Source: an uncultured bacterium
GTDB lineage: Bacteria; Verrucomicrobiota; Verrucomicrobiia; Limisphaerales; UBA8199
DNA: 64,000 nt
Assembly: GCA_963749495.1 (NCBI GenBank)
Contig: CAVVMW010000021.1
Coordinates: 416,001 to 480,000, forward strand
Reading direction: 5' to 3'
Below the pieces are notes generated by a model, which searched no databases, was not told where the DNA came from, and worked only from the letters and a program-made list of their open reading frames with translations. Shown here piece by piece: positions 1 through 64,000 of this stretch. Position numbers and translations under genes: made by a program. Within the stretch, counting starts at the first letter, position 1. Each line of letters opens with the position of its first letter.

Positions 1-14
1 TCCCAGGGGGCCGA

Positions 15-200
15 CCCCTCACCCCGGCCCTCTCCCCATCGGATGGGGAGAGGGAGTGTCCTCGGTGGCGCTTTGAGGAAGCCGAGACGCCTGGAAGCTC
101 CCGAGACTGCCGACGCTGCGCCCTCTCCCCTTCGGAAGGGGAGAGGGCTGGGGTGAGGGCTCTGCCCGGCGCTCCGTCGCCCCCTTCACTGATCGATTAC
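15..200. repeat. Double-hairpin CCCCTCACCCC/CCCTCTCCCC palindromic repeat plus right end of an IS66-like MITE
   Basis: Two CCCTCTCCCC-N-GGGGAGAGGG hairpins inside CCCCTCACCCC...GGGGTGAGGG; ends CCTTCACTGATCGATTAC like the copies at 3682-3937 and 7154-7377. Confidence 0.8.
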
Positions 201-321
201 GCTGCGGGGCGCAAAACATTTGACCAGGCATTTCGCGAGATGGCAGTCCACCCTCAGCGCAGTGCTTCGTTTTCTTGGTTTCCTTCGTTTGCTTCTGTTT
301 CACGTTCCGGCGCCCCGGGGC

Positions 322-1573
322 TCAGTGGTATCCCCAGCCGAAGCGTTCGGTGATAGGCCAATAGACGAAGAAGGACTTGCCGATGGTTTGGGCGGCTGGG
401 AAATCGCCCCAGAAGCGTGAATCGAGGCTGTTCATGGTGTTGTCGCCCATGACGAAGAAGTGCTCGGGCTCGACGGTGAATGAGACGCCGGGGGCGAGCT
501 TTTCGATCAGGGCATGGCCGAAGTAGTGGTTTTCCTTATAGGCCAGGACCTGGTTTGCCGGCTGGCCTTTGGAGCGGTTGGCGGGGGCGCCGCAGTAGGA
601 ATAGACATTCTCGAAATGAGGGGTCGAGGCGGTAACCGGGCGGCCGTTGACGGCGAGGTGGCCCAAGGGCACGGGGTTGGCGTAGCCGGGGGCGCCTGCG
701 ACCAGGTAATCCTGGTTCAGGCAGAGAGTCTCGCCGCCCAGGCCGGCGAGCCGTTTGATGTAGAACTGGTCGGGCGGCAGGCCGGGAATGCCCTTGGTCT
801 CGAAGACGACGATTTCGCCCCGCTCCGGCGCGCGGAAGTTGTAGCTGACACGGTCGACGAAGAGGTGGTCGCCGGCGCGGACTTTCATCCTAATGATGTC
901 CTCGCCTTTGCGGAAGGACTGGCCGAGCGTGAGGCCGGCGCGGCGCTCGAAGCGTGGGCTGGCCGTAATCGGGCGGGAACCAGATCATGTAGGTCCTGCC
1001 GCCGACGACCAGCTTCTGCCAGAGGTTGAAGATGAGGAACTTGACCGGGGGGTCTATCTGATCAATGGGCCCATCGGACTTGGCGACGATGTGGATGTAG
1101 GAGACGCCCGCGAACCACTCGCGGACGCGTTTGAAGCCCGAGGGAATATCGAAGGCCGTTTGCTCGGGGGGCCGGTTGAAATCGAACCCGGAGTGGTCGG
1201 GCACGGAGGTGACGCCGTAGAGGGTGGGCTGCATGGAGCCGGTCGGGATCTTGAAAGGCTGGAGGAAGAAGGTGCGGATGCCCATGGCGACCGTCAGGGC
1301 GACCAGGAGCACCTCGATGTTCTCGCGGAAGCCGGGGTTGGGATAGGGCTTGAGCCACTTGTTGGCGGTTTCCTCGAGGTTCTGGGCCTGCTTTTCCAAC
1401 TCGGCCTTGTCCGCCCTGTCGGCCACGGCCTGCCGGACGGCGGCCATGGCGGCGCGGACGCTCTCGACGGCCTGGGGCGAGAGGATGTCGCGTTGATGAT
1501 CGAGGAGCTTGCCGACATGCTTGCGCATGGCGGTGGCGTCGCGGACCGTCTTGGAGAGAAACCAGTGAATCAT
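322..1573 (-). CDS. lepB: Signal peptidase I (one frameshift near 950, probably a sequencing error)
   Basis: PFKIPTGSMQPTL catalytic Ser box, YIKRL Lys box, GDNTMNSLDSRFWG; split over ORFs 890-1732 and 322-888; directly downstream of lepA. Confidence 0.9.
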
Positions 1574-1667
1574 GCGAGGGTTAAGGGTCGAGGGTCGAGT
1601 GGGCGGAGCGCCGTGGGCCGGCGCAAACCAATTCTGGGACAGTTCCTTGAGTCTGCTCGTCAAGCTT

Positions 1668-1814
1668 CCCCTCACCCCAGCCCTCTCCCCATCCGATGGG
1701 GAGAGGGAGGAGCGTCGGCCATCCGTGAACAAGTCGGAGCGCCCAGGAGCTTAGGCCAGCCAGGCGTTGCTGCTCCCTCTCCCCATCCGATGGGGAGAGG
1801 GTCGGGGTGAGGGG
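1668..1814. repeat. Double-hairpin CCCCTCACCCC palindromic repeat
   Basis: Same inverted architecture as 15-159, between lepA and lepB. Confidence 0.85.
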
Positions 1815-1828
1815 CACTCCGGGCGGCT

Positions 1829-3619
1829 TCATGTTTTGAGGACCTCGATGAAGGCCTCCTGGGGGATGTTGACGGAGCCGAAGGACTTCATGCGTTTCTT
1901 GCCTTCCTTCTGTTTTTCGAGGAGCTTGCGTTTGCGGGTAATGTCGCCGCCGTAGCACTTGGCGGTGACGTCTTTGCGGAGGGCGCCGACGGTTTCGCGG
2001 GCGACGATCTTGCCGCCGATGGCGGCCTGGATGGCGACGGCGTATTGCTGGCGGGGGATGACTTCCTTGAGCTTGGCGGCCAGGGCACGTCCCCTGCCCT
2101 CCGCCTTGTCGCGGTGGACGATGCAGGAGAAGGCGTCCACGGACTCGCCATTGACGAGCATGTCCAGCCTGACCAAGTCGGATTCCCGGTAGCCGGCGTG
2201 CTCGTAATCCATCGAACCGTAGCCGCGGGTGAGGCTCTTGATGCGGTCGTGGAAATCGATGAGGATTTCGTTGAGAGGGAGCGGGCCGGTGAGCATGACG
2301 CGGCGGGGATCGAGGGTCTCGGTCTGGTCCACGGCGCCGCGTTTTTCGGAGATGAGGGCCATCATGTCGCCGATGTATTCGTTGGGACAGATGATGAAGG
2401 CCTTGACGAGGGGCTCCTCGATGGCGGCGATGTGGGTGATTTCGGGCAAGAAGGCCGGGTTATCAACCTGCTTGAAGGAGCCGTCGGTGAGGCGGACGCG
2501 GTAGATGACGCTGGGGTAAGTGGCGATGATGTCCATGCCATATTCGCGGCGGAGGCGTTCCTGGACGATCTCCAGGTGGAGCAGGCCCAGGAAGCCGCAG
2601 CGGAAACCGAAGCCGAGGGCGACGGAGGTCTCGGCCTGGTAAACGAACGCGGAATCGTTCAACTGGAGCTTGGCCAGGTTGGCCTTGAGGTGCTCGTAAT
2701 CGGCGGTGTTGATGGGGTAGATGCCGCTGAAGACCATCGGGTGGATCTCTTTGAAGCCGGCCAGCGCGGGAGAGGGATGGCGGGCGTCAGTGATGGTATC
2801 GCCCATCTTAACCTCCTGCGGGGTCTTGATGTTGGCGGTGATGTAGCCGGTCTCGCCCAGTTCGAGTTTCTCGCGGGGGTAGGGCTTGGGATTGAAACCG
2901 CCGACCTCCTTGATCTCGACGTTTTTGCCGGAGTGCAGGAGCTTGACCTGGAGGCCGGGCTTCAACTCGCCGTTGAAGACGCGCACCAGGATGACCACGC
3001 CTTTGAAGGTGTGAAAATAGGAATCGACGACCAGGGCCTGGAGCGTGGGAGCGCCAGTGGGCTTGGGCTGGGGGATGCGCGCCACGATGGCTTCGAGGAT
3101 TTCATCGATGCCGATGCCCTCCTTGGCGCTGGCCAGGATGGCGGAGTCGCCGGGGATGGCCAGGATGTCTTCGAGTTGCTGGCGGGCCTGGGGGACGTTC
3201 GCGTGGGGGAGATCGATCTTGTTGATAATCGGGATGATGGCCAGGTCCTGTTTCATCGCCATGTGGACGTTGGCCACAGTCTGGGCCTCGACGCCCTGGG
3301 CGGCGTCGACGACGAGCAAGGCGCCCTCGCAGGCACTGAGGCTGCGCGAGACCTCGTAGGAGAAATCCACGTGGCCCGGGGTGTCGATCAGGTTCAACTC
3401 ATAGGTCTCGCCGTTTTTGGCCACGTAGCGCATGGTGACCGGGTGGGCCTTGATGGTGATGCCGCGCTCCTTCTCCAGGTCCATGGAATCCAGCAATTGG
3501 TCCTCCATCTCGCGCGTCGTGATCGTGCCCGTGCGATGCAGAAGACGATCCGAGAGGGTCGTCTTCCCATGGTCGATATGGGCGATAATGCTGAAGTTTC
3601 TTATGTGCCGGACATCCAT
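1829..3619 (-). CDS. lepA: Elongation factor 4 (LepA)
   Basis: RNFSIIAHIDHGK, DTPGHVDF, GFRCGFLGLLH, C-terminal CYGGDITRKRKLLEKQKEGK. Confidence 0.99.
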   Translation of the reverse strand: MDVRHIRNFSIIAHIDHGKTTLSDRLLHRTGTITTREMEDQLLDSMDLEKERGITIKAHPVTMRYVAKNGETYELNLIDTPGHVDFSYEVSRSLSACEGALLVVDAAQGVEAQTVANVHMAMKQDLAIIPIINKIDLPHANVPQARQQLEDILAIPGDSAILASAKEGIGIDEILEAIVARIPQPKPTGAPTLQALVVDSYFHTFKGVVILVRVFNGELKPGLQVKLLHSGKNVEIKEVGGFNPKPYPREKLELGETGYITANIKTPQEVKMGDTITDARHPSPALAGFKEIHPMVFSGIYPINTADYEHLKANLAKLQLNDSAFVYQAETSVALGFGFRCGFLGLLHLEIVQERLRREYGMDIIATYPSVIYRVRLTDGSFKQVDNPAFLPEITHIAAIEEPLVKAFIICPNEYIGDMMALISEKRGAVDQTETLDPRRVMLTGPLPLNEILIDFHDRIKSLTRGYGSMDYEHAGYRESDLVRLDMLVNGESVDAFSCIVHRDKAEGRGRALAAKLKEVIPRQQYAVAIQAAIGGKIVARETVGALRKDVTAKCYGGDITRKRKLLEKQKEGKKRMKSFGSVNIPQEAFIEVLKT

Positions 3620-3681
3620 TTTCAGTGCCGCGAAAACATACCGGAATCCGGCCTAAAGAAAAGGAGAATCCGGTTTTGGTT

Positions 3682-3937
3682 GTAAGGCGTCGGTGAAGGC
3701 GGGAGCGGCACCGCGGGCAGGCCCCTCACCCCTACCCTCTCCCCACCCGCTGCGACGGCGCGGCAGCGCGGCGAGTCGGATGGGGAGAGGGAGAATTCTC
3801 CGCAGCGTCTTGAGGAAGCGGAGACCCCAGGGAATTCGAGAGACTGCCGAGGCTTCTCCCTCTCCCCGTCGGACGGGGAGAGGGTCGGGGTGAGGGGTCG
3901 GCCGGGGACTCTGTCTCCGCCTTCATTGACTGGTTAC
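3682..3937. mobile_element. IS66-like MITE carrying the double-hairpin palindrome
   Basis: Imperfect GTAA-terminated inverted repeats (GTAAGGCGTCGGTGAAGGCGG / CCGCCTTCATTGACTGGTTAC) and 8-bp direct repeat TTTTGGTT at 3674-3681 and 3938-3945. Confidence 0.75.
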
Positions 3938-3980
3938 TTTTGGTTGCGGCGGCGCCCCGCTGCGCTACATTCGCGCCCGT

Positions 3981-4484
3981 ATGAAACGCACGACCACCGT
4001 CCAACCCTTGGTGGCCATCCTGATGGGCAGCGACTCGGACTGGCCGACAATGAAGGCCGCGGCCGACACTTGCGCGGAATTCGGCGTCCCATACGAGGTC
4101 CGAGTGAGTTCGGCTCACCGGACGCCGCAGGACCTGTCGCGCGTTGCAGCCGGGGCGCACAAACGCGGGGTGCGCGTCATCATCGCCGGGGCGGGCGGCG
4201 CCGCCCATTTGCCAGGCGTCATCGCTGCCTTGACGCCCCTGCCCGTCATCGGGGTGCCCATTATGAGCAAGGCCCTCAAGGGCCTGGATTCGCTGCTGTC
4301 GATTGTCCAGATGCCCGGCGGTGTCCCGGTGGCCACAGTCGCCATCGATGGAGCGCGCAATGCCGGGCTGCTGGCGGTGCAGATCCTGGCCGTGGGCGAC
4401 GCTGCGTTGCAGGGGAGATTCATTGCCTTCAAGGCGCGTCTGGCCGCCGAGTCGCGCGCCAAGAACCGCAGTTTGGCCAGGTAG
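3981..4484 (+). CDS. purE: N5-carboxyaminoimidazole ribonucleotide mutase
   Basis: [47 protein letters not shown]. Confidence 0.98.
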
Positions 4485-4515
4485 GCGGGGGAGCAACGCC
4501 GAGCCGACGGAAGTC

Positions 4516-4544
4516 TTGACCTAAGTACGGCTTTGGAGTATCAG
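4516..4544 (+). promoter_or_regulatory. Putative sigma70 promoter of the higBA-type operon
   Basis: TTGACC-17 nt-TATCAG, 6 nt before the GTG at 4551. Confidence 0.45.
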
Positions 4545-4550
4545 GGAAGC

Positions 4551-4858
4551 GTGGTTTTTATCGAACTGCCGGCGTTCACTCGGCGGCTGCTTGAATTGCT
4601 GGACGAGGCTGCCTATCTCGCATTGCAGGTCCACTTGGTTGTTCGCCCTGATGCCGGCAGGTTGATCCGGGGGGCAAAGGGCTGCGCAAGGTCCGTTGGG
4701 CGGCCAAGGGGCATGGCAAACGAGGCGGGGTGCGGGTAATCTATCTTTGGCTGCCCTCAGCCGGCCAGATCATTCTTGCCAGACTGTACGCCAAGAACGA
4801 ACGAGAAGACTTTGGTCCTGCCGAACTTAAGACCACAATTCGTGAGCTTGGACTATGA
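4551..4858 (+). CDS. higB: RelE/HigB-family toxin (frameshift near 4680 in a G run)
   Basis: VFIELPAFTR...PDAG..I.G, then in the shifted frame GLRKVRWAAKGHGKRGGVRVIY...LYAKNEREDF; TGA overlaps the antitoxin ATG (ATGA). Confidence 0.8.
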
Positions 4859-5208
4859 CGAAGACACTCATCGAGCAGATTCATCGCGAGATCGCCGACA
4901 TCGAAAGCGGCAAGGCCGCGCCCAGCCGCGTGTGGGAGTTGAGGCCAGACGGAAAAGGGGGATTCACGCGAGACACTATCCCGACCAGGGATTTCCAGCG
5001 GGCAAGGACGGCCGCGTGGGACAAAAACGTGGAGGGGACGCAACGCAAACTCGGCCTTTCTCAGGACCGTTTTGCGAGTCTGCTCGGGATCAGCGTACGC
5101 ACGTTGCAGCATTGGGAGCAGGGCAGGCGAAAGCCCAGCGGCGCGGCGCGCGTTCTGTTGAGGATCGCCGCTCGACATCCCGAGCTCGTGCTTGAGGCTG
5201 CTGCCTGA
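4855..5208 (+). CDS. higA: HigA-type XRE HTH antitoxin
   Basis: LSQDRFASLLGISVRTLQHWEQGRRKPSGAARVLLRIAARHPE; follows the toxin. Confidence 0.85.
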   Translation: MTKTLIEQIHREIADIESGKAAPSRVWELRPDGKGGFTRDTIPTRDFQRARTAAWDKNVEGTQRKLGLSQDRFASLLGISVRTLQHWEQGRRKPSGAARVLLRIAARHPELVLEAAA

Positions 5209-5241
5209 GCTGCGCCCTGCGCTCCCGGCCTTGCTTGCGCT

Positions 5242-5670
5242 GTGATTCAGCGTAAGATTGGTTCGATGCAAGCAGCAGAAGCGAGCGACGGCTGGGGTTC
5301 GGCAGCCCAGGTGATTCTCGGCCCGGATCCTCAACTGGCCCTCTATGGTGAGGCGGTGGTATGGTTCCATAAAGTGGAGCTGTTTCGCCACGGAGAGGAC
5401 GCGCGGATGTATGGGCAAGATCCTGCTCCCGAGGATTTGCTTCTGCACAAGGAACTGCTGCTACGCTTGGTTGCCGACGGCGAGCACCTGCTGCGGCTTA
5501 TCGAACAGCGCGGCTTTCTGCCCAATGCCCAAGGCGTCACGGAGGCCGATGTCAGGGCCACCCTCCAGAACCTTCGGGCCGACTACCGAGGCTGGCATGA
5601 GCCAATGCCAGCAGCCCAGAAAGCGCAAATCCTCTCTGAGGTCTTCAATGGCGCGAAACCCGCTCATTGA
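5242..5670 (+). CDS. Hypothetical protein
   Basis: 142-aa ORF with natural-looking composition filling the gap between higA and gltX; start uncertain (5242 or 5266). Confidence 0.55.
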   Translation: MIQRKIGSMQAAEASDGWGSAAQVILGPDPQLALYGEAVVWFHKVELFRHGEDARMYGQDPAPEDLLLHKELLLRLVADGEHLLRLIEQRGFLPNAQGVTEADVRATLQNLRADYRGWHEPMPAAQKAQILSEVFNGAKPAH

Positions 5671-5675
5671 GGCCT

Positions 5676-7040
5676 TTACGGCCTCCTATTCCATCCGGGA
5701 TAGGCCCCTATCAATTTCTCGAGCGCCCGCGGTTTTCCCAGGATAGCGATCAAGTGGTAGAGGCTGGGGCAGGCCGTGTTGCCGCAGCAGGCCAGGCGCA
5801 CGGGATGGACCAGGACGCCGGTCTTGACGCCCAGTTCCTTGGCGGCCGCGGCGAAGGCCGCCCCGATGGTTTGGTGATCGAAGGGTTCAAGGCCCGCCAG
5901 GACCTCCCGCAACCGCGCCACGCGCGGCTTGTTTTCAGGTGTGAACTCGCGCCGGGCGGCCTCGGGGTCGCACTGGACCTGGTCCTGGAAATAGAACCCG
6001 GCATAAGCGGGCAGTTCGCTGAAGAGCTTGAACTTGCCCTTGCAGGTGTCGAGGGCGGCCTTGACATAATCGAGGGTGCAGCGGCTGGTGTCCAGGCCGG
6101 CGCGGGCCAGGGCGTGGACCGATAGCTCGTAGAACCGGTCGTCGGTCATTTGGCGGATGTACTCGCCGTTGAGCCAGTTGAGCTTGGCAATATCGAAGCG
6201 AGCGTTGTGGCGGAGGATTTGGGGCAGGTCAAACGCGGCGATGAGCTCGGCCAAGGGGAGCATCTCGCGGTTGCCTTTGGGGGACCAGCCGAGCAGGGCC
6301 AGGAAATTGACCAGGGCCTCGGGGGCGTAGCCCTCCTGCACGTAGGTGAGCAGCGAGGCGCCCTGGTCGCGCTTGCTCATCTTGGTGCCGTCGTTGTTGA
6401 GGATGAGGGGGATGTGGGCATAGCGCGGCGGCTCGACCCCAAAGGCGCGGAACAGGGCGATGTGTTTGGCGGTGTTGCTCAGATGGTCTTCGCCGCGGAT
6501 GACGTGGGTGACGCGCATTTCGAGGTCGTCCACGACGTTCACCAGGTGAAAGACGGGCTGGCCGTCGGAGCGCACGATGACGAAGTCCGGATCCAGTTGC
6601 TCGCGGTCGGTCAAGTCGCGGCGCACGTCCCCAACGACGAGGTCGGGGATGACAATGGGCTCGCGCTGCATCTTGAATTTGACCGCCCCCTTCTGCTCGT
6701 AGGCCAGGCCGCGCGAGAGCAGCGCCTGGACCCGCCGGCGGTAATTCTCCTGCCGCTGGCTTTGAAAGTAGGGCCCGCACTCGCCCTTGCCCGGGCCGGT
6801 GGCATCCCCGCCAATCGGGCCTTCGTCCCACTCCAGCCCCAGCCAGCGCAGGCCGTTGAGGATGACATTGACCGCCTCCTGCGTGTTGCGGGCGGCGTCG
6901 GTGTCCTCGATGCGCAGGATGAACGTGCCGCCGGTGTGCCGGGCGAAGAGCCAGTTGAAGAGCGCCGTGCGCGCCCCGCCGATATGAAGAAACCCGGTGG
7001 GACTCGGAGCGAAACGAACGCGAACTTTCATAGTCATCAT
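5676..7040 (-). CDS. gltX: Glutamate--tRNA ligase (short form)
   Basis: RFAPSPTGFLHIGG, RIEDTD, THVIRGEDH, KMSKR, anticodon-binding domain. Confidence 0.96.
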   Translation of the reverse strand: MMTMKVRVRFAPSPTGFLHIGGARTALFNWLFARHTGGTFILRIEDTDAARNTQEAVNVILNGLRWLGLEWDEGPIGGDATGPGKGECGPYFQSQRQENYRRRVQALLSRGLAYEQKGAVKFKMQREPIVIPDLVVGDVRRDLTDREQLDPDFVIVRSDGQPVFHLVNVVDDLEMRVTHVIRGEDHLSNTAKHIALFRAFGVEPPRYAHIPLILNNDGTKMSKRDQGASLLTYVQEGYAPEALVNFLALLGWSPKGNREMLPLAELIAAFDLPQILRHNARFDIAKLNWLNGEYIRQMTDDRFYELSVHALARAGLDTSRCTLDYVKAALDTCKGKFKLFSELPAYAGFYFQDQVQCDPEAARREFTPENKPRVARLREVLAGLEPFDHQTIGAAFAAAAKELGVKTGVLVHPVRLACCGNTACPSLYHLIAILGKPRALEKLIGAYPGWNRRP

Positions 7041-7107
7041 TCAGGCCGGACAGCCTCGCCTGAAACTCAAGATACTGTGGCCCGGGCGAGCAGCAAGCCC
7101 GGAAAGG

Positions 7108-7146
7108 GTGAAGCGTGAAACGTGAAGCGTGAAACGTGAAACGTGA
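7108..7146. repeat. Heptamer tandem repeat GTGAA(A/G)C
   Basis: About 5.5 copies seen directly. Confidence 0.85.
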
Positions 7147-7153
7147 CAAAAGG

Positions 7154-7377
7154 GTAATGCCTCTGAGGGCGAGGGCGACACGGCGGGCAGACCCCTCACC
7201 CCGGCCCTCTCCCCTTCGGAAGGGGAGAGGGAGGATTCTCGGCAGCGGCTTGACAAAACGGAGACGCCGGGAATTCCCAGAGACGGCGGACCCTTCTCCC
7301 TCTCCCCTTCGGAAGGGGAGAGGGCCGGGGTGAGGGGTTCGCCGGAGACTCCGTTTCCGCCTTCACTGACCGACCAC
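7154..7377. mobile_element. Degenerate copy of the IS66-like MITE / double-hairpin repeat
   Basis: Core palindrome 7192-7337 and tail GCCGGAGACTCCGTTTCCGCCTTCACTGAC shared with 3682-3937; no clean target duplication. Confidence 0.65.
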
Positions 7378-7412
7378 AACAAGAAGGACGTGCGGAGGCC
7401 AAGACCGTTGGC

Positions 7413-8399
7413 TTACGGCGCACGCCTCCGGGCGGCGCGGGCGGTTTCCAGCGCACCCAGGACACGGCAGAGGGCCGAGAGGCGGGGCACGGGGAGCTTT
7501 GCCCGGCGGGCCTGGCGGAGCGGTTCCAGGAAGAGGCTCTCCAGTTCGAGAGGCAGGCCGCGCTCGAAATCGATGAGCGTGGATGCCTTGTAGGCGCCCA
7601 TCGTTCCGGTGCGCTGGATGTGTTTGTCGGCCATGGCCTCGGGCACGTCGAGGCCGAGGGCGCGGGCTGCGCTGATGACCTCGAGCATCAACTCGCGCAG
7701 GAGTTGCTTCCATTGGCGGTCCCCCAGGATTTGGTCGGTGGGCAGGCAGGGACCGAGCGGGGCGCCCTCCGCCAACTGGCCGCGCAGGACCGCTTGGTAA
7801 CCGGCGGCCCCAGCCACGCCCAGGCCGTTGAACGGGATGTTCCAGACCAGCTTCTCCCAATGGGTGCGCGCCAGGTCATCGGTGATCGAGCACGGGACGC
7901 CGGCCTTGCAGAACAAGGCGGCCAGGTCATGGGTGCGCGGTTGGGGCGGGCGCTGGAATTCGCCCAGGACAACCTGGCCGTGGTCAATGTGGTGAACCAG
8001 ACCCGGGGCCACGCGGTTCAAGCAGACGAAGCAAAGGCCCCCGAGGATTTGTCCGGGCGGGACGAGGCGGGCCAGGTGCTCCTCGTTGCCAAGGCCGTTC
8101 TGCAACGTGACCAGGGCCGTGGCCGGTCCGGCCAGCGGCGGCAGCAGACGCGGGAACTGGTCGTTGGCCGTGGTCTTGAGCCCGATGAGGACCAGGTCGC
8201 TCGGGCCGATTTCCTCAGGCAGGCGGGCGCACCGGGGCTGGACGTGGAAATCGCCTTGGAAACTGCGGACCCAAAGGCCCTGGCGCCGAACCGCCTCGTA
8301 ATCCGAGCGCAGCAGGAAATGCACGTCCTGGCCGGATTGGGCGAGCCTGGCTCCGTAATAGCTGCCGACGGCCCCGCACCCGACAACGGCGATCTTCAC
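7413..8399 (-). CDS. panE: 2-dehydropantoate 2-reductase
   Basis: KIAVVGCGAVGSYYG, TLQNGLG, WEKLVWNIPFN, YKASTLIDFERG; probable GTG start at 8399. Confidence 0.92.
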   Translation of the reverse strand: MKIAVVGCGAVGSYYGARLAQSGQDVHFLLRSDYEAVRRQGLWVRSFQGDFHVQPRCARLPEEIGPSDLVLIGLKTTANDQFPRLLPPLAGPATALVTLQNGLGNEEHLARLVPPGQILGGLCFVCLNRVAPGLVHHIDHGQVVLGEFQRPPQPRTHDLAALFCKAGVPCSITDDLARTHWEKLVWNIPFNGLGVAGAAGYQAVLRGQLAEGAPLGPCLPTDQILGDRQWKQLLRELMLEVISAARALGLDVPEAMADKHIQRTGTMGAYKASTLIDFERGLPLELESLFLEPLRQARRAKLPVPRLSALCRVLGALETARAARRRAP

Positions 8400-8456
8400 A
8401 GGGCAGCGAAAAAGCACCCGGGACGACCCCGGGTGCTTTCTCCAAGACAGAGCGAA

Positions 8457-8753
8457 TCACTTGGCGGCGAGGATGGCGTCTTTGGCGGCCTTGGCGACGC
8501 GGAACTTGACAACGCGTTTGGGTGGGATGGTGATCGTCTTGCCCTTGTCGGGGCCGAATTGCATCACCATGGACCGGGCGGGACGGCTCACCAGGACCAG
8601 CTTGCCGAGCCCCGGCAGGGTGAAAGTATTCTTGGCCTGCTTGTAGGCGAGTTCCGCAATCGAGTCCAAGACCTGCACGGCCTGTTTCTTCGAAAGGGCG
8701 TTCTTCTCGGCGATCGTGGCGGCAATTTGCGATTTGGAGAGTGCTTTAGCCAT
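8457..8753 (-). CDS. hup: HU-family DNA-binding protein
   Basis: LSKSQI...FTLPGLGKL..RPAR...ITIP.KRVVKFR. Confidence 0.95.
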   Translation of the reverse strand: MAKALSKSQIAATIAEKNALSKKQAVQVLDSIAELAYKQAKNTFTLPGLGKLVLVSRPARSMVMQFGPDKGKTITIPPKRVVKFRVAKAAKDAILAAK

Positions 8754-8929
8754 AGTGGTAAACGATGCGTTTTGTTGTTTATGGTCACTTGCGCGCTAAC
8801 GAGTCGTAAGACTCGCTGGAGTTAAACTCTTTTGGCGCGGGGACGCAAGGATAAAATGACGCAGACTTGACTTCGCGGAAAAGCTCTCGCCAAGATTGGG
8901 CGTGGCCCTCTTCACGATACAGGACTTGT

Positions 8930-9832
8930 ATGAGTAATGCGCATTTCAAGGCGGGCCGGACTGTGACCCTGGGCCTGGTGCAGGCCGGCGCCGTTGCGGA
9001 CCCGGCGGTGAACTTGAGCAAGACCCTGTCCGCTGCCCGGGAGGCGGCGCGGCAGGGCGCTCAGATCATCTGCACCCAAGAGTTGTTCCGCTCCCAGTAC
9101 TTCTGCCAATCCGAGGACCACCGCTTCTTCGAACTGGCCGAGGCCATCCCCGGCCCGTCCACCGAGGCCTTCCAGCAATTGGCCCTCGAGTGCCAGGTGG
9201 TGGTGATTGCCTCCCTCTTCGAGCGGCGCGGCCCCGGTCTCTATCATAACACGGCCATCATCATTGATGCGGACGGCTCGCTGCTGGGGCGCTACCGCAA
9301 GATGCACATCCCGGACGACCCGCTCTACTACGAGAAGTTTTACTTCGCGCCTGGGGACCTGGGGTTTCGGGCCTGGCAGACCCGTTACGCCAGGCTCGGG
9401 GTCCTGGTTTGCTGGGACCAATGGTTTCCGGAGGCGGCGCGCCTGACGGCGCTGCACGGGGCGGAGATCCTCTTCTACCCTACCGCGATCGGCTGGCATC
9501 CTGCCGAGAAGGCGCAACAGGGCCGCAGCCAGCTTGAGGCCTGGGAGACGATTCAACGCGCGCACGCCATCGCCAATGGGTGTTATGTGGCCGTGCCCAA
9601 CCGCGTGGGGCATGAGAAACTGGCCGGAGCGGGCATCGAGTTCTGGGGCCAGAGCTTCGTGGCCGGTCCGGGGGGCGAGGTCCTGGCCAGGGCCGGCGCG
9701 GACCAAGAGCAGACCCTGGTGGTGCCGGTGGACCTCGCCAAGGTCGAGGCCGCGCGCACGCACTGGCCGTTCCTGCGCGACCGCCGCATCGATGCCTACG
9801 GGGACCTGACAAAAAGGTTTATTGATGAATGA
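8930..9832 (+). CDS. aguB: Carbon-nitrogen hydrolase, N-carbamoylputrescine amidase-like
   Basis: QELF, YRKMHIPDDPLYYEKFYF, VCWDQWFPEAARL (E-K-C triad). Confidence 0.88.
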   Translation: MSNAHFKAGRTVTLGLVQAGAVADPAVNLSKTLSAAREAARQGAQIICTQELFRSQYFCQSEDHRFFELAEAIPGPSTEAFQQLALECQVVVIASLFERRGPGLYHNTAIIIDADGSLLGRYRKMHIPDDPLYYEKFYFAPGDLGFRAWQTRYARLGVLVCWDQWFPEAARLTALHGAEILFYPTAIGWHPAEKAQQGRSQLEAWETIQRAHAIANGCYVAVPNRVGHEKLAGAGIEFWGQSFVAGPGGEVLARAGADQEQTLVVPVDLAKVEAARTHWPFLRDRRIDAYGDLTKRFIDE

Positions 9833-9843
9833 GGCTCCCTCGC

Positions 9844-9891
9844 GGTTCACGGTTCATGGTTCACGGTTCGCCTTTCACGTTTCACGTTTCA
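9844..9891. repeat. Heptamer tandem block (GGTTCAC / TTTCACG)
   Basis: Seen directly; flanked by a 27-bp direct repeat (9803-9829, 9900-9926). Confidence 0.8.
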
Positions 9892-9921
9892 GCCCTTGAG
9901 ACCTGACAAAGAGGCTTATTG

Positions 9922-10776
9922 ATGAACGACGCTCCCATCTGGGTCACCGGCGCGGCGGGCTTGATCGGGCATTACCTGGTGCAGACCGCGCCCAATGGGG
10001 CGCCCGGCGCCAGGACGGTGGGCCTGACTCAAGCGGAGGTGGACCTCCTGGATTTCCAGGCCGTGCGCCGCCAGTTCCGCCGGCAGCGCCCGCGGCTCGT
10101 CATCCATTGCGCCGCCCTGAGCCAGAGTCCCGAGTGCCAGGCCCACCCTGCCCTGGCCAGGCGTCTCAACCTCCAGGCCACCGCCTTGCTCGCAGACCTG
10201 GCCGCCGACATCCCCTTCTTCTTCTTCTCGTCCGATCTGGTCTTCGACGGCAAGCAAGGCAATTACGACGAATCGGCCCCGGTCAATCCCCTGAGCGTCT
10301 ATGCCGAGACCAAAGCCGCCGCCGAACAGGTCGTCCTGGCCAACCCCAAACACACGGTCGTCCGCACTTCGCTCAACGGCGGCGTCTCCCTCACCGGCCG
10401 GCGCGGCTTCAACGAGCAGATACGCCTGGCCTGGCAGGCCGGGCAGACCTTGCGCCTTTTCAAGGATGAGTTCCGCAGCCCGATCCACGCCCGCGTAACC
10501 GCCCGGGCCGTCTGGGAGTTGGCCGCCCTCAACAAACACGGCCTCTACCATGTCGCCGGCAGCGAGCGCCTCTCGCGTCTGCAGATCGGCCAACTCCTGG
10601 CGGCGCGCTGGCCCCACCTCCAGCCGCGCATCCTAACCGCCTCGCTCCAGGAATACACCGGCGCTCCGCGCCCGCCCGATACCTCGCTCAACAGCGCTAA
10701 GGCCCAGCAACTGCTCTCCTTTGCCCTGCCCGGCCTGACCCAGTGGCTGGCCCAGCGCCCCAACGAGGTGTTCTGA
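9922..10776 (+). CDS. rfbD: dTDP-4-dehydrorhamnose reductase-like SDR
   Basis: VTGAAGLIG, VIHCAA, SSDLVFDG, P.SVYAETK (YxxxK), DEFRSPI, RPPDTSLN. Confidence 0.8.
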   Translation: MNDAPIWVTGAAGLIGHYLVQTAPNGAPGARTVGLTQAEVDLLDFQAVRRQFRRQRPRLVIHCAALSQSPECQAHPALARRLNLQATALLADLAADIPFFFFSSDLVFDGKQGNYDESAPVNPLSVYAETKAAAEQVVLANPKHTVVRTSLNGGVSLTGRRGFNEQIRLAWQAGQTLRLFKDEFRSPIHARVTARAVWELAALNKHGLYHVAGSERLSRLQIGQLLAARWPHLQPRILTASLQEYTGAPRPPDTSLNSAKAQQLLSFALPGLTQWLAQRPNEVF

Positions 10777-10831
10777 CGCCCGACGGAAGGATCAACCACG
10801 CATGAATAAACTGAGAAATCCGTCAACCTGA

Positions 10832-11674
10832 ATGTCTCCGATCCCCTACCGCGGCCGCCTGGCGCCCTCGCCGACCGGCTTGCTGCACCTGGGCCATGCG
10901 CGGACCTTTTGGATGGCCCAGCAACGGGCCCGGCGCCACAACGGGGCGCTGGTCTTGCGCAATGAAGACCTCGACCCCGCGCGCTCGCGCCCGCAATATG
11001 TCGCCGCGATGCTCGAGGACCTGCGCTGGTTCGGCTTTCAATGGCAGGAGGGACCGGATTGCGGCGGGCCTTATGGGCCCTATTCGCAAAGCGAGCGCCG
11101 CCCGCATTACCTGGCCGCCTTCGAACGGTTGCGCAAGAGCGGCGCTATCTATCCGTGTGTCTGTTCGCGCCGGGACGTCCTGCGCGCCCTGCACGCCCCT
11201 CATGCCGGCGAAGACGAGGCCATCTACCCGGGCACCTGCCGGCCTCGACCCTCGAGCCCAGACCCTCGATTGCGCGCCCCGTGCAACTGGCGGTTCCAGG
11301 TGCCTGACGGCCAGGCGATTCGCTTTGTGGATGGTCATTATGGCCCGCAGGAATTTGTTGCGGGTAGCGATTTCGGAGATTTCGTGGTCTGGCGCCATGA
11401 CGATGTGCCGTCCTACCAGCTCGCGGTGGTCCTGGACGATGCCGGGATGCGGATGACCGAGGTGGTCCGGGGCCAGGACCTGCTCAAGTCCACCGCGCGC
11501 CAGCTCCTCCTCTACCGGGCGCTCGGATTGAGGCCACCTGAGTTTTATCACTGTCCGCTGGTCACCGATGCCTTGGGGGCGCGCCTGGCCAAGCGGCACG
11601 ACGCCCTGAGCCTGCGCGCCTTGCGGGCCCAGGGACTCGCCCCGGAGAGGTTGCGGGAAACGTGGGGTAAGTAG
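10832..11674 (+). CDS. gluQ: Glutamyl-Q tRNA(Asp) synthetase
   Basis: GRLAPSPTGLLHLGH, IYPCVCSR, VVRGQDL..ST.RQ, RLAKRH; no anticodon domain. Confidence 0.93.
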   Translation: MSPIPYRGRLAPSPTGLLHLGHARTFWMAQQRARRHNGALVLRNEDLDPARSRPQYVAAMLEDLRWFGFQWQEGPDCGGPYGPYSQSERRPHYLAAFERLRKSGAIYPCVCSRRDVLRALHAPHAGEDEAIYPGTCRPRPSSPDPRLRAPCNWRFQVPDGQAIRFVDGHYGPQEFVAGSDFGDFVVWRHDDVPSYQLAVVLDDAGMRMTEVVRGQDLLKSTARQLLLYRALGLRPPEFYHCPLVTDALGARLAKRHDALSLRALRAQGLAPERLRETWGK

Positions 11675-11703
11675 CGTGGGGCGCCATTCACGCAACTGCC
11701 TGG

Positions 11704-11915
11704 CACCGCGTAGCGGTGCCTGACGGTAGCCGTGGACTTCCAGTCCACGGACTGCTGGCTGGAGAACAGCTTGCGTCGCGTAGCGACGCCTGAAAACAGG
11801 ATCCGCCCGGCCAATGACAAGCTTTCCGGCGTCGCTACGCGACGCGTGCCCCTTCCAACGTCCTGGACCGTGGACCGAGGTCCACGGCTACCTTCACTGC
11901 GTCGCTCCGCGACGC
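11704..11915. repeat. REP-like multi-hairpin element (CGTCGCGTAGCGACG / CCGTGGAC..GTCCACGG)
   Basis: Several hairpins; inverted homologue at 19921-20132. Confidence 0.85.
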
Positions 11916-11965
11916 CCAGCGCCCTGGACCATGGACCGCGTCGCTACGGGACACACCCGCCGCGC

Positions 11966-13234
11966 CTACACGAAGATCGTCTGTTCCCGCCCTGGCCCGA
12001 CCGAGGCGATAGCGAGTTTGGCGCCGGTGAGTTCGGCCAGGGCCTTGAGATAGACGCGTGCTTTGTGAGGCAGGTCCTTCCATTTGCGGGTGTTGTGGAT
12101 CGGGCAACGCCAGCCTGGAAACTCGGCATAGACCGGTTTGCAGCGCTCCAGCACCTCGATGTCGTTGGGCACGTAATCGTAGCGCGCCTTTCCATCCTGG
12201 TAGGCAACGCAGAGACGGATCGTCTCGACGGAATCCAGTCCATCGAGATTGGTCACGGCCAGGTCGTCGATGCCGTTGACGATGGCAGCGTGATGGGTGG
12301 CGACGGCATCGAACCAGCCGCAACGGCGCGGCCGGCCCGTGGTGGCGCCAAACTCGCGGCCCATGGCATGGAGCATGTCGGCTATCTCGGCATTCTCGGT
12401 TGGCAGGGGCCCCTCGCCCACGCGCGTGGTATAGGCCTTCATGACGCCGACGACCCGGTCTATGCGGTGCGGGGGGATGCCGGAGCCGGTGCAGGCCCCG
12501 CCGGCCGTGGTGTTCGAGGAGGTCACGAACGGATAGGTGCCGTGGTCGATGTCCAGAAACGTCCCTTGCGCCCCTTCGAACAGGATGTCGTCGCCCCGCC
12601 GGACCGCCTCGTGCAGGAGGATGACGGTGTTGGTCACCAAGGGCCTGAGGAAATCCCCTGCCGCGCGGTAGGCGGCATGGACCTTTTTGAACGAGAGCGG
12701 TTTGGCGCCGAAGGCCCGGAGGACCTCGTTGTTCTCCCGGATCTTGGCCCGGAGCAGGGTCTCGAACCGCCGGGCATTGATCAGGTCAATGACCCGCAGG
12801 CCGGTGCGCGCGGCCTTGTCGCCGTAGGCGGGCCCGATCCCGCGTTTGGTGGTGCCGATCTTGTTCCTGCCCTTGAGGGTTTCGCGCTGGGCATCCAGTT
12901 CGCGGTGATACGGCAGGACCACGTGCGCCGTCTCGCTCAGGAACAGGTTGCCATCGATCTCGATGCCCAATTTGCGAAGCGATTGGATCTCCTCGACCAG
13001 GCCCACCGGGTCCACGACCACGCCGTTGCCGATCACGCAGATCTTGTTCTTGCGCAATATGCCGGACGGGACCAGGTGGAGGATGTATTTCTGCTCGTTG
13101 AGGTGGACGGTGTGGCCGGCATTGTTGCCGCCCTGGGTGCGGACCACCACGTCCGCCTGCTCGGTCAGCACGTTGATGATCTTGCCCTTGCCTTCATCGC
13201 CCCATTGGGCGCCGACTAGGATGGTATTGGCCAT
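11966..13234 (-). CDS. purA: Adenylosuccinate synthetase
   Basis: GAQWGDEGKGK, QGGNNAGHT, EGAQGTFLDIDHGTYPFVTSS, EFGATTGRPRRCGW. Confidence 0.99.
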   Translation of the reverse strand: MANTILVGAQWGDEGKGKIINVLTEQADVVVRTQGGNNAGHTVHLNEQKYILHLVPSGILRKNKICVIGNGVVVDPVGLVEEIQSLRKLGIEIDGNLFLSETAHVVLPYHRELDAQRETLKGRNKIGTTKRGIGPAYGDKAARTGLRVIDLINARRFETLLRAKIRENNEVLRAFGAKPLSFKKVHAAYRAAGDFLRPLVTNTVILLHEAVRRGDDILFEGAQGTFLDIDHGTYPFVTSSNTTAGGACTGSGIPPHRIDRVVGVMKAYTTRVGEGPLPTENAEIADMLHAMGREFGATTGRPRRCGWFDAVATHHAAIVNGIDDLAVTNLDGLDSVETIRLCVAYQDGKARYDYVPNDIEVLERCKPVYAEFPGWRCPIHNTRKWKDLPHKARVYLKALAELTGAKLAIASVGPGREQTIFV

Positions 13235-13514
13235 AAAGTGGCAAAGCGCTCAGCCTTTGCGCGCTGAACCTAGGAGCAGGCCCGTCAAGTGTCAACCTCC
13301 AAGGATCACATTGAGCGGTCCCGGGCGTCGCGCACCCGGTAATGGACGCCCAGACGCAAGCGCGTCATCTCCCCGGGCGTCGCGATGGGGAACGTCACGC
13401 TTGCCCCGTCCGCCTTCACCCGGAAGTCCTGTTCGTCTTTGTTGACTGGCCGCGCCCTGCTTACCACGCCCGCCCTGAACAGAGGAAGCACAAACCCTCC
13501 GCAGGTTCCGCGCC

Positions 13515-13607
13515 GGGCGTATCCCGACACTGCCGCCGCCGGACGCGGCGGGGGCGGGGAGCGCACCCATTCGCGGGCGCACTCCTGGGCAGTCTCGGAA
13601 TGCGCGG
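13515..13607. mobile_element. Short degenerate MITE of the GGGCGTATCC family
   Basis: GGGCGTATCCCGACACTGCC matches the ends of 17237-17410; right end decayed. Confidence 0.5.
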
Positions 13608-13608
13608 C

Positions 13609-13749
13609 AGGGCCGAAGGCCCGTCATGTGATAGCCTGGGCTGGAGCGAAGCGGAGGCCCAGGTAGGCGAGTGCCCCTCGGAACGGCCCCGGGCTGTAAG
13701 GCCGGGACACGTTGCCCAGGAGCCCGAGCCTTGTGGCGCCCCTACAGGG
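13609..13749. repeat. Left part of a REP-like element split by IS4 (right part 15638-15733)
   Basis: Colinear with the intact copy at 29531-29757. Confidence 0.8.
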
Positions 13750-13758
13750 GAATGGCGC

Positions 13759-15225
13759 TTACATAAGACCGAGCTTGCGCAAACGGGCCCTGGTGCGGCG
13801 CGTGTGACGTTTGAGATGATCGCGGAACCTGCGGCGGGGTGCGTTGAGCCGCGGGTATTTGTTTTTCTTGCGTTTGACGGCGCGCGGCTCGCGTCGGTTT
13901 GGCCGCTCGGGGACCAAATCGGCGGCTAGCGTTTCGAGCAGATCGGACCACAGTTGGCGGCGTTTCTTTTTGGAGCGGGCTTGGGCCATGGCCTGGGTAA
14001 AGTGCCGGATTGCGTCCAGCGAGCCTTTGAAGCTGATGCGCTCCAGGGGCACCTCATGTTCGGTGGCGGCCTGAGCCATGGTGCCACGGATGAGATTGTG
14101 GGCGATGAGGCGCGTGTAGGCCTCTTTGCGAACCATGTTCGGGCTGCGCCCGCGGAGGGTCTCCATTTCCAGAGTGGTTTTCAGGTCATCCAGGCACATC
14201 TCCAGGCGCCACCGCCGCAAGTAAGCGCGGAGGATCTGCTCGGCGGGGTAGAGTTCTGGGTCCAAGAGCGTGGTCACCAGTTTGACCTGGCGTACGCGGA
14301 AGCCTTTCTGATAGCAACTGCCCTTGACCACGCGCACCGTCAACTGGCTGGGCAAGCCAATCCATTGGAGCAGCGTCAGCCAGGGAGCCCGGCGCTGGGG
14401 TTTTTCCCACACGAAGAGCCAGTCGTTTCTGCCCAAGCGGCGGAGCCGCCTTCGCCCATCGAGCCGGCGCGTGGACCGCCCGATGAAGTCCACGTTCAGA
14501 AGGTGCTTGAGCCAGGCGAGGACCGCGTAAAAACCGAAGCCGCGGTCTGCCACCAGGATATCCCCGGCCGCCAACTGGGTGCTGAGCAGCGTCAACAACG
14601 ACAGTTCGGAGACCGCCAAGCTGCCTTGGGCCATGGCCAGGATCGCGCCGCTGAGCATGGAAAAGAGCACGACGATGCGCATCTTGGGGAAGCTGGGTTT
14701 GTCGGCGCACTGCATGGGGGGATACGCCCTTCGGTTTTTGCGCGTGTCGGCCAGTGTGAGCGCCGAGCCGTCGGCGGCCTTGAGGGGCCGGCCTTGGAGT
14801 TGGGTCAGGGCCGGGACTTGCTTGTCGGCGGCCCGGGCGGTGGCGGCCAAAACCTTGGGGAATTCCCTGAGAGGCAGCCGGGCCTTGGCGCGGCAGTAGG
14901 CGCCGTCCTCGGGGGAGATCTGGGGGCCGTCTTCCAAGAGGAAGAGGGCCTGGAGTTGGCGCACGACCTCGCGCCCGGAGGCGTCGGGGTTGAGGGCTTG
15001 CCAGACCATGCACCAGAAGGTGCGCCAGCGGGTGTAGTCGCGGTCGCGGCAGTTTTTGTGGGCGGAGGCCTTGGCCTTGGGAAAGCACTCCTGGGGTACC
15101 GAGGAGGAGAAGCACTTTTCCAGTTGGCAGAGGGTATAGGCGCGGACCTGGCGGCAGGCGTGGGCGGTGCGGGAACCCAAGCGGGCCAGGCGAGAGCGCC
15201 AGGGTGCGAAAAAGGGCGTGTGCAT
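13759..15225 (-). CDS. IS4-family DDE transposase
   Basis: AADGS (D), VADRGF (D), YLRRWRLEMCLDDLK (YREK motif); stop codon inside the left inverted repeat. Confidence 0.93.
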   Translation of the reverse strand: MHTPFFAPWRSRLARLGSRTAHACRQVRAYTLCQLEKCFSSSVPQECFPKAKASAHKNCRDRDYTRWRTFWCMVWQALNPDASGREVVRQLQALFLLEDGPQISPEDGAYCRAKARLPLREFPKVLAATARAADKQVPALTQLQGRPLKAADGSALTLADTRKNRRAYPPMQCADKPSFPKMRIVVLFSMLSGAILAMAQGSLAVSELSLLTLLSTQLAAGDILVADRGFGFYAVLAWLKHLLNVDFIGRSTRRLDGRRRLRRLGRNDWLFVWEKPQRRAPWLTLLQWIGLPSQLTVRVVKGSCYQKGFRVRQVKLVTTLLDPELYPAEQILRAYLRRWRLEMCLDDLKTTLEMETLRGRSPNMVRKEAYTRLIAHNLIRGTMAQAATEHEVPLERISFKGSLDAIRHFTQAMAQARSKKKRRQLWSDLLETLAADLVPERPNRREPRAVKRKKNKYPRLNAPRRRFRDHLKRHTRRTRARLRKLGLM

Positions 15226-15245
15226 GTCCAGTATATATACTGGAC
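15226..15245. promoter_or_regulatory. Perfect 20-bp palindrome, putative operator between the divergent IS genes
   Basis: GTCCAGTATATATACTGGAC; overlaps TGGACT-17-TAAAAT (15241-15269). Confidence 0.6.
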
Positions 15246-15277
15246 TATGCTTGACCGGCAAGCTAAAATTGAGGCCG

Positions 15278-15628
15278 ATGAACAAAAATCTGGATAAGGG
15301 CACCGCCTCCTGGGACCGGCAATACGAGCAATTGCGACGCCGTTTGAGCCAAATAGGCTACCTCAGCCAGGGCTCGGTGCAGGACCGCACGCGGCGCTCG
15401 GGCGGAGGTGCCGGTTACCAGTGGACGCGCAAAGTCGCGCAGAAGACGATCACCGTCTCACTAACCCAGGAGGAGTTCGAGCAGATGCGCCAAGCGGTTA
15501 ACCACTACCGACAGGTGCGGGGGCTGTTGCGTGACATGGAGCGGCTGTCCCGCAAGATTATCTTCCAGAGGGCACCTCATCCCCATCAACGCAAGCGCCT
15601 AAGCGCCAAAGTTTTAGGCACTAAGTAA
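15278..15628 (+). CDS. IS accessory protein, DUF6788-like
   Basis: LSQIGYLSQGSV...YQWTRKVAQKTITVSL pattern; stop codon inside the right inverted repeat. Confidence 0.7.
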   Translation: MNKNLDKGTASWDRQYEQLRRRLSQIGYLSQGSVQDRTRRSGGGAGYQWTRKVAQKTITVSLTQEEFEQMRQAVNHYRQVRGLLRDMERLSRKIIFQRAPHPHQRKRLSAKVLGTK

Positions 15629-15838
15629 GTGCCATTCCCCCTACAGGGCGCGGCACAGGAGGGCATCGTGACCTGGGCCTCCGCTCGTAAGCTCGCTCCA
15701 GCCCAAGCTCTCACATCTCGGGCTTTCAGCCCGAGGACCGGCCCGCCCCGGGGGCAGTACCGGGTTGCGGCCTGCTGCGTGGTCTGCGGGCACTTCGGAG
15801 GCTGGACAGAAGCAGGCGCTTTTGAAAGCATCTCATCA

Positions 15839-16445
15839 GTGAAACAATCGATCGTGACACTGGATATGGAGGGGGTCCTGACCCCCGAGATCTGGATTGC
15901 CGTGGCCGAGAAGACGGGCATCAAGGAACTCCGGCGCACGACCCGCGATGAGCCCGATTATGTCAAGCTGATGCGGGGACGGCTGGAAATCCTCGACCGG
16001 CACTGCTTGAAGCTGGCGGACATTCAACAGGTCATCGCCACGCTGCGGCCCCTGCCGGGCGCCAGGGAGTTTCTCGATGACCTGCGATCCCAGGTCCAGA
16101 CGATCATCCTCTCGGACACCTTCGAGCAGTTCGCCGCCCCGCTCCTGCGCCAGCTCGGCTGGCCCACCCTGCTCTGCCATCGGCTCGTGGTCCAGGACGG
16201 CCGCATCGCCGGTTACCAATTGCGCATCCCGGAGCAAAAGCAGCGCGCCGTGGCCGCCTTCAAGCTCCTCAACTACCACGTCATCGCCGCCGGAGATTCC
16301 TTCAACGATACCGCCATGCTCGCCGAGGCCCACGTCGGCTTGCCTCTTCCGCGCCCCGGACAACGTCAGATGCCAGTTCCCGCAGTTCCAGGCCGTCGAA
16401 TGCTATCCCAACCTGATGCGCTTAATCCAAGGCGCGATGGCGTAG
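15839..16445 (+). CDS. thrH: Phosphoserine phosphatase / homoserine phosphotransferase (frameshift near 16340)
   Basis: LDMEGVLTPEIW, TTRDEPDY, ILSDTF, AAGDSFNDTAML; C-terminus LFRAPDNV..QFPQF in the shifted frame. Confidence 0.9.
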
Positions 16446-16511
16446 GCAGAAACCCGAAACCCGAAATCCGAAGCAGGCAGAAAAATGGGGGCAGAAAAAT
16501 AGGAAATAAAC

Positions 16512-17180
16512 TCATTTTCCTTCCCCCATCTTTCTGCCAACATCGGCCACTGGAGTCCTCCGCCCAATCCGATTTTCCGTGCCGCTGAGCAGCCGCCGGA
16601 TATTGGCCCGGTGCTGATACACCGCCAGCACCGCCATGGCAGCGGTGACGGCTGTGAGCGTGGAGTCCCGCTTGGTCAACCCGGCCGCCAACGGCAGGGC
16701 CACCGCGGCGGCCAGCGAGGCCAGCGAGGCATAGCGGCTCAAGACCAGCACAACGATCCATATAACCAGGATGATGGCCAGCGCCAGCGGCACCAACGCC
16801 GCCACGACGCCCGCGGAAGTGGCGATGCCCTTGCCGCCCTTGAAATAAAGCCAGCAGGTGTAGTTGTGCCCGAGGATGGCGCCGAGGCCGGCGCAAATCT
16901 GCAGCCACTCGGTTGTGTGCGCCCCGTCGGCGGGGGCTAACCAGCCCGAAACCAGTTTGGCCAATACCGCAACCGCCAGCAAACCCTTGGCCGCATCGGC
17001 CAGCAGAACGAACAGGCCCGCGGGCACGCCCAGGTGGCGGAAGACATTCGTGGCGCCGATGTTCCCGCTGCCCACCGAGCGGATGTCAATGCCCCGCGCC
17101 TTGGCCACCAGGAAGCCCGTGGGAATCGAGCCCAGCAAATAGGCGCCCAGCGCCACTACGATGTAACCAACAATCAACAC
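16512..17180 (-). CDS. plsY: Glycerol-3-phosphate acyltransferase PlsY
   Basis: YLLGSIPTG, GSGNIGATN, GHNY...FKGGKGIAT, HRANIRRLL.GTE. Confidence 0.96.
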   Translation of the reverse strand: MLIVGYIVVALGAYLLGSIPTGFLVAKARGIDIRSVGSGNIGATNVFRHLGVPAGLFVLLADAAKGLLAVAVLAKLVSGWLAPADGAHTTEWLQICAGLGAILGHNYTCWLYFKGGKGIATSAGVVAALVPLALAIILVIWIVVLVLSRYASLASLAAAVALPLAAGLTKRDSTLTAVTAAMAVLAVYQHRANIRRLLSGTENRIGRRTPVADVGRKMGEGK

Positions 17181-17236
17181 GACAATAATTTATCCCCCAA
17201 AAACCAAAAGTTGAAAGTCAAAATGCGTCTTCGGAT

Positions 17237-17410
17237 GGGCGTATCCTGACACTGCCCCCGGAGTGCGCCCGTCCCCGGGCGCAGCAGCAACGGTGCGGGC
17301 AGGAGCGCCGGAGTACTTGACCGCTGCCCTGGCTGCGGACGTCGCTGCGCCCGAGGACGGGCGCACTCCCATCTCGCCGCAGCCGGTGGGGGCGGTGTCG
17401 GGATACGCCC
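17237..17410. mobile_element. MITE with 23-bp inverted repeats and 9-bp target duplication
   Basis: GGGCGTATCCTGACACTGCCCCC versus right end 21/23; flanks TCTTCGGAT / TCTTTGGAT. Confidence 0.75.
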
Positions 17411-17455
17411 TCTTTGGATTGTCACTGGCGCCCGGTTGATGGCACACTGGGCCGG

Positions 17456-18499
17456 ATGACTACGGACCATGCGCCGCAAGCTCCGGAGAATGTCCGGGTG
17501 TCGGTCCTGGGCGCCGGCTCGCTGGGCAAGGAGCACGCGCGCATCTACGCCGAATTGGCGGCCGGCGGGCTGGCGGACTTCGTCGGCGTGTACGATGTCG
17601 CCGCCGAGACCGCGCGGCGGGTTGCCGGGAAATACGGCGTGCGTGCCTTCGGTTCGGTCGCCGAGGCCGCCGCCGCCTGCGACGCCGCCAGCGTCGTCAC
17701 CCCCACCTCGGCCCATTATGAATTGGCCGGGGGCCTGCTGCGTCAGGGCAAACACGTCCTGGTCGAGAAACCAATGACCGACAGCGCCGCCCGCGCGGCC
17801 GAACTGGTCCAGTTGGCCCGGCAGCAACGCTGCGTCCTCCAGGTGGGCCATGTCGAACGCTTCAACCCCGTCTTCAAATACCTGGAGACCGTCGCCACCG
17901 ACCCGCGCTTCATCGAGGCCCACCGCCTCTCCCCCTACCCTGCCCGGAGCACCAACATCGGCGTGGTGCTCGACCTGATGATCCATGATCTGGACGTCGT
18001 CCTGGCCTTCGTGAAATCGCCCGTGACCAGTGTGGACGCCGTCGGCATCCCCGTTCTGAGCCAGTCGGAGGACATCGCCAATGCGCGGCTGCGCTTCGCC
18101 AACGGCTGCGTCGCCAATCTCACCGCCAGCCGCGTGAGCCCCGAGCGCATGCGCAAGATACGCGTCTTCAGCGGCGGCCCCACTACCAGTTACATCTCGC
18201 TGGACTACCGCGCCCAGGAGGGTTTCATCTATCGCATCGCTCGCAGCAACGAGGCGGAGAGTTCCCTCCTAAAAAAGCTGCTCCACGGCAAAGACACCGC
18301 CATCGTCAGCGAATTCGGCGGCAAACGCATCGTGCGCGAACCGGTCCCCATTGCCAAGGAAGAGCCCCTCAAGCTCGAACTGCAGGACTTCGTCCAATGC
18401 GTTCGCGCCCACCGGACACCGTTGGTCAGCGGCGAATCGGCCAAGCGCGCCCTGGACCTCGCCTTTGAGATTACGAGCCAGATTCGGGAGCTGCCGTGA
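17456..18499 (+). CDS. Gfo/Idh/MocA oxidoreductase, GnnA-like
   Basis: VLGAGSLG, HVLVEKP, VGHVERFNP, VVLDLMIHD; overlaps the lpxB start. Confidence 0.85.
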   Translation: MTTDHAPQAPENVRVSVLGAGSLGKEHARIYAELAAGGLADFVGVYDVAAETARRVAGKYGVRAFGSVAEAAAACDAASVVTPTSAHYELAGGLLRQGKHVLVEKPMTDSAARAAELVQLARQQRCVLQVGHVERFNPVFKYLETVATDPRFIEAHRLSPYPARSTNIGVVLDLMIHDLDVVLAFVKSPVTSVDAVGIPVLSQSEDIANARLRFANGCVANLTASRVSPERMRKIRVFSGGPTTSYISLDYRAQEGFIYRIARSNEAESSLLKKLLHGKDTAIVSEFGGKRIVREPVPIAKEEPLKLELQDFVQCVRAHRTPLVSGESAKRALDLAFEITSQIRELP

Positions 18500-19845
18500 G
18501 ACCCAGGAGCCTCATGCTGATCGCCGGCGAGGCCAGCGGCGACACACTCGCGGCGGAGTTGGTCCAGGCCCTCCGCCTGGAATTCGGGCTGGCGCTGGCG
18601 GCGGCGGCCCCCAGCCGGGATTCCCAGCCCTTGCGCGCCGGGCTGGAGCCGCGCTTTTTCGGCGCCGGCGGCCCGCGCATGGCCGCCGCGGGAGTCGAGT
18701 TGGCCTTCGATATGACTGCCCATTCGGTCCTCGGGTTGTCGGACGTGCTGCGGGACCTTCTGAAATTCCGCCGGCTCTTCGACCGTTTGTTCGGCCTGGC
18801 CCTGGACCGCCAGCCCGACGCCATCATCTGCGTGGATTTCTCCGGCTTCAATCGCCGCTTTGCCCATGCTGTCCGCAACTACACCCGATCCCGCTGCGAT
18901 TGGTTTCACGACTGGAACCCCAGGCTCATCCAGTACGTCTCACCCCAGGTCTGGGCCTCGCGCGAAGGGCGCGCCCGCAAGATGGCGCGGGACTGTGATT
19001 TGCTGCTGAGCATCCTCCCTTTCGAAAGGGCCTGGTTCGCGCAGCGCCTGCCCGCCTTCCGGGTCGAGTTCGTCGGCCATCCCATGGTGGACCGCTGCGC
19101 GGGGCCAGTGGGGCAGACCTCTGGTCTGCCGGTTAGGGGGGCCTCTGGCCCCGTGGGTGCCGAGTTGCCGGGCGCGCCGTCTGCCAAGATCGACACGCCT
19201 CCAGAGGAGGCGCTAACCGGCAGACCAGAGGTCTGCCCCACGGTCCTGCTCCTGCCCGGCAGCCGCCCCGGCGAGTTGCGCCGCCATCTGCCCGTCCTGC
19301 TCGAGGCCGCCAGGCTGATTGCCGCAGAATTGCCCGCCTCGTTCCGCATGATCCTCCCCGACGAGACCCTGGCCAGGTCCGTCCAATCGCTGCTCACCCG
19401 GGCGCAAGGCCAGGCCCCGCCCCTCCCTATCCAGGTCCAGACCGGCGGGCTTGCCGAGGCGCTCGCCCGGGCGGACCTGGCTTTGACCAAGTCCGGCACG
19501 ATCACCCTCGAGTGCGCCTTCTTCGGCGTGCCTGCGATCGTGTTCTACAAGACATCCCTGATCACTTACCTCGCCGCAAAACAGATCGTCAAAGTGAAGT
19601 ACATCGCCATGCCCAACCTGCTGGCGGGCCAACCGCTCTTCCCCGAGTTCATCCAGGGCGCCGCCACGCCCCGGAACATCGCCCGTGCCGCCGTGGCGCT
19701 CCTGCGCGACGAACCGCGCCGCGCCGCCATCAAAGCCCGCGTCGCCCAAGTCGTCTCCGCCCTTGGCCCTGCCGGCGCCAGCCGCCGCGCCGCCCGCGCC
19801 ATCGTCCGGCTCCTGGAGGGCGAGGGTCCAGTGCCACCAAGGTGA
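18496..19845 (+). CDS. lpxB: Lipid-A-disaccharide synthase (with in-frame REPIN insert)
   Basis: IAGEASGD, VDFSGFN, YVSPQVWA, ILPFE, FVGHP, LLPGSR, KSGTITLE, MPNLL. Confidence 0.95.
   Translation: MRPRSLMLIAGEASGDTLAAELVQALRLEFGLALAAAAPSRDSQPLRAGLEPRFFGAGGPRMAAAGVELAFDMTAHSVLGLSDVLRDLLKFRRLFDRLFGLALDRQPDAIICVDFSGFNRRFAHAVRNYTRSRCDWFHDWNPRLIQYVSPQVWASREGRARKMARDCDLLLSILPFERAWFAQRLPAFRVEFVGHPMVDRCAGPVGQTSGLPVRGASGPVGAELPGAPSAKIDTPPEEALTGRPEVCPTVLLLPGSRPGELRRHLPVLLEAARLIAAELPASFRMILPDETLARSVQSLLTRAQGQAPPLPIQVQTGGLAEALARADLALTKSGTITLECAFFGVPAIVFYKTSLITYLAAKQIVKVKYIAMPNLLAGQPLFPEFIQGAATPRNIARAAVALLRDEPRRAAIKARVAQVVSALGPAGASRRAARAIVRLLEGEGPVPPR
19108..19241. repeat. REPIN-like element inside the lpxB coding sequence
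   Basis: Perfect 29-bp inverted repeats GTGGGGCAGACCTCTGGTCTGCCGGTTAG at 19108-19136 and 19213-19241. Confidence 0.9.
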
Positions 19846-19920
19846 ATGAATTGCCTAAACCAAGACCCTTTCGCGCGTCCACCATCAGCCACTGCTACGC
19901 AGTGAGCGGGACGCACCGCG

Positions 19921-20132
19921 CGCGTCGCGTAGCGACGCAGTGATGGTAGCCGTGGACCTCGGTCCACGGTTTGCAGCGCGGGAAGGATCGAGCGTCGCGT
20001 AGCGACGCCTGACAGCCTGCAACTGGCGGATCGCATCCTGTTTTCAGGCGTCGCTACGCGACGCTGGCGAGCTTGGCCCATGGGTCCGTGGACTGGAAGT
20101 CCACGGCTACCATCAGGCACCGCTACGCGGTG
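19921..20132. repeat. REP-like multi-hairpin element
   Basis: Reverse-complement homologue of 11704-11915. Confidence 0.85.
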
Positions 20133-20300
20133 AGCAGGCCGTCCGCCGCAACCCGGACCGTTTTCCTGCTGACATCATGTTTGAACTGGGGAGCCACGAA
20201 GTGGCTGCCCTGGTGTCACAAAATGTGATACCTGGCCGCGGCAAGCTTGGCGGAGCCCCGCCCATGGCCTTCACCGAGCAGGGGGTGGCCATGCTCTCCA
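20132..20300 (+). pseudogene. ORF6N-domain remnant (C-terminal half)
   Basis: QAVRRNPDRFPADIMFEL...SQNVIP....GG..PMAFTEQGVAMLS; 5' end replaced by the repeat. Confidence 0.75.
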
Positions 20301-20447
20301 TTCGGGATTTCGCCAGATCCGACGGTGAAATTGCATCGGATTTCGGCAGTGGTTCCATCTCCGCGACGTGCGCCGGCTGGCCCCAACCATGCCGTGAACC
20401 CCACTGCGCTATTGCCTTTCTCGCCGTGAAATGGTTTATTTCACGGC

Positions 20448-21704
20448 ATGAACGACATTCGTCCGCGTTGGTTTGAGCGCAACCTCCAATCCGCCCTCCG
20501 AGTGCTGCCCGTGACGGTCGTCACCGGCGCGCGGCAGACGGGCAAGACGACCCTGGTCAAGTCCCTTGGACCCGGCCGCGCCTACTTCACGCTGGATGAG
20601 GTCGGCGTGTTGGACCAAGCCGAGCGCGATCCCGACGCCCTGCTCCGCAGCCGGCCGGTCACGCTCGATGAAGTGCAGCGCACTCCGCCCCTGCTCCTGG
20701 CCGTCAAGCGGGCGGTGGACGAGCGCCGGCGCGCGGGTGATTTCCTGCTCACCGGCTCCGCCAACCTGCTCCTCATGGGCCGCGTGGCCGACACGCTGGC
20801 CGGGCGCGCGATCTACCTCGAACTGCCGCCCTTCTGCCCGTCGGAATGGCAGCAACGAAGGGACGCCCTCCTGCCGCTCGACCGCCTCTTTGCGGCCGAC
20901 TTCGACTTCCGGGAGTGGCCGGCTCAAACCGGCGACTGGCCAGGTTGGCTCCTGCGGGGCGGCTTCCCTCCGGCGCTCGCCATCGCGGGCGACGCCGATC
21001 GCGCGCTGTGGTTTTCCGCCTACGTCCAGACCTACCTGGAGCGCGATCTCCGTCAATTGAGCGCGGTGTCCAGCCTGCCGGACTTCCAAAGGGTGATGGC
21101 GCTGGCCGCTCACCGGGTGGGCCGGTTGCTCAACCAGGCCGACATCGCCCGCAACGCCGCGCTGCCCCATCCCACCGCGCACCGCTACCTGAACCTGCTG
21201 GAAACCGGCTGCCTGGTCACCCGCATCCGCCCCTTTGCCACGAACCCGTCCATTCCGCTCGTCAAGGCGCCCAAGCTGTTCTGGACCGACTGCGGCCTCG
21301 CGGCTTCCCTGGCTGGCATCAAGACCCCGGCGGACTTGGCCAACCGTCCCGACACGGGTTTCTGGCTGGAACAGACTCTCTTCCAGACGCTGCAAACCTG
21401 GCGCGCGTTGGAGCCGCTTGGGCGCAAACTCCATTTCTGGCGGGACCGGTCGGGACGTGAGGTTGATTTCGTTCTCGAACAGGGCGGAAAGCTGGTCGCA
21501 CTGGAAATCAAAACCGCCAGCACGGTCACCAGTGCCGACGCGGCTGGCATCCGGGCGTTTCGCGATTCGCTCACGAGGAAATCGGCGCTCGTGCGCAGCG
21601 CTGTGTTTCACGCCGGTCAAGCTCGCCCGCTGGACACCGACATCCTCGCGCTGCCTTGGGGATGGATGGTGGCCGCACTAGAGTCCTTGAATTTCAAAAC
21701 GTGA
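20448..21704 (+). CDS. AAA+ ATPase with DUF4143 domain
   Basis: TGARQTGKTT, LDEVQR, LLTGSA, YVQTYLERD, VKAPKL, EVDFVLE...LEIK. Confidence 0.9.
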   Translation: MNDIRPRWFERNLQSALRVLPVTVVTGARQTGKTTLVKSLGPGRAYFTLDEVGVLDQAERDPDALLRSRPVTLDEVQRTPPLLLAVKRAVDERRRAGDFLLTGSANLLLMGRVADTLAGRAIYLELPPFCPSEWQQRRDALLPLDRLFAADFDFREWPAQTGDWPGWLLRGGFPPALAIAGDADRALWFSAYVQTYLERDLRQLSAVSSLPDFQRVMALAAHRVGRLLNQADIARNAALPHPTAHRYLNLLETGCLVTRIRPFATNPSIPLVKAPKLFWTDCGLAASLAGIKTPADLANRPDTGFWLEQTLFQTLQTWRALEPLGRKLHFWRDRSGREVDFVLEQGGKLVALEIKTASTVTSADAAGIRAFRDSLTRKSALVRSAVFHAGQARPLDTDILALPWGWMVAALESLNFKT

Positions 21705-21721
21705 TGCAGACAGGTCAAGTT

Positions 21722-21776
21722 TGTGGCACGGGCATCCTGCCCGTGGGGGGGGCTTGGGCAGGATGCCCGAGCCACG
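21722..21776. repeat. GTGG-type REP doublet
   Basis: GTGGCACGGGCATCCTGCCCGTG...GGGCAGGATGCCCGAGCCAC. Confidence 0.7.
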
Positions 21777-21849
21777 GTCTGAGGCCCTGCCTCTCTAGAA
21801 GAATCGTGCCAGGACCGGCGGGGATAAAACTGACCTCCTTGAGCTTCAA

Positions 21850-21987
21850 GTTGAGAGGCGCATCTTTTTGCTCCGTGGCCTCAGGGTCATGTTCGACTAC
21901 GACCTCGCTGAGCTTTACGGTGTGGAGACCAAGGCCCTGAACCGTGCCGTTAAGAGGAATGTCGAGCGTTTTCCAGACGACTTCATG
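21850..21987 (+). pseudogene. ORF6N-domain remnant (N-terminal half)
   Basis: VERRIFLLRGLRVMFDYDLAELYGVETKALNRAVKRNVERFPDDFM, then truncated. Confidence 0.8.
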
Positions 21988-21991
21988 TGTG

Positions 21992-22303
21992 CTAAAGGAG
22001 GCCATCTCGCCTCAACTCCGCTTTGAACTGCTCGTGCGGGATGGTCGGTTCCTCCCGCCGTTCTGCTATCGCGGCGAGATCGTCGAGGTCCTCCAGCATC
22101 TTTTCATAATCCGTGATGGGGAGCACCACGGCCGTTTTCTTGCCGGCCTCGTCGGTCAGATACCGAAGCGATTGGGCGTCAATGGGCACAAGGACAGCCA
22201 CCGGTTCCCCCTGCGCCGTGACAACCAGGTCGCCGGCCCTGGCCGCCTCGCGCCATTGCTCCGTTGGCTTCCGCTTCAGCTCACTAACCGTGATCGTGCT
22301 CAT
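21992..22303 (-). CDS. Orphan, apparently chimeric antitoxin (Phd/YefM-like N-terminus)
   Basis: ITVSELK...DLVVTAQGEPVAVLVP fused to YLTDEAGKKTAVVLPI..YE..LEDL.DL. Confidence 0.65.
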   Translation of the reverse strand: MSTITVSELKRKPTEQWREAARAGDLVVTAQGEPVAVLVPIDAQSLRYLTDEAGKKTAVVLPITDYEKMLEDLDDLAAIAERREEPTIPHEQFKAELRRDGLL

Positions 22304-22444
22304 GGCTGCAATCTACCCCATTCGGGACGCCTCCCGCAAGCTGGCGCTGATGCGGAGGATGGTCCTTCGAGAACGGGGTCAGCCAACCCATAGCATGGTT
22401 CGCACCGTCGCGGAACCACACCAAGCTATGGGCTGACCCATAAT

Positions 22445-22685
22445 TCGAGTTCGTCGGCCATCCCGTGGTGGACCGCTGTGCAGCGCCAGGCACTGGCGGG
22501 GCGCAGGCATCTTTGTCCCAACCTTTGTCGCAGCCTTTGTCGCAACCTTTGTCGATTTGGGCGGGTTTTCGACAAAGGTTCCGACGAAGGTTTCGACAAA
22601 GACACCAGAGGTCACCCCAAGCGCCTGACGGTGGGGCCGGAGTGAGGGGCTGCTCACCCGGGCCGAAGGCCAGGCGCGGCCCCTC
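22445..22685 (+). pseudogene. Decayed internal duplicate of lpxB
   Basis: 22445-22489 matches 19064-19108 (41/45); 22649-22685 matches 19389-19425 (33/37); colinear and same strand. Confidence 0.8.
22510..22601. repeat. 12-mer tandem/inverted repeat (ACCTTTGTCGCA family)
   Basis: Forward and reverse arrays; also at 25526-25559 and 25820-25852. Confidence 0.8.
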
Positions 22686-22700
22686 GACCCCGCCCCTCGG

Positions 22701-23834
22701 TCACGCCGCCTGGCGCTGGGCGGGGCGGGCGGGGATGCCGGCCAGGCGGGCCAGTTCGCGGTGGAGGCGGGCGACACGTTCGACCTGGCCCTTGGCGGCA
22801 AACCGCTCGTAAAAGCCCTCGTTGCGGAAGTCGCGCACGTGCTCGGTCCATGGGGAGAGCCGCTGACGCCAGCGGTCGAGGCGGCCCTCTTCGGGGGCGG
22901 CGTCCTGGGCGGCGAGATCGGCGCAGACGCGGATCATGGCCTTGAGGGTGACCGGTTTGGTGACCATGTGGCTGTCATTGCCCCAGGCCTCCTCGAAGAC
23001 CTGCGAGGCGGCCTTGAGAAAATCGCCGACGCAGTCGTAATAGCGGGCCGCCGCCCGTTTGTCGGCGCCTTCGGGCTCGATTTGCTGCCAGTCCTGTTTG
23101 ACCCAGCGATGGATTTCGTTGAACAACTCCGCCTGGAGGATCCACTTGTCCTGTTTGCTGCGGCCACCCAGGCGGTTGATGCGATACCGCAGCGGGCTGT
23201 CCCCCTGGCTGTAGAGCATCTGGACGACCCGCGCCGCGAACCGGCGGTCCGGCTCCGCCCAGGACACCCGCTCGTAGAGGTCCACCAGGTGGCTCTTGTT
23301 GATGCGCGTGGGCGTCGAGTTGATGATGACGAACATCTCCGCGGCAAAATCCTCGCTCCGCCCGTCGAAGATGACGCACGGCACATAGATCGACTTGGCC
23401 TCGTCCGGGTGCGTCCGCTCGTAGAACTGCAGCGCGGCCAGCCGGTGCTGCCCGTCTATGATCAGGAATTTCTCCGCCGGGTCCGGGAGGTTGCCCACCG
23501 TCTGGTTTCCCGCCAGCAACTCGAATTGGAGCTTCTCCGGCGTGAACAGCAGCACCGTGCCCGGTATCGGCGGCTGGCTCACGGCCGTCTCGTAGAAGTT
23601 GCGGATGGCGCGCACCTTCGAGCGCGAGAGCAACCGCTGGAAGGCCTTCTCGCTCCGCTCGACCCGCCCAATGAATTGCGCCACGTCGTCCTCCGCCGCC
23701 GCCTCTTCGGGCTTGATCTCCTCGCCCTCGTCGTAAAAACGGCTGATGAACCGCACCCGGCCCAGCAGGTCCTCCGACGGATAAGCCACGAAATAAAACA
23801 CCGCGTCCTTCTGCCGTATCTGCGTTGCGATCAT
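22701..23834 (-). CDS. DGQHR-domain (DndB-like) protein
   Basis: FQRLL...V..I, IIDGQHRLAAL, MFVIINST. Confidence 0.88.
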   Translation of the reverse strand: MIATQIRQKDAVFYFVAYPSEDLLGRVRFISRFYDEGEEIKPEEAAAEDDVAQFIGRVERSEKAFQRLLSRSKVRAIRNFYETAVSQPPIPGTVLLFTPEKLQFELLAGNQTVGNLPDPAEKFLIIDGQHRLAALQFYERTHPDEAKSIYVPCVIFDGRSEDFAAEMFVIINSTPTRINKSHLVDLYERVSWAEPDRRFAARVVQMLYSQGDSPLRYRINRLGGRSKQDKWILQAELFNEIHRWVKQDWQQIEPEGADKRAAARYYDCVGDFLKAASQVFEEAWGNDSHMVTKPVTLKAMIRVCADLAAQDAAPEEGRLDRWRQRLSPWTEHVRDFRNEGFYERFAAKGQVERVARLHRELARLAGIPARPAQRQAA

Positions 23835-23973
23835 TTCTGCGCCTTTCGTTGAAACTGCACCCGGTTCGCCAATGCGCCCGGCCCTCGTAAAACCCGACGC
23901 GTCCGGCCTGGCGCGTTCGCCATCGAGGGCCATCTTAATCCGGCTCCGCCCGGAAGACAAGACCAGGCGAGTC

Positions 23974-24108
23974 GTAGCGCAGGTTTCCAAACCTGCTGTA
24001 TCGCCGATTTCCAATCGGCAGGGCGTCGGCATATCGAGCGCCCCCGATTTGCCGACGGCCTGCGGGTTTGGAAACCCGCGATACGGCAGGTTTGGAAACC
24101 TGCGCTAC
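23974..24108. repeat. GTAG-type REPIN
   Basis: GTAGCGCAGGTTTCCAAACCTGC...GCAGGTTTGGAAACCTGCGCTAC. Confidence 0.88.
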
Positions 24109-24207
24109 GCTGGCGCCCCGGGGCGCACAGGCGCGCCGAGCGACTCTGTCAATGGCCCTGCCCCGTCCCTCGGCGGTCCCCACTTCTTGCTTGCGGCATG
24201 ACAAAAC

Positions 24208-25515
24208 ATGGCCGATGGTCCTTCACACTGGATAGGCACACACTTTATGAACGGCCCGGAGCTTTCGGTCCTCTTTTTCATGCAGATGTTCTGCATCCTG
24301 GCGGTCTGCCGCGGGGTGGGGGCGGTGGCGCGCCGGCTGGGCCAGCCGCAGGTGGTGGGGGAGATGGTTGCGGGGGTGTTCCTGGGGCCGTCCTTGCTGG
24401 GGCTGGTGTTGCCCGGACCGCAGCAGCAACTCTTTCCCGGAGAATCTTTGAAGTTCCTCTACATCGGGGCCCAGTTGGGCGTGGGTCTTTATATGTTCCT
24501 GGTGGGGGTGGAATTCAACAGGGAGACCTTTGCGAACCGGGCGCGGAGCGCTTTGACGATCTCGGCAGCCGGGATGGTTGCGCCGTTCCTCCTGGGCGCC
24601 GGGCTGGCGCTGGCTTTCTTCAAGGCCCCGGGCTTGTTTTCGACTCGGGCGACCCCGTTCGAGGCGATGCTCTTTTTGGGGGCGGCGATGTCGATTACGG
24701 CGTTCCCGATGCTCGCGCGGATCATCTATGAGCGCGGGTTGACGGGTTCGCCGCTGGGCACGCTGACTCTGGCAGCGGGAGCGCTTGGGGACGCGGGGGC
24801 GTGGTGCGTGCTGGCGATCGTGCTGGCCAGCTTCGGCGCAGGACCGGCGGTGGCGGTCAGGGCCATCGCGGGCGGGCTGGCTTACGGGGTCGGCGTGCTC
24901 ACCATTGGGCGGAGGCTCCTGGCCCGGCTCGGCGTGGCGGCGGAGCGTGCCGGCAGAATCACTCCCGGCCTGATGGCTCTTACCCTGATGCTCTTCCTGC
25001 TGGGGGCCTGCACCACCGATGCCATCGGCATTCATGCCGTGTTCGGCGGTTTCCTGCTCGGGGTGGCGATGCCGCGGGGGTTCTTCGCGCGCGAAATCCG
25101 GCGCCAACTCGAGCCGTTTGCCGTCGTCTTCCTCCTGCCGATGTTTTTCACTTTCTCCGGGCTCAACACCCGGCTCGACCTGCTGGTGAATCCGCAGATG
25201 TGCTGGATCGCTCTCGCCATCATCGCGGCGGCCTGCCTGGGCAAGGGGGGCGCCTGCTGGGCGGCAGCGCGGCTCGGTGGGGAGGACAACCGGACGGCCC
25301 TGGCGGTCGGCACCCTGATGAACGCGCGGGGCCTCATGGAGTTGATCCTCATCAACATCGGCCTCCAGCGAGGCATCATCCAGCCCGGGCTTTTCTCGAC
25401 CCTGGTCCTCATGGCCATCGTTACAACCCTAATGGCCTCGCCCGTCTTCGAGTGGGTCTATGGGCGCCACGCCCGCAAGAGCGAGGGCCTGAAAGTCATG
25501 CCCGCGGAGGCGTGA
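24208..25515 (+). CDS. Cation:proton antiporter (CPA2 / Kef-type membrane domain)
   Basis: LGQPQVVGEM.AG..LGPS, SITAFPMLARI, GIHAVFGGF, LMNARGLMEL; many transmembrane segments. Confidence 0.93.
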   Translation: MADGPSHWIGTHFMNGPELSVLFFMQMFCILAVCRGVGAVARRLGQPQVVGEMVAGVFLGPSLLGLVLPGPQQQLFPGESLKFLYIGAQLGVGLYMFLVGVEFNRETFANRARSALTISAAGMVAPFLLGAGLALAFFKAPGLFSTRATPFEAMLFLGAAMSITAFPMLARIIYERGLTGSPLGTLTLAAGALGDAGAWCVLAIVLASFGAGPAVAVRAIAGGLAYGVGVLTIGRRLLARLGVAAERAGRITPGLMALTLMLFLLGACTTDAIGIHAVFGGFLLGVAMPRGFFAREIRRQLEPFAVVFLLPMFFTFSGLNTRLDLLVNPQMCWIALAIIAAACLGKGGACWAAARLGGEDNRTALAVGTLMNARGLMELILINIGLQRGIIQPGLFSTLVLMAIVTTLMASPVFEWVYGRHARKSEGLKVMPAEA

Positions 25516-25626
25516 AGCAGGGGAGACCTTTGTCGCAGCCTTTGTCGAAACCTTTGTCGGACCGGCCATGTTGCGATTAGATTAGACCTTGGTTCATAAG
25601 TAATCGGACACGCATACACCTCGCAC

Positions 25627-25728
25627 AAAAGCGGCAGAGGACTGCCGCACTCCAAAACGCTTCGCGAAGCAGGGATGCGGCCGAGGTCGCGCTAGCGTCT
25701 TGGAGTGCGGCAGTCCTCTGCCGCTTTT
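25627..25728. repeat. REP doublet AAAGCGGCAGAGGACTGCCGCACTCCAA
   Basis: Inverted pair; family members at 36527, 40807 and (degenerate) 46020. Confidence 0.85.
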
Positions 25729-25880
25729 CCTCGCAAACCCAATCTCTAAGCCCGTGCCGAGGGGCAGAGATTCCTGTTGTTGACCTTCGATTTCTGGCTT
25801 CCTGTGAACGGAGACCTAACGACAAAGGCTGCGACAAAGGTTGCGACAAAGGTCCGGAGCTGGGGTTTTTGGGCCGCGCG

Positions 25881-27014
25881 TTACCTGAAGCGGGTTTGCT
25901 CGAAGCGCGCGTAATCCTTCATCATCTGCTCGGTGGCGCTGGGGGGGATGGTTTTCAGCGCGCACTCGATGTCCTCGGGGGTGAGCAGGTTGGAGCCGCC
26001 GCCGATCGCGCGGCGGAAGCCGGCCCGCTTGGCGCTTTGGATAATGGCGACGATGTCCGACCCGGTGTAGCCGTTGAGCCTCGGCGCCAGGGCCGGGGGG
26101 TTCACCGCCGCATCGACCGGGGCGGCGCCGAGCTGCTTCTTGAGCATGAACTCAATCGCCGGCTCATCGGGCAGGCCGACGAAGATCTTCTCGTCGAACC
26201 GGCCGGTGCGGAAGACGGCGTCATCGATGTCCCAGGGTTTATTGGTGGCGCCCAGCAGGAGCAGGACGTTGGGGGACTCGACGAATCCGCCGATCTCGGC
26301 CAGGAACTGGACGACCAGGCGGTTGTCCACCACGGAGTTGCCGCCCCGGCGCGGGAGCAGGCCGTCCACGTCATCCAGGAAGAGGACGCTGACCGCCTGG
26401 GAGCGTGCGGCCAGGATGAGCTTGCGCAGGCGCTGCTCGGATTCCCCATGCCATTTGCTGCGGATCTCGGCGCCGGTCGCGTAAAAAAAGGCCGCGTCCA
26501 ATTCCCCCGCCACCGCCTTGCCCAGGGTGGTTTTGCCGTTGCCCGGCGGGCCAAAAAGGAGCAGGCCGCCGCCGGCGCGGATGCCCCATTCCCTGGCCTT
26601 GTCCGGGTGCCGCATCGGTTCGATGACCATCTCATCCAGCTTGGTCTTGACATCGTCCATGCCAGCGATGTCGTTCAGACGCACGTTGGGCTTGTCGGTG
26701 ACCAGCCAGTCTTCGCTGCCCTCGGCCGCCTCCCCTTTGCCTGCGGGTTGGTCGCTCACCGGTTGGCGGGCCCGGCTGGACGAATCGGCGCCGGCGGCTT
26801 TGGCCTTCTGCTGCAACTCCTCGGCAATCTCGACCAGGTCTCGAGCCTCGGTCACAAAACCGCGCCGGATCCGGCCGTCGGTCTTGTCCGAGAGCTTGAG
26901 GGCGAACTCGGCCGCCTTGGCCATGTGGAAGGCCCCGCCTCGCAAATTGCCCTCCTGCATCGCCGTTTCGGCGGCGGCCGCATGTTCACGCTTTTTATCG
27001 GCATCGAAGCTCAT
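25881..27014 (-). CDS. Single-ring AAA ATPase with MIT-like N-domain (Vps4/CdvC-like)
   Basis: KPNVRLNDIAG, GPPGNGKT, SKWHGESE, LFLDDVD, ATNKPWDID, C-terminal TPEDIECALKTIPPS; doubled AAGGAGG ribosome-binding site. Confidence 0.9.
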   Translation of the reverse strand: MSFDADKKREHAAAAETAMQEGNLRGGAFHMAKAAEFALKLSDKTDGRIRRGFVTEARDLVEIAEELQQKAKAAGADSSSRARQPVSDQPAGKGEAAEGSEDWLVTDKPNVRLNDIAGMDDVKTKLDEMVIEPMRHPDKAREWGIRAGGGLLLFGPPGNGKTTLGKAVAGELDAAFFYATGAEIRSKWHGESEQRLRKLILAARSQAVSVLFLDDVDGLLPRRGGNSVVDNRLVVQFLAEIGGFVESPNVLLLLGATNKPWDIDDAVFRTGRFDEKIFVGLPDEPAIEFMLKKQLGAAPVDAAVNPPALAPRLNGYTGSDIVAIIQSAKRAGFRRAIGGGSNLLTPEDIECALKTIPPSATEQMMKDYARFEQTRFR

Positions 27015-27047
27015 TGTTCCTCCTTGGACCTCCTTGGTTCACCCGCA

Positions 27048-27962
27048 TTAGGTCTCCAGCCTCAGCGCAAAGGTCATAATCGAGACATTGTAGGCAAAGG
27101 CCAGGCCCGCCAGCAGGAGGAACAACGCCGCCGAGAACCAGGACGAAAAGCCGACCTCAAGCATCACCAAGGCCATGAGGACATCGACAGCCAGGTAAAT
27201 CCCCAGCGTGAAGGCATTCGAGCGGTTCGACCCCTTGCGCACCATGGTGCGGATGAATGAGATGGTGAGGACCGGGAGCAGCAGGACGATGGCCGCCCAG
27301 ATGAAGAGCCGCCGCGCCCAGGCCATCCGCTGCACCGGCGCCGGCGGGTCCAGCGCCGCTACGGCGGCCGCCGCCGTTGCACCGGGCGCCCCGGGCTTGG
27401 TCTCGTTATTGTAATGGCGCGTGAAGACCGTATCGCCGCTGCCCACCTCGGCCAGAGTCAGGTCGAGGTCGAGCCTGGCGCCGCCCGGATAGGACTCGAA
27501 GCTGTTGATCTTGCCGAAGAGCACCCCCTGCGCCCCGGAGCCGCCGGCCTGACGCTGCGCCTGGCCCGGCTCGGTCGGCCCCTGGACGCGCAGGTGCAGG
27601 GCCTTGCGGAGCCTGTCCCAGAGCCGCTCCTGGCGCACGTCGAAGACGCCGCTCTGCTCCAGCGCCGAGCGCAAGTGGTCGCTGACATAATCGCTCGGGT
27701 CATTGGCCAGGTGCAGCAGGACGACCGACCCGACGGGGGCCTTGGCTTTGCGCAGGTCCTCGACGATGAGCGGGACCATTTCGTTTGCCGTCTGTTTGCG
27801 CAGCATCCCCACCTCGGGCTTCGTGGGGCCGATGTAAAACCAGCCCTGCAACAGCAGATAACCCGCCAGGGCGGCCACGCCCAGGAACACGAGCAATCTG
27901 AACAGCCAGGTTACCGGATGGCGAACGACGCTGACAGGGGTTTCATATAATGTTCTTAACAT
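27048..27962 (-). CDS. Membrane protein: N-terminal TM, CsgG/LpoB-like alpha/beta domain, three C-terminal TM helices
   Basis: Hydrophobic segments; pattern VVLLHLAND...L.SALEQSG.F.V...GAQGVLFGKI...LDL.LAEV..G..VF. Confidence 0.75.
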   Translation of the reverse strand: MLRTLYETPVSVVRHPVTWLFRLLVFLGVAALAGYLLLQGWFYIGPTKPEVGMLRKQTANEMVPLIVEDLRKAKAPVGSVVLLHLANDPSDYVSDHLRSALEQSGVFDVRQERLWDRLRKALHLRVQGPTEPGQAQRQAGGSGAQGVLFGKINSFESYPGGARLDLDLTLAEVGSGDTVFTRHYNNETKPGAPGATAAAAVAALDPPAPVQRMAWARRLFIWAAIVLLLPVLTISFIRTMVRKGSNRSNAFTLGIYLAVDVLMALVMLEVGFSSWFSAALFLLLAGLAFAYNVSIMTFALRLET

Positions 27963-27980
27963 AGGCTCTCGCTTTCGCTC

Positions 27981-28638
27981 TTAGTGTTCATTGCCGTCGA
28001 TGATGCTCCGGGCCCGCCGCCGCAGGTCGGTGGTGTCCCCGGCCTCGGCCGTCTTTTGGACGGCCCCGCGTTCCCTGGAGGGCGATTCGCTCTCCTGCTG
28101 TGCGCCCACCTCGTCTTCGAGGTCCTTGAACATCTGGTCGATCGACGGGATGGTCTCGGCCATCGAGGTCTGGACCCCGTCCATCTCCTTGCCGTGCATC
28201 TTCTCCCAGAACGCGGTCGGTGTCCACCTGGTCGCCCAGCTTGTCCTCGACCTCGCCCAGCACGTCGGCTACGGAATCCGGATCGATCCTGACCACGGTG
28301 TTGATGGCCCCCAGGGCGCCGGAGAATTCCTGGTCGGTTTTGGCCATCTCCAGCTTGGCGAGCAATTGCTCGAAGACCCAGCGTTTCATCTCCAGCTTGG
28401 ACATCATCAACTCGCTGGCGCGGCAGGTCTGGAGGTTGCGCTGGGCGGCGGCCTTCTGGCCGTCCCGAAGGTAGCTCCGGGCATCGGCCCAGGCCTTGTC
28501 GCGGTCCGTCTTGAGCTTCTTGATGCGGTCCTTCACGGCATCCACCGCGCCCTCCGCCTCGCGAAAAGCCCTCCGCCGTCTGCTCCTGCCTTCGCGCTCG
28601 CGCTCTTGTCGGGATTTGAATAGGTCTTGAACGGCCAT
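27981..28638 (-). CDS. ESCRT-III (CHMP2/Snf7)-like coiled-coil protein (frameshift near 28215)
   Basis: About 218 aa after joining ORFs 27988-28725 and 27981-28199; basic helical hairpin, acidic C-half, terminal DTTDLRRRARSII. Confidence 0.75.
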
Positions 28639-28758
28639 AACTTTGGTTCTTTCAGATTTTCTTGGGTTAATTGGTTGGTTTTGTCGCTCCGGGCCAGCTT
28701 TCAAACGCCTCGTTTCTGCGTGCAAGGGGATGTGACATTCTCAATCTCTTTTCCTTCC

Positions 28759-29361
28759 TCACTCCAGCTCCAATTGCTTGAGCAACTTCAAGTCGTCCTG
28801 CGAAAAATGGCGGGCGGCGCCGCCCTGCGCGGGCATCTCGTGGAGCTCGCCCTCGCTGTTTTCGGAGGCGAACACCGCCGGCTTGTGTTTGATCTTCTGC
28901 AAATCCGTGAGGGCCTCGTTGGCCTCCTCGACGCGGTCCAAGGCCTCCTCCAATTGCACCGCGATGGCATCCAGGTCCTCTCCTTTGACCCCGCGCCCAA
29001 TGGCGTTTTCCAATTCGCCGAGCTTTTCCAGGGCCATGGTGTTGGCCTCGATGCTCGCCAGCAGGAAATCGCCCGGCCCTTCCATCCGGCTCAACTGCCT
29101 CAAGTCCATCTGGATTTCCTTGGCCAGGAGCCTCTGGTTCAAACCGCCGGTCCGGTCGTACTTCGCCTTTTTGTCTCGAATCCGCTTTTCGTGCTGCGTG
29201 ATCTCCTCCCGCAGCCCGTCCAGGCGGTCCTGGTTGCCGGCGCGATTCCGGGCCAAGCTGTCCCTCCAGAGCCTCAACTGCTCCTTCTCCCCGGGCCGCA
29301 GCCCCAGCCCTCGAGCCAGGCGCGAAGCCACCGAACCGATAAAATCGCTAAAATTCTCCAT
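28759..29361 (-). CDS. Second all-helical ESCRT-III-like protein
   Basis: 200 aa; amphipathic N-helix, basic coiled coil, acidic C-half, terminal DDLKLLKQLELE. Confidence 0.65.
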   Translation of the reverse strand: MENFSDFIGSVASRLARGLGLRPGEKEQLRLWRDSLARNRAGNQDRLDGLREEITQHEKRIRDKKAKYDRTGGLNQRLLAKEIQMDLRQLSRMEGPGDFLLASIEANTMALEKLGELENAIGRGVKGEDLDAIAVQLEEALDRVEEANEALTDLQKIKHKPAVFASENSEGELHEMPAQGGAARHFSQDDLKLLKQLELE

Positions 29362-29530
29362 GCATCTGTCCCTTCAATCACATTCAATGCCTTTTGAAAG
29401 ATCAGCCCGTTTGGACCACCGCCGGTGCCGCAGCCGCAACCGCAGCCGCCTTTCCTTACGGCGGAAAGCGGATTCCTATTCAGCGCGGCCGAGGATGGAG
29501 GAACCCCGGGGCCAATGTCGGGAGGCGCCC

Positions 29531-29757
29531 CAGGGCCGAAGGCCCGTCATGTGACAGCCCGGCCTGCAGCGGAGCGGAGGGCCGGGTAAGCCAGTGCCCG
29601 CGAAAACGGTCCCGGCCTGTAAGGCCGGGACCCTCTGCCCGAGGTCCCGAGCCTTGTTGCGCCCTTGCAGGGCGCGACCGATTGTCTCCCGATGACCTGG
29701 GCCTCCGCTCGCAAGCTCGCTCCAGCCCAGGCGCTCACATTTCGGGCTTTCAGCCCG
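29531..29757. repeat. Intact REP-like element (homologue of the IS4 target)
   Basis: Matches 13609-13749 joined to 15649-15733; contains hairpin GCGCCCTTGCAGGGCGC. Confidence 0.85.
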
Positions 29758-29800
29758 AGCGAGGGCGCACCTTAGTACTACCGGACGCAAATACGGTGAC

Positions 29801-29937
29801 GTAGCGCAGACCTCCGAGTCTGCTGTATCGCCGACTTCCAAGTCGGCTGCGCGTCCGTGAAGGCACGCGCGTCCGCACCTCGGTTGGCCCGCAGGTTTGG
29901 AAACCTGCGAGACAGCAGACTCGGAGGTCTGCGCTAC
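29801..29937. repeat. GTAG-type REPIN
   Basis: GTAGCGCAGACCTCCGAGTCTGC...GCAGACTCGGAGGTCTGCGCTAC. Confidence 0.88.
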
Positions 29938-29996
29938 CCTGGCGGCGGCCCTGCCGCGCATCGAGGATACGTCATCGTATTTATGAAACGGCCCAC

Positions 29997-32701
29997 TTAG
30001 TTCTCCTTAATCCAAACGATGGACCGTCCGCCGCGGTTTAACCTGGCGTAATTGGGAATGGCGGTCAGGGGCTGGCCGTTGGAGAAGGTGCCCTTGATGA
30101 CCATGACGCCGCCCAGCAAGTCCGGGTTCCATTCGGCGCGAAGGGGCGAGCCGGGGCCGAGGGCAAGGTCGAGATTCTGGTCAACGGTTTCGATGTTGTA
30201 GAGGAGAGCGCCATAGCGGAGGGCAACGCGTCCGCGGAGGGCGGCGACCTGGGGGGCGGCCCGGAGGCGCTGGACTTTCATCGGGAACATTACCTCAACT
30301 TTGTCCCCGGCCTTCCATGTGCGCGTGAGGCCGGCGTAGCCGTTCTCGATGGACGGTTTGACCGGGGACCCGTTGACGGAAATGGCCGTGAGGCCCTCGC
30401 AGGCGGGGCTTGCGGTGTAGAGGAGGCTGACATTCCTGCGCGGGACGCGGAGCTTGAGTGTGAACCGCTTTGGCTGGGCGGGGCTGACGCCGAGCTCCAC
30501 CTTGCCGCTCCATGGATAATCCGTGGTTTGGGTCAAGGTCACCGCGGTTCCGCCGATGTCCGCCTTGGCAGTGATTCCCGAGTAAAGATTGACAAAGAGG
30601 GCATCCGCCGTTTTGGAGCAGGTCCAGGACGGCAGCATGAGGAGGGTGCGCGGGATGTTTCCGACGCAGCACGGGCAGCCATGCCACTTGTAACGTTTCT
30701 CGCCGGAATCCAGCGGGTTTGTGTAGGTGAAGTTCTCGGCCTCGAGGTCGAGCGAGCCAAGAATGGCGTTGTAAAGCGTTTCCTCGTAGAGGTCGGCATA
30801 TTGCCCTTGGCCGTAGGTGAGCTGCAGCTTGTATTGGAAGAACAGCTCCCCGCAATCCGCGCACGATTCGGAATAGGCGCGGTTCGGGAGCGAGTAGTCC
30901 TTGCCAAAGCCCTCCGAGGTTTCGCCGCTGCCGATGCCGCCGGTGACGTAGTATTTCCGGTTCACGATGCTGTTCCACAACGACATGACCGCCGAGCGGT
31001 ATTCCGGGTCGCCCGTTTCCATGGCGATGTCCGCCATACCGGAGTAGCAATAGGCCGCGCGGACCGCGTGGCCGACCGCTTCGTACTGGCGGGTCACCGG
31101 CAGATGGCTCTGGTCGTACTCCTCGCCATGGCCGCGCGAGTCGAGGAGAAACCTTGCCAGTTCGATGTATTTCCGGCCCTTGCCCGGGCCGTCGAGCCGC
31201 TCGACGAACCGCCCCAGGCGGACCAGCGCCTGCTCGAGTTCTTCGTGGCCCTCGTACCAGGCCCGCTTGGGCGCCGGGCCGATGTTGGCGCACCAGCAAT
31301 CGGCGAGTTTTCGCGCCGCGTCGAACAGGCGCCGGTCTGCGCCATCGGTGAGCAGGCAATGGGCGATGGCGGCCTCGATGAAATACCCGGCGTTGTATCC
31401 TTCGTGGTCGAATTTGTTGGACCATCGTTTGTTGCCATTGATGGTGTACATCGTCTGGAGATACCCGTCCGGCTCCTGGGCGCCGAGGATGGTGGGTATC
31501 CAGTCCTCGAGGGTCTTTCGCAGGGCGCGCTGGGCATTGGCGATCTCCGGGTCGCCCTGCGGCTCGACCATCAGAGCCAGGCAAGTGGATTCCACCGTGT
31601 TATAGACCCACGCATTGGCGAAGGGGGCGCCGGTGTGCCTGGCGCCGCTCTTTCCCTCGAGTTTGTTGGCGGCCTGCACGAAATTCTCGATGCCCCCTTC
31701 GGGCAGTCTTGGATCCGAGATTTTGGCCGCGCAGTGTGGAATCCAATGAACGATAATGTTTTTGATCCGAGGCCTCCAGAAGGGACTGCCCACGCTGTAG
31801 GGTTCGGGCCAGACCGTCTCCAAGTGGTTGCTGGGGGCCGGCGGTTCAACGGTCACGTTGACGGTGTTGGTGGAGGCGAATTGCCCGTCGTCCGCTTTGA
31901 GCGCGAGCACGTAAACGCCGGGCTCGGAAAAACGCGCCGCGCTTTCGGGCTCGCCTGGACTCTCAAACGCCACGGAGCCGGGCCCGACAGCTTCCCCCAT
32001 GTCACGACCGGGGAGGGCAAGACCTTGCCGTCGTCCCTTACCGCCCCGCTGAGCCATGTCGGGGCCGGCAGCACCACACTGCGGTCGACGCCCGCGCTCA
32101 CCATCGGCGGAAAGTTCGGGGACTTGCCCGAGTCATACACACGCCATTCGAGCAGGCCGGTCGAGAAGGCGCCGTTGGAATCCAACTCCAGCCTCAGCCT
32201 GGAAGTAGTGACCTCGGAGAAAGTTGCCCGGTTGAACCTGTCCTTTTCCAGCGCCGGCCCGTTTGCGCCCGGCGCGGGCACGAAGCCCTGGCCATCCCAG
32301 TAAAGGACCCGGCAGGCCCTGGGCAGACGCACGCCCCGGTCGTCGTCGAACCAATACACCTCCATGCTTCGCGTCGAGATTGGCTGGGACCATTCGTACT
32401 GCACCCATTGGGTTCCGCTTCTGGGCCAGTTGCCGTAAGCGCCGTGGCTCTTGTCGTTCGAGTTTTCCGGCGTGAACCCGTCGTTGAGGGCGGTGATCGT
32501 CTCGTGTCCGGAGACAAACGAGGTGGAGGAGCGCGCAACCAGGGCAAGGTTAAGGCCGCCCGCGCCGGCTCGCTGGGAAGCCGAATCTCCGCCGGGGGCC
32601 TCCCCTGCCCTGGCGCCGCCGGCGAGCAGCGCGCTCAGGGCAAGCACCAGGGTCCGAACAGCCGTTCCTCCGCAACTCGACGTAGCTAGTAGGTGTTTCA
32701 T
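29997..32701 (-). CDS. Secreted GH127 beta-L-arabinofuranosidase-like protein with discoidin-like and PKD-like domains (frameshift near 31980)
   Basis: HEGYNAG, AVGHAVRA.Y, YVTGGIGS..EGFG, YSESCA, PCC; signal peptide; PPMVSAG.D. Confidence 0.88.
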
Positions 32702-32758
32702 AGTTTATCTTTGGCGATCTTCTAAGGGATGGCGGACGCCAATTCCAGAGTTTATTTC

Positions 32759-33028
32759 GGGTCCGATTAAGAGCGTCAGGCGTGCGCCTCGGCGGTTTTG
32801 TCCCGGAGGGACATCCGACAATAGCCCGGCGTTTCAACGCCGGGACCGCCACGAAGGGGACCCTCGTCCTGAAGGGACGACTGAGAACACTCCTTGCTTT
32901 CAACCGTCCCTTCGGGACGGACCTGTTCCTTGGGTCCGCTCACCCGGCGTTGAAACGCCGGGCTATTGTCGGAAGCCCCTTCGGGGCAAGAAGGCGCTGT
33001 GGGCTGACGGACGCTTTTGATCGCACCC
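32759..33028. mobile_element. MITE (270 bp) enclosing a REP-like palindrome
   Basis: 19-bp inverted repeats 16/19 (GGGTCCGATTAAGAGCGTC); perfect 9-bp duplication GTTTATTTC at 32750-32758 and 33029-33037; internal AGCCCGGCGTTTCAACGCCGGG hairpins. Confidence 0.8.
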
Positions 33029-33072
33029 GTTTATTTCCCCCCTCCGCGTTCATCCCGGCGGACGGGCATGCA

Positions 33073-33396
33073 TCACCCCCCACCCGGCGCATCTCTCAAC
33101 TCGGCGACCAAGCCCGACGCCAGCAACTGTTCCAGCACCGAATAGACCGTAGCCCGGTAGCCGGCAAAGAAACACACCAGATGACGCTCGCCTGCCACTG
33201 ACCGCTGATCGTAAATCACCCGCATCCGGCCCACGCGCAAGCGCCAATAGGCGGCCAGCCGGCCTTCCAACTGTCTGAGGTCACCCTTGTCTCGGGCGAG
33301 CCCCTTTATTGCCTGCCAGAGCTTGCGGCGCGGCTCAGGGGCCAGCGATCCGAGAAAACCTTTGACCTGCTCGCCAACGATGACGCGGGTCTTCAT
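33073..33396 (-). CDS. RelE/ParE-family toxin
   Basis: FL.SL..E.RRKL..AI..L...LEG.L..YWRLRVGRMRVIY. Confidence 0.8.
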   Translation of the reverse strand: MKTRVIVGEQVKGFLGSLAPEPRRKLWQAIKGLARDKGDLRQLEGRLAAYWRLRVGRMRVIYDQRSVAGERHLVCFFAGYRATVYSVLEQLLASGLVAELRDAPGGG

Positions 33397-33647
33397 GAGG
33401 ACATCGCCTTGTCCAACTCCGCCGCATCATGGAATCTCATCCGGCCAGACTCGTAGGCCTTCAGGGCCTTGGCAAATTGCGGGTTGCTCAGCAGCTCCAT
33501 CGTCTCGATCAGGGCCTCGATCCGGTCTCTGGACAGATAGACGCCAACGATTTTCCCGCGCCGGCTGATGGCAAAGCTGTCTTGATTGACAAGCTTGTTC
33601 AGCCGGGCCTGCGCTTCAGTCACATTCACTATGGAATCACGGTTCAT
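33393..33647 (-). CDS. Phd/YefM-family antitoxin
   Basis: VNVTEAQARLNKLV...ISRRGK...EALIETMELLSNP; overlaps the toxin start. Confidence 0.85.
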   Translation of the reverse strand: MNRDSIVNVTEAQARLNKLVNQDSFAISRRGKIVGVYLSRDRIEALIETMELLSNPQFAKALKAYESGRMRFHDAAELDKAMSS

Positions 33648-33737
33648 TCACTATAGGTTAGAGGGCAGCGCGTGGCTTTTCAAGGCATTTCCTCCTGAGC
33701 AGTTGACTCTTGGCGTGCCAAACGGGTAAAAGCAGGG

Positions 33738-36449
33738 ATGCAGCGAAGGCTCCTTTGTTTTGGCCCGGCGCGCGCAGTCATCGGGGTTGCGCTGGTCGTG
33801 GTCCTGGCCGGGTGTGCGGGACATGGTCAGCAACCGTCGGCGCCCAAGGCGCTGGGCGGCGAGGCGGGGCATCCGGCCGCCAATCGTTACCTTGTGCCGA
33901 CCGGTCAAGTGCTCACCCCGGCCGGCCGCCAGGTTGACCTTCCGGGGATGCGGCCGCAGGCCCTGGCGCTCAGCCCCGACGGCAGGTTGCTCGCCACAGC
34001 CGGCCGGAAGAATGTGCTGGTGTTGATCGATCCCGCCACCGGCCAGGTCCTCCAGACAATTCCGTTGTCCATCCCCAAGAACGAGTCCGCCACACCTGCC
34101 TCCGCGCCCGCCCGCAGCGCCGCCACAAACAGCGCGGACCTCAGTTTCACCGGGCTTGTATTCTCCCCCGATGGGCGGTGCTTGTACCTCTCCAACGTCA
34201 ACGGCAATGTCTGGATGTTGGCAGTGGATGGGGCCCGCGTGGTTGGGCCACCCGCGGTCCTGCCGGTGCCAAATGCCAAGGCGCCCGGACAAAAGCGCGA
34301 GATCCCGGCCGGCCTGGCAGTCTCGGCCGACGGCAAACAGTTGTATGTGGCGGGCAACCTCGGCGGCCGGCTCTACGAACTGGATGCACTCACAAGCAGC
34401 CCGCTCCGCTCCTGGAACACCGGGGTCGCCCCTTACGACGTCGTCCTGACCCGTTCCAAGGCCTACGTGAGCAACCTGGGCGGGCGCTTCCCTCTCGAGG
34501 GCGAACTCACCGCCCCGGCGGGCAAGGGCACGACCGTCCTGGTGGACCCCGCCCGCTACATTCCCTTGGCCGGCTCGGTAACGGTGATCGACCTCGAGGC
34601 GGGCAAGGTCAGCTCCGACATCCCCACCGGCCTGCACACCTCGGCCCTGGCCCTTTGTCCCGGCGGCAGATACCTGGTGGCCGCCAATACCGGCGACGAC
34701 ACCCTCAGCGTGATCAACACCCATACCGACCGCGTCATCGAGAAGATCTGGGCGCGGCAGAGCCCCGCCGACCTCTTTGGCGCCCAACCCAATGCCCTGG
34801 CCTTTGCCCCCGACGCAAAACGGCTCTACGTCTGCAATGGCACCCAGAACGCCGTCGCCGTCGTTCGGTTCGAGCCGGAACGAAACGCGTCCGGGGTCAC
34901 GGGACTCATCCCGGTTGGCTGGTTCCCCGGCGCCATCCAGTTCGACGCCCGCCGCCAAATCCTTTGCGTGGCCAACATCAAAGGCATCGGGGCGGCAAAA
35001 ATCCTCAAGCCGGGCGAAAAGCCCAAGCTTAACGTCAAGGACTTCTTTGGCACGGTTTGCCTGGTCCCGGTGCCGGGCGATGGACCGCTGGCGGCCCAGA
35101 CCAAGACGGCCTTGGAGAATATGCGTTACCCGAAACTGGCGGAGGCGCTGCTCCCGCCGCGCCCAGACCAGCCGGCCAGGCCCGTGCCCGAACGGGCGGG
35201 CGAACCCAGCCTCTTCAAGCACGTCATCTACGTCATCAAAGAAAACCGCAGTTATGACCAGGTCCTGGGCGACATGCCGGAGGGCGATGGCGACGCCGCT
35301 CTGTGTACCTTCGGCGAGCAGCACACGCCCAACCAGCACCAGATCGCCCGCCAGTTTGTTCTGCTGGACAGTACCTTCTGCTCCGGCGTGCAAAGCGCCG
35401 ACGGACACCAGTGGACCGACAGCGCCCTCGCCAACGAGTACGTCGAGCGCCAGCTCACCGCCAACTGGCCGCGCAGCTACCCGGGGGCCAAGACCCAAGA
35501 CGGCGTGGATGCCCTGGCCTGGGCCTCCTCGGGCTTCATCTGGGACAACGCGCTGGCCCATGGCAAGACCTTCCGCAATTACGGCGAGTGGATGCTCTCC
35601 CAGGCCGGCTGGAAAGACCCCAAGCGCAAGGACAAAATCGCGTGGCGGGACTTTTGGAACGATTCCCAGGCAGGCGCCGGCGCCACGCAACTCCGGAGTT
35701 GGGCCGCCCTCCCATCGTTGCGGGGCCACTGCGATACCAACACCGTCGGTTGGGACCTCAAGGTGCCCGACGTGATGCGCGCGGCCGAGTTCATCCGTGA
35801 ACTCCGGCAATTCGAGACCAACGGCGAGATGCCGGACTTGATCCTCCTTTTTCTGCCTAACGACCACACTGGCGGCGCCCGCTCCGACTACCCCACGCCC
35901 GGAGCGCAAATCGCCGACAACGACCTGGCCTTGGGGCGCGTGGTCGAGGCCCTGACCCACAGCCGCTTCTGGCCAGAGACGTGCCTCTTCGCCATCGAAG
36001 ACGACCCGCAGTCCGGGTGGGACCACGTCAGCGGTTACCGCACCACCTGCTACGTCGTCAGCCCCTACACCAAACGCCACCAAACCGTGAGCACCCGTTA
36101 CAACCAGTGCAGCCTCGTGCGCACCGTCGAGTTGATCCTGGGCCTGCCCCCGATGAACCAACTGGACGCCGCCTCCGAACCCATGACCGATTGCTTCACC
36201 CCCAGCGCCGACCTCACCCCTTTCACCAGCCTGCCAAACCGCGTCCCCCTGGACCGCATCAACCCCAAGCCCAAGCAGATAGCCGACCGCGTGATGCGCC
36301 GGGACGCCCTGGCCTCCAACCGCCTCCCGCTAGACCAGCCGGACCGCTGCCCCGAGGACCTCCTCAACCGCATCCTCTGGCACGCTATGAAAGGCCCGGC
36401 GGTGCCCTACCCCCAATGGGCCGTCAAGGCGGTGGGAGATGCGGACTGA
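33738..36449 (+). CDS. YVTN/YncE beta-propeller plus phosphoesterase lipoprotein
   Basis: Lipobox LAGC, propeller repeats, KHVIYVIKENRSYDQVLGD, SADGHQW, LPNDHT, EDDPQSGWDHV. Confidence 0.9.
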   Translation: MQRRLLCFGPARAVIGVALVVVLAGCAGHGQQPSAPKALGGEAGHPAANRYLVPTGQVLTPAGRQVDLPGMRPQALALSPDGRLLATAGRKNVLVLIDPATGQVLQTIPLSIPKNESATPASAPARSAATNSADLSFTGLVFSPDGRCLYLSNVNGNVWMLAVDGARVVGPPAVLPVPNAKAPGQKREIPAGLAVSADGKQLYVAGNLGGRLYELDALTSSPLRSWNTGVAPYDVVLTRSKAYVSNLGGRFPLEGELTAPAGKGTTVLVDPARYIPLAGSVTVIDLEAGKVSSDIPTGLHTSALALCPGGRYLVAANTGDDTLSVINTHTDRVIEKIWARQSPADLFGAQPNALAFAPDAKRLYVCNGTQNAVAVVRFEPERNASGVTGLIPVGWFPGAIQFDARRQILCVANIKGIGAAKILKPGEKPKLNVKDFFGTVCLVPVPGDGPLAAQTKTALENMRYPKLAEALLPPRPDQPARPVPERAGEPSLFKHVIYVIKENRSYDQVLGDMPEGDGDAALCTFGEQHTPNQHQIARQFVLLDSTFCSGVQSADGHQWTDSALANEYVERQLTANWPRSYPGAKTQDGVDALAWASSGFIWDNALAHGKTFRNYGEWMLSQAGWKDPKRKDKIAWRDFWNDSQAGAGATQLRSWAALPSLRGHCDTNTVGWDLKVPDVMRAAEFIRELRQFETNGEMPDLILLFLPNDHTGGARSDYPTPGAQIADNDLALGRVVEALTHSRFWPETCLFAIEDDPQSGWDHVSGYRTTCYVVSPYTKRHQTVSTRYNQCSLVRTVELILGLPPMNQLDAASEPMTDCFTPSADLTPFTSLPNRVPLDRINPKPKQIADRVMRRDALASNRLPLDQPDRCPEDLLNRILWHAMKGPAVPYPQWAVKAVGDAD

Positions 36450-36526
36450 ATCGCTCCACAGGGAGCTGCGACGATGTCGAAATCGTGCGAGGCGATCATG
36501 AATCGGAGCGTCCTCGCCCGGCGCGG

Positions 36527-36636
36527 AGCGTTTTGGACTGCGGCAGTCCTCTGCCGCTTTCGCGTCCGCAGCGTCCAAAAAGCGGCAGAGGACTGCCGCA
36601 GTCCAAAACCTTCGGGCTTCCGGTCGGTTCATGGAG
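36527..36636. repeat. REP doublet, direct repeat of 40807-40917
   Basis: TTTTGGACTGCGGCAGTCCTCTGCCGCTTT pair plus tail CCTTCGGG..GGTCGGTTCATGGAG. Confidence 0.85.
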
Positions 36637-36648
36637 AGACCGTGGTGC

Positions 36649-39600
36649 TCACGGTGCGCGGGCGCGATAGTAGCGGGCCTGGGAAATGTTCGTGACGGTG
36701 TCAACGAACTCGAACCAGGCGTTCGTGCCGGTGCTTGAGGCATAGACCTGGCTCCATTGGACGAGATCCGTGGACGCCTCGATGTTGTACGTCCTCCCCG
36801 GAAGGCCCGCGACCCGGATCACCACCGAGTTGTTTGGAAGAAGGGTGATGGCGAGGGTGGGGCCTGTGGCCCCTGCTGTGACGGTGACAATGACCGTCCC
36901 CTGGGCGGAGGCGCTGCGGGAATCGCTCACCGTGTAGCTGAAGGAGTCCGTCCCAGTGAAGCCTGCCGGCGGGGTGTAGGTGATGGTCGAGTCACGCAGT
37001 TGGACGGAGCCGCCCTGGGAACTTGCGGCGGCGACTCCGCTAATAGTCAAGAAGTCGCCTTGCGAAGCCGTGCAGGCTTGGAGCAGCTTGAGAACCGACG
37101 AGGAATTAGGCTGGTTCGGCAGGGCCTGCATCGCATAGGCGCCAGCCGTGAAGCTGGGTGGTGCGGGCGGCACGCCCTTGACAATACGAAAGTTGAGCCG
37201 ATCCGCTACATATACAGTGCCTTGGTCGTTGATGGCCAAACCGGCAGGTTGGTTGAATCGCACGACGCTGCTGGGGCCGTCTGCGCTGCCCGTTTGACCC
37301 GGGCTGCCGGCCAGCGTCGTGACCAGTCCGGCCGGCGTGATCCTGCTAATTGTGTTATTCGCATTCGCCACATACACGTTGCCCGCGATGTCCACGGCGA
37401 CTCCATCGAATCGCAGCACGCCGCCGCCAACATTGTGGGCCAGGGTAGTGACCACGCCGTCAGGTGTAATCTTTCGAATCATGTAGTTTTGACTGTCCAC
37501 TACGAGCACATTGCCCGCGCGATCCACGGCGACGCCGCTGGGACCGGAGAACCGCGCGGCGCTGCCCGTGCCGTCCGCGCTGCCTTGCGCACCCGGGCTT
37601 CCAGCCAGAGTGCTGACCACACCGGCGGGCGTGACTTTGCGGATGGTGTTATTCAGGTAATCCGCCACATACACATTGGTCGCGCCGTCCAGCGCCAGGC
37701 CATAGGGTGAAAGACTGCCCGCCAGCGTGGTGACCTCTCCAGATGGGGTAATCGTGCGAATCGTGGAATTGTCACGGTCGGCCACATAGAGGTTGCCAGC
37801 AGCGTCCACTGCAACCCCCTGCGGGTTGCAGAACTGCGCTGCACTGCCCGTGCCATCCACGCTCCCGCACCTTCCTGGGTTGCCAGCCAACGTACGAACC
37901 AAATGAGCGGGCGTGACGATGCGGATTGTATCGCCTAGCAATGCGAGGGCACCCTCAGAGTCGGCAACGTACAGGTTGCCCGCGGCGTCCAACGCCACGC
38001 CCGAGGGCAGGGAAAACAGGGCAGTAACCGCAGGGCCGTCTGTGTTGCCCTGCAAACCCGGGGTTCCAGCCAACGTCGCCCACATGTGGTCGTAATACAC
38101 CCCCAAGTCCACATGCTCAGTGATTGCTCCGTAAGGGTTCGTTACCAGGACGCTATAGTCATAGGTTCCCCACGCGGCCGGTGTCGTAAAAGTGAAAATG
38201 CTGTTGGTAGCGCCGGCAATCAGGATTTCCCCACGCTGCCACTGGTAGGACAAGGGAGCCACGCCCGTGGCCACCACACCGAGTGTTACCGAATCCCCGG
38301 GATCGACTCGGAGGGAGGGCGGCGGCGGCACCAGGATGGCTAACCCCGAGGCATCGAAGCTCAACTGCGCGCCCGCGCTGGTGGCTGCAGCCGGCAAAGC
38401 TCGAGACCTCCACCGTGTAGCTGCCTTGTGTGCCAGCCTGGGCGTTGGTAATCACCAGCGTGGCATTGGTGGCTCCGGGGATGAGTTGGTCGTTGTGCCA
38501 CCATCGGTAAGCCAGATCGGGGCCTTGGGCGGCAACCGTAAAGCTGGCCTGGCCGCCGACTGCCACCCCCACATTGGTCGGCAGGGAAGTGATCAGCGGC
38601 ACCGAATCCATGACCAGGAAGGCCGTCTGGCTGTTTGTCTGGATGCCTGCGGCCGTGATGTCGACCCAGTAGCCGCCAGCCGAGGCGGCCTGGATGTTGG
38701 TCAGGACGAGGGACGACGCGGTCGCGCCGGCGATGGCGGCGCCGTCCTTGAACCATTGAAAAGCCAGCGAGAAATCGGCGGTGGCGACCACCGTGAGCGT
38801 CACATTTGTGCCCAACGCGACCGTTCCGCCTTGGGGCTGAGATAGAATGACTGGCCCGGGTCCGGGTGCAAGCGTCTCAAACGCGCCAATATCCGCCAGC
38901 GGTCCCTGTGGGCGGGAGATGCCGCGTTGATCGACTGGCGGGAACCCAGAGGGGATTGCCTCGAGAGCGGGGCTGGCGGGGGACAGGGCCATAGTGAAGG
39001 TCGGACCGCCGTGGTCAGCCAGGGGACCGAGCATTGGGTCGGTCTGGTTGAGGCTGGAGCCGGCGGAAAAGCCGGCGGTGCCATCCGAGCAAATATTGTG
39101 GCCCCCGTCGATCACGGCGCCCCAGAGATCCCCGCCGCTTGTGCTGTTGGCGATGATCGAACTGCGGACAATGACCGTGCCATGGGTGTTGTAGAGGCCA
39201 CCGCCTTGGCAAGCTACCGCCGGGCTACTTGGCGACCCTCCGTCGGCACGATTGCCGGCGATGGTCACGTTCACAAGGACCGCCTGGCCGCCTGCCACGC
39301 ACAGGGCGCCCCCAGAGCCGGGGCCACCGGGGCCATCCCCATACTCATAGGTCACTGGCCCGTCCCCTCCGGCCACGTAATTCGCTGCCCAGGTGGAATT
39401 GGTAGCCGCCAGGGCCCCTGAACTCCAAATCGCGCCGCCTTGACCCGGAACCGCCGGAGGCAGGATGTACTCGGCGGCGTAGGTGTTTCCCGCCTTCACT
39501 TTGTTGTTATCGAAAGTAGAGCCGTTGATCACCAGCGCGTTAGTCGAGCAAAGAGCTCCTCCGCGGGCCACCCCCGCCGGGTTCCCGCCACCGGCCACGC

Positions 39601-40663
39601 AACTGTTGCTCGAAAACGTCGAACCCCAAACATCGAGCGCTCCCGCGCTGAAGACCGCGCCGCCAGAGGCATCGCCCCCGGCGAAATAGTGATACTGGCT
39701 GATGACGCCGGTGGTGGCATTGCGGATAAACCGACACAGCCGAACCACCCCTGAGGAGCCTCGGTCCAGAAACAGCGCCCCGCCCAATCCGGCACTGCAG
39801 CCGCCATTGGCGCTGTTGCCATCGAGCACTGAACCGGAGAGCACCAACTCCGAGTTGGTCACATAGATGGCTCCGCCGAACCCCTCGCCGGCGACGCCAC
39901 CGACGTTCATCCACCCAGCGGCCGTGACCTGCGGTGCGCCGGCGGCACTGTTTGACGTAAAGCTGACCCCTTGCAAGTACACTTGCCCATTGGCAGAGTA
40001 AATGGCTGCGCCCAAACCCCGCCCCCCTGGGGCGAGCCCCACGCTGTCGGGCGAACCCGCGCCGCCCAGGGCCATGTTCCCGGCCAAAAGGCAATTAGTC
40101 AGCCCCATCGTGCCGCCCAGGTTGCACAGCGCGGCGCCGAAGCCATTGCCCCCCGCCAACGAGGGGCTGTCGAAGGCCGGTCCACTTCCCGCGCTACCCC
40201 CTTGACTGGAATGGTCCGTGAGCGCGCAGTCGGTGAGCGCCACGGTTGCGCCCAGGTTCAAAATGCCCGCGCCAAAAGCGTCCTGGCCCGGGCCGGGCGC
40301 ACCGCCACTGGCTCCGTTGGTGCCGACATAGCGTCCGTTGGCCAGGCTCAGCCTATTTAGAGAAAAGGCGACATTCGAGTTGACCTGGAACAACCGCACC
40401 GCGTTGCCGCCGCTGAGGGTCACGGCGAAGCCATTCGCATCCACAGAGGTGTCCTGGGCGATGACGATTGTGTTCGTAAGGGTGATGGTGCCCCCGCAGG
40501 CGAAGGTCACGGCGCCGCCGCCATTGAGGGCGGCCTGGAGATCGGCCTGGGTGCAATTAGTTACCGTGCCGGCCCCCCAGGCCATGCGACCCAAGGCCAG
40601 GACAGCCACCAGGATGCGAACCGACGAACGAGTGAGAAGCAGACTCCGACGACAGTGTTTCAT
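36649..40663 (-). CDS. Large secreted surface protein: beta-helix, Ig, NHL and Ig-like domains (frameshift near 38390)
   Basis: Signal peptide, GGAI repeats, DQRG..RPQG...DIGAFE, YQW Ig motifs, NHL P.GVAVD..GN.YVAD, C-terminal ASTDL..W...RYYR. Confidence 0.85.
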
Positions 40664-40806
40664 AGCGGCGCTTTCTTCGGCTGTTGACCAGGGAGATTGG
40701 TCACCTCGCGAGTGCGGAAATTAACTCAAGACCGAGTAATGATGTCAAGAAAAAGCTTCCCTCATCGGTAGGGCCGCAGTGGAGACGGAAGACGACGGAA
40801 GACGCG

Positions 40807-40917
40807 AAGCGTTTTGGACTGCGCCAGTCCTCTGGCGCTTTTGTGTTCCCAGGGTCCATAAAGCGGCAGAGGACTGCCGCAGTCCAAAACCTTCGGGTTT
40901 GGGGTCGGTTCATGGAG
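40807..40917. repeat. REP doublet, direct repeat of 36527-36636
   Basis: Same orientation and same tail. Confidence 0.85.
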
Positions 40918-40964
40918 GGGGGCTGCCCGCCGTGGAGCCCCCGCCTTCAATGAGGCCTTGCCCC

Positions 40965-41870
40965 TCACCCCCCTGCTTTGGCAGACAGGCCAGCGGCGCG
41001 GAAGATGTCCAGGAATTTCGCCATGGTCTCGGGGGAAGGGGGTTCGAGGCCATCGAGGGGGCTGCGTTTGCCCAGGCGCCGGAACTTGGGCACGCCGGTC
41101 AGATGGAACGGCAGCAGATTGGCTTGGCGCACGCCCGGGATACCAGCGGCAAAACGGGCCATGGCTTGCAGTCCATCCTCGTCGTCATTGATGCCGGGGA
41201 TAATGGGGACACGCACCCAGATTTGGCCATGGACGCGGCCGAGGGCTTTGAGGTTTTCGAGGATGGGCCCGTTGGGCGCGCCGGTGTATTGCTGGTGCTT
41301 GGCCGGGTCGGCGCATTTCAGGTCGTAGAGGAAGAGGTCGGTGAGCGGGGCAACGGCCAGGAAGTGGTCGAGCGGCGCCAGGCCGCAAGTGTCAATGGCG
41401 GTGTGGAGACCGCGGGCGCGGCAGGCGGCGAGGGCGGCGCGCAGGAAGTCGAACTGCAGGAGCGGTTCGCCGCCGGAGAAGGTCACCCCGCCCCCGGATT
41501 CCTCATAAAAGAGGCGGTCCTGACAGACCGCCTGGATGAGTTGCGCGACGCTCATCTCCTGGCCGACAATGCGGCGGGCCTCAGTGGGGCAGGCATCGGC
41601 GCAGGCGCCGCAGAGGGTGCAGTCCTGCTGGCGGACCGGCAGGGGGCCTTGGCCGGGCGCGGTGCTGCCGGCGGGGCACGCCAGCCGGCATTGCCCGCAG
41701 CCGACGCAATGGTTTTCCACGACCATCACCTCACGGCGGGGCGAAATCCCTTCCGGGTTGTGGCACCACGCGCAATCCAGGGGACAGCCCTTGAGGAAGA
41801 CGGTCGTGCGAATCCCCGGCCCGTCCTGGAGCGAGTACTTCTGGATGTGGAAGACTAAACCGTTCTGCAT
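40965..41870 (-). CDS. Glycyl-radical enzyme activating protein (radical SAM with ferredoxin insert)
   Basis: DGPGIRTTVFLKGCPLDCAWCHNPE, two CxxCxxCxxxCP motifs, GGVTFSGGEP. Confidence 0.93.
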   Translation of the reverse strand: MQNGLVFHIQKYSLQDGPGIRTTVFLKGCPLDCAWCHNPEGISPRREVMVVENHCVGCGQCRLACPAGSTAPGQGPLPVRQQDCTLCGACADACPTEARRIVGQEMSVAQLIQAVCQDRLFYEESGGGVTFSGGEPLLQFDFLRAALAACRARGLHTAIDTCGLAPLDHFLAVAPLTDLFLYDLKCADPAKHQQYTGAPNGPILENLKALGRVHGQIWVRVPIIPGINDDEDGLQAMARFAAGIPGVRQANLLPFHLTGVPKFRRLGKRSPLDGLEPPSPETMAKFLDIFRAAGLSAKAGG

Positions 41871-42065
41871 GTTGGGCGCGCGCGTCTGCCGCCAAGTGTA
41901 TCACACACGCCGGGCGGTTGAACGATAAATCGAGGCGCCGAGGGCCGAGTGTCGAGTGTCGAGTGTCCGGAGAGCGATGCGCTCCCCTCGTTCTCCGTCC
42001 CTCGACGCTCGGTTTTCGTCATTCGTCATTCCCCAACCCCAATCTAAGCCCTCCACTCCATGTCC

Positions 42066-42198
42066 CAGCAATTCTTCATTTTGGGGCCCTGCCGCATAAA
42101 TGCGGCGTTCCGGCCGGGTTCGGAACGCCGCATTTATGCGGCAGCGAGGCGCCGAAGCCAGAATGGCCGGGCTCCGAAGCCCAAAATGAGAATTGAGG
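42066..42198. mobile_element. MITE with central palindrome
   Basis: Ends CAATTCT(T)CATTTTGGG / CCCAAAATGAGAATTG; flanking duplication TCCATGTCC; central GCCGCATAAATGCGGCGTTCC inverted pair. Confidence 0.7.
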
Positions 42199-42243
42199 TC
42201 CATGTCCCCTTCCGTCTTGACGGTTTTACGGTAATATGGGAAA

Positions 42244-42525
42244 GTGGCTCATATTAAAACGACAGTCGAAATCCCAGATGACCTCTTTCGAGAGGCGAAG
42301 TCCCAAGCGGCACTGAGGCGAACGAAGCTGAAGGAGCTCGTCGCGGAGGGACTGCGATTGGTCCTGAGCGGGAACGTCGGGCAAGGCGCACCGAGGCGCG
42401 TGGAGTTTCCCATTATCAAGGCCAAGCCCGGCGCACCCATCCTCACCAAAAAGATGGTGGACGAGGTGGAGCTGCAGATGCTGAGGGAGGAGGCAGAGCA
42501 CCATGCCAAGCTTGTGCGACGTTAG
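42244..42525 (+). CDS. vapB: VapB-like RHH antitoxin
   Basis: KTTVEIPDDLFREAK..AA....LKELV.EGLR; overlaps the PIN gene. Confidence 0.8.
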   Translation: MAHIKTTVEIPDDLFREAKSQAALRRTKLKELVAEGLRLVLSGNVGQGAPRRVEFPIIKAKPGAPILTKKMVDEVELQMLREEAEHHAKLVRR

Positions 42526-42937
42526 CTTTCTGCTTCCCCTGTGTTACGCGCAGCACGAGCACCATCTGGTGGCCAAGAGTGATCTGGAGACTGTGTCGAG
42601 CAAGGGAGAACTGGCAGTCTGCCGCAACAGCCAATTGGGTTTGCTCCGGCTGCTGTCCAACCGGGTGGTCATGCAATCGAGCGTGTGCACCACGGACCAA
42701 GCATGGAGCGTGTACGACACCCTGATGTCGGACGATCGGTTTTGTTTTCAGGGGGAGCCAACCGGGGTGGAAACCAAGCTCCGGGAACTGACGCGGGGAT
42801 TGCCGTTTTCTCCAAAACTCTGGCAGGATGCTTACCTGGCGGCGTTTGCGGTCAGAGCGGGAATGCGGTTGGTCACGTTCGACGCCGGGTTCCGGCGGTT
42901 CAAAGGCTTGGAGTGCTCGATCCTCATGCCGAAATGA
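42503..42937 (+). CDS. vapC: VapC-like PIN toxin
   Basis: LCDVSFLL....HEHH, GLLRLLSN, WQDAYLAAFA, LVTFD.GF..F.GL. Confidence 0.88.
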   Translation: MPSLCDVSFLLPLCYAQHEHHLVAKSDLETVSSKGELAVCRNSQLGLLRLLSNRVVMQSSVCTTDQAWSVYDTLMSDDRFCFQGEPTGVETKLRELTRGLPFSPKLWQDAYLAAFAVRAGMRLVTFDAGFRRFKGLECSILMPK

Positions 42938-42940
42938 CTC

Positions 42941-43984
42941 CTACTTGTCTTCGCTCAGCAACCCATCCCTGGCCATGGTCTCCTGGAGTTCGAGGATGGT
43001 GGCGGTGCCGGTGGTGCCCAGTTTGTGGATGACGATGGAGGCGGCGGCGCTGGCCAGTTCGAGCGCCTCGCGCAAGCCGGCGCCGGCGGCAATCGCCGCA
43101 GCCAGGTTGGCCGAGACGGCGTCCCCTGCCCCGACGATGTCGATTTCTCCGCGAACCGGGAGGGCGGGGACATGCTCGACCTGGCCGCCGGGGGAGGCGC
43201 CGACTATGCCGCGTTCTGCCAGGGTGACGAAGACGGCGCGGTGACTGGCGTTGGCCAGTTCGAGGGCGGCGCGCTGGATGTCCTTGAAGTCGAGTTGGGC
43301 CTGGGCACCGGTGAGGGCGGCCAGTTCGGCGGCGTTCATCTTGAAGATGACCGGCGGGAAACCGCGCAGGCTGCGGCGGCTATCGGCCAGCACCAGCAGG
43401 TCCGGATGGAGGCGGGCGCTGTCACGCAAGGCCTCGAGGATACGCTGTGTGACAACGCCCGTCTCGGGGGTATCAACCTGGTCCAGGACGATGATGGCAT
43501 CGACGATCTTGGCAGCGTCCAGGACCCGGCTCATGAGCAAGCCCTGGACCAGGGATGGGGTGGGGGTCCAATTCTTGATGTCGAGGCGATTGAGCTCGGC
43601 AGGCGTTTTGCCCGGGGCCATGACGAGGGGCTTGGTGTAGGTGAAGGTGCGGCGTTGGGCGGTGCGCGCGAAGAAGCTCAGCCGGACGCCGGGCCGCTGC
43701 TCCAGGGCGCGCCACAATTCATAGCCCTCGCCATCGTCCCCGGCGAAGCCGATGGGATAGAGCGCGCCGATGCGGAGGGCGGCGAGGTTGTTAAGGATGG
43801 TGCCGGCGCCGCCGGGTTGGGCGCGGACGTTGACGACGTTGTGAACAGGGAGGCCGGTTTCGATGGAGACTTCGGCCCTGGCAGGGTCGATTTCGAGGTA
43901 GCGGTCCAGGCAGAAATCACCCAGGACGGCCATGCGAAGGCCGCTATAGCGCTCGGTAATGGCGTGGAAACGGTCCAGGTTCAT
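42941..43984 (-). CDS. PfkB-family kinase, RfaE/HldE kinase-like
   Basis: VLGDFCLDRY, PGGAG, IDIVGAGD, KLGTTGT. Confidence 0.88.
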   Translation of the reverse strand: MNLDRFHAITERYSGLRMAVLGDFCLDRYLEIDPARAEVSIETGLPVHNVVNVRAQPGGAGTILNNLAALRIGALYPIGFAGDDGEGYELWRALEQRPGVRLSFFARTAQRRTFTYTKPLVMAPGKTPAELNRLDIKNWTPTPSLVQGLLMSRVLDAAKIVDAIIVLDQVDTPETGVVTQRILEALRDSARLHPDLLVLADSRRSLRGFPPVIFKMNAAELAALTGAQAQLDFKDIQRAALELANASHRAVFVTLAERGIVGASPGGQVEHVPALPVRGEIDIVGAGDAVSANLAAAIAAGAGLREALELASAAASIVIHKLGTTGTATILELQETMARDGLLSEDK

Positions 43985-45093
43985 GCGTTCAATTGGCTGA
44001 GCAGGTTGTGCAGGAACACGGCATTGTCGCACTGGAGATAGCGCATCGCGCCGCCCATGCGTGAAAAGCTCTTGCAGAAGCGCAGATAATAGGCGGGATG
44101 GGTCTTGGGCGGCTCGCCCTTGGACCAGTCCCAATGGCCGCCGTCCTGGATGTCCACGACATAGATGGCGTGGCCGCGGACGATTGGGCGGCCGGCCTGG
44201 AGCCGGAGGTTGTTGACGCAGCTCAGGCTCTTCTCGAAGACCTGCGGGGCCATGATGGCCGAACCGACAACCAGGACGACGCCGCCGTCCAAGCCCTCCA
44301 CGGCGCGGCCGAAGAGGCGGAAATCGATTGCGGCGGCACGGCCGATGGCAGCGCCGTTGAACAAGGGATGGTTGGAGATAATGTCGTAGCCGATGCCCGG
44401 GTGGGCGGTCATGGGGACATTCCGCCTGAAGGCCTGGGCGAGGATCGACGTCTCCTTCCAGGGGTGGGGCGTCTCGATGCGCCCGGCGGGCAGTTGGCGG
44501 GCCTGCACGACTTGGAGCAGTTCGGCGCGGGCCGGGGCCAGCGGGTGCCTGGGTTCGGCCCGCAAGGCGGCCTCGAGCGACTCGGCAGAGGGCAGCGTCG
44601 TCCCCTCCTCGCAGATGAAACGCCCGAGGCTGCGGCCATAGCCTTCGTTGCGCAGCGCCCCGGCCAGCAGCGCCAGGTGGATGCAGCGGCCGGTTTCCTC
44701 CCAGGTGCCGAAGGTGCCTGTGGCCACATTGTCGCGCACGCTCTCTTCGGTGCGGCCCAGATAGGCCAGCTCCCAGTCATGGATCGTGCCGGCGCCGTTG
44801 GTGGCCAAGTGCGTGAGCCAGCCCCGCTCCACCAACCGGTTGACCACGCGCAGCAAGCCGCTCTTGAGGAGGTGCGCGCCGTACATGAGGATGACGGCCG
44901 CCCCGCGCTCGCGGGCAGCCGCCATTTGCCGGGCGCAGTCCCCAATGGCCTCGAGCATCGCCGCAGGACACGCGGGCGGTCGGGCCGCCGGGTCGCGCAG
45001 GAGTTGCTCGACCGAGGTCTTGCTCCTGCGTTCCGAGAGCGGATAGACCTTGAGTTTCGTCAGATCGAGCGGTTCAGGGAAATCCGCGCTCAT
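43981..45093 (-). CDS. Conserved hypothetical protein, deoxyhypusine-synthase-like fold (inferred)
   Basis: MYGAH..K.G, HLATNGAGTIHDWE, HPGIGYDI, VGSAIM.PQVFEK; coupled to the kinase. Confidence 0.7.
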   Translation of the reverse strand: MSADFPEPLDLTKLKVYPLSERRSKTSVEQLLRDPAARPPACPAAMLEAIGDCARQMAAARERGAAVILMYGAHLLKSGLLRVVNRLVERGWLTHLATNGAGTIHDWELAYLGRTEESVRDNVATGTFGTWEETGRCIHLALLAGALRNEGYGRSLGRFICEEGTTLPSAESLEAALRAEPRHPLAPARAELLQVVQARQLPAGRIETPHPWKETSILAQAFRRNVPMTAHPGIGYDIISNHPLFNGAAIGRAAAIDFRLFGRAVEGLDGGVVLVVGSAIMAPQVFEKSLSCVNNLRLQAGRPIVRGHAIYVVDIQDGGHWDWSKGEPPKTHPAYYLRFCKSFSRMGGAMRYLQCDNAVFLHNLLSQLNA

Positions 45094-45099
45094 CCGTGT

Positions 45100-45963
45100 T
45101 CATCCGTGGTTGGGATTTTCCGCTGCGGGCCCCGGCACGATCCGCTCCATCAAGGCAATGCCATCCCGAAAATCGGGAATGACAACGTCGGCGCCGACGC
45201 CCAGGAGGCGTTTGCGTTTCCAGGGGTCGAACTGGCCGGACCCATTGTGCGCCTCGTCGCTCGCCACCGCCACGGCCAGCCCGCCGGCCTCTTTGGTGTT
45301 CTCGATTTCCACGTAGCCGTCGCCAAAGGACAGGAGCCGGCTGCCCTCGATGCGGTTCTCCCGCAGTATCCGCTCGATGACCATCTTCTTGGAGAACTGC
45401 TTGTAGTCATCGAGCGCGCCGTAGATGCGCTCTCCGAAGTGGCGGACCAGGTCGAGCAATTGGGCCTCCTGTTTGACGAAGACCTCGTCGGTGCCGCTGG
45501 CCAGGTAAAGGGCCAGGCCGCGGCGCTGGAGGCTCTCCAGGAGGGGACGCGCGCCCCAGACCAGGAGGCTGTCGGGCGAGACGGCGCCCGAGCGCAGGGC
45601 CTCGAGGCGATGGTGAATCCTCACATCGAGCCGACGCAGGTATTCCTGCTTGTACCAGAGCGGGTCGCGAGGTGCGCCGCCCCTCTGGCGGATGCGCTCG
45701 GCCAACTGGATCATCTGGTAGATCGTCTGCTTGCCGTTGAGGCGCATGATGTCGTTTTCGCACAGTTGGCGGCGCGCCGCCTCGCTCTCGCCGGGCAAGG
45801 GCGGCAGCGCCTCGACGAACATCGGCAGCATCACTTCCGGCCATCCCTGCCGGATGAGCGAGAGCGTGCCGTCAAAGTCGAACAGCACATGGCTCACCCC
45901 GGGACGCGGGGCGAAACCGGGGCCGAACTCAATCTGCCCTCTGAATCGAGCTATCGAGGACAC
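45100..45963 (-). CDS. HAD-family hydrolase
   Basis: LFDFDGTLS, LASGT, SFGDG.VEI. Confidence 0.88.
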   Translation of the reverse strand: MSSIARFRGQIEFGPGFAPRPGVSHVLFDFDGTLSLIRQGWPEVMLPMFVEALPPLPGESEAARRQLCENDIMRLNGKQTIYQMIQLAERIRQRGGAPRDPLWYKQEYLRRLDVRIHHRLEALRSGAVSPDSLLVWGARPLLESLQRRGLALYLASGTDEVFVKQEAQLLDLVRHFGERIYGALDDYKQFSKKMVIERILRENRIEGSRLLSFGDGYVEIENTKEAGGLAVAVASDEAHNGSGQFDPWKRKRLLGVGADVVIPDFRDGIALMERIVPGPAAENPNHG

Positions 45964-46143
45964 CTGGGGCGAAGTGGCGTGGCGGGTGGCTCAAGAAGGC
46001 CCCTCGGGCGCGACGGCGTTTTGGACTGAGGCAGTCCCCTGCCGCTTTCTTGACCTTTGCGAGATGGAAAGCGGTCCCGATGATGGATCGGGACCGCGGT
46101 CCAAAACCTTGCGGCCTTCACGACGGCTCATGGCAAGGCGACC

Positions 46144-47058
46144 CTACGCATCGCAGATCTCGATGGCCTGCCTGAGCGAGGCCAAAGCATCGGCGCGTTT
46201 GGGAAGGAACTCCTGGCTGACATAGCCCTTGAAGCCGGTGGCGGCGATGGCCTTCATCACGGCGCGGTAGTTGATTTCCTGGGTCTCATCGATTTCGTTG
46301 CGGCCGGGCACGCCGCCGGTGTGGTAATGGCCGATGTATTGATGGTTGTCCCGGATCGTGCGGATCATGTCGCCCTCCATGATCTGCATGTGGTAGATGT
46401 CGTAGAGGAGCTTGAGCCACTCCGAGCCGACGCGTTTGCACAACTCGACGCCCCAGGCGGTGTGGTCGGCCATGTAATCATGATGGTCAACCTTGCTGTT
46501 GAGCAGTTCGAGGTTGACGAGGACTTTGTGTTTTTCGGCGATGGGCACCAGGCGTTTGAGGCCCTTGACGCAGTTTTCCAGGCCCTGTTCGTCGGGCATG
46601 CCGTTGCGGTTGCCGGAGAAGGTGATGATGTTGGGGAAGCCGTTTTGTGCAACCGGGGGGATGGCCTGCTCGAACTTGGCCAGGAGGTTGTCATGGTGCT
46701 CGACGCGGTTCCAGCCGTAGGGGATGTTGTCCGGGCCGTTGCACATGGCGCAGATCAGACCGGCCTTCTTGACCGCCGGCCATTCCGAGGGGCCGAGCAG
46801 TTCGACCGATTCCAACCCCATGCCCGCGCACTCGCGGCAAAAGTCCTCGAAACTCATCTTGGCGGGCCTGCCGTTGCGGGCATCCAGCAACGTGCCGTAG
46901 CACCACTTGCAGACCGAGTGGTGGATATTGCCCTTGAGTTTCGGGGCCGCCGCATCGGCGGCTGCCAGACGATGTGGGAGTGAGGCCATGGCCGCCAGCG
47001 CGGCCGTGCCACCAGTGATGCTCCGCAGCGCGGAGCGACGAGTCATGTTTTGGTTCAT
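46144..47058 (-). CDS. Tat-signal hydroxypyruvate-isomerase-like TIM-barrel protein
   Basis: TRRSAL Tat motif, ELLNSKVDH.DY, LLYDIYHMQIMEGD, HYHTGGVPGRNE. Confidence 0.9.
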   Translation of the reverse strand: MNQNMTRRSALRSITGGTAALAAMASLPHRLAAADAAAPKLKGNIHHSVCKWCYGTLLDARNGRPAKMSFEDFCRECAGMGLESVELLGPSEWPAVKKAGLICAMCNGPDNIPYGWNRVEHHDNLLAKFEQAIPPVAQNGFPNIITFSGNRNGMPDEQGLENCVKGLKRLVPIAEKHKVLVNLELLNSKVDHHDYMADHTAWGVELCKRVGSEWLKLLYDIYHMQIMEGDMIRTIRDNHQYIGHYHTGGVPGRNEIDETQEINYRAVMKAIAATGFKGYVSQEFLPKRADALASLRQAIEICDA

Positions 47059-47602
47059 TGGACGAAGTTACTCCGTGCGGTGCGCAAAAGGCACGACTTT
47101 TTTAGAAAGATGCGCCGCCCCACGCGAAGCGTTTAAACCATCCGGGGTTCCGGGCTTCGGAGGCGGTCTATGGGGCCGGCTCCTGCCGGCAGCGGAAGAA
47201 CTTCAGACCCGCGCCCAAGTCGGTATCGAACGCGGGAAAGAGGGGGCACCCCTGGGGCACGAACAATCGGCGCGGCCCCTTCGATGCAAACCGCCGCGCC
47301 CCGAAGCAAAAGGGCGCGCTCGGATCGTTGGCAGTCTGTCCGCCCTCTCCGGTCGAGCAGGGCCCGTTCTGTTGGTTGTCCGGTGCTGAACTCACAGGCC
47401 CATTGGACGACGCCGGCCCGGGAAAATTCAGACTTAGAGAGCGCGCGCGCACGACGCATTTCTTGGAGCGCCCATCCTGCCGCCTTTAGGCGGCAGCAAC
47501 GAATTCTGTCCTGCGCCCGGGAGGGCGCCGGGCTCATTTTTGAGCGTGACATTTGTGGGCGTTTCTTCGTAGGATTCAGGGAGTTAACTCGGACGAATTG
47601 GC

Positions 47603-47851
47603 ATGCGCGTGAAGATGCAGAAGCGATTGCGGCACTTTTCCCTCGACAACGGCCAGCAGGCTCCCGTCAACCTGCCCCTGGAATTCGAGGGCAGGCGGGT
47701 ATTCATCATCTGGGACCTTGTCGTTTTGGGCAGACACCAGTTCAAGGCGCGGATCGAAATCGATCCAAGGCTCCTGGAGCAATTGAACCGCCAGGGCACA
47801 GATTACTCTTACCGAGGCCGGCTCGTCCTGCCCCGGCCACAGGACAATTAG
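47603..47851 (+). CDS. Small hypothetical protein
   Basis: 82-aa ORF with natural composition just upstream of tyrA. Confidence 0.5.
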   Translation: MRVKMQKRLRHFSLDNGQQAPVNLPLEFEGRRVFIIWDLVVLGRHQFKARIEIDPRLLEQLNRQGTDYSYRGRLVLPRPQDN

Positions 47852-47901
47852 GGGCGAACTTGCCTCTTGAAAGTGAGGCCCTAAAGCCCGAAACTCGGGG
47901 C

Positions 47902-48786
47902 GTGCGTTGGCGGCAGATCACGGTGGCAGGGGTCGGCCTATTGGGCGGCTCGCTGGGCCTGGCCCTCAGGAAGGGCGGGTTGGCTGACAAGGTCGTCGGG
48001 TTGGTCCGGCGGCCCTCCAGCGTGTTGGAGTGCGAAGGTTGTGGGGCGGCCGATGTCGCGACGGGCGACCCGCGGCAGGCGGTGGAGGAGGCGGACATGG
48101 TGGTGTTGTGTACACCGCTGGCCCGGATGCGTCCCCTGGTCGAGCAGATGCTGCCGGCCCTGGCCCGCGGCGCGGTCGTCACCGATGTCGGGAGCGTCAA
48201 AGGCACCGTGGTTGAGGAGTTGGAGGCGCTGGTCGGGCAAGCGGGGTGCCATTTCATCGGCGGCCATCCGATGGCAGGCGGGGAAAAGAGCGGCGTGGCG
48301 GCGGCTCGGGCCGACCTCTTTGTCGGGGCCGTTTGCGTCCTGACCCCTACGGCCGGGTCGCATCCCCCTGCCCTGCGCCAGGTGCGAGGGCTCTGGGAGG
48401 CGGTGGGCGCGAACGTCCTGGAGATGACGGCACGGGCCCATGACGAGCTGGTAGGCCGCTCCAGTCACCTGCCGCATGTCCTGGCCGCGCAATTGGCCAG
48501 CCTGGTCTTGAGCCCGGAGTATCCCTCCGAGCAGGGCATCCTCTGCGCCAACGGGTTCCGCGATACCACCCGTGTTGCCTCGGGCTCGCCCGAGATGTGG
48601 CGCGACATCGCGCTTGCCAACCGCCGGAACCTTTGCTGCGCCCTTCAGACCTTCATGCTCGGCCTCCAGGAGTTCCACCGGGCCCTCGAGGCCGGTGACG
48701 CGCGGGCCATCGCCGCCTTTTTTCAAACCGCCAAGCACCGCCGCGACGGCTGGTCCAGCAACGTCAAGGCCTCGTCCCCGGAGTGA
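47902..48786 (+). CDS. tyrA: Prephenate dehydrogenase
   Basis: GVGLLGGSL, TDVGSVK, GGHPMAG.EKSG, SHLPH, GFRDTTRVA...PEMWRDI. Confidence 0.93.
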   Translation: MRWRQITVAGVGLLGGSLGLALRKGGLADKVVGLVRRPSSVLECEGCGAADVATGDPRQAVEEADMVVLCTPLARMRPLVEQMLPALARGAVVTDVGSVKGTVVEELEALVGQAGCHFIGGHPMAGGEKSGVAAARADLFVGAVCVLTPTAGSHPPALRQVRGLWEAVGANVLEMTARAHDELVGRSSHLPHVLAAQLASLVLSPEYPSEQGILCANGFRDTTRVASGSPEMWRDIALANRRNLCCALQTFMLGLQEFHRALEAGDARAIAAFFQTAKHRRDGWSSNVKASSPE

Positions 48787-48798
48787 TGTGACAACCTA

Positions 48799-50232
48799 AT
48801 GTCTCTTCCCGCGCTCATTGAAATCCTTCCGATCCACAACCCGGTGAAGGCCGAGATCACCGTGCCAGGGTCCAAGAGCATCACCAATCGGGCCTTGATA
48901 CTGGCAGCGCTGGGGGACGGGGTCACGACGCTCCAGGGCGCCCTCTGGAGCGAGGACACGCAGATAATGGTCCAATGCCTGCGTGCTCTGGGCTTCAGCG
49001 TCCACGCCGTCCCTGACCCGGAGGAGGCCTGCAACCGCACCATCAGCGTCCACGGCCGGGGCGGCCAGGTGCCGGAGGGCGGCACGGAGGGGCAGCCGCT
49101 CGAGCTGTGCGTGGGCAACGCCGGCACGGCGGCGCGGTTCCTGGCGGCCTTCGTCTGCCTTGGCCGGGGAGTCTATCGGTTGCACGGCGCGCGCCGCATG
49201 CACGAGCGGCCACAGGCCGCTCTGTTTGGCGCCTTGCGCGAATTGGGCTACCGGGTTGACTCGCCCAATGACCGGCTGCCCGCGACGATCCATGGCCAGG
49301 GACCCCGCCCGGGCAAATGCCGGGTGAGCCTCGACCAGAGTTCGCAGTTCGCCTCGGCGCTCCTGCTGGCGGGCGGCAATTACTGGACCATCGAGGTCAC
49401 CGGCGCCAACGCCGACGAGCAGCCCTACGTCGAGATGACCCGGGCCTTAATAAAGACCTTCCCGGCCGGCGGCGGGGTTTTCGCCATCGAACCGGATGCT
49501 TCCAGCGGGAGTTACTTCCTGGGGGCGGAATGGATTTTGCGCAACGACGAAATCACCACTGCAATCAAGCAGGCCTTGGCCGGCCCTGCCTCCGGCTCGT
49601 TGAGCGGCAAATTCTGGGAACCCGACCCGGAGAAACTGACTTCCATCTCCGTCCGCGGCTGGCCGGCCAGCGGGTGGCAGGTGGATGCCGACTTCCCCAA
49701 ATTGCTCTCGGCGGCGGGACCCCCGCCCAAGCCCGGCAGCGGGGACACCCTGCTGCCAATCTATCGGGTGAACCTTACCCTGCCGGACGAGGTCTCGCGC
49801 GAGCACGACCTGGGCGACAGCATCATGACCGCCGCCGTGCTGGCGCCCCTGGCCGGCCAGCTCATCCGCCTGACTGACCTTGCCCGCCTCCGCCTCCAGG
49901 AGACCGAGCGCGTGGCGGCATTGCGAACCGAATTGACGCGGTGCGGGGCCGAGGTGATCGAACAGGGCGATACGCTCACGATTCTGCCTTCGGCCGGCAG
50001 GCTGCACGGCGCCGAGATCGAAACCTACAACGACCACCGCATCGCGATGTGCTTTGCCATCCTGGGCCTGAAGGTCCCGGGCATCAAAATCAAGAATCCC
50101 GCCTGCGTCAAGAAGACCTTTCCCAATTTCTTCCAGAAACTGGCTGCCCCGCCGCCGCGCGGCCTGGGCGTGAGCATCCTGGACCCCAACACCGGGCGAC
50201 GGCTCCAGGCGGAGGAGTTGATGCCGGACTGA
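48799..50232 (+). CDS. aroA: EPSP synthase
   Basis: PGSKSITNR, NAGTAARF, SSQFASALL, EPDASS, DHRIAM, CVKKTFPNFF. Confidence 0.95.
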   Translation: MSLPALIEILPIHNPVKAEITVPGSKSITNRALILAALGDGVTTLQGALWSEDTQIMVQCLRALGFSVHAVPDPEEACNRTISVHGRGGQVPEGGTEGQPLELCVGNAGTAARFLAAFVCLGRGVYRLHGARRMHERPQAALFGALRELGYRVDSPNDRLPATIHGQGPRPGKCRVSLDQSSQFASALLLAGGNYWTIEVTGANADEQPYVEMTRALIKTFPAGGGVFAIEPDASSGSYFLGAEWILRNDEITTAIKQALAGPASGSLSGKFWEPDPEKLTSISVRGWPASGWQVDADFPKLLSAAGPPPKPGSGDTLLPIYRVNLTLPDEVSREHDLGDSIMTAAVLAPLAGQLIRLTDLARLRLQETERVAALRTELTRCGAEVIEQGDTLTILPSAGRLHGAEIETYNDHRIAMCFAILGLKVPGIKIKNPACVKKTFPNFFQKLAAPPPRGLGVSILDPNTGRRLQAEELMPD

Positions 50233-50240
50233 ATCTGAGC

Positions 50241-50891
50241 ATGAGTCGGTCCATTGTCATCGCTATTGACGGCACCAGCGCCAGTGGCAAGAGCACCAAC
50301 TCGAAGCTGGTGGCCAAGGCGCTGAATTTCGTGCACGTGGATACCGGGGCCATGTACCGCGCCCTGGCCTGGTATTGTTTGACTCATAAGATCGATGTAC
50401 ACGATGCCAAGGCGGTTGCCGCCGCCTGCCGCCGATGGAAGACCTCGCTCGGGTGCGTCGACAACCAGGTGCAACTCAGGGTCGAAGGTTATTACCCGGC
50501 CCAGGAGATCCGCACGCCGGAGGTCAGCGCCGCGGTGCCGCACGTGGCAGCGGTGCCCCAAGTGCGCCAGTGGATGAAAAAGAAACAGCGCGAGTGCGGC
50601 CGGTTCGGCAACTTGGTGATGGAGGGCCGCGACATCGGGACCAATATCTTCCCGGAAACGGAGTTCAAGTATTACCTGGATGCCGCGCTGGAGGAGCGGG
50701 CGCGCCGCCGCGCCGCCGAGGGCATCCGGGAGAACCTGGCGGCGCGCGACCAACGCGACAGCCAGCGCGCCGTCGCCCCGCTGATGATCCCCCTGGGCGC
50801 TATGGTCATCAATAATTCGCAGATGACCTCACAGCAGACCAGCGCCCTGATTATCGCCGATGTCAAACGGAGGCTCGCTCGGGCTCCATGA
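50241..50891 (+). CDS. cmk: Cytidylate kinase
   Basis: IAIDGTSASGKST, DTGAMYRA, MEGRDIGT. Confidence 0.95.
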   Translation: MSRSIVIAIDGTSASGKSTNSKLVAKALNFVHVDTGAMYRALAWYCLTHKIDVHDAKAVAAACRRWKTSLGCVDNQVQLRVEGYYPAQEIRTPEVSAAVPHVAAVPQVRQWMKKKQRECGRFGNLVMEGRDIGTNIFPETEFKYYLDAALEERARRRAAEGIRENLAARDQRDSQRAVAPLMIPLGAMVINNSQMTSQQTSALIIADVKRRLARAP

Positions 50892-51541
50892 ACCCGACCT
50901 ATTATCTGGGCTGGCTCAGCTTTCGGGTGCTGTTCAAGGTCTATTTCCGGGCGCGCTTTTACAATGCCGGGCGAGTGCCCCTCCAGGGGCCGGTCATCCT
51001 CGCCTCGAACCACGCCAGTTTTCTCGACCCGCCTCTGGTCGGTTCGGGCCTGTCCCGGGTCGTCAATTACCTGGCGCGAGAAAACTTGTTCCGTTTCCGG
51101 GTGTCGGGCTGGGTCCTGCGCCAGTGGCAGGTTGTGCCCGTCGACCGCGAAGGCGGCGGAGCGGCGGGGCTCAAGGCCATCCTGGATCGCCTCCTGGCGG
51201 GCGGCGCGATTCTTCTCTTCCCGGAGGGCACGCGCACCCGCGACGGACGCCTTCAACCGGCCCGCTCGGGCATCGGCTTGACGGTCATCAAATCGAGCGC
51301 CCCGGTGCTGCCCGTGCGCACCTTTGGCACGTTCCAGGCCTACAGCCGCCACTCGCGCTGGCCCCGCCCGCACCGCCTCGCCGTCAAATACGGCCGCCCG
51401 CTCCTCTTCGAGGAACTCCGCACCGAAGCCAAAACCTGCTCCAAGCAGCGGCTCAAAGCCATCTACCGGCAGGTCGCCGGCCAGATCATGGGCGCCATCA
51501 CGCGGCTGGAGCCGTGTGAAGACAGGGACCGGTTTCCATAA
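50888..51541 (+). CDS. plsC: 1-acyl-sn-glycerol-3-phosphate acyltransferase
   Basis: NHASFLDP, FPEGTRT. Confidence 0.92.
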   Translation: MNPTYYLGWLSFRVLFKVYFRARFYNAGRVPLQGPVILASNHASFLDPPLVGSGLSRVVNYLARENLFRFRVSGWVLRQWQVVPVDREGGGAAGLKAILDRLLAGGAILLFPEGTRTRDGRLQPARSGIGLTVIKSSAPVLPVRTFGTFQAYSRHSRWPRPHRLAVKYGRPLLFEELRTEAKTCSKQRLKAIYRQVAGQIMGAITRLEPCEDRDRFP

Positions 51542-51704
51542 GGAGCCGTCAAGAAATAAAGGTGGCAAGATGCCGCCGGGATTTTGTCGGCCAGCGAGGC
51601 GCGAGCGAGGCGCATATCCGCACGGATCTGTAACGAGCGAGCAACGAAGCTGGCCGGCAAAAGACCAAGATATTATCTTCTTTTGCCGCGCGGCCGGTTT
51701 TGAC

Positions 51705-51849
51705 GCTACGCGGGTGACCTGGTCCGGTTCCTACGTCCTCCAATCGGCCCTGAGCCCGCCGGCGCCTACCAGGACGTGACCGGCGCGACCAGCCCGTACA
51801 CCAATAGCCCCCGCTGGCCAAGGCCCAGTTTTTTCGACTGCGGAACTGA
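51705..51849 (+). pseudogene. Orphan C-terminal fragment of a secreted protein
   Basis: RVTWSGSYVLQSA...YQDVTGATSPYTN...FFRLRN* across frameshifts, no start codon. Confidence 0.55.
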
Positions 51850-51855
51850 ACGCCG

Positions 51856-54546
51856 CTAGGGCCCGGACACGCGGAAAAAGGTGCTCCGAGAGCCGGTGGG
51901 CTTGATGGCGGTGAATTGCCATTCCCCCGCGGGGGTCGAGGTATTGGTGATAACTCCAATCCAAGTGACGGGGGGCGCCAGGTTGGTGGCCATGTTCAGC
52001 ACATAACGAGCGCCCGGACTTCCCGTCCCGGTGAGGTCGAAGCTGCCGTCGGAATGTCGCTCCACGCCCTGGATGACAATGGGCGCTGAGGTCCCGCTCA
52101 CGGTCAGAGTCGCGATGCTGGTGGTGACGCTGGCCCAGGGGTTGCTGACAATGACCTGGTAACTGCCGGCATCGGCAGGGCCGGCATTGTTCAGGACGAG
52201 CGTCGGCGAGCCGGTGAGGAGGAGCTTGCGGACGCGGTTGTTGGCCGTGTCAGCCACATAAAGGCTGCCTGCCGGGTCGAGGGCGAGGCCGTCCGGGTTG
52301 TTGAGCCAGGCGTCCACGGCCTGGCCGCCGTCCCCGAAATAGCCGGCCACGCCCGTGCCCGCCACCGTGGCGATGATGCCGTTGGTGTTGACACAGCGGA
52401 CGCGGTTGTTGGCGGTGTCGGCGATGAACAGATTGCCGGCGGCATCGACAACGAGTCCGGCGGGATAGTTCAGAGCGGCACTCGTGGCGGCCCGGCCGTC
52501 GCCCGAAAAACCGAAGGAACCATTGCCTGCGACGGTGGTGATGATGCCGGAGGTGTCCACCTTGCGCACCACGGACTGGCCGTCAATGGAGATATAGAGA
52601 TTGCCGTTGGCGTCAACCGCCACCGCCTCAGGGGCGAATACCCGGGCGCTCGTCGCCAGGACGCCGTTGGCCAATGAACTGCCCCCGCCCGCCACGGTGG
52701 TGATGTTCCCATTGACATCTATCTTGCGGATGCAGTTGTTGCCGCGGTCGGCGATATAAAGATTGTTGGCGCCATCGCAGGCAAGGCCATCGGGAGCGGA
52801 CAGGAGGTTTAGGGTCGTGCCGGGGCCTGCCAGCGTATTGACGAGGCCATTGGCGTTCACCTTGAGGACCTGGTTGTAGTCCCAGTCAGAAAGGAAGAGG
52901 TTCCCGTTGGCGTCGATGGCCAGGGCGTATGGGCCGTCGATCTCTGTGTTGGTCGCCTGTCCGGCAAAGGTCGCCAGCGTCTCTCCCGCAATTCCGTTGC
53001 CCACGACCGTGGTGATGATGCCGTTGGTGTCCACCTTGCGCACGCAATGGTCGTTGTAGTCCGCAATGAAAAGATTCCCCAGAGCGTCGGCAGCCAGGCA
53101 CTTGGGCGCGCCCAGAAACCCGGCCGCCGCCGGGCCGCCGTCCCCGGAATAGAAGCCAAAACCGTTGCCGGCCACCGTCTGGATAATGCCGTTGGCGCCC
53201 ACCTTGCGTATGCGGTTGTTATCGGTGTCAGCGATATACACGTTGCCCGCCGCATCCAGGACCACGCCGCTGGGGTAATTGAGGTAGGCATGGGTAGCCT
53301 GGGCGCCGTCGCCGCCAAAGGCGGCCGGGCCCTTGCCGGCCACCAAGGTGCGCGTGCCTGAGCTGTCGGCGGCCACGACGGTGCTGTTGCCTATGCTTGC
53401 GTTGGCGACATAAATCAGCCCTGAAGGACCCAAGGCCAGTCCGCTGGGAGCCGAGAAGCCGTGCAGGACATTGCTAATGGCCCCGTTGGGCGCAACTTGC
53501 CACACCGTGCCATAATACCAGTCCGCGGCATAGAAATAGCCGGCCGCATCCACCGCCACCGAAGAACAGGCCTCCAGGAGGCAATTCGTGGCCATGAGAC
53601 CAACGGCCGGACTCGTGCTGCCGCCGCCCGCCACGGTGGTGATGACGCCCCTGGTGTCCACCTTGCGGACGAGCCCATACTCGAAATCCGTGATAAACAG
53701 TTGCCCCGAGCCGTCTACTGCCACGCTATGCGGCTCATAAACCCCGGCATTGGTGGCGGCGCCGCCGTCACCGAGATGGGTGTCGGCGCCGGTGCCCGCC
53801 ACAGTGGTGATGACGCCATTGGTATCCACTTTGCGGATGCGGTTGTTGAAGGTGTCGGCGATGAAGACATTGCCGGAGGCATCGACGGCCACGCCGTATG
53901 GCCTGGCGAGGCTGGCGTTGGTGGCGGGTCCGCCATCGCCGGAAAAGGCGGGGATGGCGCCATTGGGCGCGCCGTTGCCCACCCCGGCCACCGTGGTGAT
54001 AACGCCGTTAACGTCCACCTTATGAACCAGGTTGTTCAGCGTATCCGCGATATACAGATTCGTAGAAGCGTCCATGGCAATGCCGCCAGGATTGTAAAGC
54101 GCGGCGTTGGTGGCGCGCCCGCCGCTTTCCCACCCGCCGACAAAGGTGATGATGGGGACATTCTGGATATTGGTGCCATCGTGCAGCCATTGGTAAGTGA
54201 ACGGCGGCGTGCCGGAAACGGCCACGCTCAGGGTGGCGCTGCCGCCTGGCTGGGCTGCCTGGCCGACGGGCTGGCTGAGGATCGCGGGCGGAGAGTTCGT
54301 CCCCGGCGGGCTCGAGGTTTCGACCACAAAACCGAGGCTCCAGAAACCCGCGGTGATGGCATAATTGCCGCAGGTCACGGTGCCGCCCGCGTCCGGTTGT
54401 CCGATCGTGCCGGTCACTGAATAGTGGGCGCTGCTGCTCGTGCCGCTGCCACCGGAGAGCTTATGCCAGCTTATATTGTATTGGGCGGAAGCCGTTGCGG
54501 CGAATGCCACAACTGCGGAGGCCAACAGGGCGTGCGCCGGTTTCAT
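51856..54546 (-). CDS. Secreted NHL-repeat / Ig-domain surface protein
   Basis: Signal peptide, QYNISW..SGG domain, Ig domain interrupted by many NHL repeats (FSGDGG.A...L..P.G.A.D), C-terminal ATNL...W...FFRV. Confidence 0.9.
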   Translation of the reverse strand: MKPAHALLASAVVAFAATASAQYNISWHKLSGGSGTSSSAHYSVTGTIGQPDAGGTVTCGNYAITAGFWSLGFVVETSSPPGTNSPPAILSQPVGQAAQPGGSATLSVAVSGTPPFTYQWLHDGTNIQNVPIITFVGGWESGGRATNAALYNPGGIAMDASTNLYIADTLNNLVHKVDVNGVITTVAGVGNGAPNGAIPAFSGDGGPATNASLARPYGVAVDASGNVFIADTFNNRIRKVDTNGVITTVAGTGADTHLGDGGAATNAGVYEPHSVAVDGSGQLFITDFEYGLVRKVDTRGVITTVAGGGSTSPAVGLMATNCLLEACSSVAVDAAGYFYAADWYYGTVWQVAPNGAISNVLHGFSAPSGLALGPSGLIYVANASIGNSTVVAADSSGTRTLVAGKGPAAFGGDGAQATHAYLNYPSGVVLDAAGNVYIADTDNNRIRKVGANGIIQTVAGNGFGFYSGDGGPAAAGFLGAPKCLAADALGNLFIADYNDHCVRKVDTNGIITTVVGNGIAGETLATFAGQATNTEIDGPYALAIDANGNLFLSDWDYNQVLKVNANGLVNTLAGPGTTLNLLSAPDGLACDGANNLYIADRGNNCIRKIDVNGNITTVAGGGSSLANGVLATSARVFAPEAVAVDANGNLYISIDGQSVVRKVDTSGIITTVAGNGSFGFSGDGRAATSAALNYPAGLVVDAAGNLFIADTANNRVRCVNTNGIIATVAGTGVAGYFGDGGQAVDAWLNNPDGLALDPAGSLYVADTANNRVRKLLLTGSPTLVLNNAGPADAGSYQVIVSNPWASVTTSIATLTVSGTSAPIVIQGVERHSDGSFDLTGTGSPGARYVLNMATNLAPPVTWIGVITNTSTPAGEWQFTAIKPTGSRSTFFRVSGP

Positions 54547-54578
54547 AGGATTTGAGTGGTTTGAAGCCAGCCCGGAGC

Positions 54579-56536
54579 CTAGGGCACGATGACCAGGACG
54601 TTGAACTGGAATCCGCCACCAGAGAGCTTGAATCCTGAGCCGAAATTACCCACCTTCCTTCGAACGGATCGTAAGAGACGCCTGTTGGGTGGTTGAACGT
54701 GCATTGGTCCGGACTACCAGTCCAAAGTCCATTGAAGGTGATGAACAGAATAGCATTCGGGTTGCCATTGCAAATGGGATTATCAATCACGGCGTTCGCA
54801 CCACCAGCCTCGTCTCGTGTGACAATGTGAGTGAACGCGGCGGTCGGGGTGTCGAAGCCAGCGCCGCTGAGCTTGATTGCGCCTTGGGAGATTTCCAACG
54901 CGGGCGCCGCGGCGTTGGTGGTTTTCAGGGTCAACAGGCCCATGCCGGGCGCCCCCCCCCAATTCCCATCCGGCCATTGACCGTGAGGTTGCTGTTGACC
55001 GTGACACTGCCGGTGCGGTCCCACTGGAGGACGACCAGGTCCGGACTCGGGGTCCCCAGTGCGCCGCCGCTCCAGCCATACAGAAATGGGCCGTCGACCG
55101 TGGCCCCGGCGATTGTGTGACGATAACCCAAGGCGTGATTCATGTCGGTGCCAGCGCGGAAGTAGATCGCATAGTCGTCGATCCGGCTGTCGCCGTTGAT
55201 CTCCAGGGGCAAGCTGGGGGTGGTCGTGCCGATGCCGACGTTGCCGTGTTGGGCGATGGTCATGCGTTTGGCGTAATCCGTGTAGAAATTCAGGCCGTAA
55301 GAATCGACATTGGTGCCGGTGCGATCGGAGCCGATGCCTTCGCCGGTATGGCCATAGGCGGCGCCAAAGACCACGGCGTTGGAGTGGACGTTCCCGATGT
55401 TCTGGCCCGTTTGGTCAATGTCCAAGCCGGCGTTAACGGAGAGGTTGTTGTTGACATGGGCGCTGCCCGTCGTGTCCCACTGCAAGGCGATCGCCTCCCC
55501 CCTTGGTCCCCAGGGCGCCGCCACTGAAGCCAAAGAGCCACGGGCCGTTGACCGTAGTCCCGGCGATAGCGTCGTGATAGCCCAACCCGTGGTTGTAGTC
55601 ACCGGGACCGCGGAAGTACAGATCATTGTCATCGAGGCGGGTGGTGCCATTGATTTCCAGGGCTTCGGTTGGGTTGGGGGTGCCGATGCCCACGCTGCCG
55701 AAGGACACGCTGGGTTCGCCGTTCGTGAGAACGGCGGCGGGGATATTCGCCAGGGGCACCACCCCGGCCAACTGGCTGGCCGGCAGCACCCCCAGCAGAT
55801 TGCTGGCGGACTGGGCAACGGTGGCCGTGCCGGCAACCACCGCTTGTGGCACGGGCGTCAGGCTCTGCGCCGGAGTCAGCGCGGCGAAGCCCTGCGCGCC
55901 GTCGTTGAACCAGAGCTGCAACGCCAGCGTCGGCTGCGTGAGAACCGACACGGGGATGGCCGTCATGTTGGAAAGGTTGGTGTCGCCCAAAACCACGGTG
56001 AACAGGCCGTCGCTGACGCTTACGCTCAGGGCAGCCGCCGGTTCGCCGCTGCTCGTGCCGTCGTTGCTCCATATCGTTTGGTTGACGTAATGCGCCGGCG
56101 GCGGGGCAATTGTCACTATGGGTGGCACCCAATAGCCGCTGCCCCCGCCGGTAAGGGTGATGGCCGTTACGACCCCGCCGCTGACGGTCGCCACAGCAGT
56201 CGCCGTCGCGCCACCGCCTTGGGGAGGAGAAACGGTTACGGTCGGCGGGCTGACATAGCCGCCACCCGCATCAACGACAACAATTTCCGTGACCGAAAAG
56301 TCCTGAGGCGCGCCCGCCATAACGGCGACCCCGATGGCCTGGCTGCTCGTGTTCGTCGGCGTGAGCAGGGCAAACTTGAATTGGCCCGTGCCCGTAAAAT
56401 TCGTGCCGTTGTCCGTGACCCTGCCCTGGTAGGTGAACGCCGGGCGGCAGGTGAACGCCGTGCCTTGGGCCGCGGCGTGGTTGATGCTGGCGAGCATCGC
56501 CAGCGCGAAGAGCAAACAATGGTGGCCTTTTTTCAT
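54579..56536 (-). CDS. Secreted fibre-like 'AFTYQG' protein, copy 2 (frameshifts near 55500, 54955 and 54610)
   Basis: Joins ORFs 55433-56596, 54931-55836 and 54461-55024; GNVGIGT repeats; ends FNVLVIVP* like its paralogue. Confidence 0.75.
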
Positions 56537-56696
56537 GGTTTTGATAATAGTTGTTTTTTCAATCACGGTTCCTGCCGGTTTCGCCCGGGCACGCATCGGT
56601 TCTCATTAAACTGAGGCCGCCGTTCCCTTCGGGCCGGAGCCTGCCCCGAGAAGCGCGGACGCCCTCGTCGGCGCTCCCAGGGCGCGACGTCACCGA

Positions 56697-57140
56697 TTAC
56701 GGTTGAGACAAGCGGAAAAAGAGGTTTCCGGCGGGCGCGGTGATGGTGATGCTGTTGGTGCCATTGGCTGTCGTGAGAGGGTAACTGCTGGCCGCCCAGT
56801 TGGGGGCGGCGAGGGCCGACTTCTGCTGCAAGCTCCAGCCGGAGACATTTTGCCAGGACACAGTTAGGGCGGTGCCGGCCCGGCTGATGCGGAGCGTCGG
56901 CGCGCCGGGTGATTGCACCACGGCCGTGAGGCCCCAGAAACCGCCGCCCAGGCAGAAGCGGCCGCCGGTCATGGCCGGGGCGGCATCATGCTGGCCAATG
57001 GTGGCGCTCAGGGAAAAGCGGCCGCCGCTGCTCGACCCGCCGCCGCCGGAGACCTTATACCAATCCAGCGCATACTGGGCGGTGGCGGTCGCGGCCAGCG
57101 ACCCGAGCCAGAGGCACAAAATGAATTTCGCGGCTTTCAT
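56697..57140 (-). CDS. Small secreted protein (QY..DW..GGGG domain plus C-terminal FFRL domain)
   Basis: N-domain homologous to that of 51856-54546. Confidence 0.85.
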   Translation of the reverse strand: MKAAKFILCLWLGSLAATATAQYALDWYKVSGGGGSSSGGRFSLSATIGQHDAAPAMTGGRFCLGGGFWGLTAVVQSPGAPTLRISRAGTALTVSWQNVSGWSLQQKSALAAPNWAASSYPLTTANGTNSITITAPAGNLFFRLSQP

Positions 57141-57166
57141 AAGGAAATCCTCGTAGTTTCAGTGAA

Positions 57167-58935
57167 TCATGGGACTTGGGGCAGGATGACCAGGACGTTG
57201 AACGCCTGGCCCACGACCAGATCGGTCACGGTTTCGTCATAAATATACCAGTGCGGGTCCGAGCTGCCGCCATACGCTACCCCAAGGGGGTGCGTGAAAT
57301 CATAGCCGCTAGTGTCTTGTGACCAATTGTGGGTAATAATTAAGATGGCGTTTGGCTGGCCATTGCAGACCGGGTTGTCGATCTGGCTCTGATACCGAGC
57401 TCCGCCTGCGTTTATGCTGAACGCCGTTACCCGGTGAACGAACGCGGTGGTCTTGGTGTTGACGCCGGCCCCGGGGACCACGAGAGCGGCCCCGATCGAC
57501 AGGTTGCTGTTGACCGTGACACTGCCGGTGCGGTCCCACCGGAGGGCGACCAGGTCCGGACTCGGGGTCCCCAGCGCGCCGCCGCTCCAGCCATACAGAA
57601 ATGGGCCGTCGACCGTGGTCCCGGCGATTGTGTGACGATAACCCAAGGCGTGGTGCATGTCGGTGCCAGCGCGGAAGTAGATCGCATAGTCGTCGATCCG
57701 GCTGTCGCCGTTGATTTCCAGGGGCAAGCTGGGGGTGGTCGTGCCGATGCCCACGTTGCCGTCTTGGGCGATGGTCATGCGTTTGGCGTAATCCGTGTAG
57801 AAATTCAGGCCGTAGGAATCGACATTGGTGCCGGTGCGATCGGAGCCGATGCCTTCGCCGCTGGTCGAGCCAAACGTCAAGGCGTTGGCCACGGTGCCGT
57901 AGTTCTGACTGGCTTGGTCGAGGTTCAGGCCGCCGTTGAGGCTCAGGAGCTGTTGGGGGGCCGTGGTGCCGATGCCGACGTTGCCGTCATGGGCGATGGT
58001 CATCCGATTCTCCCAGTTGGTGAAGAACTCGAAATCGTCGGTGTTGCCGCCGCGGTTGGAGGCGATGCCCTCGCCGGTGTGGCCATAGGCGGCGCCAAAG
58101 ACCACGGCGTTGGATTGGACGTTCCCGATGTTCTGGCCCGTTTGGTTGATGTCCAAGCCGGCGTTAACCGAGAGGTTGTTGTTGACATAGGCGCTGCCCG
58201 TCCAGTCCCACCGCAAGGCGACCGCGTCCGGAAACGGGGTTCCCAGCGCGCCGCCACTCCAGCCATAGAGGAACGGGCCGTTGACCTTGGTCCCGGCGAT
58301 AATGTTGCGATAGCCCAACCCGTGGTTGTAGTCACCGGGACTGCGGAAGAAGATATCATAGTTATCGAGGCGGGTGGTGCCATTGATTTCCAGGGTCTCG
58401 GTTGGGTTGTTGGTGCCGATGCCCACGCTGCCGAAGGACACGCTGGGTTCGTCGTTCGTGAGGACGGCGGCGGGGATATTCGCCAGGGGCACCGCTCCGG
58501 CCAACTGGCCGGCCGGCAGCGTGCCCGACAGATTGCTCGCCGTGTTGGCGAACATGGCGTAGGGCGTGGGCAATAGCGCCTGGAGCGGTGCGAGCGTGGT
58601 GTAACTGCTCTCGCCATTGGTGCGCACGTCCACCTCCAGCCAGTAATTGCTCCCAGTGAAGAGGGGCCCAAGTCAACGGCCGTGAGGAACTGGCCGTTGG
58701 TGACCCCGACGGCGTTGGTGGAGAAGGGCTGGCCCGCGTAGTTGTTGCCGAGCGGATCGCAGGCCAGCCGGAAGCGGAAGTCGTAACTGCCGTTGGCCGG
58801 ATTGGTCCCGTCAGTGAGTTGCCCTTGATACGTGAACGCCGTGCCTTGGGCCCGGGCGGATGAGGGGGCCGCCATCAACGCGCCCAGCGCCAGCAGGGCC
58901 GGCGCGACGAGTAAACGAGCGAGTTTTTCTTTCAT
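57167..58935 (-). CDS. Secreted fibre-like 'AFTYQG' protein, copy 1 (frameshift near 58660)
   Basis: Joins ORFs 58000-58992 and 57167-58633; [14 protein letters not shown] repeats, tip domain IDNP.CNG.PNAIL. Confidence 0.8.
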
Positions 58936-59123
58936 GGATACAAGGTTGTTCGTGAGCATTTCATTTCCGTGGGCGAGGCACTCGTCCACCATCTCTCAAT
59001 GCGAGATTTCGGGGAGAATGAGGGGGAATTATTTTTTTTCAAACCCCCCCGATCCGCCCGGAAATTGCGCATTGTTAAATGCTGGCCGGACCGGACCGCG
59101 AGACCTAGACTGGCAGTCAACCT

Positions 59124-63100
<3,977 letters not shown>

Positions 63101-63535
63101 ATCAAAGCGCCTCGCGGTCGCGGCAGCGTGCCGGACGGCACAGTCCCGGTGGTTGTCCCCGCATCCTCGGGTCGAAGCAAGGCTGCGCCGTGTTCGTCGG
63201 TATCACGGTATTCAGCCAGCGAGGCAACTAACGAGCACCAACTTTCTGGCTAGGTCGCAAGTCGCGAGATCTGATACTGCGATCTGATACTACTTGGCTG
63301 TTTTGGGGGCCTTTTGGGGGCTAAATGAGTCCCGGAATCGATCCGCGAAAAACGTCGCACCTTGTTGTGGTGCGAACCATCAGGGATGTACTTCGCCTAA
63401 AGCGGCACGAGCGGCAAGCTGATTCGTCCTCTCATCCCGCACTCGGTCAAAATTACCCGGCCCCGCGAACCCTCCGCCACGGATCAACTCGCGGCCGGTC
63501 TATTGAGAACACCACGAGGTGTTTCGCAGCGTTGC

Positions 63536-64000
63536 ATGATTCGGTTGCGCCACCTGCGGGCGGCTGGCATTATCACCTCCATCAGCGACGTCACGCAACT
63601 TCTCGAAGCCGCGGGGCAGGGCGACCCCAAAGCCGCCGACCAACTGCTGCCGTTGGTCTATGAAGAACTGCGCAAGCTGGCGGCGGCCAGAATGGCCAAT
63701 GAGGCCGCCGGCCATACCTTGCAGCCGACGGCTTTGGTCCACGAGGCCTGGCTGCGGCTGGCGGGCACACAAAAGCAGGCCTGGGAAGGCCGCGCCCACT
63801 TCTTCGCCGCCGCCGCCCAGGCCATGCGGCGCATCCTGATCAACAGGGCCCGCCGCCGGCGGGCCGCGCGCCACGGCGGCGGGCAGCAGCGGGTGGACTT
63901 CGACGAGGTGGACCTGGCGTCCCCGGCTCCCGACAACCAACTCCTGGCCGTGGACGAAGCCCTCGACAAGCTGGCGGCCCAACACCCGCGCCCGGCTCAA
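63536..64000 (+). CDS. ECF sigma factor, Rhodopirellula/Verrucomicrobium type (runs off the window)
   Basis: SDVTQLL...GDPKAADQLLPLVYEELRKLAA...HTLQPTALVHEAWLRL...HFFAAAAQAMRRIL. Confidence 0.92.
   Translation, partial: MIRLRHLRAAGIITSISDVTQLLEAAGQGDPKAADQLLPLVYEELRKLAAARMANEAAGHTLQPTALVHEAWLRLAGTQKQAWEGRAHFFAAAAQAMRRILINRARRRRAARHGGGQQRVDFDEVDLASPAPDNQLLAVDEALDKLAAQHPRPAQ

Follow-up and report, generated by a model that had tools for sequence, protein, structure and literature searches.

Snf7-type ESCRT-III proteins and the ATPase Vps4 are placed in archaea and eukaryotes by the relevant sections of previous accounts, in which bacteria are credited only with PspA and Vipp1 and with no Vps4-like partner (PMC7619361, PMC11188069, PMC8281802); a Vps4-like ATPase is said there to appear absent in bacteria (PMC7619361). 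The preliminary description of the locus reported here started from the same view. The reviews agree with it, but it needs qualifying, because parts of the survey of Ravi et al. (2024, mSystems, PMC11237479) list bacterial MIT+Vps4-like ATPases as well as Snf7/PspA-AAA+ pairings of other architectures.

The module to which our locus belongs resembles the archaeal CdvB/CdvC loci (euryarchaeal 'Main', 'Halo_FHA' and 'Meth_adaptin'), as presented in part of Makarova et al. (2024, PMC11188069), in the placement of a snf7 gene directly upstream of an ATPase gene. The two also have in common a single-cassette AAA ATPase whose N-domain is small and helical and which has a C-terminal helix, and more than one ESCRT-III-like subunit. 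A set of partners comprising Ser/Thr kinases, FHA proteins and a zinc-ribbon SPFH protein, described there for euryarchaeal ESCRT loci, recurs in related bacterial loci. Unlike the archaeal systems, the module is hosted by bacteria, in which the section concerned calls such homologues not identifiable (PMC11188069). Furthermore, no winged-helix (ESCRT-II/CdvA-like) or adaptin-like gene was present among its scanned ORFs, Pfam does not detect MIT in its N-domain, and it includes a four-TM protein of its own, joined in many loci by caspase-like proteases.

Two bacterial arrangements are also related, as far as they are described in parts of PMC11237479. The ATPase type of Opitutus terrae ACB74714.1, found in Verrucomicrobia, Planctomycetes and other bacteria and inferred by the authors to result from archaeal transfer, is like ours a Vps4-like single AAA ATPase adjoining a membrane protein. 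In that type snf7 is displaced by a TPR plus 6TM protein, whereas the module contains a true Snf7 and the ESCRT-III-like protein hA (see below). Its membrane partner lacks a TPR and carries four TM segments together with a sub-threshold LpoB-like domain; by description, these traits set the two apart. The second arrangement, the PspA/TM-Snf7/tandem AAA+/PBPB-OmpA/ABC operons, similarly links a bacterial ESCRT-III superfamily member to a classical AAA+ ATPase, and a role in ATP-driven remodelling was proposed for its tandem (inactive and active) AAA+ operons. These operons encode PspA together with a Snf7-like protein that is signal-peptide/TM-anchored; their ATPase has two cassettes, and a transporter is included (PMC11237479). 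In the module, by contrast, Snf7 is soluble and 218 aa long, the ATPase has one cassette and a helical domain at its N-terminus, hA is present and a transporter is absent. With PspA/Vipp1 and PspF it would share an ESCRT-III superfamily polymer at the bacterial inner membrane; unlike PspA/Vipp1, it shows no PspA_IM30 match. PspF is a bEBP transcription factor and not a disassembly ATPase.

We found no description of the four-gene module in the papers that we searched, in agreement with the preliminary description. Our analysis largely supported the ESCRT-III/Vps4-like reading first given to the operon: it is probably a bacterial membrane-remodelling module made of ESCRT-III and an AAA ATPase, of the archaeal/eukaryotic Snf7/Vps4 type rather than of the PspA/Vipp1 type. 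It would thus bring together Snf7 and a dedicated single-ring AAA ATPase, two components that as a pair are generally attributed to archaea and eukaryotes alone.

Organization of the locus

The stretch of DNA that we analysed (the window) comprises 64,000 nt of contig CAVVMW010000021.1. The organism is a verrucomicrobium and therefore belongs to the PVC group, as had been proposed from the letters alone. The block of interest (25881-29361) consists, as initially described, of four co-oriented genes, all on the minus strand in the ORF listing (Table 1), with gaps of 120 nt between hA and the Snf7-like gene, 18 nt between the latter and the membrane protein gene, and 33 nt between this and the AAA ATPase gene. 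Its flanks encode a Na+/H+ exchanger, a DndB-like protein, a Phd antitoxin and a GH127 protein, confirming that the block is unrelated to its neighbours.

Table 1. Features of the operon and its surroundings (positions in the window)
Feature	Position	Strand	Basis and remarks
Single-cassette classical AAA ATPase, 377 aa	25881-27014	-	ORF listing, domain search, AlphaFold model
Membrane protein, 304 aa	27048-27962	-	ORF listing, hydropathy
Snf7-family ESCRT-III gene	27981-28638	-	Pfam Snf7; interrupted by a one-base insertion at ~28210
hA, 200-aa all-helical protein	28759-29361	-	ORF listing
Terminator-like hairpin and T run	25631-25648	-	Consensus match only; ~230 nt past the ATPase stop
Palindromic intergenic repeat element	29800-29944	no strand	Upstream of hA; second copy at 23973-24109
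Two inverted arrays of the 12-nt unit CCTTTGTCGNAN	25527-25559 and 25820-25852	no strand	Downstream of the ATPase

An interrupted Snf7-family gene

The preliminary description had reported two helical proteins of about 200-220 aa. This is correct for hA, but the Snf7-like gene is not a single open frame. It runs in one frame from 28638 to about 28210 (143 codons) and continues in the +1 frame from 28208 to 27981 (75 codons and a stop), the latter segment encoding the conserved C-terminal part. Without the extra base the product would have 218 aa, the usual length in the family.

This 218-aa protein scored 28.0 bits with Pfam Snf7 (PF03357; E 2e-6), a small margin over the cut-off of 27.3, with residues 32-146 aligned to profile positions 10-129; a scan of the genome gave 27.9 bits. 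PF03357 was also precomputed for about half of 120 listed homologues. When the family profile was compared with PDB sequences, yeast Snf7 accounted for four of the top five rows, the best solved relative being 5fd7 (E 2.8e-4, 23-138 versus 11-133). The match is collinear and spans 115-120 residues. PspA_IM30 (PF04012) gave no match at E<=1 with either helical protein. On these sequence comparisons, the 218-aa helical protein is a member of the Snf7 family of ESCRT-III, and the relation claimed for it stands. The basic N-half and acidic C-half noted earlier were found in both helical proteins (+9/-14 in the intact Snf7 orthologue of genome G003, +5/-12 in hA). The conserved terminal motif of Snf7, IGEGRxRLKDLLEGDK, presumably resembles the MIM1 consensus.

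A two-frame alignment located the one-base insertion at 28210 relative to all 12 intact homologues, each of which is encoded in a single frame. A related metagenome contig, with about 92% identity, also has one base fewer at this position. Programmed +1 frameshifting was ruled out, given the 12 single-frame homologues and this close relative without the extra base. Because of the frameshift, the module may be inactive in this genome, or the assembly may be wrong by one base. We consider it possible, though we would not favour it, that the operon is a decaying remnant here, its Snf7 gene being a pseudogene and the module no longer working. Such a decay would agree with the insertion itself, with the fact that a genome scan found no second Snf7 copy, and with the absence at this site of the accessory protease and kinase genes of other loci. 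However, the reading frame remains open for the 75 codons past the shift, which still match the orthologous tails of L018, L023 and L026, and the other three genes are intact. The assembly is a draft (31 contigs) and could contain a single-base error in a TT run; the only evidence of the shorter form is one contig of low depth and of a different strain. Since the copy in the window may be defective, the interest lies in the family rather than in the locus itself.

The second helical protein and the membrane protein

The model of hA (pLDDT 86, pTM 0.76) starts with an alpha0 helix (2-16), followed by a hairpin (23-70 and 73-123), a helix (127-157), a disordered acidic linker and a terminal helix (188-199). 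Alignment of the tails revealed a conserved C-terminal motif, ...LSxxxxxRLKQLE. As modelled, hA thus has the helix layout, the charge asymmetry and the conserved C-terminal helix of an ESCRT-III-like protein. Its family counts 257 cluster representatives. Pfam assigned no family to hA, and no Snf7 or PspA match was present among the families listed for 81 members. Comparison with the neighbouring Snf7 family by hhalign gave collinear but not significant alignments (probabilities 2.3%, 6.2% and 5.0%), and no significant link of sequence or fold to ESCRT-III was found for hA. The proposed ESCRT-III membership therefore holds for the Snf7-family protein, while for hA it is the layout, and not homology, that is ESCRT-III-like.

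The third protein is a membrane protein, as had been recognized, with hydrophobic segments at 15-44, 213-242 and 248-300 in the hydropathy plot. These correspond to one TM segment at the N-terminus and about three more in a conserved block at the C-terminus; the soluble domain between them, of about 170 aa, is probably periplasmic by the positive-inside rule. LpoB matched this domain with an E value of 0.004 (17.4 bits, under the cut-off of 22.3).

The AAA ATPase

The ATPase has one AAA cassette and an N-domain with three helices, again as first described; in the AlphaFold model these helices (3-20, 24-43 and 48-76; pLDDT ~90) precede a disordered linker (76-100). The Walker A motif is GPPGNGKT, the Walker B motif LDDVD, with Asp replacing the usual Glu, and the pore loop KWHG. 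A modelled C-terminal helix (362-375) aligns to the end of Vps4 chains. Two features of Vps4/CdvC enzymes were found: a single classical AAA cassette with pore loop and SRH, and a gene adjoining ESCRT-III genes. Sequence models were less specific. The NCBIfam CdvC equivalog scored 178.6 bits against a cut-off of 650, and CDC48 195.1 bits; four relatives that we tested behaved similarly. Pfam Vps4_C (PF09336) matched seven of 13 relatives (best E 1.1e-5) and did not match the ATPase of the window. The top matches of the cassette were p97/VAT D2, the ATPase is as similar to spastin and archaeal Vps4 as to p97 D2, and in fold searches with the whole protein the AAA cassette filled every list.

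Pfam MIT had no match at E<=1 on this ATPase or elsewhere at the locus. It was also absent from the best 25 families listed for the 13 relatives and from all 11 homologues of the N-domain. A profile of the N-domain retrieved no MIT chain among solved structures, the rows being a weak HEPN match (1ufb, E 0.027) and two chance ones. The single pointer to MIT came from the nearest Atlas clusters (language-model neighbours of the N-domain), which carry it.

A protein of another kind also has to be considered: a Cdc48-like unfoldase that carries a helical adaptor domain and acts at the membrane on unrelated coiled-coil substrates or adaptors, for instance in protein extraction or quality control, the Snf7 match being a coiled-coil artefact. 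A Pfam score barely over threshold, the p97/VAT D2 matches of the cassette and the undetectable homology of hA are what one would then expect. Yet the Snf7 match recurs in about half of the listed homologues, runs in order over 115-120 residues and is led by yeast Snf7 in the PDB comparison, and chance would hardly account for so tight and conserved a pairing, for the shared helices at the C-termini and for FHA/kinase/SPFH partners like those of archaeal ESCRT loci. We regard this explanation as very improbable and retain the ESCRT-III reading.

Proposed mechanism

If the module works as an ESCRT-III system, the Snf7-like protein and hA would bind the cytoplasmic membrane through short N-terminal hydrophobic or basic segments and co-polymerise there, while the four-TM protein, with its probably periplasmic domain, would place or sense the site. 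A hexamer of the ATPase could recognise, through its MIT-like N-domain, the C-terminal helices of Snf7 (...GxxR[LAV][KR]x[LIV][LIM][ED]G) and hA (...RLKQLE), and thread subunits through its pore, resulting in turnover or constriction of the polymer. The role would be regulated membrane repair, scission or vesiculation, and in most other genomes the module would be wired to caspase-like proteases or to Ser/Thr kinase/FHA/zinc-ribbon SPFH proteins. As a compact and widely transferred bacterial operon, a true Snf7 with hA, its single-ring AAA ATPase and the membrane protein would represent a minimal and genetically tractable system of polymer turnover. It would also allow one to test whether Vps4-type disassembly arose once and was then transferred, or is older.

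Conservation and genomic neighborhood

The linkage of the four genes was borne out in other genomes. Snf7 adjoins the ATPase in 22 of 25 other loci and is one gene apart from it in one more, the loci being spread over Verrucomicrobiota, Planctomycetota, Chloroflexota, Hydrogenedentota, Desulfobacterota, Lentisphaerota and Kiritimatiellota. hA and the membrane protein (the latter in 16 of the 25) usually accompany the pair, in varying order.

Elsewhere the module usually adjoins caspase-like proteases, or else Ser/Thr kinases, FHA and zinc-ribbon/SPFH proteins. No such gene lies near the copy in the window, so that the claim of a self-contained system applies to this copy, which stands alone, but not to most other genomes. 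Peptidase_C14 or CHAT genes lie no more than about 6 kb from the module in seven of the 25 loci (L014, L018, L019, L022, L025, L049 and L057), papain-like proteases in L021 and L049, and DUF4384 in L015, L020 and L049; the scans of neighbouring domains covered 42 of the 82 and 62 of the 86 ORFs listed. Both C14 matches of genome G003 and three of the four of G043 flank the module. The module occurs patchily, in 12 of 401 sampled genomes and 10 of 185 genera of the phylum. Yet the Snf7 protein shares 65-70% identity between phyla, as one would expect if it belonged to an accessory module that had been transferred. A plasmid or phage origin was rejected: the G003 Snf7 protein had no match in plasmids and phages, nor did the family alignment in viral contigs.

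These neighbours raise the question of whether the module serves as effector in a system of conflict, defence or programmed death, or repairs the damage made by one. A caspase-like protease or a kinase cascade would then switch on the ESCRT-III-like subunits, for example by cutting the disordered acidic linker and removing an autoinhibitory tail to which the ATPase would bind, and uncontrolled polymerisation would damage or seal membranes. The nearby proteases, the patchy distribution of a well-conserved Snf7 and, in the window, the adjoining DndB/DpdB-like gene and antitoxin are in line with this. Several results speak against it. A known defence system was excluded, since PADLOC matched only IetA/TRIP13-type AAA models on the ATPase and no model on the helical or membrane proteins. 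The IetA match (95.6 bits; NCBIfam IteA 90 bits, cut-off 510) was weaker than those of generic AAA models, and the block contains no protease gene in the ORF listing that could provide the IetS partner, which argues against an IetAS system. In addition, no copies were found in plasmids, phages or viral contigs, the only C14 gene of the window's genome lies 135 kb from the module, and the sections of conflict-system surveys reached by term searches do not mention ESCRT, Snf7 or Vps4. Cleavage of the linker is pure inference. On balance we find a conflict or defence function unlikely.

Still more speculative, and to us less credible, is the extension that several bacterial phyla possess a true ESCRT-III/Vps4 machine of archaeal type, coupled to caspase-like proteases or kinase/FHA/SPFH sensors, in which the protease would cut the ESCRT-III linker and remove the tail recognised by the ATPase, so converting a reversible repair polymer into an irreversible device for scission or suicide. 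If this were true, Snf7/Vps4 would not be limited to the archaea and the eukaryotes, and prokaryotes would have an equivalent of the connection that exists in animals between ESCRT and regulated cell death. The membrane-remodelling module that we favour would itself provide an unexpected connection of ESCRT-like remodelling with bacterial caspase-like proteases and Ser/Thr signalling.

Repeats around the operon

The block had been described as bracketed by repeats. Repeats do flank it, loosely, but further copies are found at 22510-22602 (12-nt arrays) and at the second site of the palindromic element. As they recur at other intergenic sites, they are dispersed repeats and not boundaries of the operon, and boundaries of a mobile element were ruled out on the same grounds. 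The 12-nt arrays had nine matches in the window, compared with zero expected. The terminator-like hairpin downstream of the ATPase is one arm of a 35-nt inverted repeat (25627-25728).

Gene content of the block

The source genome, that of a PVC bacterium (Verrucomicrobiota), is an 11.4-Mb draft of 31 contigs, in which the window is C21:416001-480000. The four co-oriented genes proposed in the preliminary description to be a bacterial ESCRT-III/Vps4-like operon (25881-29361) were all found as minus-strand genes, separated by 120, 18, and 33 nt, and this reading of the module is largely supported. The observation of the block itself is real, save for a frameshift and for over-read repeats.

Features of the window and of other loci carrying the module
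Feature	Position	Strand	Remark
hA	28759-29361	minus	200 aa
Snf7-like gene	start 28638	minus
Membrane protein	27048-27962	minus	304 aa
AAA ATPase	25881-27014	minus	377 aa
Walker B	26370-26393		ATPase residues 208-215
Terminator-like hairpin	25648-25631		3' of the block
12-nt unit arrays	22510-22602, 25527-25559, 25820-25852		inverted pairs
Palindrome, 35-nt perfect stem	25627-25728		surrounded by inner array pair
Palindromic element, ~140 nt	23973-24109, 29800-29944		both intergenic
Accessory-gene islet	20448-24032		just downstream of block
DUF4143/AAA_14 ATPase	20448-21704		islet
Phd/YefM-RelB antitoxin	21992-22303		islet
DGQHR protein	22701-24032		islet
DDE_Tnp_1 transposase	13759-15303		514 aa
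PlsY	16512-17180		housekeeping
LpxB	18496-19845		housekeeping
Locus L014, mobile element	2211-3617
Locus L019, mobile element	279-1976
Locus L024, mobile element	4076-5473
Locus L019, caspase-domain protein	3801-4823		directly 3' of ATPase
Locus L027, 355-aa protein	10528-11595		near module
Locus L057, module with two Snf7 paralogues	8441-12553

The Snf7-like protein scored 28.0 bits against Pfam Snf7 (cut-off, 27.3). A word-indexed search returned 344 homologues; among the 120 listed (65-100% identical), about half carried a precomputed Snf7 domain, and the few with a named source came from Planctomycetota, Hydrogenedentes, Thermodesulfobacteriota, and others. When the family profile was compared with solved chains, yeast Snf7 occupied the top four rows (5fd7, E 2.8e-4, spanning alpha1-alpha4), and neither PspA nor Vipp1 was among the matches. 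The first half of the protein is basic, the second half is acidic, and the C-terminus is a conserved helix, IGEGRxRLKDLLEGDK. Sequence comparison strongly supports membership of the Snf7 family, in line with the suspected relation to ESCRT-III.

Two helical proteins of about 200-220 aa had been announced. This held for hA, while the second gene is broken by a frameshift that had gone unseen. Its frame-A product aligns with 12 intact homologues (215-242 aa) until '...DTD', and the last 75 conserved residues ('WEKMHGKEM...') are encoded in the +1 frame. In one 508-nt metagenome contig, about 92% identical, the sole indel is a single base missing at 28210, one T of a coding-strand TT pair; removing this T gives the usual family length (218 aa). 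Because the segment past the frameshift has kept its likeness to the tails of its nearest orthologues (loci L018, L023, and L026), the extra base would be either a recent insertion or an assembly error. No second Snf7-like copy was found in the source genome.

As described, the ATPase has a single AAA cassette (PF00004, E 2.6e-33) and a three-helix N-domain; it also has a lid domain. In its model (pLDDT 82), a disordered linker (76-100) joins helices 3-20, 24-43, and 48-76 to the cassette, and a terminal helix spans 362-375; no beta-domain insertion is seen. The cassette scored 195 bits with CDC48 and 179 bits with CdvC, the latter far under the CdvC model's cut-off, and four relatives tested behaved similarly; for the L023 ATPase (74% identical) the CdvC alignment was full-length, N-domain included. 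Structurally, the cassette was about equally close to p97 D2 (29.1), Spastin (26.9), VAT (26.8), and Metallosphaera Vps4 (26.8; rmsd 2.6, 257 aligned, 35% identity, alignment extending to the last residue). Pfam Vps4_C matched 7 of 13 family members, the window's ATPase not being one of them. Pfam MIT had no match in this ATPase or its locus and was not among the top families listed for its relatives, and the N-domain profile retrieved no MIT chain and one weak HEPN protein among solved chains; the nearest language-model clusters to residues 1-80 carry MIT (0.84, 0.81). In its modelled architecture the ATPase is Vps4-like, a candidate member of that family, and its N-domain would be MIT-like by architecture alone.

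The Walker B motif of the window's subclade has DD in place of DE. LDDVD or LDDLD, with Asp for the catalytic Glu, occurs in 6 of 23 family ATPases (window, L018, L023, L026, L051, and L053), the others having DE. Since the variant is kept within subclades, it is probably functional, perhaps with slow hydrolysis.

No Pfam or NCBIfam family matched hA, although modelling predicts an all-helical, ESCRT-III-like layout. In an exhaustive profile search, 257 cluster representatives reached E<=0.001 and 57 reached E<=1e-30; almost all measure about 200 aa, indicating a real family. The AlphaFold model (81-sequence alignment, pLDDT 86, pTM 0.76) begins with an amphipathic helix (residues 2-16) and continues with a long helical hairpin, its arms at 23-70 and 73-123, and another long helix (127-157); an acidic linker that is disordered leads to a terminal helix (188-199). 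It is by this predicted architecture alone that hA appears ESCRT-III-like. In kinase/FHA-type loci L051, L053, L054, L056, and L058, hA is replaced by longer relatives (~300-340 aa), and near the module in L027 lies the gene for a protein that combines Cys-rich motifs at its N-terminus with an extended coiled coil; all of these might be additional subunits of ESCRT-III-like or adaptor type.

The membrane protein, also recognized previously, has one N-terminal hydrophobic segment, a soluble domain (~170 residues) whose LpoB-like match falls below threshold, and a highly conserved C-terminal hydrophobic block. The loop past the second segment is strongly basic; by the positive-inside rule, the soluble domain would probably face the periplasm.

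Conservation of the module

The gene linkage recurred elsewhere. In a scan of species-representative genomes, 13 loci were found in Verrucomicrobiota, Anaerolineales, Phycisphaerae, Planctomycetaceae, Hydrogenedentota, Desulfobacteraceae, Lentisphaerae, and Kiritimatiellales. Snf7 adjoined the ATPase in 12, the 13th being cut by a contig end; the membrane protein was present in nine and hA in eight. Even sampling of the phylum (401 genomes) yielded 11 new loci, with Snf7 adjoining the ATPase in nine (plus one with one intervening gene), the membrane protein in seven, and hA in nine, five times in the longer form. Support for a conserved Snf7-ATPase pairing is strong. The Snf7 family was present in 12 of these 401 genomes (10 of 185 genera). 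In two genomes of the same genus, G003 and G001, all four genes are present and run membrane-hA-Snf7-ATPase, versus hA-Snf7-membrane-ATPase in the window; identity between their ATPases and that of the window is just 40-45%. High cross-phylum identity and patchy spread indicate horizontal transfer; no copies were found in plasmid, phage, or viral collections.

The ATPase tree splits into two main clades plus a divergent group, and the Snf7 tail type tracks the ATPase clade. This fits a putative tail-ATPase contact; shared operon descent predicts the same pattern.

In L057, a verrucomicrobial locus, two Snf7 paralogues flank hA (Snf7-hA-Snf7-ATPase-membrane, then a caspase-domain gene), recalling archaeal multi-subunit ESCRT-III sets. 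Three loci have mobile-element insertions next to or within the module: in a Planctomycetaceae contig, hA and Snf7 are parted by an IS66 transposase (Pfam), and in G003 and a Phycisphaeraceae contig, group II intron reverse transcriptase-like ORFs, judged by eye, lie upstream.

Neighbouring genes in other loci

An unexpected result came from the neighbours, for which 42 of 82 listed ORFs of the first set, a further one in L015, and 62 of 86 of the second set were scanned. The loci fell into two themes. The protease theme comprised Peptidase_C14 (L014, two; L018; L019; L022, three; L049, four; L057), CHAT (L025), papain-like proteases (L021, L049), and DUF4384 (L015, L020, L049). The signalling theme comprised Ser/Thr kinases (10 loci), frequently as fusions with double zinc ribbons and FGE-sulfatase domains, FHA proteins (five loci), and zinc-ribbon plus Band_7/SPFH proteins (three loci). 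Both caspase-domain matches of G003, and three of four in another genome (G043), adjoin the module. The L019 caspase-domain protein has a C-terminal GYF_2 domain, and other module-linked caspases bear FGE-sulfatase, LRR, TPR, or Lcl_C domains, a variety that suggests varied sensor modules.

The window's copy has no protease, kinase, FHA, or SPFH partner beside it, and the sole C14 gene of its genome is 135 kb away. Self-containment is not general, since most other loci lie beside such genes. Kinase, FHA, and zinc-ribbon SPFH partners are also described for euryarchaeal ESCRT loci in passages of Makarova et al. 2024 (PMC11188069). These common partners strengthen the ESCRT reading and point to a shared origin or transfer.

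Comparison with published systems

Passages of a 2025 review (PMC7619361) state that bacteria appear to lack a Vps4-like ATPase, of Makarova et al. 2024 that ESCRT homologues are not identifiable there, and of Liu et al. 2021 (PMC8281802) that Snf7-type proteins belong to archaea and eukaryotes. The earlier statement that PspA and Vipp1 have no Vps4 partner agrees with such reviews, but Ravi et al. 2024 (PMC11237479) list 'MIT+Vps4-AAA -> TPR+TM' pairs of bacteria, which they describe as having snf7 displaced, and PspA/TM-Snf7/tandem-AAA operons. Neither type, as presented there, shares the module's architecture. By term search, ESCRT, Vps4, and DUF4384 were absent from two surveys of caspase-containing conflict systems (Snf7 was checked in one only). 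As presumed, full-text searches gave no prior description, though web-app tables or supplements might list the module.

Surroundings of the window's copy

The block is, as noted, unrelated to its neighbours (a Na+/H+ exchanger, DndB/DpdB-like protein, Phd/YefM antitoxin, DUF4143 ATPase, and GH127 arabinofuranosidase). The repeats said to bracket it were over-read, similar arrays and palindromes occurring beyond it (22510-22602 and 23973-24109). The 12-nt unit CCTTTGTCGNAN has nine matches in the window versus 0 expected; its arrays may be REP- or MITE-like. The ~140-nt palindromes, with arms of 41-42 nt that are 90-93% complementary, seem to represent a repeat family dispersed in the source genome. 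In the islet, no obvious toxin ORF was called with the antitoxin, and the DGQHR protein matched PADLOC DpdB (E 3e-16) and Pfam DndB, with no further dnd/dpd genes nearby. The DDE_Tnp_1 gene lies amid housekeeping lipid/LPS genes.

Follow-up and report, generated by a model that had tools for sequence, protein, structure and literature searches.

The DNA analysed here, hereafter called the window, is a stretch of 64,000 nucleotides from an uncultured bacterium. On its minus strand, positions 28638..27981 give a reading of 218 amino acids that is divided into two frames by one extra base. The gene is referred to below as the Snf7-like gene and its intact homologue, which served as reference, as P0002. 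The features of this region are listed in the direction of the minus strand.

28759..29361, minus strand: upstream 200-aa coiled-coil protein, designated coil200 (open reading frame; precedes the Snf7-like gene in 11 of 17 related loci)
28210..28638, minus strand: Snf7-like gene, frame 1, residues 1-143 (translation; Pfam Snf7, E = 6.1e-6; match to P0002 residues 1-145)
28345..28611, minus strand: α1-α2 helical hairpin, predicted ESCRT-III core, residues 10-98 (helices 10-58 and 62-98 of the P0002 AF2 model, pLDDT 81-92)
28209..28211, minus strand: single extra base, GTT C TGG (codon comparison in 14/14 loci; alignment; overlap of the matches of both frames at 28204-28211)
27981..28208, minus strand: Snf7-like gene, frame 2, residues 144-218 (WEKMHGKEM...IIDGNEH) and the stop codon TAA (translation; 83% identity to P0002 residues 143-217)
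27999..28037, minus strand: conserved C-terminal tail helix, residues 201-213 (DTTDLRRRARSII), candidate ligand of the ATPase N-domain (helix 201-213 of the P0002 model; conservation)
27048..27962, minus strand: membrane protein, 304 aa (hydropathy; weak Pfam LpoB match, E = 0.004; Atlas lead; present in 14 of 17 related loci)
25881..27014, minus strand: single-cassette AAA ATPase, 377 aa (Pfam AAA, E = 2.6e-33; NCBIfam CDC48/CdvC; synteny)
26778..27014, minus strand: predicted N-terminal MIT-like three-helix bundle of the ATPase, residues 1-79 (AF2 pLDDT 86; helices 3-20, 24-43 and 48-79)

These genes belong to a conserved module that consists of the Snf7-like protein, a 4-TM LpoB-like protein, an AAA ATPase with an MIT-like domain and, optionally, coil200. 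The ATPase gene comes after the Snf7-like gene in 16 of the 17 loci, and the contig of the 17th stops inside the Snf7-like gene. In several loci (e.g. L007, L008 and L013), the stop codon of the Snf7-like gene lies at or over the start codon of the ATPase gene. The window contains the only copy in which the membrane gene is placed between the two. The hydropathic segments of the membrane protein (15-44, 213-242 and 248-300) can be read as one N-terminal transmembrane helix, which is followed by a putative extracytoplasmic LpoB/CsgG-like domain and a C-terminal block that probably forms three more transmembrane helices. coil200 has a conserved C-terminal LSxxTxxRLKQLE motif, and its relatives comprise 295 cluster representatives at E ≤ 1e-3. 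Profile searches of the PDB with coil200 returned generic coiled coils only, and the Atlas gave weak leads to Snf7 (0.86) and PspA (0.82). A kinship of coil200 with ESCRT-III or PspA was not supported: the hhalign probability against the Snf7-like family was 1.2% (2.5% with deeper alignments), PspA_IM30 matched 1 of 69 members, and Snf7 was absent among the 25 most frequent of 30 Pfam families.

The distribution of the module is sporadic and extends over Verrucomicrobiota, Planctomycetota, Hydrogenedentota, Chloroflexota and Desulfobacterota. The gene is carried by 12 of 400 other genomes in a sample of the phylum and by none of 21 other genera of the same family. At least one complete genome, of 6.1 Mb in a single contig (G237), also has a Snf7-like gene. 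In the tree of the relatives, the five phyla are intermixed in one unresolved cluster. Within 6 kb of the module, nine of 12 loci encode at least one caspase-domain protein (L005, two in L013, L018), papain-like protease (L010, L018), Ser/Thr kinase (L014, L016, L017, L019) or DUF4384 protein (L007, L018). The company of these proteins, the sporadic occurrence and the mixing of phyla would all suit a module for conflict or programmed-cell-death signalling rather than for housekeeping, in which, for example, membrane damage is repaired or executed under caspase-like proteases and Ser/Thr kinases. However, the flanks of the 12 loci contain no complete known defence system and gave only generic caspase and kinase matches, and next to the module in the window itself lie genes for an antiporter, a GH127 protein and a DndB-like protein. 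Kinases are plentiful in these phyla anyway, and L016 and L017 are closely related, so that the loci are not independent. Moreover, we found no relatives of the Snf7-like gene in the viral contigs of IMG/VR, the plasmids of PLSDB or the phages of INPHARED. We consider a conflict function as the primary role unlikely, although it deserves to be kept in mind.

The ATPase contains one Pfam AAA domain and an AAA_lid_3 region. We take GPPGNGKT to be its Walker A motif, LDDVD its Walker B motif, SKWHGESE its pore loop and RTGR its arginine fingers. The AF2 model of residues 1-79 is predicted to fold as an MIT-like three-helix bundle. The Foldseek search with this domain placed the MIT domains of Sulfolobus Vps4-like proteins (2w2u and 2v6y; 22-27% identity) on top, and rows 1-11 of the VIA search were all MIT domains, with Z values of 10.6-11.9 and rmsd values of 1.6-4.5. 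In a fold search of 48,161 chains, MIT domains made up eight of the 10 best matches. For a bundle of three helices, however, Z values of 10-12 exceed those of unrelated rows only moderately (7.9 at rank 50). An ATPase bearing an MIT-like domain in the same operon had been predicted from the DNA letters, and the model and the structural searches agree with that prediction.

The sequence comparisons of the ATPase permit a different interpretation, in which it is a Cdc48-derived single-cassette unfoldase that has acquired a helical N-domain by convergence and has other substrates than the Snf7-like protein. The NCBIfam CDC48 model scores higher than the CdvC model (195.1 versus 178.6 bits), both being far under their cut-offs (802.65 and 650, respectively), and VAT and p97 head the PDB sequence matches. 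Pfam MIT has no match in the window ATPase (E ≤ 1), and an alignment shows that Asp replaces the Walker-B Glu in the subgroup to which this ATPase belongs (type I). PADLOC gave only generic matches to IetA and TRIP13 AAA proteins, and the CdvC model was aligned over its positions 86-365 of 370. Against a Cdc48-type unfoldase with unrelated substrates stand the position of its gene directly after the Snf7-like gene in the 16 loci, with abutting or overlapping codons in several of them, and the predominance of MIT domains in the unbiased fold search. In addition, Pfam Vps4_C (PF09336) matches eight of 16 members of the ATPase family at E ≤ 0.1 (best 1.1e-5), although not the window protein. Vps4 itself is thought to descend from Cdc48, according to a passage of PMC10936438, and therefore the CDC48 and CdvC sequence scores cannot separate the two interpretations. 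We judge the convergent origin to be rather improbable and hereafter treat the ATPase as a CdvC/Vps4-like partner of the Snf7-like protein.

The three peptides to which the sequence-only reading drew attention are all found on the minus strand. Translation places IKKLKTDRDKAWADARSYLRDGQKAAA and IDPDSVADVLGEVEDK in the frame that opens with ATG at 28638 and DTTDLRRRARSII in the frame that closes with the stop codon at 27983..27981. Frame 1 contains a conserved N-terminal MAxGDLFKS motif, a basic stretch, helices α1-α4 and the hairpin turn DGQ, and frame 2 contains helix α5, a disordered linker and a C-terminal helix. When P0002 was compared with the genome of origin, its residues 1-145 matched 28204-28638 and its residues 143-217 matched 27987-28211 in a different frame, which confirms the earlier proposal of a protein of about 218 aa split over two frames by a one-base indel. 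The read-through is matched by 360 database proteins at E ≤ 1e-3, far above chance; among the matches listed (120 of 360), the identity is 58-84% across 80-100% of its length, and the homologues without a frame break have 213-228 aa. Because an invariant TGG (Trp) codon stands right behind an Ile, Val or Asn codon in 14 of 14 related loci and the window reads GAC CGC GTT C TGG, the extra base can be assigned to 28209-28211. The junction is D-R-V-W, as in P0002, and not D-A-F-W. The frameshift had thus been recognised correctly, but its proposed site near 28215 (GAC-C-GCG) is 4-6 nt away from the one given by the codon comparison. Nor would ORF callers miss the gene, as had been supposed: frame 1 stays open as far as 27988 and alone yields a 216-aa product, in which the Snf7 core (residues 1-143) is correct and 73 out-of-frame residues follow.

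From the state of other genes in the same assembly, we conclude that the frame break is most likely an indel error of the assembly. The essential rpoB gene of this genome is divided into three adjacent open frames, whereas the congeners G001 and G002 have it as a single frame (1305 and 1317 aa, respectively). The GH127 gene at 29997-32701, only 3.8 kb from the Snf7-like gene, also occupies two frames in the window and is a single frame of 912 or 924 aa in the congeners. Each of the 12 matches from the phylum sample is read in one open frame, and no frame break was found in the 17 collection loci over the DNA covered (contig ends truncate L020 and L021). A search of sequencing runs found no run containing the stretch (best word share 0.13), and the contigs of two runs span only 28284-28530 of the window. 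A GC3-phase scan of the window flagged further candidate sites at about 13250, 16300, 44000 and 55550, none of which was confirmed as a frameshift by Pfam and congener searches. The phase switch near 44000, upstream of a PfkB kinase gene, resembles an ordinary gene boundary.

If the frameshift were real, the gene would have been recently inactivated or truncated, and its product would be the polymerising core (residues 1-143) without α5 and the tail. The extra base does lie outside any long homopolymer (GTTCTGG), rpoC and secA are intact in the same assembly, and the operon of the window is also rearranged, with its uniquely placed membrane gene. These points are outweighed by the broken rpoB and GH127 genes and by the conservation of the Snf7-like gene itself, which is equal after and before the break (83% and 85% identity to P0002) and shows no extra stop codons downstream. 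The completeness of the assembly, only 88% although it has just 31 contigs, might also reflect marker genes that were broken by indels. A genuine break is thus quite unlikely, and the view of a biologically "hidden" gene or a pseudogene is unsupported when an essential gene is broken likewise.

The assignment of the protein to the ESCRT-III/Snf7 family, which had been suggested on the basis of short motifs, is borne out by profile searches. Pfam Snf7 (PF03357) matches 86 of the 88 family members (E ≤ 0.01, best 7.6e-9), whereas PspA_IM30 (PF04012) matches none of them at the same threshold. P0002, which is 84% identical, scores 27.8 bits against the Snf7 cut-off of 27.3, and the window's own pieces remain a little below it (26.4 bits for the N-terminal part and 23.0 bits for the read-through). 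Yeast Snf7 ranks first in the PDB profile search (E = 1.4e-4) and is the closest solved relative by sequence. The sequence and profile searches of the PDB gave Snf7 chains only at E < 0.05, with neither PspA/Vipp1 nor CHMP2 chains at E ≤ 10. In the HMMER alignment, which is collinear from the hairpin through α4, the hairpin turn and the IDPDSV segment are aligned with the matching segments of Snf7. The proposed Snf7-like segment is therefore paired with its counterpart; of the proposed likeness to the CHMP2/Vps2 hairpin, the alignment of the turn to a Snf7 segment stands, but a specific affinity to CHMP2/Vps2 is unsupported.

The AF2 model of P0002, which was calculated with 88 sequences, has helices at 10-58, 62-98, 102-117, 120-133, 140-152, 166-184 and 201-213 and a mean pLDDT of 69.7. 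Its hairpin superimposes on the Snf7 core structure 5fd9 with an rmsd of 1.0 over 79 residues (Z 7.7). The best Foldseek rows are Snf7, CdvB and Asgard ESCRT-IIIB, with E values of only 0.04-0.09 and none at ≤ 1e-3. VIA gives a Z value of 8.6 to Snf7 (9jsd), level with BAR domains and Vipp1. Since Z values of 7-8.6 are common to BAR domains and Vipp1, the fold alone cannot discriminate between these families. A reading of the protein as a stress protein of the PspA/Vipp1 type, or as a generic coiled coil whose Snf7 signal is compositional, is highly improbable: structures of Vipp1 and PspA do occur in the fold searches with comparable Z values (7.2-8.3) and the Pfam Snf7 scores of the window are borderline, but the family profiles, the PDB searches and the collinear alignment all point to Snf7.

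The C-terminal tail of this Snf7-family protein ends in a helix in which Arg206 and Arg208 are nearly invariant among 88 sequences. There are two types of tail, and type I (the window, L005 and L009) pairs with an ATPase subgroup whose AAA domains share 78-79% identity. The α5 region is free of this split. The co-variation of tail and ATPase could also come simply from the linkage of neighbouring DNA. The tail had been proposed to resemble the MIM1 motif, but this was not substantiated. With the consensus (D/E)xxLxxRLxxL(K/R), which is the one given in the sequence-only reading, the last 35 residues fit at three of six positions at best, and 14425 of 20000 tail shuffles under relaxed matching and 6001 of 20000 under strict matching reach the same value. 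The tails of 15 homologues fit the pattern at 3-5 positions (relaxed) or 2-4 positions (strict). The resemblance of the window tail to MIM1 is no greater than expected by chance.

Taken as a whole, the locus is best explained as a bacterial Snf7/ESCRT-III subunit in a horizontally spread module of three or four genes with a CdvC/Vps4-like MIT-AAA ATPase, to which we assign a probability of roughly 0.78. By analogy with Vps4 systems, the Snf7-like subunit would polymerise on the cytoplasmic face of the inner membrane, to which it may attach via its invariant N-terminal motif and the basic helix α1. The membrane protein could be an anchor or nucleator of the polymer, or a reporter of the condition of the envelope. 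For the MIT-like domain, the helix conserved at the C-terminus of the Snf7-like protein would be a plausible ligand, and perhaps that of the coiled-coil protein would dock there too. The ATPase would then remodel or disassemble the polymer in the manner of Vps4. The analysis establishes the family of the protein, the conservation of the module, the MIT-like fold and the site of the frame break, while polymerisation, docking of the tail on the MIT-like domain and the part played by the membrane protein are proposals. A more ambitious view, which we hold only tentatively and at somewhat less than even odds, is that horizontal transfer has given several phyla (the PVC group, Hydrogenedentota, Chloroflexota and Desulfobacterota) a complete machine of the ESCRT-III and Vps4 type, with a membrane adaptor of its own, in which a polymer and its disassembly motor would cut or repair the inner membrane. 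Caspase-like proteases and kinases are often encoded nearby, which hints at a possible part in regulated membrane repair or cell death, comparable to the action of eukaryotic ESCRT-III against pore-forming death effectors.

The pairing of a Snf7-family protein with its ATPase is usually credited to archaea and eukaryotes only, and here it is found in a bacterial operon. With a strongly conserved bacterial Snf7-family gene directly upstream of a gene for an MIT-AAA protein, it becomes testable in bacteria how the Vps4-ESCRT-III partnership arose and spread, and the module offers a small four-protein system for the study of polymer recruitment and disassembly. The cues that first drew attention to the gene carry little biological weight: the frameshift most likely arose in the assembly, and the MIM1 appearance is what chance would give.

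PspA and Vipp1 (IM30) are the accepted bacterial members of the ESCRT-III superfamily. The Snf7-like protein resembles them in the superfamily fold, the bacterial host and the presumed site of action at the inner membrane. However, none of its 88 relatives matches PspA_IM30, and its partner is a classical-clade MIT-AAA protein and not PspF. The likeness to eukaryotic Snf7/CHMP4 comprises the Pfam Snf7 membership and the alignment of the hairpin and α3-α4 to yeast Snf7 with 22-26% identity, and, as in eukaryotic ESCRT-III, a flexible linker connects the helical core of the subunit with a helix at the C-terminus. Unlike in the eukaryotic system, there are no genes for ESCRT-0, -I or -II in the module flanks scanned, the tail fits MIM1 no better than chance and CHMP2-specific signals are absent, and the window ATPase has no Pfam Vps4_C match. 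MIT domains bind ESCRT-III tails in at least seven modes, as described in PMC9477494.

In the relevant sections of PMC10936438 and of the 2025 review PMC7619361, ESCRT-III and Vps4 systems are called absent from bacteria, and the latter states that a Vps4-like ATPase appears to be absent there. Our literature search for bacterial Snf7/Vps4 systems found no description of the four-protein module. A comparative study of the PSP system (mSystems 2024, PMC11237479) describes bacterial associations of Snf7/PspA with AAA+ ATPases and a transfer of VPS4-like ATPases to bacteria, and it partly anticipates the Snf7-ATPase pairing. In its example of such a transfer, however, snf7 is displaced by a TPR-6TM protein, and its cases of Snf7 with AAA+ proteins have a transmembrane segment and lie in long ABC-transporter operons. 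The compact module of coil, Snf7, MIT-AAA and LpoB-like 4-TM proteins does not figure in the passages concerned.

The module differs from the archaeal Cdv system in its bacterial host and in its partner, which is a 4-TM LpoB-like protein and not CdvA. CdvA is the membrane-associated partner encoded beside archaeal CdvB/CdvC. The tail of CdvB has a proline-rich MIM2 strand, whereas the module tail ends in a conserved helix, and the module ATPase scores 178.6 bits against the CdvC equivalog cut-off of 650. Given its sporadic occurrence and horizontal spread, the module, in contrast to archaeal Cdv, does not belong to the core division machinery. The architecture is nevertheless similar: as in CdvB/CdvC, a Snf7-family subunit adjoins a single-cassette AAA ATPase with a predicted N-terminal three-helix bundle of the MIT type, and a third, membrane-associated partner is encoded alongside. 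The Sulfolobus MIT domain, known from its complex with CdvB (2w2u), is the best Foldseek match of the ATPase N-domain, and the CdvC model spans nearly the whole ATPase.

The Snf7-like gene belongs to a tight group of four minus-strand genes, in which it comes second; they are arranged as follows.

29361..28759, minus strand: coil200, a 200-aa coiled-coil protein
28638..27981, minus strand: Snf7-like gene, a 218-aa ESCRT-III-family protein
27962..27048, minus strand: mem304, a 304-aa membrane protein
27014..25881, minus strand: ATPase, a 377-aa AAA ATPase

ORF translation shows that the Snf7-like gene occupies two frames of this strand. The first starts at ATG 28638 (MAVQDLFKSRQ...EVEDKLGDQVDTDRV) and then continues in the wrong frame until a stop at 27988, whereas the second (...WEKMHGKEMDGV...DTTDLRRRARSIIDGNEH) ends at the stop 27983..27981. 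The three peptides quoted in the sequence-only reading were all found in minus-strand translations. Because the first frame is open down to 27988, ORF callers would not miss the gene, as had been supposed, and are expected to report a protein of 216 aa whose last third is wrong. With an X bridging the break, the joined product (P0001) was compared with 5.8 billion proteins, 360 of which matched at E ≤ 1e-3. Of these, the 120 listed are 191–228 aa long (mostly 213–228) and 58–84% identical, and they cover 80–100% of the read-through, indicating that the joined protein is what the gene really encodes and that its family has many members. In a search of the own genome with P0002, an intact homologue, residues 1–145 map to 28204–28638 and residues 143–217 to 27987–28211 in a different frame, and no second copy was found. 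A codon comparison places the break more precisely. The Trp codon TGG is invariant in 14 of 14 related loci, directly 3' of an Ile, Val or Asn codon, whereas the window reads GAC CGC GTT C TGG; the extra base is therefore at 28209–28211. The one-base frame break proposed earlier is thus present, a few bases away from the suggested position 28215, and the true junction is D-R-V-W, the same as in P0002.

The extra base is most likely an assembly error (probability roughly 0.85) rather than a real frameshift. Public sequencing runs were searched for the break site and none matched (best share of words, 0.13); the run contigs span only 28284–28530 of the gene region, outside 28209–28211. We therefore asked whether the assembly (11.4 Mb, 31 contigs, 88% completeness) breaks genes that cannot be pseudogenes. 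The essential rpoB gene of the own genome, located outside the window (G000:C14:203791-207603), is split into three adjacent pieces, which occupy three open frames. It is a single frame in two congeners (1305 aa in G001 and 1317 aa in G002) and in four pieces in the third, G003, indicating that the two most contiguous assemblies of the genus contain indel errors. The rpoC and secA genes of the own genome are intact. Within the window, a GH127 beta-L-arabinofuranosidase-like gene (29997–32701, minus strand) is also split, with the break within 31919–32072. Its 282-aa (32701..31853) and 686-aa (32057..29997) ORFs map in two frames to one congener protein, and the congeners have an open frame of 912–924 aa. 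No frame break was found in the Snf7-like gene of the 17 related loci of the genome collection in the available DNA (L020 and L021 end at contig ends), and each of the 12 hits in a phylum sample of 400 genomes is a single open frame. Conservation is as high after the break as before it (83% and 85% identity to P0002, respectively).

Membership of the window protein in the Snf7/ESCRT-III family is supported. Pfam Snf7 matches 86 of the 88 family members at E ≤ 0.01 (best E, 7.6e-9), Ist1 matches two, and PspA_IM30 matches none of the 88. P0002 scores 27.8 bits, above the gathering score of 27.3, and the window sequences fall just below that score (26.4 for the N part and 23.0 for the read-through). 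Among all PDB sequences, yeast Snf7 was the only match at E < 0.05 (E = 0.0076 with the single protein and 1.4e-4 with the family profile). Two segments that had been likened to ESCRT-III subunits, the "hairpin turn" SYLRDGQKAAA and IDPDSVADVL, are aligned by HMMER to the corresponding Snf7 segments. The Pfam and PDB searches thus gave Snf7, and not PspA or generic coiled coils, as the best match, and the suggested affinity to CHMP2 in particular was not seen in the PDB sequence and profile searches.

The AlphaFold2 model of P0002, built from 88 sequences (mean pLDDT, 69.7; hairpin, 81–92), has helices at 10–58, 62–98, 102–117, 120–133, 140–152 and 166–184, and a disordered linker before a final helix at 201–213. 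Foldseek placed the Snf7 core, Sulfolobus CdvB and Asgard ESCRT-IIIB on top, with E values of only 0.04–0.09. In VIA-align, Snf7 reached a Z score of 8.6, equal to those of BAR domains and Vipp1, and hence the fold alone does not discriminate among them.

The ATPase of the window has a single AAA cassette (Pfam AAA, E = 2.6e-33) and scores 195.1 bits with the CDC48 model and 178.6 bits with the CdvC model, neither of which reaches its cut-off. Pfam Vps4_C matches eight of the 16 ATPase family members, the window protein not being among them. Residues 1–85 are predicted to form three helices (pLDDT, 86). For this N-domain, Foldseek ranked the MIT domain of a Sulfolobus Vps4-like protein (2w2u, 2v6y) and that of human VPS4B on top, and MIT domains filled all the top 11 rows in VIA (Z scores, 10.6–11.9) and eight of the top 10 when 48,161 representative chains were searched without bias (10.0–10.8). 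Because helical bundles commonly give Z scores of about 10–12, the case for an MIT domain depends on how consistent the hits are and on where the domain lies, at the N terminus of an AAA ATPase encoded beside a Snf7-family gene.

The C-terminal tail had been proposed to resemble MIM1, the ligand of the Vps4 MIT domain. Three of six positions fit, and 14425 (relaxed) or 6001 (strict) of 20000 shuffles scored as well, which is the level of chance. The conserved feature of the tail is instead a helix at the C terminus, in which Arg206 and Arg208 are nearly invariant. Two types occur: type I (D-T-x-D-L-R-x-R-A-R-x-I-I-E-G-N) in the window, L005 and L009, and type II (I-G-E-G-R-R-R-L-K-D-L-L-E-G-E-K) in all remaining loci. 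Type I pairs with an ATPase subgroup that is 78–79% identical to the window ATPase in the AAA domain; the other ATPases are 32–43% identical. This pairing would fit a co-evolution of tail and ATPase, as judged from sequence, but linkage of neighbouring DNA could produce the same co-variation. The split is not mirrored by the alpha5 segment. Walker B reads L-D-D-V/L-D in the ATPases of the window (25881–27014), L005 and L009, and D-E in the other 13; the subgroup with Asp for the catalytic Glu is exactly the one paired with the type I tail. PMC9477494 describes at least seven ways in which an MIT domain can bind an ESCRT-III tail, so the tail may dock on the MIT domain despite the MIM1 mismatch.

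The 17 collection loci come from Verrucomicrobiota, Planctomycetota/Phycisphaerae, Kiritimatiellia, Lentisphaeria, Hydrogenedentota, Anaerolineales and Desulfobacteraceae. In 16 of them, the ATPase gene lies 3' of the Snf7-like gene, and the contig of the seventeenth ends within the Snf7-like gene. In several loci (e.g., L007, L008 and L013), the Snf7-like stop is located at or over the ATPase start. The membrane protein was found in 14 loci, and among the copies compared its gene lies between the other two only in the window. In mem304, a TM segment at the N terminus is followed by an extracytoplasmic LpoB/CsgG-like domain (a weak assignment from Pfam, E = 0.004, and an Atlas lead) and a C-terminal hydrophobic block, which we read as three further TM helices. 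coil200 was found in 11 loci (nine by tblastn and two by ORF inspection), and its family has 295 cluster representatives. None of the comparisons run showed a kinship of coil200 with ESCRT-III. Its C-terminal motif LSxxTxxRLKQLE (gene at 28759–29361) is conserved and may form a second helix that docks on the ATPase N-domain.

The Snf7-like gene is present in two of the three congeners, in none of the 21 other genera of the family or the 16 other families sampled in the order, and in 12 of the 400 other genomes of a phylum-wide sample. One genome of the phylum sample has two tandem copies (G308:C52:10440-12409). The core-region tree places the window in an unresolved cluster with short branches and members from five phyla, which we read as horizontal spread under strong constraint. 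Database searches of viral contigs, plasmids and phages did not find the gene. Nine of 12 loci (L005, L007, L010, L013, L014 and L016–L019) encode caspase-domain proteins, papain-like proteases, Ser/Thr kinases or DUF4384 proteins within 6 kb of the module, no more than a lead toward a role in signalling or conflict; the flanks of the 12 loci held no complete known defence system.

Two related palindromic elements of about 137 nt (23973–24109 and 29800–29937; inverted arms 90–93% complementary) flank a block of an antiporter gene and the four-gene module, and they could be ordinary intergenic repeats or the ends of a mobile unit. Nested perfect or near-perfect inverted repeats at 25525–25854, between the convergent ends of the antiporter and ATPase genes, include CGACAAAGG-type triplicated units (I4, I5, I10 and I14) and are possibly terminators or a repeat element. 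The window also encodes a DndB/DpdB-like protein (22701–24032, minus strand; Pfam DndB, E = 2.2e-9; PADLOC DpdB, E = 3.1e-16) and a DDE transposase (13759–15303, minus strand; Pfam DDE_Tnp_1, E = 1.8e-14).

Makarova et al. describe ESCRT-III plus Vps4 systems as absent from bacteria, and a 2025 review states that bacteria appear to be without a Vps4-like ATPase (PMC7619361). The comparative study of the PSP system describes VPS4-like transfers into bacteria with displacement of snf7, and AAA+ ATPases that adjoin some bacterial PspA and Snf7 members (PMC11237479). A literature search, which did not extend to the supplement of PMC11237479, found no description of a compact coil200/Snf7/membrane/ATPase module. 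We file the protein in the Snf7/ESCRT-III family and the module as a new bacterial form of the ESCRT-III plus Vps4 kind, with an ATPase that may belong to the Vps4 clade, and its interest lies in the conserved bacterial combination of Snf7 and MIT-AAA proteins itself.
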